Shown: positions 1-64,000, counted from the stretch's first letter. The stretch is 64,000 nt of DNA from Diplonema japonicum (GCA_964019335.1 OZ025744.1:307709-371708), one strand, 5' to 3'. Numbers and translations are program-made. Notes: generated by a model from the letters alone, not told the origin.

Positions 1-1452
1 GCTTCCCGCGTCTCTTTGTTCTCTCTTTTAAACGCTTCCCTCCCACCACACTGGCGGGATAAGTCGGTCAGTGGACACACAGCACCTACCTATGAATCCC
101 CGTGTTCACTTTGCTTTTTTGCATCGTTTTCCTGCTCGCTGGCAACAAGCCTTTTATTCGGCCGGCGAGGGGGGGTCAGACTCGGTTAATTTCTGGCTAC
201 TCTGGCCGGTTAGAGGTTGCTTCCAATCTTTTCCTGTCTCTTCTTGGGCCCTTTTCTCTTCGATGTGCTTCTTTTCTCGTTCGGCCCCCTTTACAACTCC
301 CAGCCCGGACATGCCTGAGGAGTTATGTAACATGAACATTTTCGCAATTTTCTTTCTTAACTATTCAGTGTTTTTATTTCCAGGATCGGTGGGGGGGGGC
401 AAGAAAAAAGAAGGGGGGGGGGGGAAAGCGACTGGCTCTAATTGCTTCGATCATCTCCCGTTTCTTCTCCGTTCCCCCTCTCCTTGCTGTCCTTCGTTGC
501 CGCCACTTGCTTTCCTTTGCTTGCTTTTTTTTCAGCCAAATCGAAATTATATTTTCCCGAGGTTTTCTCCATCATCTGCATTTTTTTTTCTCTTTTTTTT
601 TTTTTCCACTTCGGTCCGGAGCCTGCGTGGGTTTTCCTCAAGGAGCTTTTTAGCAAGTTGATAAAGTTTGAAGGGTTACATTTCAATAAGAAAAAAAAAA
701 AGAATTATAACGCTCTATATTCGCTAAGTGACCCACCAGAATCCGCATTTTGAAGAGCTAAAAAAATTTCTAATTGCTTTTTCTAGGGCTGGAATGGATT
801 TATTTGCGTCCGGGGCCCAATGTTCGACATATGGAATTTTTTTTTGTAATATTTCACTCTTCAGAAATTTCTTCACACACTGGGGGGCCCATTACTTCAC
901 GCTAAATCTCATTACTTCACGGTGAAATAATGGCCTGTTTTCCGTGAAGTAATAGGGGGTTTCCGTTAAATAATATGCCTCGGTAGGCCAATTTTTGCCT
1001 CGGTTCAGTTCCCAGTGGGGCTACTTTTTCCTCTCAGTTTGCTATTTCCCCCCAGGTTCAGCTCAATTGGCCAACTTTTGCCTCGGCTCAGTTCCAAGTT
1101 GGACTACTTTTTCCTCCCAATTTGCCCACTTTTGGCTAGGCCTTGTTCCCAGTTTCTGTGGGTAACTCTTCTGTGGGTAAGAGTAACTTAGTCAGCTTAC
1201 CCAAGCTCCCCAAAAGACTTCAAAATACCGAAGCAGCAGAAAAAAAAGAGCCAGCGGCCGCGCCAGGTATGGGAAGGCCTGATTAGAGTGGCAATGCCAG
1301 CGACAGCGGCAGCTCTTAGTCAACAAAAGGAGGAAAAACATCTTGTATTGTAACCTTTGTAACCCCTCTCTTGTTGTACCCCTTGTCACCCTGTTGTGCC
1401 CCTCGTGGTGAAGTAATTTCAGAGTGTCGTGAAATAAAACCACTTACCTACC

Positions 1453-1567
1453 GCCAAGTAATGCTTTACCGACCTCTCGGTTCCGCATTTTACCATCTCG
1501 GGCCCTGCGGGCCCTCGACGGTAAAATGCGGAACCTCGAGGTAACGGTAAAGTCATTACTTGTTGGC
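1453..1567. repeat. ~115-bp imperfect palindrome (MITE-like foldback)
   Basis: GGTTCCGCATTTTACC (1479-1494) is the exact reverse complement of GGTAAAATGCGGAACC (1520-1535). Outer arms AAGTAATGCTTTACC and GGTAAAGTCATTACTT. Centre GGGCCC-TGC-GGGCCC. Confidence 0.75.
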
Positions 1568-1579
1568 AGTAAATAGCTA

Positions 1580-1920
1580 TTTTTTTTTTTTTTTTGCTAT
1601 AAGTGCACTTGTATCGGAAACCCTGGTTCTCCTGCCATAGTGTTCCTTTACTGCCCATCCCTACGGGGGACGGTTCTGTTTTTAACTGGTTGCCTAGAGG
1701 CCAGTGGTCACTTACGGATCGAGCCGCCTTCTGCGTTATTCCACCGTGGAAGGATTTGTTGGCCCCGCCCGGAGCCGAATGTTGGCGTTGGAGATGATGT
1801 GAGAGGAAGAGATCACGGGTCGACTCCCCGAAAGATACCGAGAGGAGGGAATCGATCCCGGGCCTTGGGGATTGGTAGCCGGCCAGACTACCACTAGCCC
1901 GAAGGCTAGCCCCAAACACA
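1580..1920 (-). mobile_element. possible tRNA-derived SINE
   Basis: Minus strand has A-box-like GGGCTAGTGG (~1891-1900) and B-box-like GGATCGATTCC (~1848-1858) at tRNA spacing, then ~250 nt, then a poly(A) run (1580-1595). No TSD seen. Confidence 0.3.
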
Positions 1921-1980
1921 GGAGGCTGTTGCTGCTGTTAATAATAATAATTTAAACAAAATACAAGCCCTCTTCCTCTT

Positions 1981-2012
<32 letters not shown>

Positions 2013-3079
2013 TTTTTTTTATCGTACCGTAGTAACACGTTAACAAGCCCTAGTTCCCAGAAAGTAAAGAAACTACCGCGGGGGGGAAATAGTTCTTAAT
2101 GACCATATGCCTTTGTTGTTCGTTTCAGGGCCCTCTGGGAACCGCGGAACGCGGTGCCGTAGATCTCACAGGAAGTGACAAACTCCCCAGGGAAAAAAAA
2201 AAGTATTTTTATTTTATTTTGTTTTATTCACAGTATCCAGGGTTATCCAGGGTTATCCAGGCTTTTTAGACCTGTTTGCCGGTGACGTGGCACCCGTATC
2301 TTCCGAGGAGTCTGGTCTCTATTTCTGACAAGAAGTATGATGAAGAACAGGGGGAAGAGGAAGAGGAGGAGGAAGGGGAAGAAGCAGCCTCTATCAAGGG
2401 GATTTGGATTTGACCGACTATTGGTCGGAAATGTCGAAGTACCGATTCAAAGTGATTCCTGCGGTACCTGCATCCACAGAGAATTGAATGCACGCACACA
2501 GCGATGAACGCCCAATTTCTTACCTCCCTGCTTGCAACCCACCGCTGATGATAATAACAAGTCCGAAAAACCAATTCAAAACTGCATTTAAGGCCTTAAA
2601 TAAGACACTATTTTGGGTTTTAATGGCTGGAATGGGCTCAGATCGTCAAAATAGGGTTTCGCACGATTCTCGCGCATTCTCGCACATGCTAGTGTGCACT
2701 TCAGGTGTGCATGTGTCAAAAATACCCCCCTCGACCTTCATACCCCTCTTGAACTAACGCGATCAGTGCGTTCACGTCCGCCCCCGTGTGTGATTCACCC
2801 TCGTGATGTCCAAGTGGAGGAGGAGGGGCTCCTCTGAGTATCCGACTAGCCCAGAAATGTTTGGCACTGGTGGCGTCTGTGCTTAACGGCAACAGGGTCT
2901 TTTCGATGCTTTGCTTCGCTCTTCTCGAGCCCTTGTCTCCTTCTCGAATCCGGGCCCCTTTGCCAGCAGCGTGTCTGGTGTCGATATCTTCATGCGCGAG
3001 CTCCACCAATGGGATGCTGGGAAGGCGTGTTTGCTGCTTGGTGGTTGGTGGTGCCTGCGACCAAACACAAGGAAAAGAA

Positions 3080-4159
3080 AACTATTTTTTTCTTGTTATC
3101 GTGGCGTGCGGGCGAGATAGAGCACAGAGAGAAGCAATGGAATTGAGATTGGACATCGAGCTCAAGTCGATGGTTTTTAGTTTTTCGCACTTTGACAAGA
3201 AACCTTCACCATGGTCGAAAGACGGGTCATCGAGCTCAAGTCGATGGTTTCTAGATTTTCACACCCATACAAGAAGTAATGACCAATGGAAGAAAGATTG
3301 GCCATCAAATTCAAGTTGATGGTTTCTAGTTTTTCGCACCCAAACAAAAAACCATTACCAATGGTTTTAAGTTTGGACATCGAGCTCAAGTCGATGGTTT
3401 TAAGTTTTTTGCACTCACGCAAGAAGCCATTGTCAATGGAATAAATATTGGACATCGAACTCAAGTCGATGGTTTCCAGTTTTGCACACCCTGACAAGAA
3501 GTGAGCACTAATGGAAGGGAAATTGGTCTTCACATTCAAGTCGATGGTTTCTAGATTTGCGCACCCATACAAGAAGCAAGAACCAATGGAATCAATATTG
3601 GTCATCGAACTCAAGTCGATGGTTTCTAGATTTACGCACTCTCTTAAAAACCCATGATCAATGGTGGAAACATTTGGGAGGATGAGATCAACAGACGTCA
3701 GGTGGTCGCAATCTCGAAGAAAGTTAGCGTCTATACTTTAACACAACCTGTGGTGTAGTCGGTGACAACGAGGAACCGAAGTCCAGAAGGAAGGCGCGTG
3801 GACAAGACTTCGACAGCTGGCGAGTACCCCACCTCAACTACCAGAACTAGCTCAGGGTCAGCTCTGAAACCACTTCTGAGCTCTCAAGCTCCTCCAGCTG
3901 AACAGTTCTCATGTTCGCCTCCACATGGACCATGCTGCCCTCCATGAGCCCAAGTCCCTGAAGCTCCTCACCCCCTTTCCTGTCAAGGAGGTCTCCCTCC
4001 CAAACCAGTTTGAACTTGCCTTCGAGTAAACCAGCAGCACCCCGCCTTCTTGTACAGGATCCCCACCGTCTCCTTCCCCGACACTTCCACATCGTGAACC
4101 CCGCCTCCCGTCTTCACGAACACTGTCATATCGTTCACCTCTTCACCTGATCCATTCAT
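3080..4159 (-). pseudogene. ubiquitin-like domain + leucine-rich-repeat (BspA/LRR_5-like) pseudogene
   Basis: ATG 4159 MNGSGEEVNDMTVFVKTGGGVHDVEVSGKETVGIL, then frameshifted FKLVWEGDLL..LQGLGLMEGSMVHV (Ubl-like), stops near 3850 and 3740, then about eight ~25-aa repeats FLxGCxxLETIDLSSMxNxxSI, with another frameshift near 3220. Confidence 0.8.
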
Positions 4160-4404
4160 GTTCTTTTAGTTTCGTTCTTCCCCCCCCCCCCCCCCCCCCC
4201 ACACACACACACTCTTTTCGCTTTTGTTTTTGTTTTTGTTTCCCTGTGTGTGCTTATTTTGAAGGGCTGCAGAAAGTCAGATGAAAGAAGAAGAATAATG
4301 GAAGCAGGTAGACAGATCCCCAGAACTACTTTTACTCCAAATCTTTTTTTTTTTAAGCCCATCATGTAAATGACCCGGCATGTGCACAGCAAAAAAAAAA
4401 AAAA

Positions 4405-6003
4405 CTAAACCGCCAGCCATTTTGTCTCTAGCTTGGCCCGGTTTTCCTCCCTTGTCGCGACCTGTGTCGTGTACAGCCTGACGTTGCTCGCCTCCTGTTC
4501 TCCCTTCGTGTGTTTTTTGTTCTTTTTCGGTTCGTACATCAGCTCAGACACGCATCTTGCCTTCACCTTTGCATGATTTTCAATGGCGGTGGTGTACAAC
4601 CGTGAGATCAGGCGGGGCAGGGCGACGGTGGGAGGGGGACGAGGGGGTTCGATCGGTTGTTCAAAAAACACCGGTTTTCGAGGCGTTGCTAGCCTTGTGA
4701 CGGACTTCTCGAGATCCCCTTTCGAGAGGGGCACCCGGTTCGTCAGTGTTGTGTGTTTCTGTGCTACAAATGTTTCAATTTGGCGGGTTTTTCGACCTAC
4801 TTCGTCTCCCGAGGGTTGAGCTTTTTTCACGTGGACCCATCGAGGCTTTTCTGGAATGTACATTCCTGTGGTTTCGGAATTGTCGACGCCTTGCCTTAGA
4901 AGTTTTTTTATAACACGGTTTACGTATGGTTTGCTGCTGTAAAAACTTGTTTTTTCCTTCAAAGATTCCAGAATGCCCACAATATGCTGCTCGTAGGGTT
5001 CTTGGTCGGACATTTCTTTGCGCGACGGAGGGGCAACCTGCTTCGCAGCCGATTCCGGCAACCCAGAACAAAAACGTCTGCCGTTTTCGAAAACGGTGTT
5101 GTAGCATAGCAACAACCCGCTTGACTTCTCATAGGTCATTACCAGGCTGTCGTAAGAATTCGTTGGAAGAACGAAGATGGAGTACCAGCAGCAGGCGCTC
5201 TTCAATCGTCGCGTCAGCGGGATGGACGGCCCGTTCGCCACTTCTCCTGTCAAACCCTCGAATTTGTAGAATAGCATTATCTCGTTCTTGAACGGCAGCA
5301 CCACCATCTCACTGTTTTCTCTCTTTGAAATTCGTTTTCTGGGAACAGGCTCGTCGCTGGATTGTGTTTTCATCGGTGTTTCTGTTGTTATCGAACCGTC
5401 TGTCGAGTCGAAACAAATTATTTTGTATCTTCTGCTTTTTGACGGCTGCAAAGACAGGTGGGTCATGTAAGGAGGCAGTGTGAAGCCTCCCCGATGGCTA
5501 GATTCTTCTACTACTGCTGTCCAGTTGTCTAAAATGGACACGTTGAACTCTGTTGCAACACCTGAGATAGAGTTGTAAGCAACAATGATAGGACAGGCTG
5601 GGTTGGTTACAATGCTTGTGAACAGCATTCTCTTACTCCGTTTTACGGAGAGGGTTGATATGAATTTTGTTTCCAGTGGGAGAACTAGTTTTCTTCTGTT
5701 GCTGTCGAAGTGCCACGCCTTGAACACCAGTGGGACCAGGCACCACTGCAGCAGGATCACCCCTTCTTGTAGCTTTATCGTGCCCACCCCTTCAACTTTT
5801 TCTTCCGACCATTGGTCTTTTACATCGAATTTTAGATCGTCGTCTTCGCCTGTCACCTCCACAATTTCTGAATACCCTCCTTTCTCTCTCCACAAGTATC
5901 CAACAGCCACCGGTCTAACATTTCTCCACCCTGATTCCCATTTGCTTGCCCAAAGTAATAGATCCGCTTCTGGTGGTGGGGCTTCCGGTGGGGGGGTTTC
6001 CAT
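4405..6003 (-). CDS. hypothetical protein, 532 aa; C-terminal RLATP/RLY motifs (possibly cytoskeletal or flagellar)
   Basis: Uninterrupted ORF from ATG 6003 after an A-rich leader, same strand as the cluster. Repeated SVTRLATP, SRLYTT, VRLYTT. Confidence 0.75.
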   Translation of the reverse strand: METPPPEAPPPEADLLLWASKWESGWRNVRPVAVGYLWREKGGYSEIVEVTGEDDDLKFDVKDQWSEEKVEGVGTIKLQEGVILLQWCLVPLVFKAWHFDSNRRKLVLPLETKFISTLSVKRSKRMLFTSIVTNPACPIIVAYNSISGVATEFNVSILDNWTAVVEESSHRGGFTLPPYMTHLSLQPSKSRRYKIICFDSTDGSITTETPMKTQSSDEPVPRKRISKRENSEMVVLPFKNEIMLFYKFEGLTGEVANGPSIPLTRRLKSACCWYSIFVLPTNSYDSLVMTYEKSSGLLLCYNTVFENGRRFCSGLPESAAKQVAPPSRKEMSDQEPYEQHIVGILESLKEKTSFYSSKPYVNRVIKKLLRQGVDNSETTGMYIPEKPRWVHVKKAQPSGDEVGRKTRQIETFVAQKHTTLTNRVPLSKGDLEKSVTRLATPRKPVFFEQPIEPPRPPPTVALPRLISRLYTTAIENHAKVKARCVSELMYEPKKNKKHTKGEQEASNVRLYTTQVATREENRAKLETKWLAV

Positions 6004-6372
6004 GTAATTATTAATTATTAATTATTAATTAATTTTTTTTTCTCTCCCCCCTTTTTTTTGGTACGAATGGGGGAATTTAAAAAAAAAATATATATATATA
6101 TATACTCCCCAGCTAAGGGACCGGAAAAAAAAAATAAGAGAAAAAAAAGGGGGGGGAGAATTGGTTGGCCGAAAGGGAGGGCACGAAAAAAGGGGAGAAA
6201 AGAAAAAAAAGAGAAAAAAAAGAGAAAAAAAAAAGAAGGTACTACTTTTTTTTCTTGGGGGGGGGAAACTCCTCTCTTTTTTCTGTTTTTTAAATGATTT
6301 TTCCTTTTTTTTTTTTTTCAAAACTTTTATTTTAATTTTTCCACTATTTTTTTTTTTTTTTTTTTTCCACGA

Positions 6373-7413
6373 TCACGGGCTTTTCCTTGCTTTTTGCGCG
6401 ATCAGAATTCTGCAGTTGTTGACCATCTGTGCCAGGTGAACGGCAACAGAAGCGCAGGTCACCGCAAGACGGTTCTCAGGTAGAGCGACCCACACAATGG
6501 GAAGCCCAGTCCCGACAAGGACAGAAGATACAGTAGGACGAACCGTGGAAGGACAGTTCCTGAGATTATAATTTTTTTTTTTTTTTTTTTTAAATAAAAT
6601 TTTTTCATACTTCAAAGACCCCGCAACTATCAGGTTGTGGATGGCAAACGAAGAGAGCATAGCAGTGGTGACCACCCAGGGCACCGACCCGTCCCTCCCC
6701 AAAAACATAATACAAGCAGTGATGCAAACCTGCAACAAGCCCACGTTCAACATCTTGGCCTTAAGAGACCTCACCATCTCTACCAAACATAATCCCTGCC
6801 CGAAAAAAAAAATATATGTGAGTACCCTCACCAAGGAGAGACTGTCCGTGACCTGCACGTCCCACAACCACGGGCAGACCGCCGTAAGAACAGGGACTAT
6901 ACAGAAAAGAAGCATTCCCTCGTCCGCAGAAAATAGATCGCCGCCAAGGGTGGACTTTCCGGTCACAAGATGGTATAAATGAATTAGAGATGTTGAAACT
7001 GCTAGGCAACAAATAGTGTGGTCTCGCAAATCTGCCTTTGCAAGGTCGAACATACACCAGATGCTAAGGAGGGAGGTCCAGCAGTCGCCCCCATGATCGA
7101 GATACTCACCTATGGCGGATGAGAGTTTTAGCCGTCTTGCTTGCTTGCCGTCAAGGTTGTCGAGGGTCATGTACACCAAGTTGAGCCCGCCTGCTGTGTA
7201 CAGAATCCAAGAGGGTACTTGCACCCCCTCGTGAGTGTGCTTCAGAAGCATCGCGCTTGCAGCCCCCGTCAAGGTGATCCCGGTCATCGTCATTGCGTTC
7301 GGCGTCAGCCACCGCGGGAGATATTCCACTAGTACCCTGTATGTGGGTTCTAGAACATGACGGAACAAGAGGGACCCAGTAGCAGGGGTGTAGGTGTAGG
7401 TAGTAGTTGTCAT
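6373..7413 (-). CDS. CDP-alcohol phosphotransferase (choline/ethanolamine phosphotransferase, CEPT/EPT-like), ~329 aa; exons 7413-6611 and 6559-6373
   Basis: Signature DNLDGKQARRLKLSSAIGEYLDHGGD, WLTPNAMT, multiple TM helices. In-frame 51-nt GTATGA...CTCAG intron (6560-6610) removes the poly-Lys. Upstream T-tract plus CAACCAG is a candidate trans-splice acceptor. Confidence 0.9.
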   Translation of the reverse strand: MTTTTYTYTPATGSLLFRHVLEPTYRVLVEYLPRWLTPNAMTMTGITLTGAASAMLLKHTHEGVQVPSWILYTAGGLNLVYMTLDNLDGKQARRLKLSSAIGEYLDHGGDCWTSLLSIWCMFDLAKADLRDHTICCLAVSTSLIHLYHLVTGKSTLGGDLFSADEGMLLFCIVPVLTAVCPWLWDVQVTDSLSLVRVLTYIFFFGQGLCLVEMVRSLKAKMLNVGLLQVCITACIMFLGRDGSVPWVVTTAMLSSFAIHNLIVAGSLKYEKILFKKKKKKNYNLRNCPSTVRPTVSSVLVGTGLPIVWVALPENRLAVTCASVAVHLAQMVNNCRILIAQKARKSP

Positions 7414-8329
7414 TTTTGTTTTTTTTTGTTTTTTTTTTTTTTTTCCCCCCTCTCCCACTTTTTTTTTTTTCTGGTTGAAAAAAAAAAAAAAAAAAAAAAG
7501 CGGAGCGTAGTCTAAAGAAAGCTGGGGGGGATTTTTTTTTTGCAATCGAATTAATCTTTTTTTTTTTCCTCGAGGGGGGGGAAAAAAAAGGAAAGAGAGA
7601 GAAAAAAAAGAAAGGGGGGAGGGTGGGGGGGTATTCTTGTTGGTATCATTCTTTCTCTGTATCACGCACACCTTTTTTTTTCATTCCTTTTTTTTTATCT
7701 TTTTTTGTTGAATACCCCACGCCAAAGAAATGACACCCCCCCCCCCCCTTTTTTTTTCCCCCTCCAGTGATTACAACGTATGTGATCAAAGAAAAGAAGA
7801 AAAAAAAAGAGACTATTTAAGGGTGCCTGCAGTATGTGGCAGGGCGCCCTGCAAAAAAACAAAAAGGAAACAAGAATGATGCATTTATTATAATGCCCGA
7901 AAATGAATGGGGGGAAGAGTCAGTTAATTATTGTTTGTGCACTGTAGAAGGATAAGCCCAACTATGCCACCACTACTCTTTTTAGCACCAACAATTCATT
8001 ATCAATATTTTCTTTTTTTTTCCTTGTTCATGCAAAAAAAGAATTTGTTTGTGGTTTTCCCCTTCCCAGGAGAGGGTTAGGTTACTCCTATTAAGCACGC
8101 CTCTCTCCTCTCTTACCATGAGAATGACCCGCTCGTTCCGTATACGGGTAGTTAACATTTAAAAAAAAAATAACAAAAAAAAAAAAACTTTACTACGAGG
8201 CAGCAAGCACCCGCGGACACATGGAGAGGGGGGGAAAAAAAAGAGAGAAAAAAAAAGTTACCAAGGGCACGCAAAGGATTTAACAAAAAAAAAAAAAGAA
8301 CGTTTGCAGACACAAAAAAAAAAAAAAAA

Positions 8330-8478
8330 TTAAATCTTCATAAACAACCCGTTTCTGTAAAGCCAGTAGACGATAATAACATTTGTGGCCACCCCGATAG
8401 ATTGGGATATGGTCATGGAGGCATGGGTGTCAGGTGCATCGGCAGTAGAGGAGAACGGAATGTAGTTGCTCATGATCT

Positions 8479-8522
<44 letters not shown>

Positions 8523-10566
8523 CAACACACACCTCATGCATGGAGTAATACAGAATGGAGTTCATCCCCACGAACAAGAAGGGTTTCCCGTTCCAAATTT
8601 TAAACCAATCCACGATCACCAGCAACCCCAGCACCGCAAGCGTCCCCGTCCCCGACATCACAAAAATAAATGACGTCGACCAAAGGTTTTTATTAATGGG
8701 AATTGGACCGCCAAACTGCTTAAACCCACAAAGACCCGCGGCAACAAGACACAATGACGCTCCAAGCACACCCATACTAATGGCAGCTTGTTTTTTATTA
8801 CCCGTTTCCCTGGACGCTGCTATGATACGACCGGCGACCAAGCCCAACCAGCAAAGAACAATCGAGTTAAGAGCCCCCAAGAAACCTTCCGGGTCATGCC
8901 CATCAGTTGCAGTACATTTCATCCCATTAACATCATAGTCCATGTACGTATCGCAGGGGAAACACCCGTCCCAAGTGTGGGTACCAAACATTTTTTTATC
9001 GATGAAATTCGCCACCCCGCCAGTGCACCAAAAGTGGCCTTTATTCTGGGAGATCCCACCAGGTCCGAGGTATCCAGCGCATTCTTCGCCGTTTCTCGTG
9101 AAAGACGTCCCGAGGGAGATTCCGATCCACGTCGCTGCGAGCGTCAGAAAAAGAGGGAGCTCGCGAAGCGTCCCGCTGCCCCATTTCCACGCGAATGATG
9201 AAAACCCCTCTGCACCACCGTCGCCGTGTTCTTGAAGTGTGTTAAGAGGTGTTGTTTTGTGCGATGCCTTTGGGATGTATAGAATGGCAAGGGCGACGAC
9301 AAGGTACGACAGCCCGAAGCGTTCCAACACACCGGGCACGCGGATTTTCGAGAATTTTGAAGTGTTTTCCGTGTCTAGGAAGATCCCAACCAACACGAGG
9401 ATCGCCGCTCTGCGGATAACGTGGACAAGTGCTGCGGAGCGGTTTTCTTTCACTCGACGGCCCTCTAGTGTGATGGCCATCGCAACACCCATGATCCACA
9501 CGAACCACGGGAACACGAGATCTGCTACCGTCAACCCATCCCACTTTGAATGGTCCAGAAACCAATACCCGAAACCACCGTAGTTCGCGGTGTTCATGAC
9601 GACTAATGAAATCCCGCGGAATATGTCCAAAGCGAGGATGCGAGAGGGCTTCTTCTTCTGCGTCGCCGCCTCGTCCCCTAGAAGCGCGTCAGTGTCGTTA
9701 TTCGACGGTAGGTCCACTGTTCTCCAAAACGGAATCGCGTACCTCATGGCATCCGCAACACCAACCCCGCCCATCATGTACCCCGCCGCACGGTTGCCGA
9801 TGGTGTACCCCAACTGCAATACTATCAGAACCGTTGCCAGAACCAACAGCGGGACCGCATAGTTCCATGGTTCCTTGATCTTTGAAAGGCTCGCTGTTTC
9901 CTGCATTGAACTGACCACGAGTTCGTACCCCCCCTGGTCACGGAAGTCCGCATCAGTAATGTTCACTGTGAATCCTGGTTTTTGCGGTGTGAGGTGTACT
10001 ACGACAGACATAACGTCGGTGGAATGTGTAGTAGGGAGGTAAAACTCTGCAGGGCCGTGGCCTGTTGAGTTCCTCCCGTTGCCGTAATACACCCTTCGCA
10101 GGGAGCAGTCCCAACAGTTGCTGTATTTTGTGTAGATGGACACTTCTGCGGTGGGCTGTGTATCTTGCATGTTTATTTCAATTCTTGCGATGTCCAAGCA
10201 GTTTGTGTTTTCGCTCGTCATTTGCAGGTCCCCTCCGATGCATGTGCTTGGTGTTGGCCCGCATATGTCAGGGTTCGACAGGACGCTCCCTGGAGCCGTG
10301 AAGCCCAGGCTCCACACTACGATCACGAGCGTGGTTACGAAATAGCAGGTTCCGGGGTAGTTTTTCCATGTGGCTTGGTTTGCCCGCACTGCTTTCATTT
10401 GCATTCCTAGATCGGCCCACAGCGGCACCAGCGACAGCAGCGGGAGGGCTATTTCCCAACCCACCATCCACGGCCTGTCCGCACCTGAGGCCAGCCACGC
10501 CGCCAACATCCCCACCGATGTCAAGAGCGGCAACGAGAACCAGAAATACAGGAAATTACTCGTCAT
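8330..10566 (-). CDS. HGSNAT: heparan-alpha-glucosaminide N-acetyltransferase, ~726 aa; exons 10566-8533 and 8476-8330
   Basis: RILALDIFRG, NYGG.GYWFLDHSKWDGLTVADLVFPWF, RVPGVLERF, GYLGPGG, CTGG, DPEG, PINKNLWS. The 56-nt intron 8477-8532 (GTGTGT-poly(A)-CAG) restores the C-terminus HEIMSNYIPF...YWLYRNGLFMKI*. Confidence 0.92.
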
Positions 10567-10729
10567 CTCTCCTTTTTTTTCTTTTTTTTTTTTCTTTCTT
10601 CCTAAAGAAACTATTTTAAGAATTTATTGGGTTTAAAAAAAAAAAATCGCTCCCTGCCTACAAATAAAGCATACACAGACAGATACAAGAAGAAAACAGT
10701 TTTCTTTCTTTTTCTTTTCTTTTCTATTG

Positions 10730-11785
10730 TTACAGATACGTCCTCTTTATAGCGGATCGTGCAGGGGGTGGGGGGAGAGAATGGACGGGAGTGTTGTTAC
10801 TGTAAAACACGCCGACAGGTTGCTGCTGCTGCGGCGGCTTGGGCGTCGGCTGTGTCTGCTTGAAGAAGAAGAAAGGTGCGTCGGGAGCGGTCGGAGTGTG
10901 CAGCTTGCGAAGGTAAGCCGCCTCCGCCTGGGCTTCTTGCAAGTCGCTATTCATCTTCAACATTTTTTCATCAAAATCGGGAGGGGGCGAGTGGTGAACA
11001 ACACCAGGCGATTCCTCTGGAACAAGTGCGGGTGTGTACATAGGGCTCCTTGGCGGTGATGAAACCCTCAAGATATGGTCCACAGCACGATCCAAGTTCT
11101 TCCCCAAACTTTCAGACATATTTTGTGCCTCTGCTCGTGCGATGGAAAGTAGGTGTTCATAGTGGGCAACATTCTTCGAATTCATGTGCGTGGCGTCGTG
11201 AACGGCACCTTTTAAAAAGTTGATCTCGCCCTGGAGAGCCTCCACCAGGGTCCTCGAGGCTACTGTGTCGTGCCTCAAGGCTTCCATTTGGCGTAACGCG
11301 GTGCGGAGATCCATCTCAGCCTGGTCACGTTCTGCAACAGCGCGTTGCATCTGTTCGTCGGCGTCCTTGCGCTCCCGTACTGCTTCGTGGTACCCTGAGT
11401 TCTTTTTCCTCAGCAGGTCGTTTTCTCGACGCAAACCGTCGTTGGTGTTCTTGCTCCTCTGGAAGTCTCTCTTTGCAGCGAATGCTTCTCTTCTGTACTC
11501 GCTTCCTGCGTCGATTTTGTACACCAACGGCGGGCCCTGGTTCTGGCTGTTGCCGAGGGCTCGCTCTAGCCTTCGTATTTCCTCGATGTGGCCGTCTTTT
11601 TCGTGTTTGTTCGCCTTGTGCTTGTCCTCGACAAAAGTTACCAATCTCTGGTTCTCCCTGTCCAGGCCCACCACGTCGCGTTCTAGCTGGTGCAGTCTTA
11701 CCTTCTGCCGCATGTAGTTTTGTAGGATTTCACGCGCCTTCACTACCGGGTCCGACGGGTGGGGGTATTTTTGCCTGGTCACCAT
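10730..11785 (-). CDS. coiled-coil hypothetical protein (~351 aa) with Pro-rich tail
   Basis: ATG 11785 (MVTRQKY) after an A-rich leader. Heptad-rich E/R/K/L composition. Confidence 0.75.
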   Translation of the reverse strand: MVTRQKYPHPSDPVVKAREILQNYMRQKVRLHQLERDVVGLDRENQRLVTFVEDKHKANKHEKDGHIEEIRRLERALGNSQNQGPPLVYKIDAGSEYRREAFAAKRDFQRSKNTNDGLRRENDLLRKKNSGYHEAVRERKDADEQMQRAVAERDQAEMDLRTALRQMEALRHDTVASRTLVEALQGEINFLKGAVHDATHMNSKNVAHYEHLLSIARAEAQNMSESLGKNLDRAVDHILRVSSPPRSPMYTPALVPEESPGVVHHSPPPDFDEKMLKMNSDLQEAQAEAAYLRKLHTPTAPDAPFFFFKQTQPTPKPPQQQQPVGVFYSNNTPVHSLPPPPARSAIKRTYL

Positions 11786-12035
11786 TATTTTTATTTTTTT
11801 TTTCCCCCCTTTCCACCGGTTCCCACACCCAACCCTCCTTTTTTTTCTTTTTTTTTTTTGTGCCAGAATCTGGGGGGAAATCAAATGATCTTTTTTTTTT
11901 TTTTTTTTTTTTGTTGTTCTTTTTTTTTTTCTTCAAGAAAATCTATACGGAAAAAAAAAAAAAAAAAAAAAAAGAGGGTACAAGAGAAGAGAAACAAAAA
12001 AAAAAAAAAAAAAAAAAAGATGTGCATGGTGGTTT

Positions 12036-15000
12036 TCAAACCACGCACGCGGCGGAGAAAACAGCTGGTTGCAGGACGACGTCGAAGCCCCTTGAGGCGA
12101 TGGTGGATGGTGTGTTGCCGGTGCTTGCGGGGAGCATCGCTGTGACAAGCCCGTACTTCGCGAGATTTGAAAACGGAGTGGTTTCAAGTAGTGTCTCCTG
12201 CCAGGCTTTGGCGGGGTTTGTGAATGCGAGGGAAGGTGTTATGGAAGTCAATGTGTACCCTGTCCCCTGCGAAGGCACGTTGGCTAGCAATATACCCAGC
12301 AGCCTTGCAACCTCTTTGGGGTTCCCTGTCTTTCTGTACTGTGCTGTGTCCTCCTCTCGCAAGGCTGCCAGTCCCCTCAACCCCCTTCTCCTGGCATGCA
12401 AGGGCAGCACACCCCACACTTCTTCAGCGATGTCTTGCGTAATGCAAGGGTCCTCTATAACGGCCGACCCCCGCATTGCAGCCCCCACCTCTTCTTCAGT
12501 CACATCGCCCTCCAACACAGCATTGGCCACGCATGCCATGCTGAAGGGGTCCGCATTGTCAGATCTCAACCGCAACACACATGACACGCACTGTATTGTT
12601 TTTTTTTTTTTTTTTATTTATTTATTTTTTTTTTTATTTATTTTTTTTTTTTTTATTTCTTGCTTATACCGAATCATGTGCCTTCACACTGCACCTTTCG
12701 GTTTCCGTGGGGAGCTCGTGTTGTTTCAATATTTTTTTCAGTCTGAATTATTGTTTTTTAAAAAAGAAATCTAAAAAAAAATAAAAAAAAAAAAAAAAAA
12801 AAAATGTCGCATACCTGCTCTCCAGCATCACCGACATCACGGTAGCGAGGTACATCAAGTACCGGTCCCCGGTGTTGGGAAGCTGCAAGATACAGACCTG
12901 AAGGGGGAAAAAAAAAAGGATTGTGCAGTTTTCTTCCCCTCATACCTGAACAGTCACCTCACTTGATTCAAGACGAATGTCCCCGCCCTTGGGGGGGAGA
13001 TCCAAGTCCAGGTCCGGGAGGAGGAAGTTTGAGAAGCATGGTGGGGTCATCCTTGCACCGTGAGGGACAATGGTCGCGCGGGTGTTACAAGGGTACATAA
13101 GGTGCGCGGACGCCAAGGCGAGTGAGGGAACAGGGACGAGGGTCGGGAGAGAGGTGACGAATGACACCAGCAACGCGGTCAGGTCCGCGAGGTCCTTGGT
13201 ACCTGCAAAGGATCCGTAAATATCCATGCCCGTGAAGGCAGGGCAGAACAGCACACTGGGCAGCATGTGATGCAAGTCGAAAGCCTGCAGCTGCGATAAA
13301 TACTGGATCAAAGGCTTCCCGCGATGCGTCGCACCCGCCAGCAGGAAGTTGTCATTGGCATCGTTCTCAAGCACCTTCGCGGCAGCACGGTCACGACATT
13401 CACTGTACACCTCCGGGTCCTCGATGGGACCCTCGCACCACTTCACAAAGATCTTCAAAATAGCATCGACGCAGTCCGAGGCAAAGGCAGGCAGCACCTC
13501 CCGACAACCATGCAGCGTGAGCATCATCTTGGAATGCGTTCCAAGCAGTATCCGCACGTCGAACGTCAGCTTGTGGTATGCGGCTTCCTCGGCGAAAGGG
13601 GAGAGGTCCCAACGAAGAAGCTCCACAGCGATAAGTAACCCTGCAGCATGCATGGGCGAGGCCGAACAGACAGGGTATGTCATAACTATTTCAACAAGGC
13701 TCTCAGCGGTACCGTCCGTCTGCGTGGTGAACACCTCGATGACAGGCGACGCACGGGAAGCATACGGCGTCCGATCGCTGAGAACAATGTCCGGCGAGAT
13801 GCCCGGTGTTCCTACAGGAAGCCAACTTCCTCGCACTGTCTTCGGAAGCTGCAGCCCGGGGTCCAAAGGGAACGTTAAGTCAGCGAGCCTCTGCAACTGT
13901 TGCTGTGTGAAGGCGTCGATGGCGTGTCGTACCCCGAAGCCCCACTTCGACACCAATGGGAGGTTCTCCACAGAAAATTCTGGCGAACAATGAACAACCA
14001 CACAGTTTGCCATCTCAAGCGAACTGAGAACCTGTCTTATAACGTCCTTGCGGTAGTTTAAGAAACACTTCCCGCCAACCAACACGTCCGCGCCCTTCAT
14101 GACCAACAGATTCGAAGCCAACTGTGTGCCCGTGCACCTCACCGCCTCCGACAGCGCATTGTGTGTGGAAACCAATGCTTGCAATCCCTCCCACACCCGC
14201 TGCTCGTTCGTCTGTGATCTTATGATGTACAACCCTTGCAGAACCTTGAGAAGGATGGGCTCCACATCGGGCGTTGACAGCGTTACGGAAATGGTGATCA
14301 GCGACCAATGTCTTCCTTGGAATTCCAAATATGCGGTTGCGTCTGTCACACCAGGGGTGGCTCTTAAGACAGACATCAGTGACCCCTCATGGTGGGAATC
14401 TAAGAAGTGGACTACGAATTTACAGGGCAATGATTCGTACTCACTGCTACCAACGGGTACTGGAAATGAGAGCCGCAGGAACGGGGTTGAAGAGGGTCGT
14501 GTCGATCGGGCCCTGATGTACCCTGAGACGGGCAGTACGGGGGGTGTGGTGGGTTTGGTGTTTAGCTTTGCGTTGGACGGCTTCGGCAGCACGGAGAACG
14601 TTTCGAGCATCAGCGCTTCGACCTCGTTTTTCGTAAGCCGTTTCGAGGGCAGGACGATGCCGACGGCTATCTTGGGCCCGACAAGATTACTGCGCACCCA
14701 TTGAACTGTTTTGTTGTGGCATTCCTCTGTTTGAAGGGTGTCGCTACACCCGGTACCGAAACCATGGAAGTCATGCCCGGGCTCCGCAAGGTCACGGAGC
14801 AACTGCCAGACTTGAAAGGTCGGGTCAGAACAGGTAGCTTCGTGCTGAGTTTGGATTTTTGCAATCTGTCGTCGAAAAAGATGATGTGGAAGGAGAGGCG
14901 AGGACAGCATATCCGCTGTCCTGTCCAAAGCTTGCCGTACTTCTTCAAATGGCACCTGCAAACTGATGAGAATCTCTTCGTATTCCGCAGTTATTTGGAA

Positions 15001-15300
15001 ATCTCCGCCCACTGACCTGCAGTACTCGTGCAGACCATTCTCTTGTGGGTACCGTTCGGAGCCTAGAACCAGCAGCCCTTCCACAAGGTGCGCTATGCCC
15101 ATGTCTCCCTCGCCAAACTGCCCTGCTCCTACCGTCACGCCGATGTCCACCAGTTCTTCTTCGGTCGAGCTTCCTTCTCTGTAGCTGCATGCACACTTCA
15201 CCCCGTTGTGTAATGTCAAATACACTCCTACTTCCCTCCTGACCCCGGGGGGGCCCGCCATCACCCCCTCATCGTTGGTTTGGTTATCCTCTTGAGTCAT
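12036..15300 (-). CDS. M16 (insulinase/pitrilysin) family protein, probably inactive, ~1021 aa; exons 15300-12946, 12897-12815, 12742-12670, 12590-12036
   Basis: LHNGV..VGAGQFGE..GIAHLVEGLLVLGSERYPQEN, GHDFHGFGTG..DTL, HFLDSHHEGSL. Three GT-AG introns (12898-12945, 12743-12814, 12591-12669) join the 790-aa and 183-aa ORFs in frame. Confidence 0.85.
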
Positions 15301-15774
15301 TTCATTTTCCACTTCTTTTTTTTTTTTGTTCCTATTGGACCATTGTTAAGATTTTTGAGAAGAAAAAAAAGGGGGGGGGGAAGAGAAAAAAGGGAATTTT
15401 CGATGTGTGCCTTCCGATGGCGCTCGGGGAGTCACAGCCCACTACTAGGAAGGGGGAATGTTCTTCTTTTTTTTTTCTGGTAGAAGAAACGAAATGGCAC
15501 GAGAAGAATGAAAAAATAGGGGGAGGGGAGACCCCCTGAATTCAACAAACAAAAGTTGGGTGGGGGTGACTAAAAGAAAACAACAAACAAAAAAGAGGGA
15601 CATACAATACAAAAAAAACTCAAATTAACATGCAAACTCCCAGAGCGAAAGCCGCATGCCAAAAAAAAAAAAGAAAAAAGAAAAAGAAAAAAAAAAACAT
15701 GAGGACGGGGAAAGAGGGATACATGCAAGTTCAATTCAAAAGCTTACTTTTTTTCCCCGCTTTTTTTTTTTCTT

Positions 15775-17916
15775 TTACTGAAACTGGTACTCTGCAGACG
15801 AGCCACGGGGAGACACTGCATCAGCCTGCTCACGGTGTGCCTGTGCCCTTCTACGTGACTCCACAGCTGCCATGCGGAGTTGTTCGGCACGCTTGCGAAG
15901 CTCTTCACAGTTTGCCAGCGAGATGCCTGGAGACGAGACAACAGGAGGAGACACAGTGTGCTCCCTGTGCGGCGACACGGTGTAGTTGCTTGGCACATCA
16001 ATCGGCTGCGGAGGTGTTGCGAGTGTCTCCTTCTCAGTAACAGGCGGTGCCACCATGATGACCTGCTTTGGGAGGTCTCTCTCTGGCTCTATCCTTGCAG
16101 GTGATGATGAGGATCCTGCGGTGTACTTCACAACCCGTGGGCTGGACGTCCCTGGGGACCACGGCGTTTCGTCTGAGTTCTGCCCCGCAACCCTTGCTGT
16201 GTAGTCCCTCCTGCGTCGCTCCGAAGCCACCGTCCTCTCCTGCTGTGTTATCTCTGCTGGTTTCTTGACAGCACCGCGTGACAGCGGCGAGGATGCGTCG
16301 CACAATGCAGCAGCAGCTTCTTCGTGCACCGCATGCTGTTGTGATGTCTTCTCGATGACTGCTTTTCTGTCTTGAACCACATCTGCTACCCTCCTCCCCA
16401 GTTCCGGGCGTACCACACCAGGCGGGGGTACCACTTGTACCAGTGCGTCCTCCAATGCCTTTTCTGTCGGCGTTGCGTCAAATGTCAGTTGGTCCATGCG
16501 CTTGCGGTACATCTCTGCTTCTGTTTTTTGCGATTCCAACAGAGCCCGGACCTCACGTGCGTTCTCCCTGCAGCCCTCCAGCCCTGCGTGGTCCAGTGTG
16601 TTGCTTGACATCTTCGTCCTCCATTCTGCCGCGGTCACAGCACCCTCTAGTTCCTCCACCCGCCTGTCCGCTGTAAAGAGCCTCTCCCCGAGACACTTAT
16701 ACACTGTGGTGTACGTTTTGTGGTGTGCTTTCCTCTCGGTCAATAGGACCGACTCGATTTTCTTCTGCCCTGCCATGACTATCGACTCGAACCCTTTCAG
16801 CTTTGTGTCCGCCCCGTCCTCGAGGTCCTTTGTGAGTGCCTCCACCGCTTCGGTGCGCGCATGTATCTCGTGCAGAAGGACTTCGTGTGTCTCGAGTACT
16901 TTCTCGGAACCCTTCTGCTTTGCGACGCTGTCGTTGAAGGCCTGCTCTGTCTGTGCGATGGTCGTGACCAGCCCCATCCTCTCCTCCCCGAGGGACGTCA
17001 GTGTGTCCACCAGCGTGAGGATCTCGTTGAATACCTGCGAGCGTTTGTCTGTGTTCTCCCCCAGGCGCCCTACCGCCTGCTGGGACACTTCCTTCAGGTC
17101 GTTCTGCTCCTTCTCCCCCTCCTCTTTTATCTTCGTCTTGACATCTTGCACGGCGTTTAGGTCCCTTGCGATCTTGCCCTTCGTGTCATCCGTGTTTGCC
17201 TTGAGGTGGTGCAGCTCTCTATCGAAGTCAGCATATGTTTTCTGTGCAGCACGCAAGATGCCATTGTCGCGGCGGTCGGGGTCCTCGAGGACAGAGACGC
17301 GTTCGAGGTGCAGCGTGAAGAGCTCCTGTAGGACTTCGCACTGCGCAGTGAGGTGATGGTCCGCAGGGGAGAAGTCGCCCTTTGCCCTGGCTTCCTGGCA
17401 GGCAAGGGCCTGCACGTCGCTGATTTTGTTGAAGTGGTCGACTGTGGCCTCTGAAGCGCGCAGTTGTGCGAGGGTGGTGGGGATCTCTTCCAGCTTCTTG
17501 GACGTGTCTTGGGTGAGCATGCCCCCACTCTTGAGCAGTCCCGTGTAGCACCCGGACTCCTTGTAGTCTGTCTGCGGTGCTGGAAAGCTGTCGTCGGTCA
17601 TGCTGTCAGATAGGTTCCGCAGTTTCACGTAGTCGCTGTCCCCCGTTTCAGAGAGGCTCTTCCTGATCAGCTCCAGGTTCGTAGGTGTTACTTCCAGCTG
17701 CGGTACAAGATCCCCCACGCACCCTGCCCCCACACCCTGCACCTTTCCCCCTCTCTCACTCACGCACTTCTCACCCAGCTCCACCCCCCTGGTCCCTAAG
17801 CTCTTCCCCCATTCGCATCCGTCTTTTACTGTGGACCCGAATTCCACACCCGCCTCTTGGCTCCTCAGCTCATGCGCCTTGAAGTCATCTATAAAATCGC
17901 CATCAACGCTGGCCAT
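15775..17916 (-). CDS. paraflagellar rod (PFR)-domain protein, divergent, 713 aa
   Basis: Long coiled coil with PFR-like motifs LTSLGEER, YTTVYKCLGERLFTADRRVEEL, NTLD and PTEKALEDA.V..V.P, recalled as matching PFR1/2 LYLTLGSLIYKKEKRMEE..ETFD..PTEEAL. Confidence 0.7.
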   Translation of the reverse strand: MASVDGDFIDDFKAHELRSQEAGVEFGSTVKDGCEWGKSLGTRGVELGEKCVSERGGKVQGVGAGCVGDLVPQLEVTPTNLELIRKSLSETGDSDYVKLRNLSDSMTDDSFPAPQTDYKESGCYTGLLKSGGMLTQDTSKKLEEIPTTLAQLRASEATVDHFNKISDVQALACQEARAKGDFSPADHHLTAQCEVLQELFTLHLERVSVLEDPDRRDNGILRAAQKTYADFDRELHHLKANTDDTKGKIARDLNAVQDVKTKIKEEGEKEQNDLKEVSQQAVGRLGENTDKRSQVFNEILTLVDTLTSLGEERMGLVTTIAQTEQAFNDSVAKQKGSEKVLETHEVLLHEIHARTEAVEALTKDLEDGADTKLKGFESIVMAGQKKIESVLLTERKAHHKTYTTVYKCLGERLFTADRRVEELEGAVTAAEWRTKMSSNTLDHAGLEGCRENAREVRALLESQKTEAEMYRKRMDQLTFDATPTEKALEDALVQVVPPPGVVRPELGRRVADVVQDRKAVIEKTSQQHAVHEEAAAALCDASSPLSRGAVKKPAEITQQERTVASERRRRDYTARVAGQNSDETPWSPGTSSPRVVKYTAGSSSSPARIEPERDLPKQVIMVAPPVTEKETLATPPQPIDVPSNYTVSPHREHTVSPPVVSSPGISLANCEELRKRAEQLRMAAVESRRRAQAHREQADAVSPRGSSAEYQFQ

Positions 17917-18313
17917 TGAGTCTCCTGGTGAAGCACGTAAGGGGTGGGGACAGGGGGGTGGGGGGGAAATATTAAAACAAACTGCACCGCATGAGAGTTG
18001 CAGGCCCGTACTAAGGGGCGAGAGCCTCTCGCAGTGGACCTAGTACTGTTCAGCCAAACGGAAAAGGGTGGACAACCGGCCCTGCTCACAAAAAAGTAAC
18101 GGCGAAGAGGCGCATACGGAAGGACGACGAGAAAAGCAGGAGCAACGAACTGCCACAAACCAACGAAAGAAAAACCGGAAGAAAGAAAACAAAAAACACC
18201 CCCCCCCAGCAACAGGCAGCCAGAAGAAAAAGAAAATAAGCAGTTCGAATGGGCGGGGGGGGATTCTCTATTGTTTCATTTCTTTTTTTTCCCCCCCTTC
18301 TGTAATATCCTCT

Positions 18314-19868
18314 TTACTTCACAGCAATGTCAAGGACTGCAGGAGGCAATTCGTAAGCGACCTAGTTTTTCTTTTTTGTTCCCCCCATTTTTTTTTTTTT
18401 TTAAACACACCTCTGTAACGATGCTACCGTAATCGAGAAGTGTGCCATTGGGAAGGGGGCACACTGTGGAGAGACACCTGTCGTTCTCACAGCACAAGGG
18501 TGACCGTGCTGGGATGACACGCCGGACGAGCGAGGAAGTACTAAGCGGGAGTGCGTGCAAGATTCGCTGCTGGACAACAAGCCAAGAGAGGCTGGAATAG
18601 TCGTGCCCTTGAAAGTAATCTGCAGTCGCAAGCACCTGGAAGTCAATCCACGGCCGGATGTCATTATCCAAAGGCCGCGAGAGGCACAGGTGGTATAAAT
18701 CGTGAGTGTTACTGTACGGCAGGAGGTGCTGTCGTAGTTCGTCTCGTTTCATGTATTCGAAGATGCCACTTGCTATGAGGAGTGGGTGCTCCTTCTTGTC
18801 ATCGAGGAAGTACTCCTTCGCACGGAGGTACATGTTCTTCCATCTCGTCACCGATTTGTCTTCAAACATGTCTCGTTCCATTCTTAGATGCAGCCCTGTG
18901 TACTTTCCCCCTTCCGGTTGGATTTTTCGCACGGCGCCCATGGCCGCCCTTCCCACGCGGCGTAGGTAAGGTGCTAGCTGCAGCGTTTGATGAGCTTTCT
19001 TCAACAGTTTGATGTCTTCTTGCATCACCATGCCGTACTTCTTCCCTGGGTTTGCGGACACCATGATGTCTGTGCACCCTAAATCCACTATCACCACCTG
19101 TGCCCTCCAGTGTGCTAATACCGCCCTGTTGATCATCTCCTTCCACACCCATCCCGATCGCCTCCGTTTGTACCTCATCTCGACAATCGATGCGTTTAAA
19201 CCGAATTTCTCGTTCTTCCCCGGTACCCAATACCTCTCGTAGCCTGAGAAGTTAGAAGGCAACGTGACGGGGCCTGGCGGGTTAGGTGAGTTGAGGACCG
19301 TTGTGTTGCCTCCGAGAAGCCTCTGAAAAGTGTCAAGTCTGTACACCCGGGACAACGGGATCTCCGTCCACTCGATGCGTGGGTCGTGCGAAGCGTTTTG
19401 AAGGCTGTTTGTAGTGTTGAGCTTGGCTAGTACGTTTCTTGATTTATATGTTTTTCTGGTCCTTCCGTGGGGGAGGACCATCACGTCGGGTTTTGTCAAA
19501 CTGGCTATCGTCATCGCCGACAGGTGGCCGTAGTGCTGGCTGACGGCGCCGTGGCACGCGGCGTACGTCATCACCACGACGGGTCCGAAGGTACCGCCCC
19601 ATCTGTCGCCGCCGCCTTTTCCGTCCACTCGCTGCGTCCTTACATCATTCACTGCCTTGCGGATCGCAGCGTTGCCCTCTTTCTCTTCCAGAGGTTCGAT
19701 CTCCGTCGGTACCTCCACATCCACACACTTCAAACTGAACTCTCTTGTCGGCACAGGTGTCTTCGGCACGTTTTCCTCAGCTGTCGGCACGTTCACCGTG
19801 CTCGTTGTGAGCACCACCAACAGCGCCACTGCACAGCTCAACATTACATATTTTCTTATCGTGCCCAT
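18314..19868 (-). CDS. type II membrane O-fucosyltransferase-like glycosyltransferase, ~501 aa; exons 19868-18411 and 18361-18314
   Basis: N-terminal signal anchor, YTGLHLRMERD and IDFQVLATADYFQGHDYSSLS (GDP-fucose-binding motifs). A-rich 49-nt intron 18362-18410 gives the C-terminus EVAYELPPAVLDIAVK*. Confidence 0.75.
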
Positions 19869-19995
19869 AGGCCATAGACCGCATGTGCTGGCGGCCTCTG
19901 TTAGTAATATTAATTGTGCAAAAAGACAGGGGGGAAAAGAACAGAATTTCCAAACTCCGAGAAACGGGGTGTGAAAGAATGTTAGTTACTAAGTG

Positions 19996-22800
19996 TTAGT
20001 TACCCATAAGCCGGGACAAAGCATTGCCCTGTTCTCCATGTCCCCGCCTCACAGCGGAAGTGGTGGTCTGTTCAGGGACGGGTGAAGATGTAGAAGATGG
20101 GTACCAAGGTTTGGTTCCCGGTGGGCCCAAAATGGTGTGAATAGGTGTTGTGTCTGTGTGGAAAGCAACGGTCTCAGACTCGAGGCCCTTGGGGCGGATT
20201 CCTATGTGAGAGAGGAGTATGGTGGTTGTGTTTGCAAGGTCCTCTTCGTCACTATACTTCTCTTCTGTGCCCTTCTCCCAGTTCCCTCCGACGATGCCAA
20301 GCATCACAGACTCTACGCTCCCTATGCATAGCAGCCCTATCTTGTGTCCTGCACCTCCATCCAGCCCTGCCTGTCTGCACACCCCTTTGGCATCTCGGAC
20401 ATGCACTACGACGCTGCACAAGAACACGTATCCCTGCTTCACCTCCTCCTTTAGAAGGTCCACCCATGCGCCCGCGTAGATGTAAACCTGACCGAAGCTC
20501 CACGCTTCTTCCAGGAGTACGAACAGTGCCTGCATGGTGAGGCGGACAAGCTCCGCGTGGTGCTGCTGGGGAACGTTAGTGAGGTCCTGCGGTCTACAGC
20601 CCAGTGGCGTGAGAGATATGGTGTCCATCTTGTTCTGCTGGAAAGCAGAAAGCACGCAACGCCAAGTCTGAGTCATCCTGAGCTTGTACTGGTACCTAGC
20701 AGTGGGAAGCCAGTCGCCGGCATCACCGTAGAAGTACTTCCCCAGTTCGCCAGGGCCTGCATGGCGGGACGTGAAGTTGGGTGACGCAGCAGTGACGATC
20801 GTGATGGGCTCGCCTTTGTTTGGCTCCAGCTGGTTGGTAACATCGTTTGTGGAGATGGTGAGGAGGTGCCCGATCACCTTCGTGCAGCAGAAAGATGCCA
20901 GCTCTGAAATAGAGTACTTTAGGATCATATCTAAATCCCGCTTCGTCCACCCGTCGGAAAGCGACCCCTTCCGTGCCTCAAGCCACGACCCTGCTTGCTG
21001 CATGAGGAATAGCTCCGCTTTCCAGTCAGCCGCTTGTTCTGCCAGCCTGTCAACCATCCACAATGCTTCGGCTTTTTCCTCGTCATTTCCCGACCCTCTC
21101 ACGTCCGCGTAGTGCTTCTCCGCTCCCACCACCAGCTTTGTAGTGGTGTCGGCCGACGCGTCCAACACATCTGCAAGAGGGAAGTGCTGCCGCATTGTAA
21201 AGTATGTCACCGTCTTCACTGTCACCATCTTCTGGAGCACCCTGCGCACGTCGACCATCGCTGTGTGCTGCGTTATGAAGCTGCACGACGACACAATGCT
21301 CATCGCACCCTCGCATGCCAGCTGGAAGCTCCTGTTCCCGTACATCTTCGTCAGGACAGGGTCAGCGTTCATGTTGGTTGTCTGGTTTGCGACACCGCCG
21401 AGGACCATCGTCAGCGAAGCAAGGCCTGTGGGGAACCTCGTGCGCACCGCGATCCCAGGGATGCCGTGCTTCCATTCCACCGAACGCGACTCGTCCCGCC
21501 CAAGCCACTGCAGTATAGAAGTGCCAAGACGGTACTTAGCTGGAATGAAGGCAGCGGGTGCATCGGGAATGGTGGGGTCCCATTCACCGTCGCTGTTGGC
21601 TACGAGATACTCGCGGTGCTCAGGGGCCGCATTCACCACCTCCATCAGTGTGTCTGTCCCAAAGGCCTTCATGATGGGCGGGCCTTTGCGAGTCTCGTCA
21701 GCTTCGCCGAAGTTGAAGACGACACGGCGTGTGGACTGGTCCTCGGCAGGCAGATTCTGGGATTTCGCGCGACTCTCGGGGCAGTAGATTTGCGTGTAGT
21801 CGCCTTGCCCCGCATGTGGGAACACTGCGACGCCGCCGCCTTTGATGGCGTGGAGCGAGTGCTTCGGCACGTTGAAGACTGTGTAGCGGTAGGTGGTGAC
21901 CTTGAGGCCGTGCGTGTTGATGAGGGATGCGACCTTCGCCATAGCTTCCGAGTTGAGAGGGTCTTCCGCACGGCAGGCATCGAGGATGATGTACACGTCA
22001 GACACGATCTTGCGCTCCTTGGCGGCGACGGCAGTGTCAATTACGTCTTCCTCCAAGGGCAGGCCGGCCACGAAAAGCCTCCGGATTTGTTTCTTCGCAA
22101 GAGAAGCAAGCACCGCCTCGTGGAAGGACATGGTCTGCACGGACGACCCGTTGGGAATAAGTGCCATCATGTCGGGGCCCACGTTCATGTTCGACATGTT
22201 GACACCATCGATGACGTCGAGCCCTGAGCAGTACGGCGCGATGCAGCCCGTGTACACCAGCAGCTTCGCTACCAGCCTTGAGGTGTCTCTGTCACGGTGG
22301 AGGCCTAGGTCACGGAGTTCATCTAAGACTTCCTTCGTGTACTGGAAGGCAGATGGGGAGTGTATCTGCTCGTGGTATGACTTGAATCCCAAAACAATGC
22401 GTTTCGGCACCAACGATCTGATGTGGGACAGGGTTTCAGCAAGCTTCCAATACACGCGGCTCCCCGGAGACCCGTTTATGCAGTACTTTGCTCTGCCTTG
22501 TCTGCCCAGCCTGTCTTGGAACAGGCAGTGGTCTCCAGGAATGTCGTCCTTTGCAACCGCGATGCACCACCTTGCGGTCAGCCTGCCCTCCATGCTGAGC
22601 AGGATCTGGTTGATGACGAACATCGCGTTGTGGGCCCCTTCCACCCTCCGCTTCCCATGCACCATGTCGTTCTGCACCCCCACCAAGCACAGGCAGTCCC
22701 CATCCTTCCCGATGCTCCCTCCCAACGGGGCAGCCTCTCTGAAGGTTCCATTCGCCACATATTCATCCAGCTTGAGCCACCCCTCACACTTCCATGCCAT
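19996..22800 (-). CDS. ~934-aa protein: degenerate isochorismatase/nicotinamidase-like N-domain plus macrodomain/PARG-like C-region
   Basis: ATG 22800 after a pyrimidine-rich ...CTGCCAG. N-region CLCLVGVQND and RRLFVAGLPLEEDVIDTAVAA..VYIILDACRA. C-region ITIVTAASPNF, ISLTPLGC, GGNWEKG....DEEDL. The CDS is secure; the domain calls are tentative. Confidence 0.65.
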   Translation of the reverse strand: MAWKCEGWLKLDEYVANGTFREAAPLGGSIGKDGDCLCLVGVQNDMVHGKRRVEGAHNAMFVINQILLSMEGRLTARWCIAVAKDDIPGDHCLFQDRLGRQGRAKYCINGSPGSRVYWKLAETLSHIRSLVPKRIVLGFKSYHEQIHSPSAFQYTKEVLDELRDLGLHRDRDTSRLVAKLLVYTGCIAPYCSGLDVIDGVNMSNMNVGPDMMALIPNGSSVQTMSFHEAVLASLAKKQIRRLFVAGLPLEEDVIDTAVAAKERKIVSDVYIILDACRAEDPLNSEAMAKVASLINTHGLKVTTYRYTVFNVPKHSLHAIKGGGVAVFPHAGQGDYTQIYCPESRAKSQNLPAEDQSTRRVVFNFGEADETRKGPPIMKAFGTDTLMEVVNAAPEHREYLVANSDGEWDPTIPDAPAAFIPAKYRLGTSILQWLGRDESRSVEWKHGIPGIAVRTRFPTGLASLTMVLGGVANQTTNMNADPVLTKMYGNRSFQLACEGAMSIVSSCSFITQHTAMVDVRRVLQKMVTVKTVTYFTMRQHFPLADVLDASADTTTKLVVGAEKHYADVRGSGNDEEKAEALWMVDRLAEQAADWKAELFLMQQAGSWLEARKGSLSDGWTKRDLDMILKYSISELASFCCTKVIGHLLTISTNDVTNQLEPNKGEPITIVTAASPNFTSRHAGPGELGKYFYGDAGDWLPTARYQYKLRMTQTWRCVLSAFQQNKMDTISLTPLGCRPQDLTNVPQQHHAELVRLTMQALFVLLEEAWSFGQVYIYAGAWVDLLKEEVKQGYVFLCSVVVHVRDAKGVCRQAGLDGGAGHKIGLLCIGSVESVMLGIVGGNWEKGTEEKYSDEEDLANTTTILLSHIGIRPKGLESETVAFHTDTTPIHTILGPPGTKPWYPSSTSSPVPEQTTTSAVRRGHGEQGNALSRLMGN

Positions 22801-23110
22801 TTCAGGCCTGGCAGAAATGAAGATTGAAGATGCCCCCCCACCCCACCCCGTTCCCTTTGACAGACGGGAAGCGTTCAACCCCTGACTGGAAGGCAGGCTT
22901 CAGTCCCTACGCAAAGGACGCTCAACGGCCCCATCGTCGACGACAAGGAAAGTGGTGGACTTATCGCAGATTACGCTGATACATGTCGTTTGGGGTAACG
23001 GGGACGATCCAGAATGCCGCAGAGCTCACCTTGCACACCGGAAGACGCGGAAAAAATACACGGCTTGGTGGGGTACCGAGTTGACGCAACAGTCGGCAAA
23101 GGAAGTAACA

Positions 23111-23144
<34 letters not shown>

Positions 23145-23325
23145 AGGGGAAAGGAGGGGGGGAAACGATGTTTGCAATGGTGAAAATATTAAATTTTAGA
23201 AACAAGAAAAAAAGGGGGGGGTATACCGAACAGAAAAACCATAATCAAAAAGGGTGGGAGGCAAGGTATTTACACTACGGACCTTCTGCAGATCGGGGTG
23301 CTGGTGACGGTTGCTATCAAAAAGC

Positions 23326-24729
23326 TCAAAGATCGTTGATGGAACTGACGCCGAGGGCCCTGAGGTCATCCTCTGTGAAAACGCCCTGCAGCGTGTTGGT
23401 GGTAGAAGAAAAAAGCAATACCTTTGGCAGGAAGTCTTTCAACTTCACAGCGTGTTCTCTGAGCAGCTTGAGACGCTCCTGTCGGATAACGTCTTGGATC
23501 TCCGCTTCCTTTTCGGTGGCTTGCTTCGCAGCAGCCAGCTCAGACTGCCTCTCGAGTTCTCGTTGCTTCTTCCTCTCCTCAATAAGCCTCTGCACCTCCC
23601 TGTTATGCTCGGCCCTCTTTCTGTTCCGGTCCGCCTGCTTCATCTGCTCTATTCTATCGTCCTCAGCGAACTTCTCCATCATCCTCCGCCTGAATTCTAG
23701 CTCCTCCTCAGCCTCTGCCTCCTTCTTGATCATCTTCAGCTCCTTTTGGTACTCGTTCGCCTGCAACATCACTAATCTCGACCTGATATTCTTCTCCATC
23801 TCCTCGCGTGCCCTGTCCCTCTCCTTCTTCTCCACCAGCTCCATGTGGTAGTCTGCGATGAGCGCTTCCATCTCTTCCTTCCTCTGCCGCTCTGCTTGGA
23901 TGGCCTTCGACTGCGCGTCGAGCCTCTGCTGCTGCAGTGCTTCTTTCTCTTTCGCGGTGCGGAGGTTCTCTTCCTTCCTGCGCGACTGCTCTTTCATGTA
24001 TTCCACGATCTTCCTGTCCTCTTCCTTTCGCCTCTCGTCTTCCTCTTGCTTGAACGACTCGCGCTCCTTCAGGTAGTTCTCGATGTACTGCTGCGTCATC
24101 TGCTGCTTGCGGAGCTTCTCTTCCTTCTCCTTCACATCTTCGTTCTGGATTTTTGCCACCACCGCGTCCACATTGCGCTTTTCTTCAAGGAACTGCTGGT
24201 AGGCAGCCAGTCTGGCCATGTCCCTGTCGCGCATTTGTTGTTCCAGCACGCTCTTCTGGTGTGATAAGGTTTCCCTGCGGATCTGGTCTTGCTCGTGCTG
24301 TGCCTCGTCGGCTTTCTGACGAAGGGCGTCCATCTCGTAGTGGTACTTCATTGCTGTCTCCTTCTCCACAGCATCCCTTTCTTTCCCCTCCTCCACTTGT
24401 ACACTGCGCTCCTTGTTCATGTATGCAGTGTGCAACTTTCGCTCGAGCTCCCTGATCTCCGGCGCCTGTTCCCTTACCAGCTGGACCCTCTTCTCCTCTC
24501 TCAACTGCGTGGTCTTCATCTGCTCGAGCTCTGCGGCCATGTTGTGCTCCCTGTCGAGCGCTTTTTGGTAGTTCCTCCTCTCGATCTCCGCCAGTGCCAT
24601 TGCCTCCTCTCTGCTCTCCTCGTCCTTCACAGTCTTCAGCCTGTTGAGCTTTCGCATCCTGTCCACCCTGCTCTCGGAGTCGATGTACCCCTGCAGGATG
24701 TTCCCCATGCTCGACGTGTCCCGCGACAT
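23326..24729 (-). CDS. MNS1: meiosis-specific nuclear structural protein 1 (axonemal coiled coil), ~455 aa; exons 24729-23422 and 23385-23326
   Basis: EIRELERKLHTAYMNKER, MMEKFAEDDRIEQM, EHNREVQRLIEER, ERLKLLREHA. Removing the in-frame 36-nt GTATTG...CTGCAG intron (23386-23421) restores the conserved LPKGVF. Confidence 0.9.
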   Translation of the reverse strand: MSRDTSSMGNILQGYIDSESRVDRMRKLNRLKTVKDEESREEAMALAEIERRNYQKALDREHNMAAELEQMKTTQLREEKRVQLVREQAPEIRELERKLHTAYMNKERSVQVEEGKERDAVEKETAMKYHYEMDALRQKADEAQHEQDQIRRETLSHQKSVLEQQMRDRDMARLAAYQQFLEEKRNVDAVVAKIQNEDVKEKEEKLRKQQMTQQYIENYLKERESFKQEEDERRKEEDRKIVEYMKEQSRRKEENLRTAKEKEALQQQRLDAQSKAIQAERQRKEEMEALIADYHMELVEKKERDRAREEMEKNIRSRLVMLQANEYQKELKMIKKEAEAEEELEFRRRMMEKFAEDDRIEQMKQADRNRKRAEHNREVQRLIEERKKQRELERQSELAAAKQATEKEAEIQDVIRQERLKLLREHAVKLKDFLPKVLLFSSTTNTLQGVFTEDDLRALGVSSINDL

Positions 24730-24801
24730 TTTCTAGGCTGCCTGTTAGGTGGTTTTTGAAAGGTACGGCAAGGTAAAAGATTCTTGTACTACTATTAGCA
24801 A

Positions 24802-26250
24802 CTACATGGCACCGGAAGGCCCATTCACATTGTACTGTCTTGAAAACCCCATTTGTGCCTTTACCTTGGCCCGCTCCTCCGTGGCGCCTTGCCAGCTGAG
24901 CTCTCTGCCTGTCTGCATGCCAATGGATGGGGTTTGGCCTCTCTCCTGAAAACTTCGTTCTGGTGTGACATTGACATTGGCAGTAATGGTGTGGGGGTTG
25001 AGCGAGAAATCATCGAAGCAAGTAATTTGAGAGGAGGAGGCATCGGGGTGTTGAGGCGTCTGTGCACGGGTCAGTACCTTCTGTATGTCGAAGGGTGCAG
25101 GGGACACACGGCCTGACTGACGTGAGAAGGGTCCCCCAGGGTTGTGGTTGTGGGGTGGCTTCTTTATGTGGTTCTCGTACTGCAAGTCGTTCTGCTCGAG
25201 TGACGTCTTGAAGAACAGCGGGGATGCCCTGCCTTTAGTGATGGCAAAGTCGTACCCCTTCACCTTCCTCCTCCTCATCCGTTCCTCTTTGTCTCCCGCT
25301 GCAGTATCTCTCCATCCTAATTTCGCAAAGGCTGCGGCTCTTGCCTCTGCAGCGCCCCGTAGGCAGCTATCCTTCACTGCTGGCATGTTTCCCCCTCCCT
25401 GTCCCTCTGGCTGCCTGTCCTCATGCCGCCCCGCAGTGTCCCATAGCTTCACGATGTTGTAGTAGTCAGTCAGCGTGTCTACGTTGCGCAGCAGCTGCTT
25501 GTAGTCATTCAGCAGCACGGGTGTCGGGCCCCTGTCGATCTGCCCCCCTCCTTGTCCCTTCTTCTCTTGTCCCTCCCCCTCATGCTCCCCACCCGACCCC
25601 TCGTCATCCATCCCCTGCTGGTCTTCTTGCTCGCACTTCTTCCCTGGTTCTGTTCTCTGGTTGGCCCTTGCGTGTTTCTTGTGTTTGGAGCTACTTTTTT
25701 TCTGTCCCTTGAGGACAATGTACCCGTCCTGGGGTGTAGAAAAGTAGGGGGCGGTGTCACGCCCAGTAGTACGCGAGAAGGGTGGCGGGCCGCGTTTGGT
25801 CGTGAGGTACTTGCGTTCCCTCTCTTTGACTTCGGGTGGTGGTATTTGCTGCGAAAGCTTGGGCTTGAGAGGTGTGCTGCGCGGGCGGCAAAAGGTGTGC
25901 GTGATGGGCCTGGGCTTGGTGAGGGCCATCGCTGTGTCGAAGCTGTAGCTGCCGAAGGTCATGTCCTGTGGCACGGGGGATGTGCTACGTCCTGAGATGG
26001 CACGCATGTTCACAGGCGAAGTGGCCCTGCTGTGGCTGCCTTTGTTGGGTCCTAACTCATGCTGCCCTTCCTCCAATGACCTCTTCCCTGTAACTAAGTG
26101 TTCTATGGATTCATTCAGGCCCGGCTCGCTGCGTAGGTATCGACCTCTCTCAGCTCCATTGCTCATGTCAAAGACATGCTTCAAGGACCTCACCTTGCTG
26201 TTGACCTTGCTCTCCCTCTGCTGACACCACGGCCAACGATCAGTGTCCAT
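24802..26250 (-). CDS. hypothetical low-complexity protein (~482 aa) with dispersed F-x4-GR motifs
   Basis: ATG 26250 (MDTDRWPW) after a T-tract/AG. Motifs PFSRTTGR, DFAITKGR, PFSRQSGR, SIGMQTGR. Confidence 0.7.
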   Translation of the reverse strand: MDTDRWPWCQQRESKVNSKVRSLKHVFDMSNGAERGRYLRSEPGLNESIEHLVTGKRSLEEGQHELGPNKGSHSRATSPVNMRAISGRSTSPVPQDMTFGSYSFDTAMALTKPRPITHTFCRPRSTPLKPKLSQQIPPPEVKERERKYLTTKRGPPPFSRTTGRDTAPYFSTPQDGYIVLKGQKKSSSKHKKHARANQRTEPGKKCEQEDQQGMDDEGSGGEHEGEGQEKKGQGGGQIDRGPTPVLLNDYKQLLRNVDTLTDYYNIVKLWDTAGRHEDRQPEGQGGGNMPAVKDSCLRGAAEARAAAFAKLGWRDTAAGDKEERMRRRKVKGYDFAITKGRASPLFFKTSLEQNDLQYENHIKKPPHNHNPGGPFSRQSGRVSPAPFDIQKVLTRAQTPQHPDASSSQITCFDDFSLNPHTITANVNVTPERSFQERGQTPSIGMQTGRELSWQGATEERAKVKAQMGFSRQYNVNGPSGAM

Positions 26251-26985
26251 ATTCCGATCCTTTGGTATAGAAATTTTAGAAAACTGGAAAAACGAAAAGA
26301 GACAAATAAAAAAAATAATAAAAAGGGAGAAATAGACGATAAATTTTGCAGGTGCAACACACCACATCTACAGGCTGGCAGTGTCAGGGATTACTTTTTT
26401 TTTCTCTTCTTCTTCTTTTTTTTTTCTCTTTTTTTCCTCTCAGTCTGTTTTCTGATCCTTTCGTTCTTATCTTTCTTTGGGGTTTGGAATAATCACGAGA
26501 GTATTTGGCTCCTAGCATCTGGGGGTGTGGATTAGTCATGATGTAGGTCAAATAAATGATTTCCAAAAAAAAGGGGGGGGGGTGAAAGAGGGCTGATGCC
26601 AATGAAAGAAACATCCATACAACTGACGTTGGAATGAAGAAGAAGAAGTAGAGTGTAAAGCACACTAAAAGGATTGCACACGTTTTTTGACTTACCAAGT
26701 CAAAAAGAATATAAAAAAAGAAGGGAAGTGGAAATTTTTATTTCGCCCGAACACAAAAAAAGAGACAGGGAAGGTGGAGGGGTGGGAACTGAATGGAATT
26801 GGGAACTTTTTTTTTTTTTACGATTTTCCCTCTCTTTTTTCTCCCTGAGGAGGCCACACCAGCGCAAATAATATCACCTCCTTCTCTTCCTCAAGATTTC
26901 TAAAAGAGAAGAAGGTGATACTCATTGCTCCTCAAAGATAAAACCAGATGAAACAATTCTGCCAAAATAAGAAAAAAAGAATTAA

Positions 26986-27582
26986 AGGCCCCCCCCCCGA
27001 ATAATCCCTTTATTTGGGCAGTGGAGGGGGGGTGTTAGGGCTCCAAAAAAAAAGAATTATTTTTTGGAATACACTTATTTGGGTTGTACTTATTTGGGCT
27101 GGGGAGCCTGCCACATGGAAAGCAGGGAGCGGGGCTTAGAGCACTTCGGAAATCTTAACATGCCAAATCGTGGACGGGAACCCACAAACGTTGCAGACAA
27201 ACCGCCTGGTTTTGGCGTTAGGTGGTTGCTGGGAGGTTGCGGGGGTCTGAGAGGCTTGAGAAACTGTCAGGGCTTGAGAAGCTGCAAGGGCTTGGGAGGC
27301 TGCTGGAGTCTCGTCAGGTGCAGTGTCCATTGTAACACCCGACTTTTTGGTCAAAAAAGGGGTGTCATAATGGGTTAGGTAGGCTAGTACCCTGCACAGG
27401 CGTAACTGAGAAAAGCCCGTTGCACGACTACCGTGTGACCCCCCACCCCGGTCCCCCAAAAAAAAAAAGAAAGGGGGTCGGGAATTATTTGGGAAATTTG
27501 GAGCGGAAAAATCCCCGAAAAAAAAAAAGAATTATTTGGAAAAAAACACATTATTTGGGAGGGAATTATTCGGGCCCCCCCT
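26986..27582. mobile_element. non-autonomous TIR element with TTAA flanks (Kolobok-like)
   Basis: TTAA|AGGCCCCCCCCCCGAATAATCCC ... GGGAATTATTCGGGCCCCCCCT|TTAA. Internal minus-strand coding remnant with 18-bp repeats (ASQAL) and RRFVCNVCG. Confidence 0.45.
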
Positions 27583-27959
27583 TTAAAAAAAAGGGGGGTT
27601 TCATTTAGTGTATCTTAATGTTTCTTTTTTTTTTTTTTTTTTCCCTCTCCCTTTTCAAACGGGAATTGGCAAAAAAAAAAACCCCCCACAAAAAGAGGGA
27701 AAAAAAAAGAATGTGAGTTAAAGGAGGCCGGTGTTGGCGGCGCCCCCTAAAAAGAAGAAAAAAAAGAGGCAAAAGAAAATATCAGTTCATCTGGGAGTGG
27801 GAAAAACGTATTGAGGTAGCCCTTCACACAATCCATTCAATTTCCTCAAAGAAGCAAAAGAAAAAAAAAAAAAGAAGAAAAAAAAAGAAAGAACGTTGAG
27901 TTAAAACAAAATAAAGAAAATAAGAGGTAAAATCACGTTTTTTTTTTTTTTTTTCTTCT

Positions 27960-29036
27960 CTACTTCAACCTTCTCATCACAGCACGGTAGGTACCAGCAG
28001 CAGGAAACATCTCCGCAGTGTAGATGGTGTCGGTGGCCAGCACCGGAGGGGTTGACAGAACAGAATAGAGCCCAGACATGTTAACGGAAGGCTGTCCCAT
28101 TTCGCCCATGAGCTTGTTTGCTGTGTACCTCCTACCGTCCTGAACGGGTGTCCAGTGGTCGAAGTTTGTCTCTACCCGGAACCAGGCATCAGCAGTCTGG
28201 TTCAAAGACCAGATACCCTGCCCATTGGACGCAGCGTTGGCAGGCCCTGCCCTGTCGCGGGTGACAACAGCCCCCTGCCACGGCTCCGTCCCACACATGG
28301 TGTAGTAAGCAGGTGCGATCAGGAGCTGGTTTTTCATGATGTTGATACCAGCAGGGTAGGTCGCTTGTTGTTCGACACCCCTTCTGATGAAGTAGCCCAC
28401 GGTCATCCCGCCCTGCTCTGCGGCCTTGATGTTATCCTCCACATTCTCAGCCCAGTCGGTGAACCTGGTGTTTGCTTCAACAGACCAGCCGTACGGCCTC
28501 ATAGCAGTAGGGAGTCCGATGTAAGTAGCGAAGGTGGTCCCCTGGTAGACAATCTTCCCGTTTTTAACGAAGTTGACCCACACGGTGATCTCGGGAAGGC
28601 CCGGGATGTTGAAGTCTTGGTTCCGTGCGTGGATGACAGAACCGTTTGCCATCTGTGCCACGATCCCTGTGCACGCCAAGGGGCCGAACTCGTAGAAGAG
28701 GTTTGCGAGGTGGATCTTGTCGACCGTTACGTTGAGTTCCCTTGCCACCCCGTCCATCTCCCTTAGGAAGTCGAGGTCCCATGAGCCGCCCTTCAGCGTG
28801 GCGAGCCTTAGCGACTCTGCAACAGGGTACAGCACCTTCCCAGGGCCGATGAGACCCATCAGCCACGTCAAGACTACATCGATCTTCGGCTTCAGATCCG
28901 AGATGACCTTGTCCCACCTGTGTTCGGGCTTCAGGTCCAGATCAATCGTGTATTCAGGCATTGGGTATTCCGGGGAGCTTAGTCCAGAGACGCCAAGCGC
29001 CACGCAGCTTAGTAGGATAGCGATGGCGAGCTGCAT
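27960..29036 (-). CDS. acid ceramidase / N-acylethanolamine acid amidase (Ntn hydrolase), ~358 aa
   Basis: Signal peptide MQLAIAILL, YTIDLDLKPEHRW, nucleophile site ACTGIVAQ, HARNQDF, GAVVTRDR, VETNFDHW, DGRR. Confidence 0.92.
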   Translation of the reverse strand: MQLAIAILLSCVALGVSGLSSPEYPMPEYTIDLDLKPEHRWDKVISDLKPKIDVVLTWLMGLIGPGKVLYPVAESLRLATLKGGSWDLDFLREMDGVARELNVTVDKIHLANLFYEFGPLACTGIVAQMANGSVIHARNQDFNIPGLPEITVWVNFVKNGKIVYQGTTFATYIGLPTAMRPYGWSVEANTRFTDWAENVEDNIKAAEQGGMTVGYFIRRGVEQQATYPAGINIMKNQLLIAPAYYTMCGTEPWQGAVVTRDRAGPANAASNGQGIWSLNQTADAWFRVETNFDHWTPVQDGRRYTANKLMGEMGQPSVNMSGLYSVLSTPPVLATDTIYTAEMFPAAGTYRAVMRRLK

Positions 29037-29736
29037 GGTTCCTTTTTTTTTTTTTCTCTTTTTTTTCTTCTTTTTGTTGCTTTTTTTTTTCAAACAAGAA
29101 ACATAGGGGGGGAGAAAAATAAAGAGAAAACTGCTAACTCGACCCCTAGTAAGTTCGGGGGGGGGGGGATTATGCTCAATATCAAACCCCCTTAAGTTTG
29201 AGAACTCAAGGTCTATCGTAAAGTTTCAAAGTAGACCACCCTTGGTTTTCAAAGCTCAACAATATTTTCCCCATATCACAAACAAGAACCAAACCTTTTG
29301 GTGCCAGCCCATAATTTCGATGGGCGGAACACCTGGGCCTTGGGTGTGGCGATTTTGTCTGCCGACTGCTGTTGGTCGTGACAGCTCACATCGGCTACAC
29401 CCATAACCAATAATGGCGCTTCAGAGTGAAAAAAATATTTTCGGGTGGGGGGTATTATTTTTGGCCATTCCAGCCCTTAAAAGTGGGAATAAGTGCTTTA
29501 CCTCCCCTTAAAATGCCACATCGAAATAGCTATCCCATATTACCTTTTGGAAATCCCCATGACGAGGAGTGAAATAAATAGCTATTTTTAACACCCAAGT
29601 GGATCTTAGCGGCACGTGCATCGTGTACCCTGTCTGCCCTCACCTTCTGTGTAGGGTAGGCTGTACCAGGGAGAGCATGACGGTATCCTGGGTATGGGTT
29701 CGCGTGTTGAGCGTCCCCCCACCCTGTAGGCATCCA

Positions 29737-29868
29737 AAAATAATTCTTAATGACTATATGTCTTTGTTGTTCGCGTTTTTTAAAAAGCTGCGAAAGTTTT
29801 TTGCTCGGCACAAGTTGCATATAGTTATAAAATCATTTTTTGAAAGATAAATATTTGTAACAAAAAAA
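29737..29868. repeat. dispersed ~130-bp repeat (second copy 45703-45845, partial copy ~2087-2122)
   Basis: AATAATTCTTAATGACTATATGTCTTTGTTGTTCGC...GCTCGGCACAAGTTGCATATAGTTATAAAATCATTTTTTGAAAGATAAATATTTGTAACA is near-identical at both full copies. Confidence 0.85.
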
Positions 29869-30864
29869 AAATAAATAAAATCGATACATTGTGTGGGGGG
29901 TTGTAACAAAATAAATAGAAAAAAAAAAGGAAAGGAGAAGGGGGGGGTTTTTTTTTCTCTTCTTTTCTTCTATTTTTTTTGTTCCCTTCTTTTTTTCTTC
30001 TTTTTTTTTGGATAAGCACACGTCTTAGGAAGGACCTCTCTGCAGCAGGGGAGTGGTAAAGGTGAGGGGATGGGGGATAAAAAAATAAAAATAAAAATAA
30101 ATATACTCAACTTTTTATTTTATTTTTTTCTTTTTTGGTGTCATTTCAAGACCCCAGTTCTCGTTTGTTTATTTTTTTCTTCCTCTCTCTTTTTTTTTTT
30201 GTTTTTTTTTTTGTTCTTTTTTAGCTCCCTGATTAACTTCCCCTCACTTTCTTATCTTCCTCTCCCCAGATTTCTTTTTATTCCTCTCAATTTTACTTCA
30301 CTGCACTGTACTAAAACCCAAAAAAGGAAATTTGAAAAAAAAAAAATTGACCCATTTTTTTTTTTTTTTTTTTTTTTTTTCAGTGATTGAATTTCCCCAG
30401 ACACGGTGACTTGAGTAAAATCGGAGGAAGGTAATAACAAACTTTTTTTTTTTTTTTAGTTCCAAGGGAATTGGCCGCAAGGAAGAAAAAAAAAAGAAGG
30501 GAGGCGAGAATTTTTTATAAAAAAAAATGACATCTTGGGATATTCAAAAAAAAAAGGGAGAGGGGAGAGGAAGTGGGCACCAGGGGAAGAACAAAAAAAA
30601 AAGAACGAAAGGGGGAGAACGACTAAGGGAGAGAGAAAGAAACTCATTAGGTTGGTGTCCAATACAGGTTCCTTTTTTTTTTTTTTTTTTTTTTCCTCTT
30701 TCCCTTCGATGCTAACATATCAACAATATTTTCTCCCCCCCCCCTCCCTCCCTCGAGAGAAAAAAAAAGTACTAATAACCAGGTGTCACAAGGGTTCTTC
30801 TTAGAGAAGGAAAGAAGAATAAACCCCTGTGGTGACCTTTTTGTTTTCCTTTTTTTTTTTCTTC

Positions 30865-31672
30865 CTATAATTTTTTCGGAACCTCTTCAACCCCGAGAAG
30901 TGCAACATCATCCTCCCTTGGTATGTAGCCTGTCAGTTTCGTGATGACATCTTCAGTCTGCCTCCAGAAGTTGATTCTGTCAAGGACTGGGTTCAGCCAC
31001 CCGTTGGTGATACAGTATGATTGGTCATGGAGTCCCTTTTTTTTTTTTTTTTTTTTTTTTAATCCACCACACCTTGTGATGGACAGCATGGTTCTCCCTG
31101 GTCAAAACGAGGTTTGTCGACATCAATAACTTGGCGAAAGGGTGGGGTTTGATCTGGTGAGACATCTTGTGGAACTGGTTTGTGAACGAAATAAGCAAGG
31201 TCAGAATGAGGCTGTACACATGCCAGTTGTAGCTGCCGATGGTGTACAGTGCACCTTCGGGCTTGATAGGGAGGAGTGCCATCCAGCAAAGCAGAGGAAT
31301 GCACAGCATGTTGTTGTCTCCATTTGTCTCCACAAAATCGTGTTTGCACATTGCATAAGCATCCACGTGATGCTCCCTGAAGGACCTGATGAAGGTGCCG
31401 AGGACAGGTGTTTCAGTTGACCCCCATGTGTCCGCCCCCCAGTGCACCAGCCCACTCATGAAATCGGCCACGATCATTGCTGTCACGTACCCCACGACCC
31501 ACCCCAGGAGGTCGAACTCCTGCCCCGCTATTCTCACCGCGTTCCAAACCCACAGCCCTGCAAAGCTCACAAGGCAGCAATATTCAAAAACCCTCTTGGT
31601 CTGGCTGTACCCTTCCTTCAGCTTCGCAGCGTTGCGTCTGCGGTGCTCCATGGTGTCGGTCGCAGGTGCCAT
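30865..31672 (-). CDS. PEDS1: plasmanylethanolamine desaturase (TMEM189/CarF/Kua), ~256 aa; exons 31672-31073 and 31035-30865
   Basis: ADFMSGLVHWGADTWGS, FIRSFREHH, HDFVETNGDN, TNQFHKMSH, HAVHHK|GLHDQSYCITNGWLN. 37-nt intron 31036-31072. Confidence 0.93.
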
Positions 31673-32595
31673 TTGTATTGTACCTCCCTTTTTTTCTTTT
31701 TTTCTTTTTTTTTTTCTTTTTCTTGGAAAAATCTTCAAGAACTTTTTGTATGGTGTGGTCTTCTTTGCCGACCCTCGCGGGAGACTGCCTCATAATGGCG
31801 AGGACAGACGAATGAGGACCGAAAGAGGCTAACCTTTGGTATGGATGACTCAGGACAGCAGTAAGAGCACGAGGTACCAACCCATGGGTGGAGTGACGAC
31901 GAGAGCACAGCATGCTGTTGAAGTCGGACGGGCTGAAGAACTCCTCAAAAGGCATGTGGCTCTAAATTTCTTTCGAATTCCCCCCAATCTCACTCCTCCC
32001 TTTTTTTTTCTGGGCCAGCTAACTACGCTCCGTCCCCCTGACATGACAGGAAGGCTGCATGTGCATGTCATTCCCCTTTCGCATCCGTGTCGTCCAAAGG
32101 TAAAGCATGTGGTACGAGCACCTGCATTGCACACCGCACGTAAGCTCCATGTTCTCAGCTTCGCAGTAACTATGCAACTTCAAGGTAGGTGTACTGTGTA
32201 CTGTGTCCTTATGATAACTAACTTAACTTAAGACGACTCTTCTCGCACCACATCCTTCTCACTCTGCACCCCAACGAGCACGAAAGGGGAAGGGTTTTGC
32301 AAGATTAAAATATAAAAAAAAAAAGGAAAAAGAGAAGGAGAAAAAAAAAAAAGAAAGAAAAAACAACGACATCGAACAAGGTAAAGGAAAACACGCTTGT
32401 TGCTTCATTGCATTCCAAAGCTTGACAGCAGTGGAGGGCACGAAGACATATAAAAACTTAAAGAAAGAAAGAAAGAAAGAAAGAAGAGGACAGTAAACTG
32501 TCCCCCCCCCAAAAAAAATAGAAAGGGGGAATAGTAAAAAAAAAAAAGGGGGAGGAGAGACCTCAAAAAAAGTGGCCGTTTTTAGGAGAGGTCGC

Positions 32596-33637
32596 TCAGA
32601 TCTCAGAGGTGCAGGGGGACTTGTTGAGGCCGCACTCGTTGGCACCCCTCTTCACACGGATGTAACCGTTCTCGCCCCAAGACGCACCCCAGGAGTTCTT
32701 GATGATCCAGTAGTCGGCGGCGTAACCAACAATGAGGACACCGTGGTCAAGGGTGCACTGCTCGCAGCAGTTGGTGAGGATACCACCGTTGTAGGTCTGC
32801 CACTTGGTGGCGTCGACGGCGATGGAGAGGGGACCGCTGGGACCCACGAACTCGGCCATGGCCTCCTCGTTGTGTGCGATGTCCTTGTGGCCCTTGATGG
32901 TGGCACCGACAGCCTTCCCGGTAACCTCGTGGCAGAAGCCGCTGATCCCGTCACCCGAGGTGTAGGGGTACGAGGCCTCGGTCACGATCTGCCCGCTGTG
33001 AGTCTGCTGGAGCCACTTGAAGGCGTTGTCCATGAGACCACCGTTGCAGCCGTCGTCGATCTTGTCACAAGACACAAGCTCCTGCTCCGAGAGCGAGGTC
33101 AGGGTGTGCCCGGCAAGGAACCACTGGCCCTCAATCCCACCGGTGGTGGAGAATGCCCAGCAGCTGTGTTTGTTTTTTTTTTTTTTTTTTTTGTTTTTTT
33201 TTTTTAATTCTTCTTCTTCTCTTCTCTCCATACCTTCCGCACTGAGCCTGGTTCTTCACGTGGGTCACGGCACCCTTGGACCTCCAGTCCACCTCAGTGG
33301 GGATGGATACACCGGAAGGGGTGTAGGCGGGACCCTCCTTCTCCTGAACCTGGAGGTTGTGGTACACCTTGAACTCCTCGGCGGAGAGGTCCGAGAACCT
33401 GTTCACACCGAAGGTGGCTCCCTTAGTCTGCTCCTTCTCGTACTGGGCACCCTTCAGAAGGTTCTTCGTGAAGATCTGGAACCTCCTCTCCTCCTCCGAA
33501 GCGCTGTTGTAGTGCTTGTTGAAGTCGGCCTTGAAGGTCTTGAACATCATCCTCGAGTTGGAGCGGATGTAGTCCTCAGACAGACCCTGAGCACACCCTG
33601 CGAGCAGGGCAATCATGACGGCGGTACCACAACGCAT
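32596..33637 (-). CDS. cathepsin L-like cysteine protease (C1A), 323 aa; intron 33164-33233
   Basis: Signal peptide, I29 propeptide (ERRFQIFTKN, GVNRFSDL), VDWR, QCGS|CWAFS restored by a 70-nt GT-AG intron, LDHGVLIVGY, YWIIKNSWG. Confidence 0.96.
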
Positions 33638-34328
33638 TTTGTTGAGTTATGCTGTGTAGGGGGTAGGATGGGAACAAGAAAAAGAAATAACAGAAATTCG
33701 ATTTGTGACCAGACCTAAAGAACAAAAAGACTTCTTGCAGGATAAACACACCCCACTTATTTGCAGACATGGACGCAGGAAAGGGCAAGGGGCAGATTCC
33801 ACCATAGTAGTCAACGGTCAAAGGATAAACATGCAGAACCGTGAGAAGAAAAGGTAAGGCGTGTTAATAAGATACAGAACCCACTAAAACATCCGAGAAT
33901 ACTTTCTTATCCTTCCTTTTTTGTTGTGCGGTGCTCGGCAGCTTCTGGGTGGGGGAAGAAGTTAAAATTTAAACAAAAAAAAAGGGGGGGGGGAAAGTTA
34001 TCCAGCGCGTTGTATCCCTAGAAGGGAAATAATAGGAAAAATTGTTATCACTCCTTTTGTGCAAGAAAAGAAAAAGAGGTCGAAAGATGCCGTTAATTTT
34101 TTTTCTCCCAGTAACAATTTTACTCCTTTTTTTAATTTTTCATAGTTTTTTTGTAAGTTGTTGCAGCAAAACAAACAACAAAAGGGGGGAGGGGGGTGTC
34201 GAAGGGGAAACAGATAGAGAAAAGAAAGAAGGGGGGACGTAGTTAGTGCATCTGGGAACTCTTACAGGGGTTCCAAGAGGAAGAAAGAATCAGGGGGTGT
34301 GGGGGGGGGGGGCAAAAAACAAATATTT

Positions 34329-35561
34329 TCAAAGACTGCTCACGTCGGCGAACCGCAGCGTTCCCTGACCGCCGTTCGGGTTCGCAGGCATAAAGGTGGC
34401 GAGCCTATAGGCGGCAATAAGAAATATGGGTTCAGCTTCCGGACAGAGGGGGATCACTTCGTGCAGCATCCAGACAGCCTTGAGGCAGTGCTCCTCATCT
34501 GTCATGAGCTCTACAGCTGCGAAACACGCCTCCCACGTGACACCTTCAGGCACGGAAGGCAGACATTTCGCAAGAGCAGCATAATCACGCTCCGCCACAA
34601 GCTTTGCAGCATCACTCAACTCTGCAATCCCAGGGAACCCCTGCGACCCGTAGGCAGAGTACAGCCCCCTTAGCCATGCGGCAGCCACCTCCGTCCTCAA
34701 TCCGTACGGCAAGCCGTTCTGTGCCACCACATGGTACGCAGCCCACAACGACGTGAAGCCATGCACCACGAGGAACTCATTCTCCGTGACCACCATTGCA
34801 GTGGCCATCGTGACGAACATGTCGTGCAAGGCAGGCAGCAGCAACGCCTCGTCCTTCGGGACTTGCACAGGGGCGTTTACGAAGGCGGGGAGGTGCTTCA
34901 GCATGGCGATCATCCTCTGCTGCCCGACGTTCGTGGGGAAGGGGTCCGACACCCGCCTGATGGTGTCGATGTCCTCCTTCCTCGCTGTGATATCTGCGTT
35001 CCACGCCAGCATGGTGGCAACCAAGGGACTGGGCCCGTCCACGGGTTGCATTTCGTACGTGTCAAAGTCCCTCCATGTTCTAGCGTGCATGTATGCAAGG
35101 CCGTTGGCCACTGCGGTGGGCAGGCCTCCTTCGACACCCACACCAAGTTCGAGTAAAGGATGGAAGGCTGCAGCGCTTAGACCTCTGCTGACACGGGGCA
35201 GGTGCTTTGCACACACTGCCTCGATACCTTTTGCTACGGTGCCTTCGGCTTCGATGGCCTTGTGCACTTCCTGGTCGAAGTAGCCTACTAGCTCTGGGTA
35301 GTGCTCCATCATGTTGTTTACCAGCTGTTCGGGATCACTCGCCACGGCACCTAGTTCCATGGCCTCCGTCCCTACTCGTTGGGTGTACTGGTTCGTCAAT
35401 GTGCGCACCTCTCCCTCGGCCTTCCCCAATCTACTGAAGGGGACTACGATCCATGTTGCGTGGTTGCTGAGCGTCACGTTGTACTCCAATGAGCACCTGC
35501 GCTGCTCTTGCAGGAGTTTCTCAACCGTTTTTGAAACAGCAGGTGCCTTCAAATGCTTCAT
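34329..35561 (-). CDS. questin oxidase-like (DUF4243/HypA/AflY) protein, ~410 aa
   Basis: Likely start MKHLKAP at 35561. LSNH..W...LG, AAAFHPLLELG, ANGLAY, FLVVHGFTS, DEEHCLKAV match the family's His motifs as recalled. Confidence 0.75.
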   Translation of the reverse strand: MKHLKAPAVSKTVEKLLQEQRRCSLEYNVTLSNHATWIVVPFSRLGKAEGEVRTLTNQYTQRVGTEAMELGAVASDPEQLVNNMMEHYPELVGYFDQEVHKAIEAEGTVAKGIEAVCAKHLPRVSRGLSAAAFHPLLELGVGVEGGLPTAVANGLAYMHARTWRDFDTYEMQPVDGPSPLVATMLAWNADITARKEDIDTIRRVSDPFPTNVGQQRMIAMLKHLPAFVNAPVQVPKDEALLLPALHDMFVTMATAMVVTENEFLVVHGFTSLWAAYHVVAQNGLPYGLRTEVAAAWLRGLYSAYGSQGFPGIAELSDAAKLVAERDYAALAKCLPSVPEGVTWEACFAAVELMTDEEHCLKAVWMLHEVIPLCPEAEPIFLIAAYRLATFMPANPNGGQGTLRFADVSSL

Positions 35562-35934
35562 GTTAGGCGTTGTGGTGAGTGGGGTGAGTGGGAGGATAGA
35601 AAGAAACTGTGTTGGCATCACGAAAGGGGAAGGGTTTTGCAAGATTAAAATATAAAAAAAAAAAGGAAAAAGAGAAGGAGAAAAAAAAAAAGAAAGAAAA
35701 AACAACGACATCGAACAAGGTAAAGGAAAACACGCTTGTTGCTTCATTGCATTCCAAAGCTTGACAGCAGTGGAGGGCACGAAGACATATAAAAACTTAA
35801 AGAAAGAAAGAAAGAAAGAAAGAAGAGGACAGTAAACTGTCCCCCCCCCAAAAAAAATAGAAAGGGGGAATAGTAAAAAAAAAAAAGGGGGAGGAGAGAC
35901 CTCAAAAAAAGTGGCCGTTTTTAGGAGAGGTCGC

Positions 35935-36976
35935 TCAGATCTCAGAGGTGCAGGGGGACTTGTTGAGGCCGCACTCGTTGGCACCCCTCTTCACACGGAT
36001 GTAACCGTTCTCGCCCCAAGACGCACCCCAGGAGTTCTTGATGATCCAGTAGTCGGCGGCGTAACCAACAATGAGGACACCGTGGTCAAGGGTGCACTGC
36101 TCGCAGCAGTTGGTGAGGATACCACCGTTGTAGGTCTGCCACTTGGTGGCGTCGACGGCGATGGAGAGGGGACCGCTGGGACCCACGAACTCGGCCATGG
36201 CCTCCTCGTTGTGTGCGATGTCCTTGTGGCCCTTGATGGTGGCACCGACAGCCTTCCCGGTAACCTCGTGGCAGAAGCCGCTGATCCCGTCACCCGAGGT
36301 GTAGGGGTACGAGGCCTCGGTCACGATCTGCCCGCTGTGAGTCTGCTGGAGCCACTTGAAGGCGTTGTCCATGAGACCACCGTTGCAGCCGTCGTCGATC
36401 TTGTCACAAGACACAAGCTCCTGCTCCGAGAGCGAGGTCAGGGTGTGCCCGGCAAGGAACCACTGGCCCTCAATCCCACCGGTGGTGGAGAATGCCCAGC
36501 AGCTGTGTTTGTTTTTTTTTTTTTTTTTTTTGTTTTTTTTTTTTAATTCTTCTTCTTCTCTTCTCTCCATACCTTCCGCACTGAGCCTGGTTCTTCACGT
36601 GGGTCACGGCACCCTTGGACCTCCAGTCCACCTCAGTGGGGATGGATACACCGGAAGGGGTGTAGGCGGGACCCTCCTTCTCCTGAACCTGGAGGTTGTG
36701 GTACACCTTGAACTCCTCGGCGGAGAGGTCCGAGAACCTGTTCACACCGAAGGTGGCTCCCTTAGTCTGCTCCTTCTCGTACTGGGCACCCTTCAGAAGG
36801 TTCTTCGTGAAGATCTGGAACCTCCTCTCCTCCTCCGAAGCGCTGTTGTAGTGCTTGTTGAAGTCGGCCTTGAAGGTCTTGAACATCATCCTCGAGTTGG
36901 AGCGGATGTAGTCCTCAGACAGACCCTGAGCACACCCTGCGAGCAGGGCAATCATGACGGCGGTACCACAACGCAT
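35935..36976 (-). CDS. cathepsin L-like protease, copy 2; intron 36503-36572
   Basis: Same translation as copy 1. Confidence 0.96.
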
Positions 36977-37667
36977 TTTGTTGAGTTATGCTGTGTAGGG
37001 GGTAGGATGGGAACAAGAAAAAGAAATAACAGAAATTCGATTTGTGACCAGACCTAAAGAACAAAAAGACTTCTTGCAGGATAAACACACCCCACTTATT
37101 TGCAGACATGGACGCAGGAAAGGGCAAGGGGCAGATTCCACCATAGTAGTCAACGGTCAAAGGATAAACATGCAGAACCGTGAGAAGAAAAGGTAAGGCG
37201 TGTTAATAAGATACAGAACCCACTAAAACATCCGAGAATACTTTCTTATCCTTCCTTTTTTGTTGTGCGGTGCTCGGCAGCTTCTGGGTGGGGGAAGAAG
37301 TTAAAATTTAAACAAAAAAAAAGGGGGGGGGGAAAGTTATCCAGCGCGTTGTATCCCTAGAAGGGAAATAATAGGAAAAATTGTTATCACTCCTTTTGTG
37401 CAAGAAAAGAAAAAGAGGTCGAAAGATGCCGTTAATTTTTTTTCTCCCAGTAACAATTTTACTCCTTTTTTTAATTTTTCATAGTTTTTTTGTAAGTTGT
37501 TGCAGCAAAACAAACAACAAAAGGGGGGAGGGGGGTGTCGAAGGGGAAACAGATAGAGAAAAGAAAGAAGGGGGGACGTAGTTAGTGCATCTGGGAACTC
37601 TTACAGGGGTTCCAAGAGGAAGAAAGAATCAGGGGGTGTGGGGGGGGGGGGCAAAAAACAAATATTT

Positions 37668-38900
37668 TCAAAGACTGCTCACGTCGGCGAACCGCAGCGT
37701 TCCCTGACCGCCGTTCGGGTTCGCAGGCATAAAGGTGGCGAGCCTATAGGCGGCAATAAGAAATATGGGTTCAGCTTCCGGACAGAGGGGGATCACTTCG
37801 TGCAGCATCCAGACAGCCTTGAGGCAGTGCTCCTCATCTGTCATGAGCTCTACAGCTGCGAAACACGCCTCCCACGTGACACCTTCAGGCACGGAAGGCA
37901 GACATTTCGCAAGAGCAGCATAATCACGCTCCGCCACAAGCTTTGCAGCATCACTCAACTCTGCAATCCCAGGGAACCCCTGCGACCCGTAGGCAGAGTA
38001 CAGCCCCCTTAGCCATGCGGCAGCCACCTCCGTCCTCAATCCGTACGGCAAGCCGTTCTGTGCCACCACATGGTACGCAGCCCACAACGACGTGAAGCCA
38101 TGCACCACGAGGAACTCATTCTCCGTGACCACCATTGCAGTGGCCATCGTGACGAACATGTCGTGCAAGGCAGGCAGCAGCAACGCCTCGTCCTTCGGGA
38201 CTTGCACAGGGGCGTTTACGAAGGCGGGGAGGTGCTTCAGCATGGCGATCATCCTCTGCTGCCCGACGTTCGTGGGGAAGGGGTCCGACACCCGCCTGAT
38301 GGTGTCGATGTCCTCCTTCCTCGCTGTGATATCTGCGTTCCACGCCAGCATGGTGGCAACCAAGGGACTGGGCCCGTCCACGGGTTGCATTTCGTACGTG
38401 TCAAAGTCCCTCCATGTTCTAGCGTGCATGTATGCAAGGCCGTTGGCCACTGCGGTGGGCAGGCCTCCTTCGACACCCACACCAAGTTCGAGTAAAGGAT
38501 GGAAGGCTGCAGCGCTTAGACCTCTGCTGACACGGGGCAGGTGCTTTGCACACACTGCCTCGATACCTTTTGCTACGGTGCCTTCGGCTTCGATGGCCTT
38601 GTGCACTTCCTGGTCGAAGTAGCCTACTAGCTCTGGGTAGTGCTCCATCATGTTGTTTACCAGCTGTTCGGGATCACTCGCCACGGCACCTAGTTCCATG
38701 GCCTCCGTCCCTACTCGTTGGGTGTACTGGTTCGTCAATGTGCGCACCTCTCCCTCGGCCTTCCCCAATCTACTGAAGGGGACTACGATCCATGTTGCGT
38801 GGTTGCTGAGCGTCACGTTGTACTCCAATGAGCACCTGCGCTGCTCTTGCAGGAGTTTCTCAACCGTTTTTGAAACAGCAGGTGCCTTCAAATGCTTCAT
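37668..38900 (-). CDS. questin oxidase-like protein, copy 2
   Basis: Same translation as copy 1. Confidence 0.75.
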   Translation of the reverse strand: MKHLKAPAVSKTVEKLLQEQRRCSLEYNVTLSNHATWIVVPFSRLGKAEGEVRTLTNQYTQRVGTEAMELGAVASDPEQLVNNMMEHYPELVGYFDQEVHKAIEAEGTVAKGIEAVCAKHLPRVSRGLSAAAFHPLLELGVGVEGGLPTAVANGLAYMHARTWRDFDTYEMQPVDGPSPLVATMLAWNADITARKEDIDTIRRVSDPFPTNVGQQRMIAMLKHLPAFVNAPVQVPKDEALLLPALHDMFVTMATAMVVTENEFLVVHGFTSLWAAYHVVAQNGLPYGLRTEVAAAWLRGLYSAYGSQGFPGIAELSDAAKLVAERDYAALAKCLPSVPEGVTWEACFAAVELMTDEEHCLKAVWMLHEVIPLCPEAEPIFLIAAYRLATFMPANPNGGQGTLRFADVSSL

Positions 38901-39273
38901 GTTAGGCGTTGTGGTGAGTGGGGTGAGTGGGAGGATAGAAAGAAACTGTGTTGGCATCACGAAAGGGGAAGGGTTTTGCAAGATTAAAATATAAAAAAAA
39001 AAAGGAAAAAGAGAAGGAGAAAAAAAAAAAGAAAGAAAAAACAACGACATCGAACAAGGTAAAGGAAAACACGCTTGTTGCTTCATTGCATTCCAAAGCT
39101 TGACAGCAGTGGAGGGCACGAAGACATATAAAAACTTAAAGAAAGAAAGAAAGAAAGAAAGAAGAGGACAGTAAACTGTCCCCCCCCCAAAAAAAATAGA
39201 AAGGGGGAATAGTAAAAAAAAAAAAGGGGGAGGAGAGACCTCAAAAAAAGTGGCCGTTTTTAGGAGAGGTCGC

Positions 39274-40315
39274 TCAGATCTCAGAGGTGCAGGGGGACTT
39301 GTTGAGGCCGCACTCGTTGGCACCCCTCTTCACACGGATGTAACCGTTCTCGCCCCAAGACGCACCCCAGGAGTTCTTGATGATCCAGTAGTCGGCGGCG
39401 TAACCAACAATGAGGACACCGTGGTCAAGGGTGCACTGCTCGCAGCAGTTGGTGAGGATACCACCGTTGTAGGTCTGCCACTTGGTGGCGTCGACGGCGA
39501 TGGAGAGGGGACCGCTGGGACCCACGAACTCGGCCATGGCCTCCTCGTTGTGTGCGATGTCCTTGTGGCCCTTGATGGTGGCACCGACAGCCTTCCCGGT
39601 AACCTCGTGGCAGAAGCCGCTGATCCCGTCACCCGAGGTGTAGGGGTACGAGGCCTCGGTCACGATCTGCCCGCTGTGAGTCTGCTGGAGCCACTTGAAG
39701 GCGTTGTCCATGAGACCACCGTTGCAGCCGTCGTCGATCTTGTCACAAGACACAAGCTCCTGCTCCGAGAGCGAGGTCAGGGTGTGCCCGGCAAGGAACC
39801 ACTGGCCCTCAATCCCACCGGTGGTGGAGAATGCCCAGCAGCTGTGTTTGTTTTTTTTTTTTTTTTTTTTGTTTTTTTTTTTTAATTCTTCTTCTTCTCT
39901 TCTCTCCATACCTTCCGCACTGAGCCTGGTTCTTCACGTGGGTCACGGCACCCTTGGACCTCCAGTCCACCTCAGTGGGGATGGATACACCGGAAGGGGT
40001 GTAGGCGGGACCCTCCTTCTCCTGAACCTGGAGGTTGTGGTACACCTTGAACTCCTCGGCGGAGAGGTCCGAGAACCTGTTCACACCGAAGGTGGCTCCC
40101 TTAGTCTGCTCCTTCTCGTACTGGGCACCCTTCAGAAGGTTCTTCGTGAAGATCTGGAACCTCCTCTCCTCCTCCGAAGCGCTGTTGTAGTGCTTGTTGA
40201 AGTCGGCCTTGAAGGTCTTGAACATCATCCTCGAGTTGGAGCGGATGTAGTCCTCAGACAGACCCTGAGCACACCCTGCGAGCAGGGCAATCATGACGGC
40301 GGTACCACAACGCAT
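39274..40315 (-). CDS. cathepsin L-like protease, copy 3; intron 39842-39911
   Basis: Same translation as copy 1. Confidence 0.96.
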
Positions 40316-41008
40316 TTTGTTGAGTTATGCTGTGTAGGGGGTAGGATGGGAACAAGAAAAAGAAATAACAGAAATTCGATTTGTGACCAGACCTAAAGAA
40401 CAAAAAGACTTCTTGCAGGATAAACACACCCCACTTATTTGCAGACATGGACGCAGGAAAGGGCAAGGGGCAGATTCCACCATAGTAGTCAACGGTCAAA
40501 GGATAAACATGCAGAACCGTGAGAAGAAAAGGTAAGGCGTGTTAATAAGATACAGAACCCACTAAAACATCCGAGAATACTTTCTTATCCTTCCTTTTTT
40601 GTTGTGCGGTGCTCGGCAGCTTCTGGGTGGGGGAAGAAGTTAAAATTTAAACAAAAAAAAAGGGGGGGGGGAAAGTTATCCAGCGCGTTGTATCCCTAGA
40701 AGGGAAATAATAGGAAAAATTGTTATCACTCCTTTTGTGCAAGAAAAGAAAAAGAGGTCGAAAGATGCCGTTAATTTTTTTTCTCCCAGTAACAATTTTA
40801 CTCCTTTTTTTAATTTTTCATAGTTTTTTTGTAAGTTGTTGCAGCAAAACAAACAACAAAAGGGGGGAGGGGGGTGTCGAAGGGGAAACAGATAGAGAAA
40901 AGAAAGAAGGGGGGACGTAGTTAGTGCATCTGGGAACTCTTACAGGGGTTCCAAGAGGAAGAAAGAATCAGGGGGTGTGGGGGGGGGGGGGGCAAAAAAC
41001 AAATATTT

Positions 41009-42241
41009 TCAAAGACTGCTCACGTCGGCGAACCGCAGCGTTCCCTGACCGCCGTTCGGGTTCGCAGGCATAAAGGTGGCGAGCCTATAGGCGGCAATAA
41101 GAAATATGGGTTCAGCTTCCGGACAGAGGGGGATCACTTCGTGCAGCATCCAGACAGCCTTGAGGCAGTGCTCCTCATCTGTCATGAGCTCTACAGCTGC
41201 GAAACACGCCTCCCACGTGACACCTTCAGGCACGGAAGGCAGACATTTCGCAAGAGCAGCATAATCACGCTCCGCCACAAGCTTTGCAGCATCACTCAAC
41301 TCTGCAATCCCAGGGAACCCCTGCGACCCGTAGGCAGAGTACAGCCCCCTTAGCCATGCGGCAGCCACCTCCGTCCTCAATCCGTACGGCAAGCCGTTCT
41401 GTGCCACCACATGGTACGCAGCCCACAACGACGTGAAGCCATGCACCACGAGGAACTCATTCTCCGTGACCACCATTGCAGTGGCCATCGTGACGAACAT
41501 GTCGTGCAAGGCAGGCAGCAGCAACGCCTCGTCCTTCGGGACTTGCACAGGGGCGTTTACGAAGGCGGGGAGGTGCTTCAGCATGGCGATCATCCTCTGC
41601 TGCCCGACGTTCGTGGGGAAGGGGTCCGACACCCGCCTGATGGTGTCGATGTCCTCCTTCCTCGCTGTGATATCTGCGTTCCACGCCAGCATGGTGGCAA
41701 CCAAGGGACTGGGCCCGTCCACGGGTTGCATTTCGTACGTGTCAAAGTCCCTCCATGTTCTAGCGTGCATGTATGCAAGGCCGTTGGCCACTGCGGTGGG
41801 CAGGCCTCCTTCGACACCCACACCAAGTTCGAGTAAAGGATGGAAGGCTGCAGCGCTTAGACCTCTGCTGACACGGGGCAGGTGCTTTGCACACACTGCC
41901 TCGATACCTTTTGCTACGGTGCCTTCGGCTTCGATGGCCTTGTGCACTTCCTGGTCGAAGTAGCCTACTAGCTCTGGGTAGTGCTCCATCATGTTGTTTA
42001 CCAGCTGTTCGGGATCACTCGCCACGGCACCTAGTTCCATGGCCTCCGTCCCTACTCGTTGGGTGTACTGGTTCGTCAATGTGCGCACCTCTCCCTCGGC
42101 CTTCCCCAATCTACTGAAGGGGACTACGATCCATGTTGCGTGGTTGCTGAGCGTCACGTTGTACTCCAATGAGCACCTGCGCTGCTCTTGCAGGAGTTTC
42201 TCAACCGTTTTTGAAACAGCAGGTGCCTTCAAATGCTTCAT
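41009..42241 (-). CDS. questin oxidase-like protein, copy 3
   Basis: Same translation as copy 1. Confidence 0.75.
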   Translation of the reverse strand: MKHLKAPAVSKTVEKLLQEQRRCSLEYNVTLSNHATWIVVPFSRLGKAEGEVRTLTNQYTQRVGTEAMELGAVASDPEQLVNNMMEHYPELVGYFDQEVHKAIEAEGTVAKGIEAVCAKHLPRVSRGLSAAAFHPLLELGVGVEGGLPTAVANGLAYMHARTWRDFDTYEMQPVDGPSPLVATMLAWNADITARKEDIDTIRRVSDPFPTNVGQQRMIAMLKHLPAFVNAPVQVPKDEALLLPALHDMFVTMATAMVVTENEFLVVHGFTSLWAAYHVVAQNGLPYGLRTEVAAAWLRGLYSAYGSQGFPGIAELSDAAKLVAERDYAALAKCLPSVPEGVTWEACFAAVELMTDEEHCLKAVWMLHEVIPLCPEAEPIFLIAAYRLATFMPANPNGGQGTLRFADVSSL

Positions 42242-42614
42242 GTTAGGCGTTGTGGTGAGTGGGGTGAGTGGGAGGATAGAAAGAAACTGTGTTGGCATCA
42301 CGAAAGGGGAAGGGTTTTGCAAGATTAAAATATAAAAAAAAAAAGGAAAAAGAGAAGGAGAAAAAAAAAAAGAAAGAAAAAACAACGACATCGAACAAGG
42401 TAAAGGAAAACACGCTTGTTGCTTCATTGCATTCCAAAGCTTGACAGCAGTGGAGGGCACGAAGACATATAAAAACTTAAAGAAAGAAAGAAAGAAAGAA
42501 AGAAGAGGACAGTAAACTGTCCCCCCCCCAAAAAAAATAGAAAGGGGGAATAGTAAAAAAAAAAAAGGGGGAGGAGAGACCTCAAAAAAAGTGGCCGTTT
42601 TTAGGAGAGGTCGC

Positions 42615-43656
42615 TCAGATCTCAGAGGTGCAGGGGGACTTGTTGAGGCCGCACTCGTTGGCACCCCTCTTCACACGGATGTAACCGTTCTCGCCCCAAG
42701 ACGCACCCCAGGAGTTCTTGATGATCCAGTAGTCGGCGGCGTAACCAACAATGAGGACACCGTGGTCAAGGGTGCACTGCTCGCAGCAGTTGGTGAGGAT
42801 ACCACCGTTGTAGGTCTGCCACTTGGTGGCGTCGACGGCGATGGAGAGGGGACCGCTGGGACCCACGAACTCGGCCATGGCCTCCTCGTTGTGTGCGATG
42901 TCCTTGTGGCCCTTGATGGTGGCACCGACAGCCTTCCCGGTAACCTCGTGGCAGAAGCCGCTGATCCCGTCACCCGAGGTGTAGGGGTACGAGGCCTCGG
43001 TCACGATCTGCCCGCTGTGAGTCTGCTGGAGCCACTTGAAGGCGTTGTCCATGAGACCACCGTTGCAGCCGTCGTCGATCTTGTCACAAGACACAAGCTC
43101 CTGCTCCGAGAGCGAGGTCAGGGTGTGCCCGGCAAGGAACCACTGGCCCTCAATCCCACCGGTGGTGGAGAATGCCCAGCAGCTGTGTTTGTTTTTTTTT
43201 TTTTTTTTTTTGTTTTTTTTTTTTAATTCTTCTTCTTCTCTTCTCTCCATACCTTCCGCACTGAGCCTGGTTCTTCACGTGGGTCACGGCACCCTTGGAC
43301 CTCCAGTCCACCTCAGTGGGGATGGATACACCGGAAGGGGTGTAGGCGGGACCCTCCTTCTCCTGAACCTGGAGGTTGTGGTACACCTTGAACTCCTCGG
43401 CGGAGAGGTCCGAGAACCTGTTCACACCGAAGGTGGCTCCCTTAGTCTGCTCCTTCTCGTACTGGGCACCCTTCAGAAGGTTCTTCGTGAAGATCTGGAA
43501 CCTCCTCTCCTCCTCCGAAGCGCTGTTGTAGTGCTTGTTGAAGTCGGCCTTGAAGGTCTTGAACATCATCCTCGAGTTGGAGCGGATGTAGTCCTCAGAC
43601 AGACCCTGAGCACACCCTGCGAGCAGGGCAATCATGACGGCGGTACCACAACGCAT
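42615..43656 (-). CDS. cathepsin L-like protease, copy 4; intron 43183-43252
   Basis: Same coding sequence; unique upstream region beyond 43692. Confidence 0.96.
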
Positions 43657-44367
43657 TTTGTTGAGTTATGCTGTGTAGGGGGTAGGATGGGATGAGTGGG
43701 ACAGCTATGGAATACAATGGCACAAAAAGACAAGTCGGTGGAGGTTCAAAAGTCCAGGAAACAGCTCGCCCCTGCACGTGGGCAGGGGGAGATGAATACC
43801 TATGTCGGGAGGGTCACCGTCATCTCCGGAGGGGGGCTCTCAAGGCGCTACCCCCCGAAGCCCCCCCTTCAGATGGAGGGGGTTGAGGACAGCGAGTACA
43901 ACTGAGAGGGATAGTAGTTAAATAAGAGAGAGAAAAAGAAAATAAAAGGGAAAAGAAAAGAGAGAGAAAGAGAGGAAAGGAAGAAGGGGAAAAAAAAAAA
44001 GGAAAAAAAAAAGAAAAAGAGAGAGGAACAGGGAAAGCACGCAATTTTTAAGTGGGAGTGAAAGATTTCACTTTATCACTCCCAAACTTTATGTTCACTC
44101 CAGTTACCTTGAAATTAGGCTCCGGGGTGAAATAATGTTCTGAGCGCGACATTATGCAACATCTGTTTCACTCCTGCACTTTATACCTATCTTATTCTTA
44201 TATCTTTTTTTAAATAATAACAGGAAGGAAAGGGAGAAAAGGCAAAAGATCAAACACCAGCTTGCCAGCGAAAAGTGCAAGCACTTACAAGCAGAGTGAG
44301 ACCGCTTTTGTCGGTTAACAACTTCAGAGCAACAAGATCGAAGAGCCCGACGGAAGATGAGTTAGTA

Positions 44368-44414
<47 letters not shown>

Positions 44415-44473
44415 CACCAAGATAAGAAGGACAACGGCTTTCGCTACAATCAGCGTTTAGACAGAGTTTACCA

Positions 44474-44586
44474 TCCAAAAAATAGCTAATAGAAAAGGGA
44501 AACAAATTGACCTCAAACTGCACAGTGATGCCGATGTCGCTCAGCATGCTAGCAGTTTTGCCCCTTGACAAAGATGAGGCTGTGGA
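44474..44586. repeat. dispersed ~113-bp repeat (second copy 50472-50584)
   Basis: TCCAAAAAATAGCTAATAGAAAAGGGAAACAAATTGACCTCAAACTGCACAGTGATGCCGATG...GATGAGGC; both copies are followed by T-runs. Confidence 0.9.
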
Positions 44587-45337
44587 TCGCATTATTTTTT
44601 CTTTTTTTTTTTATCCCCTATGCTTCACTTCCCTGACGTTCTATCAGAACAAGTGTTCTAACGAAGTAGGTATGAAACTGTGAAGAGCTCAGCAAGTAAA
44701 AGAGAGAGAGGGGAAAAGGGTGAGGGGCCAGAGAAACCACACACCCTCGTCCGATCGCTGAAGGAGAGATGAAAAGACGTATCTTAGATAGTGCAATTTC
44801 TATTATCAGTTCTTCCTTCTTTTTTTCGTTCTGGGTTGTTATGATTTGTTGCTGGCACTTCTGTTTATCATTCGTCTTTCCTCCCCCCCCTTTTTTTTTC
44901 CTCTCTCTCTTTTTTTTTTTTTTTGCAGTCTCTTCATTCATGTCCACACCCGAAACGCGTAAGGAAGAAAACACTCAATACAGGGGAAGAAGTATTAGCA
45001 ACTGCCCACCAAATAGAGGGGATCATGTGTAGAAATATTCTCGGTGGAGTAGAAAGTACTAGGCATTGATGTAAGTGCATCTTGTATGGAATGGGAAAGC
45101 GCTCAGTGACTGGCACAAGGTAAAAGTCATGTGAAATGAGTGAGCTGTAAAAAAAAAGGGGGGGACGCAGCGTTTTTTTTTAAAACTTTGTTTTCTGCGC
45201 CCTATTGGATATTTAAAACAACAACAAAGAACTAGTTTGGCACTTCTATTGTTCGTGTGCACGAGCGGGATTTTACCTCATAAAATAGCTCATTACACTG
45301 CCTTCAACTAGTTTCTGGTCTCGACAATATTATTGTC

Positions 45338-45368
<31 letters not shown>

Positions 45369-45409
45369 TGGGCTTTGATTGCAACACTAATTGGCGTTAA
45401 GCATGCAAC

Positions 45410-45678
45410 GAACTACTTGATTACATGGGGCGCGCCTTGGCCTAGCTGTAGCTTCTTCTGCGTTCCGCGTCGTGTCCTTAATGTGCGGTGTGCAACTCAA
45501 CCCTAGCCGGGGCGCCAATCAAGATTCTGCACTCGTGCGGTTTGCTGCCTGTTCGTCACCCTGAGCATCTGCATTATGTTCTTCCACTCGGGAGCTACCG
45601 GTGATGACCGACGTGGAGGTCAACAGTGAACAACACATCTGATGTATTTCTTATATTTCCATGTTGTCCCCACCACCT
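45410..45678. repeat. interspersed repeat, CpG-intact copy (inverted homologue at 52201-52675)
   Basis: Reverse complement aligns to AGGTGGTGGGGATAACATGAAAATATAAGAAAAACATCAGATGTGTTGTTCACTGTTGACCTCC (52201 onward) and to the 52.35-kb tandem unit. Confidence 0.85.
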
Positions 45679-45971
45679 TCCAAACCAAAAACAAAAACAA
45701 AAAAATAATTCTTAATGACTATATGTCTTTGTTGTTCGCACGAGCAAAAAAGGTTTTTTAAAAAGCTGTGAAAGTTTTTTGCTCGGCACAAGTTGCATAT
45801 AGTTATAAAATCATTTTTTGAAAGATAAATATTTGTAACAAAAACAAAAAGTTCACTATGATAGGAAACAAAGTGGTCTTGCAACAGCCCACACAGAAGA
45901 TCAACCAACAACAGCCTAAATTGTCAATCGTTTTTTTTTTCCTTCTTTTTTTTTTTTTTTTCTTTTTGTTA

Positions 45972-46625
45972 GAAAAAAACAACGTACACGGTAACCAGTT
46001 AACTTTTTTTCCACCCAAATCTGTAAGCAGAATTTCCACCACTGTTTACGGTAACCCACAACTTTTTCTCCACTCTCCACAAAAATAGGTTACCGTGGAG
46101 AGTGGAACACTTTTACAAAAAACCATTTGAGTGGGAAAAAAAAAAGTTGAAGGTTACCATTTCCACTTTTTTCCACGGTAACCACCAACTTTTTTTACAC
46201 CGTCCATGGTAACCATAACCTTTCTCCACTCAGCCACAATCACTCCTCGAAGTGCTAAAAGCAGCAACTGCCAGAGAATAGGGCACAATGCAACCACTTG
46301 CAAGAACCCTCATTATTCAACTGCTGCGCCACAGCCACAATCATTCCTCGAAGTGCTGTCCCAGTTGTAGTCCTAGTCTTCAGGGTAGTCACCCATTCTC
46401 TTGAAAGGTTTTTTTCATACTAAACCCCAACGAGGCATAAAAAAAAGTTAGTGGTTGCATAAGGGAAATTGTTGGTGGTTACAGTAAAAAGTGGGGGGGG
46501 GGGAGTTGTAGGTTACTGTGAACGGTGGAAAAAAAGTTGTGGTTACCGTGGATGGTGGAAAAAAAGTTAGAGGTTGAAGGCGACGGTGGAAAAAAGTTAC
46601 TTGGTTAGCGTGTTCGTTGTGTTTC
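45972..46625. mobile_element. non-autonomous TIR DNA transposon with zinc-knuckle remnant
   Basis: ~40-bp TIRs (ACAACGTACACGGTAACCAGTTAACTTTTTTTCCACC and GGTGGAAAAAAGTTACTTGGTTAGCGTGTTCGTTGT), subterminal GGTAACC/GGTTAC repeats, internal plus-strand KSSNCQRIGHNATTCKN (~46257-46307). Confidence 0.7.
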
Positions 46626-47052
46626 CCTTTTTATTAAATTATTCTTAAGGGGGTAGGTTTAAGGGGTTGATGAGAGAATAAGTAGAGAGTATTCAAGACA
46701 CCTTCATGGTGGAGTTGTACCCTTTGTTATCTTCCCAATAAAACTGGCCTTGTTATACCTTGAGAATGATATCCCTGTTTAAAAATAGGGTGGGAGAGAG
46801 GGAGAGGGAGAGAGGGAGTCGAAAACTGTATGTTTATCGGTTGTAAACAACATGAATTCGAGTCGCACGCCTGTTTAGACTCATAAAACAAGTTTCAACC
46901 AGATTCAGGCTGCCGTTCGTTCTTTGGCAAATAATTGTAAAACAAACGATGGCACTGATGATCTGATTGTATTTATTTATTTCTTTCTTTCTTTTTTCTT
47001 TTTTTTTTTTTTATCAAGGAAATCGCATTAAAGGGGAATTCTTCTAAAATCT

Positions 47053-47091
<39 letters not shown>

Positions 47092-47981
47092 ACTTCCATT
47101 GGGTGGACTGCAAAAGTGATATTTTTTTCAAAACAATTGGCGGGAATTAACTCAGATCTGCGGAGCCTTTTTATGGGTGATGGATTGCTGTCCCCCCCCC
47201 CCCCCCCTTTTTTCCTCTTATATCTGAATTTGCCATTTGCCACTGCCGAGGGGCATTGGGTGACCTCAAGAAAAAAGATTAGGACTTTGCTGGGTTTTAG
47301 ATATGGAGCGTAAAAAAAAGAAAAGGACGTTGGGGGGGGGGGGGGGGGGGAGTGGGAGGAGGGGGGTCAGCAATACTCCTCGTTCTTTTTCTCTTTTGCA
47401 AGAACGAGTTTTTTTTTCTGATTGTTAACCTGTTAACCTGTATACGTGCAAACAACAGCCCGCTCTTTCTTTTCTTTTTTTTTTTAATTTACTTCCAAGC
47501 TGCTTTCTCTTGAAATTTCGGCTCAAAACATAAATCAAAGTTTACTTTTTTTCTTTTCATTTCCCCCTTTATTTGAGAATTTAGCCTATCCGTTGGAAGA
47601 AATTGCAACGCGTCTCTGAAATGGGTAGAAAACCCGAAAGTTTAACCGGAAGCGCAAGGTCGCACAAGGTCGTTTAGCACGAGAGCGACCTCCCAGATTG
47701 CCTTTGGGCATACCAAGGATCACAATCTAAATGGTGTAAATTACAATTTCATTCGAAGCAGCATGCCAGTAAATATTAACTATTGATTTATGAAAAATAA
47801 AAAGTGAACTTTAGCCCCCCTCCCGAGGGGGTGATTTTCACGAGAGAAGCGAGGGAACATCAACATCATCGAACAGAACTAGGCTGCTGTAACCTCCCTC
47901 TCTTTTGTTTGTATCTCCCACCCTTTCAAACCCGTGCTCTTGTTAAATAAACCAATGTGTTTTTAAGTGGAAAGAAGACCT

Positions 47982-50381
47982 TCATCCCACATATGGTGGC
48001 AGGTCTAACTCGTAGTTTTTCAAGTGTCCTGGACTCAGGCGAAGATAGAAAGCTTTCTGCATAAGCTGTTCGTACACCCACTCCTGCACAGGTGTGAGGC
48101 GGCTTCTGTCCACAGCGTAAACGGCTTCAGGGATCTCTTCATTGCAGTTCGGGATACCTTTCAGCTTTCTAAAAACACCCACAAGGGGGTCCGAAGGGCT
48201 TGTCTCCAAGGAGTACATCCATTCTTCGTTCTCGCCTGTCACAGAACCGTTTGCTTCGCAGATGATGGTCGCCTGCGCTTCATTCAGAACCAGCCCTACT
48301 GCAGCGGTAATGATTCTTCCCTGCATCACGTCGGCAAGCTTCAACGGCAATATAACTATAGGCATGTCCCTCTTTTGCACGAAGTACTCGGCAGCCTTGT
48401 ATGCCACCTTCAGAGCACAAAGCGGTGTTCCCATCATTGCGAAGCCTTTGTTTACACTGTTCCCTATGTTCCCAGCCTGCATCATGCCGTGTGTCACCCC
48501 CGCCCACCCTACCAAGCCCGAGGTCTTAAGCAGGTCTGCACATACACACGCCTTGTATAGGGCGTCGCTGCAGTTCCCCGCTATGCCCCATGACAGGTAC
48601 AGGACATTCGGGTCTGTGAGGGTGTACGTGTGCAGCACGCCCTCTGTCTTTTGCAGTTTCTCTTGGATGATCGAGATAGTCTCTGCGAAGGCGGGGCACA
48701 ACAACTTCCCTCCCTCGTGCCTCAAGTACAGCTTCAGCAACGCACCCTTCATGTTGTTCAACCCTACATTCAGACGGGACTTCAGGTCGCCTGCAGCTTC
48801 ATCCCTTTCCCTTCTGCTGACCCTTCTACTTCGGGTCTTGGTACTCCTGCCAGACATGTCGCTGGTTCGCTCAGTCGACGTGCCCCCTGACTCGACTCCC
48901 TCTATGAAGAGGGTGCTCGGAAGGTACGCCTTGTACTGGTCGAGGACGTTGCAGGCAAACAACAGCCCGCTTGCCAGGTGCACAACCTCTGTCACGCTCA
49001 CTTTACGTACTGCCACCAGAACACCCCTTCGTGCACCCTCAATGTCCATTGTTGTGAGGTGGGAGGTGGAATCAGCAATCTGGGACACAGGCACGACGAC
49101 AGTGACGTATTCCAGTATCATCACAGTGAGGTCGCAACACAACACGACACAACAGAAAATAATGAGGAGCACCAGTGCTGCGTTGATCTGGTCCTGCACC
49201 ACGCTGGTGGACTGGATCCACAAGATGATGGCATCGAAACGGGTTGCGTTGAACCCGTCGTCCAAGGTCATCAAGGTCTCCGTCCTGACGAAGTGCTCCC
49301 CACCTTTAATGCCCTTTTTCCAGAAACCAGGCCGTTGTTGCCCTACTGTATTCCACGTGCCGTGCATCTGCGAGTCGTTCACCAGATGCATGATGCAGTG
49401 CTGCTTCTCCTTCAACGCGTTCCTGTCTGTCCCCAGACACGGCCCGTCGAGAAGTTGCTGGCCCGTTGAGGTGGCGTACACGATGCCTGACAGCGCGTCG
49501 AAGATGACGACCTTCGTGTTTGAGGTGCGCTCTGCGTATGACTGAAGGGCTGCTTCCCACTGGTAAAAGAACCATGCCGCCTTGATGCCGACGAACTTGT
49601 ACTTTGACCAAGGATGGGGTGGGGGTGGCGCCATGTACCACGTATCGACGTAGATGTAGATGAATGGCGTCAGGTCGCCTGAGAGCCATGCCTCGGGCCT
49701 CTCTGCACATGACATGACCTTTGACCCGGGTGCTCCCTCGGCACTCATGTTAGGGTGGCATGTCAGCTTGCTAACCTCAAGGTCGAAGTTGTAGTTTTCT
49801 TTAACGATGGTCCCATTGTCGGGTGTGACGCCAAAGACATGCGCCTCAAGTCCATGGCCGTGATCATGATTCTGATTGTAAAGAGCCTTGACGTACTCAA
49901 CACCACCATCCTGTAGGAGGTCTTTCCATGTGTGGTAGTAGAAGAGCGCAGGGTCCTTGGGATCGTGGGGGATTGCCTCGATACCGATCTCGTCAATCCA
50001 GTAGGACCACCTCACACGTGGCCAAATGGCCCACTCGGCAGAATCCGCCCACGACTCCACGTCCACGCTGTCTGCACTGAGAGTTCCGTTTGGGTTCAAG
50101 GTGACAGGATGTTGTGCATCAAACCTTTCCCTTATCAGGGTGTTCATCTCTTTTTCAACCTGCTGGACTTCGTCGATGCATGACCTAAGTTCCTTTCGGA
50201 GTCCTTGCACCTGTGCATCAGACACATCCTCTACCACACCTTCCAAGGACTTCAGCGACTCGAAATACATCAGCAACCCCCCTAGCAGCGACAGTGTGGT
50301 GCTCATCGCTGTTGCACAAATAAGTAAATACTGCAGTTTCACCTTGCATTTCGCCTTCTGATCCACAAGGTTATCTTGCAT
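47982..50381 (-). CDS. receptor-type membrane protein with degenerate class III nucleotidyl cyclase domain, 799 aa
   Basis: TM, extracellular domain, TM, HAMP-like linker (V.EV..L...L..YKAYLP), cyclase-like GVTHGMMQAGNIG...GFAMMG, NEEWMYSLE. Metal-binding Asp motifs not seen. Confidence 0.75.
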   Translation of the reverse strand: MQDNLVDQKAKCKVKLQYLLICATAMSTTLSLLGGLLMYFESLKSLEGVVEDVSDAQVQGLRKELRSCIDEVQQVEKEMNTLIRERFDAQHPVTLNPNGTLSADSVDVESWADSAEWAIWPRVRWSYWIDEIGIEAIPHDPKDPALFYYHTWKDLLQDGGVEYVKALYNQNHDHGHGLEAHVFGVTPDNGTIVKENYNFDLEVSKLTCHPNMSAEGAPGSKVMSCAERPEAWLSGDLTPFIYIYVDTWYMAPPPPHPWSKYKFVGIKAAWFFYQWEAALQSYAERTSNTKVVIFDALSGIVYATSTGQQLLDGPCLGTDRNALKEKQHCIMHLVNDSQMHGTWNTVGQQRPGFWKKGIKGGEHFVRTETLMTLDDGFNATRFDAIILWIQSTSVVQDQINAALVLLIIFCCVVLCCDLTVMILEYVTVVVPVSQIADSTSHLTTMDIEGARRGVLVAVRKVSVTEVVHLASGLLFACNVLDQYKAYLPSTLFIEGVESGGTSTERTSDMSGRSTKTRSRRVSRRERDEAAGDLKSRLNVGLNNMKGALLKLYLRHEGGKLLCPAFAETISIIQEKLQKTEGVLHTYTLTDPNVLYLSWGIAGNCSDALYKACVCADLLKTSGLVGWAGVTHGMMQAGNIGNSVNKGFAMMGTPLCALKVAYKAAEYFVQKRDMPIVILPLKLADVMQGRIITAAVGLVLNEAQATIICEANGSVTGENEEWMYSLETSPSDPLVGVFRKLKGIPNCNEEIPEAVYAVDRSRLTPVQEWVYEQLMQKAFYLRLSPGHLKNYELDLPPYVG

Positions 50382-50819
50382 TATTTCCTGTATTTGAGCA
50401 TGCGGAAAAAAGAAATGGAACTGAGAAAGAAAAAGAAATGGGACGGAAAAAAGAATAGCTTGTGAAAGCAGTCCAAAAAATAGCTAATAGAAAAGGGAAA
50501 CAAATTGACCTCAAACTGCACAGTGATGCCGATGTTGCTCAGCATGCTAGCAGTTTTGCCCCTTGGCAATGATGAGGCCGTGGAGTGTATTTTCTTTTTT
50601 TTTTTTTTTTTACATATTTCCTATGCCAGGGGTGGTCGTTCCGTTCCCTTCCACCAAACTGGAAAGTCGGAACTTGGCGGAACCAGCGGAACCGGAACGA
50701 AGCGGAACTTGGTGGAACATGGCAGAACAGGGAATTCCTTACCTTTTTTTTTTTTCTTCTTCTTTTTTTTTTTTTTTTTTCTTTTCTTTTGGGAAAAACA
50801 CTGTTCACGGTAAGCAAAT

Positions 50820-53620
50820 AACTTTCGCAATAGAAGTGGTCAAAAACACCTGAACAGTGATATTTTACCTCAGAAAAAAAGGTTTTTTTCACTAAGGGTA
50901 CCTATACTAGGCCTAATAATGATCCATCTGTCATTTTTCTCTCCTTAATAACTTACCTTTCTCATTCTTTGTATTTCCCCCCTGTTTTTACTGTACTTTA
51001 TTGGCAGGTTGTTTTAAAAAAATAACCTAACCCAACAAGACACTCCAATAGAACCAGAAAATCTGTCAGAAAAGACTACCTGATAGCCTACCTTGGGTGG
51101 GCTGGGGGGGTGGGGGACAAAAAAAAATTTTTTTTTCCCAGGGGACCCCAAACTTGGGGTCACTTTGGCCATTTTTGACCCCAAAATTTTTTTTCTGGAA
51201 AAAGCCAGAAATCATGAAATTTATATTAAAAACACCTTAAAAACCCATTTCTGCAAACCAAAAAGTTCAGAAAGGTGTTTAGGTGGAATACACATCTCTA
51301 AACTATATTCTGAAGTAAAAAGTAAGTAAAAATCTGAAAATCTCAGGGGGGTAACTCATCCTCATGACAACACTGGGAGGGCAAAAAATAATTTTTTTTT
51401 GAACACCCAATTTTGTCCCAAAAATGGAATTCTGAACAGCCAATGGAAAGTTTTAACCCCACTTGGACTGAAAGTTTTTTTTCAAAAATCACTTTAGGAA
51501 TTTTCCTTAGGGTCTAAATGGCCACCTGAAAATCACAAAATCAAGCTTCATTTTAGAATGGTATTTTTGGAATTTTAGCCTAATTTTGGGTGATGATAAG
51601 CAAAATTCCCCTTGAAGTAGGTTTCCCAGCTGTGGTTATCTAATCGAATTTTTTTTTCTTCAAGGAATCAACTTTCTTCTGAAAATTTAAGATTCATATT
51701 ATTCTAGCACCTTGTAATGAAGGGTTAGGTTATTTTTTAAAACAACCCACCAATAAAGTACAGTAAAAACAGGGGGGGGAAATACAAGAGGTCCTAGGTT
51801 TGGGTGGGATGTGAGGCAAGGCTCATACTACCTTGTTGTGACTATGTAAAAAAGAAAAAAAAAAAAAAAAAAATTAAAAAAAATGTCAGGGGGGGTTTGG
51901 AGACCTGCTTTGAAAAAAATATTAAAAAGAGGCCTTTGCAAGAAAAGTACAAAGCAAAAAAAAAAAAAAAAAAAAGTAAAAAAAAGGGATGCAGTGCTGG
52001 CCAGACTGGTGGTCTGAGGGGTCTGGCCCACAAACCACCCCAACACCGCAAATTTTCGACACACATGATGTATGCAACACAGGGTGCACAACACAGCACG
52101 TGTTTTATAACATGGAAAAGCAGGTGTCACAATGCACCTCTTGGTGCACAATATACAAAAGGAAAAAAAAAAAAAAAAAAAAACTTTTATCTTCTTTTTC
52201 AGGTGGTGGGGATAACATGAAAATATAAGAAAAACATCAGATGTGTTGTTCACTGTTGACCTCCTCATCTGTCATCACTGAGCAAAGACACATCACAGAA
52301 TCTTAGTTACCTGTGGTGCCCTGGCTGGGGTTGAGCTGAACACCACACACATTAAGGACACAACACAGAATGCAGAAGAAGCTACAACCCAGCTGTCTGG
52401 CCATTGTGATTAAGGAAATGACACGGAACACAAAAAGCTACAACTCAGCCATGGTGATTAAGGACACAATGCAGAACACAGAAGAAGCTACAACCTGGCT
52501 GTGGTGGTTAAGGAAATGACACGGAATGCAAGAAGTTACAACCTGGCTGCAGTGATTAAGGGCATGATGTGGAATGCAGAAGAAGCTACATCCTGGCCGT
52601 GGTGATTAAGGAAACGATGCAGAACACAGAAGAAGCTACAACTCGGCTGTGGTGCACCCCCTGTAATCAAGTAGACAGTTCTTGTGCAGGGTGCTGCCAA
52701 CACCAGCCTCCTTTAACTCATATATTTATCTCCTTTCTATTATTTTCAGGTGGGGGGGGGATAACATGAAAATATGTGCAACAAACAGGCAGTGCAATGC
52801 AGGGGTTGATCTGTACATTGCACATTAGGGCATGGTGCTGAAAGCAAGGAACCGATCTGTTTACACAGGTTGTATAAACATACCCTCCTCTTGTACATAT
52901 TATTTACTATTTCCCCCCTTTTCTATTACATCCAAATACAACATTTGATGCAGAAAGTAGAAACAACAGCTTGGCTTAGGTGTGTGATAAAATGTGAGAA
53001 GACAAGAAAAAAAGAAGGAAAAAAAAAAAGGTAAACACATCATGTATGTCAAAAAGAAAATCAAGGATTTTTTTCTCTTTTTTTTTTCCCCATTTTTTTT
53101 TTTTTCCAAAGAGAAAAAAAAAAAAAAAAAAAAGTTGCAAAACTATCAAAAATAATGACAGTGTTGGGGAGAGTCCTGTGAGTCCCATCAAGTCCCATCC
53201 CGTGGAGTCCTGTGAGTCCTGTCCAGGCCTGTATTCTGTTTTAGGGGATGGGATGGGACTGACCAACACTGCCCATGACCATCTCACTTTCACTATTAGC
53301 CTCATTAAGGTCTAGAAATGGTATTTTTGAGGGAAAAAAAAATTTGAGAAAAAATCAATTTAAGGGTGTTTTTGGGAGGAAAAACAATTTTTTGGACACT
53401 ATTTTTTTTTTTTTTTTCCAGCACCCCATGCGCCCAATAAAGTACAGTAAAAAAAAGGGGGGTAAATACAAAGAATGAGAAAGGTAAGTCATAAAGGAGA
53501 GAAAACCAACAGATAGACCATTACTAGGCCTGATATAGGTACCCTTTTAGAAAAAAATCAATTTTTCTGAGGTAAAAAACCACTTTTCAGGTGTTTTTGA
53601 CCACTTGTTCATGTGAAAAA
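50820..53620. mobile_element. degenerate element bounded by ~190-bp inverted repeats (50820-51005 and 53432-53620), partial third arm 51720-51790
   Basis: AAGTGGTCAAAAACACCTGAA..TTTTACCTCAGAAAAA..AAGGGTACCTATA..CTTACCTTTCTCATTCTTTGTATTT..TTACTGTACTTTATTGG recurs as its reverse complement. No ORF inside. Confidence 0.75.
52351..52654 (+). repeat. minisatellite, 6 x ~48-58 bp
   Basis: Units start at ~52351, 52409, 52457, 52507, 52555, 52605. Inferred consensus ATTAAGGACACGACGCGGAACGCAGAAGAAGCTACAACCCGGCCGCGGTG. Confidence 0.9.
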
Positions 53621-53954
53621 TAATTTTTTTTGGGCACCTTTTTTTCCCCCCCAAACTTCTCACTTTCACCCCACTTCACTAAAGGCCTCTATTAAGGCCT
53701 AGGATAGGTACTTTTGAGAAAAAAAATTTTTTTTTTGGAAAAAAAACAATTTTTGGGTGTCTTTGACAACTTTTTTTGGGTAGAAAAAAATTTTTTTGGA
53801 CACTATAAAAAAATTTTTTTGCCCCCCCACCCCCCTGGATTTGCCCCCCCATGCCCCCCTGAAAATCTCAGGGGGGCAACCCATTCTCATAACAACACTG
53901 ATCCCAGAAGCCAGCATCTTCCTGACCAGTAGTTCAGCCGAAAATATTTTTGAA

Positions 53955-54030
53955 GGTGTAATAGTCTAGTTGGGGGGGCTTTGCCCTGTACCTAGGCAAA
54001 GCAGGTTCAAGCCCCACTCCAGTGGATTTT
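53955..54030 (+). pseudogene. tRNA-like remnant or SINE head
   Basis: A-box TAGTCTAGTTGG (53962), stem-loop GCTTTGCC-CTGTACCTA-GGCAAAGC, B-box GGTTCAAGCCC (54004). No proper acceptor stem. Confidence 0.35.
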
Positions 54031-54811
54031 TTAAGGCTCCCCACAGGAGAGAAACAGCAGCCTGAACCAGTGTTTCCACAAAAGCTTTTCGTAAGCTTGT
54101 GGGAGTCTAGTTGAAGAAAAGTGCAGTTTTCAGGGAAGGACAGAGATATTAAAAGATGGTATTCCATAGGGAAAATCATCCTCAGACTCTTTCTACATGG
54201 TTTTATCCACAAGTTCATGAAGCTATCTGGTAACCCATATTAAACTGACTCTATAACCTAGTTATAGAATACTTCATCTTCTCTAAGCTCTTTCCACATG
54301 GTTTAATCCACAAGTTCATGAAGGTTGTTGGTAACCTATTTTTAACCTATTACTAAAAACTAGGTTGGGATTTTGTAGGGAAACTTCTTTATAATCGTAT
54401 TAGTATTACACTTTTTTGTATATCTAGGAAAAAAAAAATACTTCAAGAAAGAGATAGCTTAAACTGTCTGTTGAGCAAGGCCCCAAGACGTTCATACCCC
54501 TGTGTTGTTAAAGTCATACCATCTGCATTGTACACAGTGTTGTTTGCAACCTCTGACAGTCAGCAATAAACAAAGCATCAGACATGTACTATCAATGTAT
54601 AGAAACCATGGATCGTCTGCAATAGAGGCTTCAGATACATCTTTTATGATAGGAGGGATAGCTATCATGGTGTAGTATCCAAGTCCTTTTAGAGCTGTAA
54701 TGTATTGTTCAAGTGAGAGAAGGGTTTCTGTAACACATGTAGCACTGTTTAGCAAGTACTTGTGTCTCAAGGTTACACCTAAACCAAATTGATCAATATG
54801 TTTGTCTTAGC

Positions 54812-55680
54812 ATGTGGTTTGTGGTGGTCAAGTTGCAGACCCAGGGGTGCAGACACCACCCAACACTGGGGAAGGAAGGGGTAGCAGGCATTGTGGTGGG
54901 AGCCAGCACTACCAAGGTGACACTACATGAGTTCTTGGAGAGGTGCAATGCAAGGATAAGGGCCCCAGTGGGAAAGGTCAAGGACCTGATCAAAGTGAAG
55001 GCGTGGGTGAGGGATGGAAGGAAGGTCACCCTCGACGTCTACGAGGGGAGGGGGCCCTGTGAGAAGGAGACGAGGCACACTGTCCAGGACCATCTGCAGA
55101 AGATGGGTGTTGAAGAGGTCAACCTGCAGTCAGCAGTGGTGATGGTCCTGGGGTTGTTCAAGGATGTCTCCTTTGAGAGGTACCTTGGGCTGTTGGCCCA
55201 GAAGAAGGAGGAAGACAGGGAGAGGTGGCCTGAGGTGGTTGCCATGGACCTCCCCACCCTGGAAGAGCTGAAGTGGAGCAAGAAGGACAAGAAGTGGGCC
55301 CAGGCCCGATCGGCCAGTACTGACTCGGATTGTGTGGAGGGTGGCTACATCTATCTGAAGGGTACGGGGGCGGATGGCACCATGGTCGAAGCCAACATAT
55401 GCAGGGGTGAGCTCAAGGGGATGACTGGGCCCCAGTTCAAGTTCTTGGTGGAGCACAGGTTGATGGAAGAGCTGGGGAGCAACGACCTGGTGTGGGACAC
55501 AGTCAAGGTGCGCAACAGGGAGAACTGGGCCCTGGTGAACAGTGTGGTGGCTTGGCTGCAGCTCGAGTTGGGGAGGGCACGGGTGGGGCCCATACCCCAC
55601 AAGAAGAGGTCCAAAGGCTTGCTGGCCAGATAGGCCAGTGGGGGTGTGGGGGGCTGGTCCTGCAAACCCACAAACCCGCA
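54812..55680 (+). mobile_element. 3' remnant of a divergent related retroelement (273-aa ORF to TAG 55633, plus 3 decayed CCCGCAAA units)
   Basis: IRAPVGKVKDLIK..DGRKV..EG..P..T..MGV..GL..FERYLGLL aligns by eye with LRARPGDRLLK..EGRV..EG..P..T..LGV..GL..VKQYFASL at the C-terminus of the downstream element. Ends CCTGCAAACCCACAAACCCGCA (55659-55680). Confidence 0.55.
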
Positions 55681-55899
55681 TTTTTTTTTTTTTTTTTTTT
55701 TCTGTTTTTCTTTTTCTTTTTCTTTTTGGAGTGGAACCATCTCAGTCGACGTTTTTTTTTTTTTTTTCTTTTTTCTTATGTGGTGATGTGTTTTTCCTGT
55801 TTTTGATTTTCTTCTTCCCCTGCTCTATGCTTTTTCGCATGGACATTGGTCACTCTGCCCCTTTCCCCTTTTTTGATTCTCCCTCTTTCCCCCTCCTAA

Positions 55900-58800
55900 A
55901 TTTTAGGAGGAGGTGACTGCAGCTGCAGCCGCAGCCCACAGGAGCAAGCCCGCAGCCCACAGCATGCGCTGAGACCCACCCAACCAGGCAATCTGGTTGG
56001 GCAGTATGAATCCCCACCCCCTAGATCCCCCCACCCCCCTTTAGAAAAAAAAAATAATAAAATAAAAAAATCACTAGCAGAGACTGCGGTTTTGACCGCT
56101 GCTGCTACAACCACGGCCGCCCCAGCCGCCCTGAACACCGCAGCCGACCCTGCTGCCCTGATCGCCGCAACTGAGACCACCACAGCCGCCCCTGCTGCAG
56201 CCACGACTGCCGCGACCACGACCCCTGCAGCCGACCCTGCTATTGTTGAAGAGGGAAGAAAAGAGGGAGAAAAAAAGGGGTGGGTACTGGTGTATGGTGA
56301 ACACCCTCCCGGGTTGAGGACGGGCCTGGCCCCTGCCTTCCTGAAAGCCCTGCTTTCAGGAAAGTGGGAGGCCCTGTCTGGGAACTCAGGGAGGGAGACC
56401 CTCCAATATGGGTACCGGTGGGAGGGGACGAACGCCAAGGTGCGCCCCACCATGGGGATCCCAGGGGGGGCGGAGGGGTGGGTGAGGGAGGTGGCCGCCG
56501 CCGCAGGGCTCGAGGTGGTCCCCAACCAGGTACTTGTCAACAAGTACAAGTCTGGTTGTGGGATTGCCGCCCACAAGGACGACGCGAGGCTGGGACCGAT
56601 TGTCCTAGTCCTCTCGTACAGAGCCGAGACCACAATGGTCATGAGGAGGGGGGACAGGGTGGTGAAATACCTGGTGCCCCCCTTCTCATGGGCATTGTTG
56701 GAAGGTGAAGCGAGACACCAGTGGACGCACCACATCCCGTCCGGGATGTCCACTGGTGTCAGGGTGTCGATCACCCTGCGTGTGGTAGGCCCCAAGCTCA
56801 CCTGCACACCCCAGGAAGACCCATCCCCTGGGTTAACAGACGAACCCCCTTTTTTAGATCCCCTTTTTTGTGGGCAAGGGGGGGTGGCACTCCCAAGAGA
56901 GGATAGTGCCCCACCCGCCCCCTTTTTTTTTTTAGAACCCTCTTCGGAGGAAAACAGACCCTCTTCGGAGGAAAATAGAGAGAAAGGGGAAGAGGTGGCA
57001 CTCCCGAGAGAGGGTGGTGCTCCTCCCCCCCATTTGTCCCCCCCTTTTTCATTTTTAGAGCCCTCTCCAGAGGAACCCTCCACGGAGGTAAAAAACAGAC
57101 CCTCTTCGGAGGAAAACAGAGAGAGAGGGGAAGAGGTGGCACTCCCGAGAGAGGGTAGTGTTCCTCCCCCCCATTTGTCCCCCCCTTTTTCTTTTATAGA
57201 GCCCTCTCCAGAGGGACCCTCCACGGAGGTGAAAAACAGACCCTCTTCGGAGGAAAAAAAGGCAGAGGGAGAGACAGCACGCACGAGAGAAGGTAGTGCC
57301 CCTCCCTCTCTGCCCCCCATTTTTTCTGGACCCTCTACGGAGGTGTACACCCTGGTCCCCAAGGGCCGGGGGCTTTTTTTGAGGGTGGAAGGGAAAGAAA
57401 AAAAAAAAACAAACAAGGAGGAACCTTTTTTCTTTTCAAACAACCAGGGGGACCCAGCACCCACCCCCACCGCCCACCAAGGTGTGGTTGGGGCGGAGGC
57501 TGCGAGCGACGTGAGAGCACCACTGCACACCCTTGTGAGAAGACAGAAAAGAGCCCCCTGGATTGCCATGGGTGGCAGGGAACCTAAGCCAGCGCCCAAG
57601 CGGAAGAAGAACAGGAGGAGGCACAGGAGCGAAACGGCCCTTCAGAGGCGTCGGGAGAAGAGGACCAAGGCGAGGGAGGGGGCGAGGGAGGCTGCCAGAC
57701 AGGAGAAGAAAAGGCACCGTCGTGCGAGGAAAGAAGGGAGGAGGAGGGCCCGCAGAGAGGAACACGAGGCCGCCCTGGAACAGAAGCCAGATGACCCTGC
57801 AATGGGGCTGAAGCGGACCGAGGTGGGAACGCCTGGAGCCCAACCCCTGGCACCCAGAATCCCGGCACCTGGGGCTGCAACCGGCACAAGGAGGCACCGC
57901 AGACGGACGGGACACAGCAAGGAAGGGGTGAGATGGGAGCACCTGGGGGCGTGGGCCTGGGTCGCCCTGGTCTCCCTCTTGCTGATCCCAGGGGTGAGGC
58001 AGGTGCTGGGGGCGGGCATCGGGATGGCCCCCTCCTTCCTGCATGCGGCAGTGTTGTGGAAGAGGCCGGGGAGCGACAGGAGGACCACCCGCAGGTCAAG
58101 GGTACAGGTGGGGCCCCGAGGGGATGAATGGTCCGCCGGGGAGCTCGCTTGGCTAGCAGTAGGGGGCACTCTGGTGGGAAGCACTTCAGTTTGGATAGGG
58201 GGGCTGATGTCGCTCTGGGCCATGTCGGAAGTGATGGTGGGGAAAGCTGGTGCTGACCCGACCCAGAGATTCGGACCGGTAAAGCTGAGGAAGACAAGAC
58301 GCGGATCGAGAGGTCACTACCTGCCGGTGTACTTGGGCCCGCCTAGAAGCTCAAGACGCAGAAAAAAGAAGGAAGACGCCAAGCAAGCGGCGAAGGAACG
58401 AGCCGAGACGGAGGATAAGCTCTTTCAGGCCGAACACCTGGACCCCTTTGCGGACTTGACGCTGGCAGGGGACGCGTTGCAAGGAGGTGGTGACCCTCCC
58501 CCCATGGATTTGGATGATGAGCACACGGAGGCGCAGAAGGAGGGGGAAAAAGAAGGAACAGACAAACATCAATGCCAGATGGAAGGCTGCTCTTTCCGCA
58601 CCAGTGTGGCAAGCTGTCTAGTTAAACACCTCAATGCGGTCCACCATCATTTTGTGAAACAAGAGCAGGCGAGGAACATGAAGGTGAACCTCTGTGGAAC
58701 GTGTGCTGTGGCGTGCTCGTCGAACCAGACGCACTGTGCACTACACAGGCAGCGGAATCTGTGGAACCCCGACAAACAACCCAGGGCCGGCAAGTCAGTG

Positions 58801-61800
58801 GACGAGATCATGAAGAGCTTCAAGCTGACGAGGAGATCGACGGAGAAGGACGGGAACTGCATGTTCCACGCCCTGGCCGGTTCGCTCGGGGAAGCCTACG
58901 GGGACCACACCCACATCAGGAGCGAGGTTGTAGAATGGATGAAACACCGGGAGGAGCACTATGCCCCGTTTTGCAGCGAGGGTTGGGACCGGTACTTGGA
59001 AGGGATGGGCACAGCGGCGACGTGGGGAGACCACTTGTGCCTGGCAGCCGCAGCACAAGCGTTTGGCCGCACGATACTCGTGGTTGCTGGGGGGAACAAC
59101 CCAGTCCTGATGATAGGGGAGTACAACTCCGACCACGAGAAGGTGGTGGTGCTGGCGTACAACGGCAACCACTACGAGTATGCAGTCGGAGAGGAGGAGT
59201 CGATGATGATGCTCCTTGATGAGTCCCAATCGGTTGCTCTACAAAAGGCAGGTAAGCAACCCTCCGAGGCCCCGGGTGAGGACATCGGGGAGTGGGACAT
59301 AATAGACCGTGCGATCCCTGGGTACGGGAAGGCAGGGGTGTTGGACCAGATGGGGGCAAGGAACCAACAATTCCTGTACTGTCCGGTGGCGAACTGCGCT
59401 AGGTCGAAGTGCAAAAGCACGACCCCGTTCAACTCGACAAGGGTATGGAAGTGTCACCTGGATGGGCACCTGGAGAGTGATGAGATCCCGGAGAGCGTTC
59501 TGAGGAGACTGGACCTCGAGAGGTGCCTGGTGTGCAGGGGCTGTGTGTGGAAGGGTCAGGGGTGCCACGACGAGTGCAAAAAGGCGGTGCGAAGGGAAGG
59601 GGAATACACGACCCCCCCGCCGGCCCCGACGAGGACCGAGTTACCCAGCCTGGAAGCCATAGCCGCCATGAACGTCACGACCATGGGGTCGATCCCGACG
59701 AGCCTTCAAAGACTGTGGGGGCTTACCCTTAAGCACACTCTGGGCCGGGCGGTGAAGGACAACACAGAGGAGGCTTGGCTGCTGGTGGCGATGCTCCCCA
59801 AAGCCTGCCTGTGGAAGAAGAGGGGAGGGAAGAAGCGGGACAAGGAGACGGAGCTGAGTGTCCAGGCCAGATTGGAGGAGTGGGAGAAGGGAAATTACAT
59901 GGCCCTCTGGAATAAGCTGGAATCAGGTGAGAAGGGGGAACCTAAGAACGACGAGGTCTCTAAAGTCGCCAGGGCCACGGAACTGTGCAGCAAAGGGAGG
60001 TTCTCGGCAGGAAACGCGGCGCTTGTAGCCCAGGGGCTGGCGGAAGACAATGAGGATTGCTGGAGAGCGCTGCAGAGCAAACATCCAGAGCCACTACACC
60101 CCCAATGGGACAACCCGGCGAAGACGAAGGAAGCGGTAGAAGTCTTGCCAGAAGAAGTGCTGGACGCAATCAGGGACTTCCCGAGGGGGACTGCTGCGGG
60201 ACCGACTGGTCTGAGAGCCCAGCACATCAAGGACGCGGTGGACGGAGCTTTTGAGTCTCAAGGCTGTTTGATGTCGGTGACGAGGGCAGTCAACGCATTA
60301 GCTAGAGGCACGGCCCCTAGGGAGGTGGCTCCGCTGATGGCAGGGGCGAACCTTGTGGCCCTCAAGAAGAACGACAGGGACGTGCGGCCCATAGCCGTTG
60401 GGGATGTGCTGCGTCGGCTGGTGGGGAAATCCCTTGTGAAGAAGATCGCTCCGGAAGTGGCCTCTTCGTACCTGAAGAAAGGCGGCCAGGTGGGGGTATC
60501 GGTCCCTGCTGGAATGGAGGCGGCTATACACACCATCAGGCAGTATGTGGACAGGGAACGGGGCAACAAGCAGGAAAACAAGGTGATCCTCAAGATCGAC
60601 TACGCCAACGCCTTCAACAGTGTTTGTCGGAGGCAGCTGTGCTCACAGGCCTATGAGCAAGCGTCGGGGCTGTATGCGTGGGCCGATTGGTGCTACAGGG
60701 TGCCCTCCCAATTATACTACAACGGAAAGGTGATTAAGTCCCAGGAAGGGGTGCAACAGGGGGACCCGATGGGACCGCTGCTGTTCTCTCTGGCCATCCA
60801 ACCCCTGGTGAACAAGATAAGTGAAGACTGCAACCTGGACATCCTCCAGTTCTACCTGGACGATGGCGTCCTTGTGGGGAATGTGGATGAAGTGAGAAAG
60901 GCGTACAACATCTTGTGTGAGCTGAGCGGAATGATAGGGCTGAAAGTGAAACCCCAGAAGTGCGAGCTCATATGGGTTAGTGGCGACCTCCCCCAGACAG
61001 TGGAGGACACAGGCTTCGATGGCCTGACAGAAGAGAATTTCCACAAAGAGAGGAACTTCATGCTCCTGGGGGCGCCGATAGGATCGCCGGAGTACACGCA
61101 AGCCTTTCTGAACAAACGCTTGGACGCGCTGGAAGAGAACTTCGACATGCTGACCAAGGTGGGGAGGCAGACAGGGTACACACTTCTCCGGTATTGCAGC
61201 TCATACAGCAAACTGGTGTTTTACATGAGAGTGGTCCCAGACTCGCATGTGGGAGGGGTCATGCACAGGTTCGACGAGATGGTGCGGAAGACGATGTCGA
61301 AGGTGTGCGGCATGCAGTTCGAGAACGGGTCGAAAGAATGGCAGCAGGCGAAACTGTCCGTAAAAGTCGGTGGGCTTGGGATGAGGAGCTGCCAGGAGCA
61401 CCTGCGCGCGGCCAACATGGCTTCGAGGGCGTCGACGATGAAGCTGTGCAAGGAGCTGGATCCCAAATACGAACATGGGCTGGAAGGGGGTGTATGGGGG
61501 AGCTGGCTCGAGTGGTTCAACAGGACGAAGGGCGGCATGCAGATTACACCCGACATGGTGGCCAAGGCCCCCCACATCTGCAGCCAGAGGTGGCTCTCTA
61601 GGGTGCTTGATGAGAAGGCGCTGGAGGACCTCTTGGCGAAAGCAGATGCACGCTCGAGAGCGAGGTTGATGTCGGAGTCAATGCACTATGCGGGGGCGTG
61701 GTTGACGGCGACGCCTGACTTCTACAACCAGCTGTCGGACAACGAGTTTGGGGCTCTGATCAAGTGGTGGTTGGGGGCTCCGGTCTACAAGCAGGGTGAG

Positions 61801-63548
61801 AGCTGCCACGACCCGAGGTGCAAGACTGAGGGGATGGACGTATGGGGTGACCATGCCCAGGGATGCGGCAACGCCAGGATTGCGAGGCACGACCGGGTGA
61901 AGGAGACCATCCACAGACACTGTCAGTGGGCCGGGGTGAGCGCAACGATGGAGAAGACGGGGCTGATCCCGGGGTCGTCCCAGCGCCCGGCGGACGTGTT
62001 CTTCCCAGGTGGGGTGGGGGGTTCCCGCCCAATGGCTATGGACGTGGTCATCGTGCACCCGAGGAACGAGTCTTGTGTCAACCAGGCGGCGAAGACTGCG
62101 GGGTACGCAGCGGCGAAGGCGGAACACTACAAGCGCCAGAAGTATGAGGCGGAGCTCGCCAAGACACGCGTGGCCTTTGTACCTTTCGCGATGGAGACCT
62201 TTGGGGGGTTCGGGGAGGCAGCAGTCTACCTCACGAAGAAACTGTCCAGGAGCATAGCTGCGCGGGCTCACGGGGACAGAGTCTCGATACACAGGCGTGT
62301 GGTCCAAGAGGTGTCAACGGCCATGATGAGATCGATAGCAGGGGCGCTGTTAGTCAAAGGGCCTGTACAGTTGGATCCAGGGCCCCCGGTACCGGACGGC
62401 GAAGAGGAAAAAAAGGACAACGAGGAAGCGAACAACGAACCCAACACTGAATCCAACACTGACCTCACAGAGGACTCCTTCGGCAATGAAAAAACCACCG
62501 AAGCTGAGGAGTCGTCCGAGAGGGAAGTGAAGGGACAGGGAGGCGGACCCCCAATCACGGTGGCCCACCAGCTGGATGCCCTTCTGGAGCAGACGAAGAA
62601 GGACCTGGACGCCCGAATGCAGCAGCAGCGAAAGGCGGAACCGGTGGAGGGTGGAACACAAGGGAAAGCGGGAGCAGGACTCGAAGCAGCCTCGCCGGGA
62701 GGAGAAGACACGGAGATGGCCGGAACAGGATCCAGCGAGAGGGCTGGGCAGGGAGGGGAGCTTGACCCGAAGGCCCAGGAAGATGGGAAGAGACAAGGGG
62801 CGACTGACGCTGCGGTGAACCAGACCTTGGACCAGTGTCCTAAGGGGGATACGGAGGCCCAGAGGGACTCGAACAAGGGGGACCAGAGTGCGACAACTGC
62901 TACGAGGAAGATGACCGTGAGCGAATTCTGTAGGGAACAAGCTGCGAAGAGACAGGGCGGTGGGAGGACTCTGAAGCCGCAGGCGGATGACGCCCCCGAA
63001 GGGACCAAAGAGGGCGGGAACGCACCGAGCGGAGGCAGCCAGTCGGGGCCTGACACACCTAGGGGTGGGATCCAGACGCCGGAGGGAGATCAGCTGATGG
63101 GAGTCGGGGCACCGGAAAGGGAACAGCAGGTGGAAGTAGGGGGAGACTTCGTTCAGCTTGACCCGATTGATGTGGTGATGGGCATCCCAATTCCGAGAGC
63201 GATGGTGCCACTGAGGGCGAGGCCGGGGGACCGACTGCTCAAGTTCATCATCCAGTTCGAGGGCCGGGTGGAGATCATCCTTGAAGAAGGAACGGACCCT
63301 GGAAGGGAGAGGACTGAGGAGATGCTTCTTGCGAAGGCCGAGTCGCTGGGTGTTCCACTGGAGGTGGCTATGGCTGGCCAGATTGGTATCGCTGGACTTG
63401 GATACATGATGGTTAAGCAGTACTTCGCAAGCTTGGAAGGTGGGTCGGGCGGAGAGCGCCGCAGCCGCATTGTTGTGAGGTGCAGGAGTCGGAAACATAC
63501 CGCGAGTTCGAGTTCCCGAGGACGGTCCAGGATTTCCAGATCACGTAA
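55900..63548 (+). CDS. retrotransposon polyprotein, ~2550 codons: AlkB, 47-aa repeats, ZnF, OTU, ZnF, RT, CCHC, RLE, C-terminal extension
   Basis: Hand-translated frame +1 has no stop after TAA 55897-55899. AlkB NQVLVNKY..GIAAHKD (56572), WTH (56728), RVSITLR (56761). C2H2 CQMEGC..HLNAVH (58573). OTU DGNCMFHAL (58849), WGD, NHY (59167). RT TAAGPTG, RPIAVG, KIDYANAFN, GVQQGDPMGP, YLDD (60853), LLGAPIG, GGLG. CHDPRC..H...C, RHD, RPAD (61984), K..KY, PFAMETFG. Start codon unresolved; probable native stop TAA 63546-63548 lies in the -1 frame. Confidence 0.92.
56883..57340 (+). repeat. coding tandem repeat, 141-nt (47-aa) unit, ~3.5 degenerate copies
   Basis: EVALPREGGAPPPHLSPPFSFLEPSPEEPSTEVKNRPSSEENRERGE, units starting at 56992 and 57133 with partial flanking copies. 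Confidence 0.85.
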
Positions 63549-64000
63549 CCCGCAAACCCGCAAACCCGCAAACCCGCAAACCCGCAAACCCGCAAACCCG
63601 CAAAACCCGCAAACCCGCAAACCCGCAAACCCGCAAACCCGCAAACCCGCAAACCCGCAAACCCGCAAACCCGCAAACCCGCAAACCCGCAAACCCGCAA
63701 ACCCGCAAACCCGCAAACCCGCAAACCCGCAAACCCGCAAACCCGCAAACCCGCAAACCCGCAAACCCGCAAACCCGCAAACCCGCAAACCCGCAAACCC
63801 GCAAACCCGCAAACCCGCAAACCCGCAAACCCGCAAACCCGCAAACCCGCAAACCCGCAAACCCGCAAACCCGCAAACCCGCAAACCCGCAAACCCGCAA
63901 ACCCGCAAACCCGCAAACCCGCAAACCCGCAAACCCGCAAACCCGCAAACCCGCAAACCCGCAAACCCGCAAACCCGCAAACCCGCAAACCCGCAAACCC
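63549..64000 (+). repeat. (CCCGCAAA)n / (TTTGCGGG)n telomere-like array, at least 56 units, runs off the window
   Basis: Perfect 8-mer repeat except for one extra A near 63602. Confidence 0.98.

Follow-up and report, generated by a model that had tools for sequence, protein, structure and literature searches.

Non-LTR retrotransposons are usually viewed as consisting only of a reverse transcriptase (RT), an endonuclease and nucleic-acid-binding modules. The end of one contig of Diplonema japonicum, analysed here as a window of 64,000 nt (GCA_964019335.1 OZ025744.1:307709-371708; all coordinates are positions in this window), raises the question of what kind of element places AlkB-type and OTU-type domains ahead of such a machinery in a single frame, and whether these domains are kept for a function. 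A preliminary description reported a stop-free frame of about 2550 codons, and translation of 55900-63548 (+) indeed yields 2549 codons and no stops. This frame runs on through the terminal array to base 64000, to a total of about 2700 codons. It is missing from the ORF track, as noted earlier, because there is no in-frame ATG before codon 185 and because it runs off the window end.

A stack of broken copies at the contig end

The window holds a stack composed of the end of an old, decayed copy, a fragment of a 3'UTR and a copy cut at both ends, followed by the terminal repeat:

54823..55633 (+), about 270 last codons of an older copy of the AlkB-OTU element, truncated at its 5' side, with its TAG stop at 55631-55633
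55634..55662 (+), first 29 nt of the 3'UTR of the older copy, as delimited by aligning what follows the stop at different loci
55663..55680 (+), some 2.25 units of telomere type, caaacccacaaacccgca, separating the stacked copies
55681..55905 (+), fragment of the T-rich 3'UTR of the element, ending in ...CCTAAATTTTA
55906..63546 (+), main copy, truncated at 5' and 3', frame intact
56281..56790 (+), predicted AlkB-type 2OG-Fe(II) dioxygenase domain (Pfam PF13532)
56951..57306 (+), 141-bp coding tandem repeat, 2.5 copies, in a low-complexity, basic linker under weak constraint
58573..59469 (+), C2H2-like finger (58573-58647), predicted OTU protease/deubiquitinase (58849-59178) and second Cys/His finger (59395-59469)
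60364..60975 (+), predicted reverse transcriptase core, with YLDD at 60853-60864
61804..62145 (+), CCHC zinc knuckle and predicted restriction-like PD-(D/E)xK endonuclease (RLE), from a profile against R2 protein 9nl3
62146..63546 (+), family-specific C-terminal region, cut at 63546; full copies extend beyond this position
63547..64000 (+), terminal repeat (AACCCGCA)n, 56.6 units, up to the contig end

At its 5' side the main copy has lost the spliced leader, the 5'UTR, the ATG and the first ~7 codons, and at its 3' side about 300 codons before the true stop, the 3'UTR and the poly(A). As no ATG precedes codon 185, the window copy is unable to make an intact AlkB. In a contig from run X1, ATGGATCCAAGACGACTCGC lies directly upstream of the equivalent of 55906. 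What had been taken for a complete polyprotein gene is a dead copy truncated at both ends. The TAA at ~63546 lies in another frame and is not its stop, position 63547 is the truncation point under a terminal-repeat cap and not the end of the element, and the 8-mer array is not the element's own tail starting at a stop codon but the terminal repeat of the chromosome, which caps a broken copy. The older copy end (covered by ORF 54812-55633 of the ORF listing) matches residues 2534-2802 of the protein of a full-length copy over 54824-55630 with 89% identity (tblastn); at the DNA level it shares 95% identity with the 3' end of the ORF in other copies, and it is CpG-depleted (observed/expected 0.23). 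The 3'UTR fragment at 55681..55905 is 93-98% identical to post-stop 3'UTR segments at other chromosome ends, and its sequence continues as 3'UTR in other loci.

Full copies comprise a spliced leader, a 5'UTR, a 2,802-aa ORF, a 3'UTR of ~700 nt, poly(A) and the terminal repeat, and copies are arranged head-to-tail at most contig ends. The ORF (~2,800 aa) encodes, in this order, the AlkB dioxygenase, a basic linker, a zinc finger, OTU, a zinc finger, RT, CCHC and RLE, and a variable tail. All three families, with RT identities of 56-58% between them, keep AlkB, OTU and RT in one frame. The element also occurs, with no less than 99% identity, in contigs from independent public runs that together carry two or more organism labels. 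The regions between and behind the domains are looser: the linker has a dN/dS of 0.66-0.94, the copy number of its 141-bp repeat differs between loci, with fewer in other copies than in the window copy, and the C-terminal region has no Pfam match and shares no similarity among families A, B and C.

Domains of the polyprotein

The earlier claim of a non-LTR retrotransposon that has RT and RLE and, in one frame with them, real AlkB and OTU domains in intact form is borne out by Pfam, PDB, R2-profile and fold matches. The Pfam matches to AlkB, OTU and RVT_1 exceed the curated cut-offs, and the positions first given for the motif sets of AlkB, OTU, RT and endonuclease proved exact on re-check. RVT_1 covers aa 1489-1692 of the frame (E 2.5e-16). 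A 30-sequence family profile compared to R2 structures recovers the RT (E 1.6e-25) and the zinc knuckle plus RLE of 9nl3 (E 8.4e-6), with the motifs in register (CCHC 61804-61866, RHD 61885, RPADV 61984, DVVIV 62041, K..KY 62116-62145) and with invariant knuckle/RLE columns C669, C674, H685, C689, H697, E718 and D748. The order of RT, then CCHC and RLE, within one ORF identifies a member of the RLE-bearing non-LTR retrotransposons (the R2 group: R2, R4, CRE, NeSL, HERO). The CRE-type label, a putative one, stems from the automatic name of the closest named relative, a Diplonema papillatum protein with 45% identity ('Retrotransposable element SLACS 132 kDa protein'), and not from a tree.

The AlkB match (2OG-FeII_Oxy_2, aa 161-294, E 1.1e-10) scores 42.5 bits in the window copy against a cut-off of 31.2, the range over families A, B and C being 39-51 bits. 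Its ligand motifs, found at 56536-56781 (NxY as VNKY 56536, HKDD 56572, WTHHI 56722-56736 with the His at 56728, RVSITLR 56761), align with those of ALKBH8, which is the best PDB match (E 8.5e-8), an S. pombe protein also being among the best sequence matches; the Atlas neighbours are PF13532 clusters. Six sequences, taken from four families, show no change in the ligands of iron (HxD...H) and 2OG (NxY, Rx5R). An AF2 model (mean pLDDT 71, core 80-90) predicts the jelly-roll (double-stranded beta-helix) fold of AlkB enzymes, and every PDB match listed by Foldseek (ranks 1-49) is to AlkB, ALKBH1/2/3/5/6/8 or NMAD-1, with a probability of 1.00 and TM-scores of only 0.4-0.5. At family level the domain is assigned, as a predicted enzyme, to AlkB (PF13532). 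The OTU domain (aa 984-1089, E 5.2e-12, 46.8 bits against a cut-off of 23.3, PF02338) matches OTUD5 and OTUD3 in the PDB (E ~1e-5), the catalytic Cys (DGNC, 58849-58860) and His (NGNHYE, 59161-59178) being aligned. Both residues are kept in families A-D and in the Diplonema and ENA relatives. Score and residues place the domain in the OTU cysteine protease/deubiquitinase family, with a predicted activity. Of the four informative comparisons between copies, three give an OTU dN/dS of 0.07-0.24.

The possibility raised beforehand, that AlkB represents a one-off fusion, is dismissed by at least 120 AlkB-like matches in the genome and by its in-frame presence in three families. AlkB occurs in every copy long enough to reach this segment and in diverged families, is stop-free in 14 of the 14 examined loci with a full-length match, and is ~94% identical in another organism, where indels are in-frame only. 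A passenger role, with the AlkB (perhaps also the OTU) segment being a captured fragment of a host gene that is no longer functional, would fit the frequent gain and loss of accessory domains among relatives (OTU, Ulp1, UCH or none), the Diplonema relatives devoid of AlkB, and the damaged motifs of individual copies, such as HKYD and the loss of the OTU cysteine in copy L020. However, between two lineages AlkB differs by 33 synonymous and 21 non-synonymous changes over 170 codons (dS 0.31, dN 0.058, omega 0.19, binomial P 4e-8), so that the comparison of copies proposed earlier reveals purifying selection. Likewise, no cofactor ligand varies among three to four families whose RTs have diverged to 56% identity. 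Moreover, AlkB is conserved like the RT (54-72% between families, compared to 56-58% for the RT and ~40% for the RLE) and far above the linker or the C-terminal region, and no AlkB-like gene of the host exceeds 36% identity to it, which excludes a recent capture. A passenger is accordingly very unlikely, and the pattern suggests that AlkB is functional and old. The position of the copy at a contig end in repetitive DNA could also have pointed to a chimeric frame of unrelated genes, created by assembly or annotation; this is refuted, with practically no probability left to it, as the same frame is found at dozens of ends, in three diverged families and in contigs of independent public runs.

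RNA-mediated copying at chromosome ends

Full copies start with a host-type 39-nt spliced leader, preceded by unrelated DNA, telomere units or the 3'UTR of another copy. Their 3' end is formed by a poly(A) of 5-45 A that abuts the terminal repeat, and the 5' truncation points vary between copies. The copies are thus made through RNA, and the template is the mature mRNA. The second, relic leader borne by one copy records repeated cycles of trans-splicing and retrotransposition. An insertion into spliced-leader RNA genes is not seen: a complete leader is found only at the 5' end of the element, while the 3' end abuts the terminal repeat. The leader is present because the mRNA of the element is trans-spliced, and the target is the terminal repeat.

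Apart from a few interior copies, nearly all matches to the element or to AlkB are found no more than a few kb to tens of kb from a contig end. Those at left ends are on the minus strand and those at right ends on the plus strand, so that the 3' end faces outward. Junctions with the terminal repeat occur at both the 5' and 3' ends of copies, and the outermost copies have their 3' ends cut and capped by (AACCCGCA)n. Confined to ends, adjacent to the repeat and uniformly oriented, the element is a telomere-targeting retrotransposon. The repeat ends many contigs, always in the same polarity and with its C-rich strand ending 3', and we know of no standard model that accounts for this arrangement. 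No TTAGGG repeat was found anywhere in the genome, and a telomerase candidate is present as a 1,086-codon frame with a Telomerase_RBD match above cut-off. Judged from a few 3' junctions, some with extra nucleotides, the endonuclease would nick the T-containing strand of the terminal repeat, and the resulting ...TT-3' end could pair with the poly(A) tail and prime reverse transcription.

Relatives and possible roles of the accessory domains

The CRE-clade elements SLACS, CZAR and CRE1/CRE2 resemble the window element in their single ORF, with Cys/His fingers before the RT and CCHC and RLE after it, in their site specificity and in their euglenozoan host, but they insert into spliced-leader RNA genes instead of the terminal repeat and have ORFs of about half the length; to our knowledge, neither AlkB nor OTU has been reported in them. 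Confinement to chromosome ends, head-to-tail uniform arrays and long 3'UTRs are shared with Bombyx SART1/TRAS1, Magnaporthe MoTeR1 and Giardia GilM/GilT, and SART1 likewise faces outward with its 3' end, its poly(A) directly joining the telomere repeat. We know of no AlkB or OTU in any of these, and compared to other telomere-repeat elements the repeat flanking the window element differs in being C-rich on the 3'-ending strand. Dfam places MoTeR1, GilM and GilT in the CRE clade, the fungal and Giardia members of which target telomeres (PMC10088271). In GilM/GilT, reverse transcription runs toward the end and terminal copies are 5'-truncated (PMC5537684, PMC10999387), whereas here the 3' ends are distal and terminal copies are 3'-truncated.

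The literature searched yielded no AlkB-bearing non-LTR element and none with the AlkB-OTU-RT-RLE architecture, in line with what the preliminary description had supposed. The distinctiveness it attributed to the domain combination holds, within that literature, for AlkB among non-LTR elements but not for OTU alone, as relatives carry OTU, Ulp1 (P0150 of the same RT family) or UCH. The 'SLACS-like' models of Diplonema papillatum (e.g. P0271, 3,379 aa) belong to the same RT lineage and show a weak OTU match at the same place upstream of the RT, but have a C-terminal UCH-type deubiquitinase in place of AlkB, which is missing from these proteins even by profile comparison. AlkB is not generally required by this RT lineage, since it is missing from the nearest relatives outside, those in Diplonema papillatum and in an ENA genome. 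Cysteine proteases fused to transposition proteins are known from NeSL/Utopia (Ulp1) and from Helitron/Helentron and Ginger1 (OTU) (PMC4640811, PMC2836005, PMC6431247), although these represent another protease family or transposon class and none pairs the protease with AlkB. A Ty3/Gypsy element of Phalaenopsis likewise has its own AlkB-family enzyme, an ALKBH5-like protein that binds RNA and demethylates m6A in vitro (PMC9289625); there, however, the enzyme sits in an additional, separate ORF of an LTR element and was recently acquired in one plant genus, while in the window element AlkB is fused N-terminally to a non-LTR RT polyprotein. The parallel drawn earlier with plant-virus replicases stands, as those of Flexiviridae (Tymovirales) have AlkB, then OTU, upstream of the polymerase (PMC544882). 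Plant flexiviruses, whose polymerase is an RNA-dependent RNA polymerase and not a reverse transcriptase, appear to use the same two-domain arrangement, and the lack of a detectable sequence relationship beyond family level indicates convergent domain acquisition.

Reverse transcriptases are blocked by m1A and m3C, and RNA is treated with AlkB before cDNA synthesis to remove both. Acting in cis, the AlkB of the element may strip methyl groups that would block or mark the template, be they lesions (m1A, m3C) or marks of the m6A type, from the element's 9-10-kb RNA or from the RNA/cDNA intermediate. The OTU may remove ubiquitin-like modifiers from the element protein or RNP, cleave the polyprotein, or both; together the two domains would form the 'counter-silencing or self-repair kit' proposed at the outset. 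With these domain roles included, we consider it fairly probable that the locus represents a chromosome-end-targeting, RLE-type non-LTR retrotransposon of a diplonemid-like euglenozoan, related to CRE/SLACS elements. A more extensive picture is offered tentatively, as possible rather than probable: AlkB would clear RT-blocking or silencing marks from the spliced-leader-capped mRNA of the element, OTU would allow escape from ubiquitin-dependent restriction, the pair would be an independently acquired counterpart of the flexivirus module, and all this would operate in a non-canonical chromosome-end system with a C-rich-3' repeat.

The domains may also serve other ends. An OTU acting mainly as a cis-protease, freeing AlkB and the N-terminal part from RT-RLE, and an AlkB acting on DNA (target site or cDNA; 1mA, 3mC, 6mA) rather than on RNA would be in keeping with a ~2,800-aa polyprotein with long low-complexity linkers between its modules, with the Ulp1 proteases at the same position in related elements (PMC4640811) and the cis-release proposed for the Ulp1 of NeSL, and with DNA-repair AlkB, ALKBH2 and ALKBH3 being structural neighbours besides RNA enzymes. 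Yet no cleavage site was identified, the sequence-nearest solved homologue, ALKBH8, acts on tRNA, and the viral and orchid precedents are RNA-directed, which leaves these roles with a minor though appreciable share of the probability. Somewhat less likely still is a domesticated system for the maintenance of chromosome ends, with a host that relies on the elements to protect or elongate these ends, AlkB and OTU serving telomeric DNA or chromatin and not element replication. Elements at most contig ends in a fixed outward orientation, a genome without TTAGGG and a terminal repeat of unusual polarity speak for it, and telomeric non-LTR elements of Drosophila and Giardia have been discussed in this way (PMC5537684, PMC10999387). 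Against this, a telomerase candidate exists, broken copies are capped by simple repeat and not by new elements, the orientation is opposite to that expected from end-primed elongation, and the competing families, the many truncated and CpG-decayed copies and the few interior ones have the look of ordinary selfish turnover.

A demethylase fused to the RT and under selection suggests that methylation of nucleic acids, as damage or as epitranscriptomic marks, limits retrotransposition, and that the element itself counters this limit. The independent origin of the AlkB-then-OTU order in plant RNA viruses points to a solution of general use to long RNA-templated replicators, an idea testable with two small, expressible domains. 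The spliced-leader heads provide an unusually clear sequence record of an mRNA-to-DNA life cycle, and the chromosome-end setting, beside an odd terminal repeat, ties the element to the telomere biology of a major, little-studied group of marine protists.

Domain content of the open frame

Translation of window positions 55900-63548 (+) yields 2549 codons without a stop, as read in the preliminary description, and the frame remains open through the terminal array up to base 64000, the 'stop' reported at 63546 being out of frame. Its absence from the ORF list, also remarked on earlier, is due to the lack of an in-frame ATG before codon 185 and to the frame leaving the window end. The AlkB, OTU and reverse transcriptase (RT) domains claimed from the sequence alone are all matched by Pfam, and the motif coordinates given for them were exact when rechecked.

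Pfam domains of the window copy (positions in the frame; all above the curated cut-off)
2OG-FeII_Oxy_2 (AlkB): aa 161-294, E 1.1e-10
OTU: aa 984-1089, E 5.2e-12
RVT_1 (RT): aa 1489-1692, E 2.5e-16

The AlkB segment aligns with human ALKBH8 over its AlkB domain (E 8.5e-8) and with an S. pombe homologue, the HxD and the second His being in register. Its neighbours in protein-language features are small PF13532 proteins from algae and giant viruses, and an AlphaFold model, for which six diverged copies were the input, has a confident core and retrieves AlkB-family enzymes throughout among the Foldseek PDB matches listed (ranks 1-49). The OTU segment can be aligned with OTUD5 and OTUD3 so that the catalytic residues, Cys in DGNC and His in NHY, coincide. 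An RT-to-endonuclease profile, compiled from 30 relatives, finds solved R2 proteins over two stretches: the RT (E 1.6e-25) and, towards the C-terminus, the zinc knuckle with the restriction-like endonuclease (RLE; E 8.4e-6), where the motifs CxxC..H..C, RH(D/N), (K/R)P(A)D and DVxV..K line up. This places the element among the RLE-type non-LTR retrotransposons. No RNA families were found in the window by Rfam.

Complete and truncated copies at chromosome ends

At least 20 copies in the D. japonicum genome (62.5 Mb in 132 contigs) share about 99% identity with the window copy, all comparisons being between natural copies. Almost all are terminal on their contigs, left-end copies lying on the minus strand and right-end copies on the plus strand, and the right end of the window is itself where its contig stops. 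The frame of complete copies opens with an ATG (MDPRR...) and runs about 300 codons beyond the equivalent of window position 63547 to a TAG, giving a protein of 2,802 aa. Upstream of the ATG is a 5'UTR of 35-190 nt headed by '(AACC)AACGATTCTAAAGCTACAGTTTCTGTACTTTATTG', a 39-nt spliced leader of the diplonemid/kinetoplastid type. It heads the copies at loci L003, L005, L006, L007, L008, L028 and L031, and what precedes it varies: chromosomal DNA without relation to the element, units of telomere type, or the cut-off 3'UTR of the copy before. At L005 the leader is followed by a relic half-leader, 'TTTCTGTACTTTATTG', which arose when trans-splicing took place a second time, at the AG within the leader itself. 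The TAG is followed by a T-rich 3'UTR of about 700 nt, 27-bp tandem repeats, a poly(A) of 5-45 A and the terminal repeat. With a leader at the head and a poly(A) at the 3' end, the template of the element is a mature, trans-spliced, polyadenylated mRNA. Many other dispersed retro-copies are headed by the leader too (interior sites L032-L041), its 33-nt core occurring 215 times genome-wide.

The 27-bp repeats TCTCAAGTCCCCCTTTTTATTTATTT, directly 5' of the poly(A), vary in number (L016:1690-1880, at the right end of contig C37; L020; L031), and further 5' there is an internal A-run. Two candidates were discarded: the conserved 'GAAGTGGAACCATCTCGGTCGACG' as a spliced leader, its occurrences being restricted to element 3'UTRs, and an '834-bp unit' as a separate SINE-like unit, which is the 3' end of the element ORF.

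Truncated copies are stacked at the distal end of the window.

Stack of element sequences in the window
54823-55662 (+): old copy remnant, with the final 270 codons up to the TAG and then the first part of the 3'UTR; CpG-depleted
55663-55680: two telomere-type units
55681-55905: 3'UTR fragment
55906-63546 (+): main copy, from which the leader and 5'UTR, the ATG and some seven codons are absent; 3' end cut and capped by the terminal repeat

A contig of an independent sequencing run carries, directly upstream of the equivalent of 55906, the sequence ATGGATCC..., which is missing from the window copy. Truncation of the 5' end at insertion is the simpler reading of the missing ATG, with an internal deletion as the alternative. 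At the other end, the array might be taken for a microsatellite tail belonging to the element itself. This reading is rejected, as full copies have about 300 more codons, a 3'UTR and a poly(A).

Window positions 50001-55656, which take in the old truncated copy together with some 4.8 kb of AT-rich sequence on its proximal side, have a CpG observed/expected ratio of 0.23-0.25 versus 0.65-0.85 elsewhere, with TpG/CpA in excess, which suggests methylation-driven decay beside the chromosome end.

The terminal repeat (AACCCGCA)n, an 8-mer array, occupies window positions 63547-64000 and terminates many contigs (C1, C3, C4, C5, C13, C31, C37 and C75; L013-L017). The C-rich strand, AACCCGCA, is the one that ends 3' at all the ends examined, reading 5'->3' toward the end, a polarity that is the reverse of the canonical telomere polarity. 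Searches of the literature for the 8-mer returned primer-like coincidences only. TTAGGG arrays are found nowhere in the genome, although a telomerase candidate is present (Telomerase_RBD at G000:C41:533974-534300). A single Tet_JBP-family gene (G000:C20:468781-469245 (-); 147 bits, 897-codon frame) would fit a host that hydroxylates thymine in the manner of base J. In the window, a tandem gene array at 34329-42664 (-) holds three ORFs of 551 aa at a spacing of 3,339-3,341 bp, and between 4.4 and 29 kb long, apparently intronless ORFs follow one another on one strand, as is typical of polycistronic euglenozoan clusters. Dense, long same-strand ORFs, the spliced leader, the JBP-type gene and the Diplonema affinities of the element fit a diplonemid-like euglenozoan host.

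The AlkB domain across families and relatives

The preliminary description had allowed that the AlkB segment could be a one-off fusion, yet AlkB is present and stop-free in every copy that reaches that far. AlkB-like matches in the genome number at least 120 and with few exceptions lie close to contig ends; they form identity classes of about 95, 83, 78, 68 and 52%.

Families with 2OG-FeII_Oxy_2, OTU and RVT_1 in one frame, over the Pfam cut-offs
Family A: the window's family
Family B: a 10.66-kb tandem unit, contigs C24/C33
Family C: contig C18

Between-family identity by region
AlkB: 54-72%
OTU region: 27-33%
RT: 56-58%
Knuckle and RLE: about 40%
Region 3' of the RLE: none detectable

A fourth family is OTU-RT with an AlkB-like stretch directly upstream. 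The AlkB cofactor ligands are all invariant between families, and the catalytic Cys and His of OTU are kept in every family as well as in outside relatives. Two family-A lineages differ in AlkB by 33 synonymous and 21 non-synonymous changes over 170 codons (dS 0.31, dN 0.058, omega 0.19, binomial P 4e-8). The 3' two-thirds of the element are nearly identical (dS < 0.02) in copies whose AlkB differs at dS 0.31, so the elements are mosaics with older 5' modules. The near-identity of the mosaic copies covers the 3' 6 kb, and the 5'UTR and N-terminus (MDPRRNVVGD...) are common to some family-A copies and family B (L006 versus L018/L019; L007/L008 versus L028/L031), a pattern that points to exchange between families by template switching or recombination. 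Tandem arrays also occur, of internally truncated family-A units at C99:342376-359076 (period 6,021 bp) and of family-B units at C24:6245-28099 (period 10,659 bp); recombination, in addition to insertion, has probably enlarged both. An AlkB segment of about 94% identity is present in an organism with a different label, with indels of only +3 and +6 nt.

A search of 1.84 billion proteins with the RT-RLE module (E <= 1e-3) returned 18,369 representatives, the closest being a Diplonema ambulator transcript (63% identity), followed by a D. papillatum cluster (45%) automatically named 'Retrotransposable element SLACS 132 kDa protein'. The AlkB segment has no match in the best 150 of these 18,369 representatives, and profile comparison detects no AlkB in the longest relatives from D. 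papillatum and ENA. When AlkB alone, or the stretch from AlkB to OTU, was the query, word-indexed protein searches were also empty, probably owing to low complexity and divergence, and JGI metagenome contigs scanned with an alignment of AlkB gave no relative. Other hydrolases do occur in RT-RLE relatives, namely OTU (P0062), Ulp1 (P0150) and UCH (P0254), while long D. papillatum models (P0271, P0267) have a C-terminal UCH and a weak OTU match. Members of this RT lineage have thus acquired ubiquitin-like hydrolases repeatedly. Among the relatives examined, AlkB is limited to the lineage of the D. japonicum genome, within which it predates the split of the families.

Known counterparts and a proposed mechanism

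Dualen elements carry a cysteine protease. In the literature, OTU is known from Helitron/Helentron and Ginger1 elements, and Ulp1 from NeSL and Utopia elements. Flexiviridae replicases hold AlkB followed by OTU (PMC544882), and orchid Ty3/Gypsy elements encode an AlkB with m6A demethylase activity in vitro (PMC9289625). No description of AlkB in a non-LTR element was found in the literature searched; the authors of the D. papillatum genome paper state that no rigorous TE analysis was made.

Among the points of a mechanism, the mRNA template, the location and orientation at chromosome ends and the poly(A) adjoining the repeat are observed, and truncated terminal copies are capped by the repeat in variable phase. 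The RLE would nick the T-containing strand of the terminal repeat, and the ...TT-3' end of the nicked strand would pair with the poly(A) tail and prime reverse transcription. The OTU, by its predicted activity, may protect or process the polyprotein. The methylated bases m1A and m3C block reverse transcriptases; the predicted activity of AlkB would be to strip methyl groups off the long RNA template.
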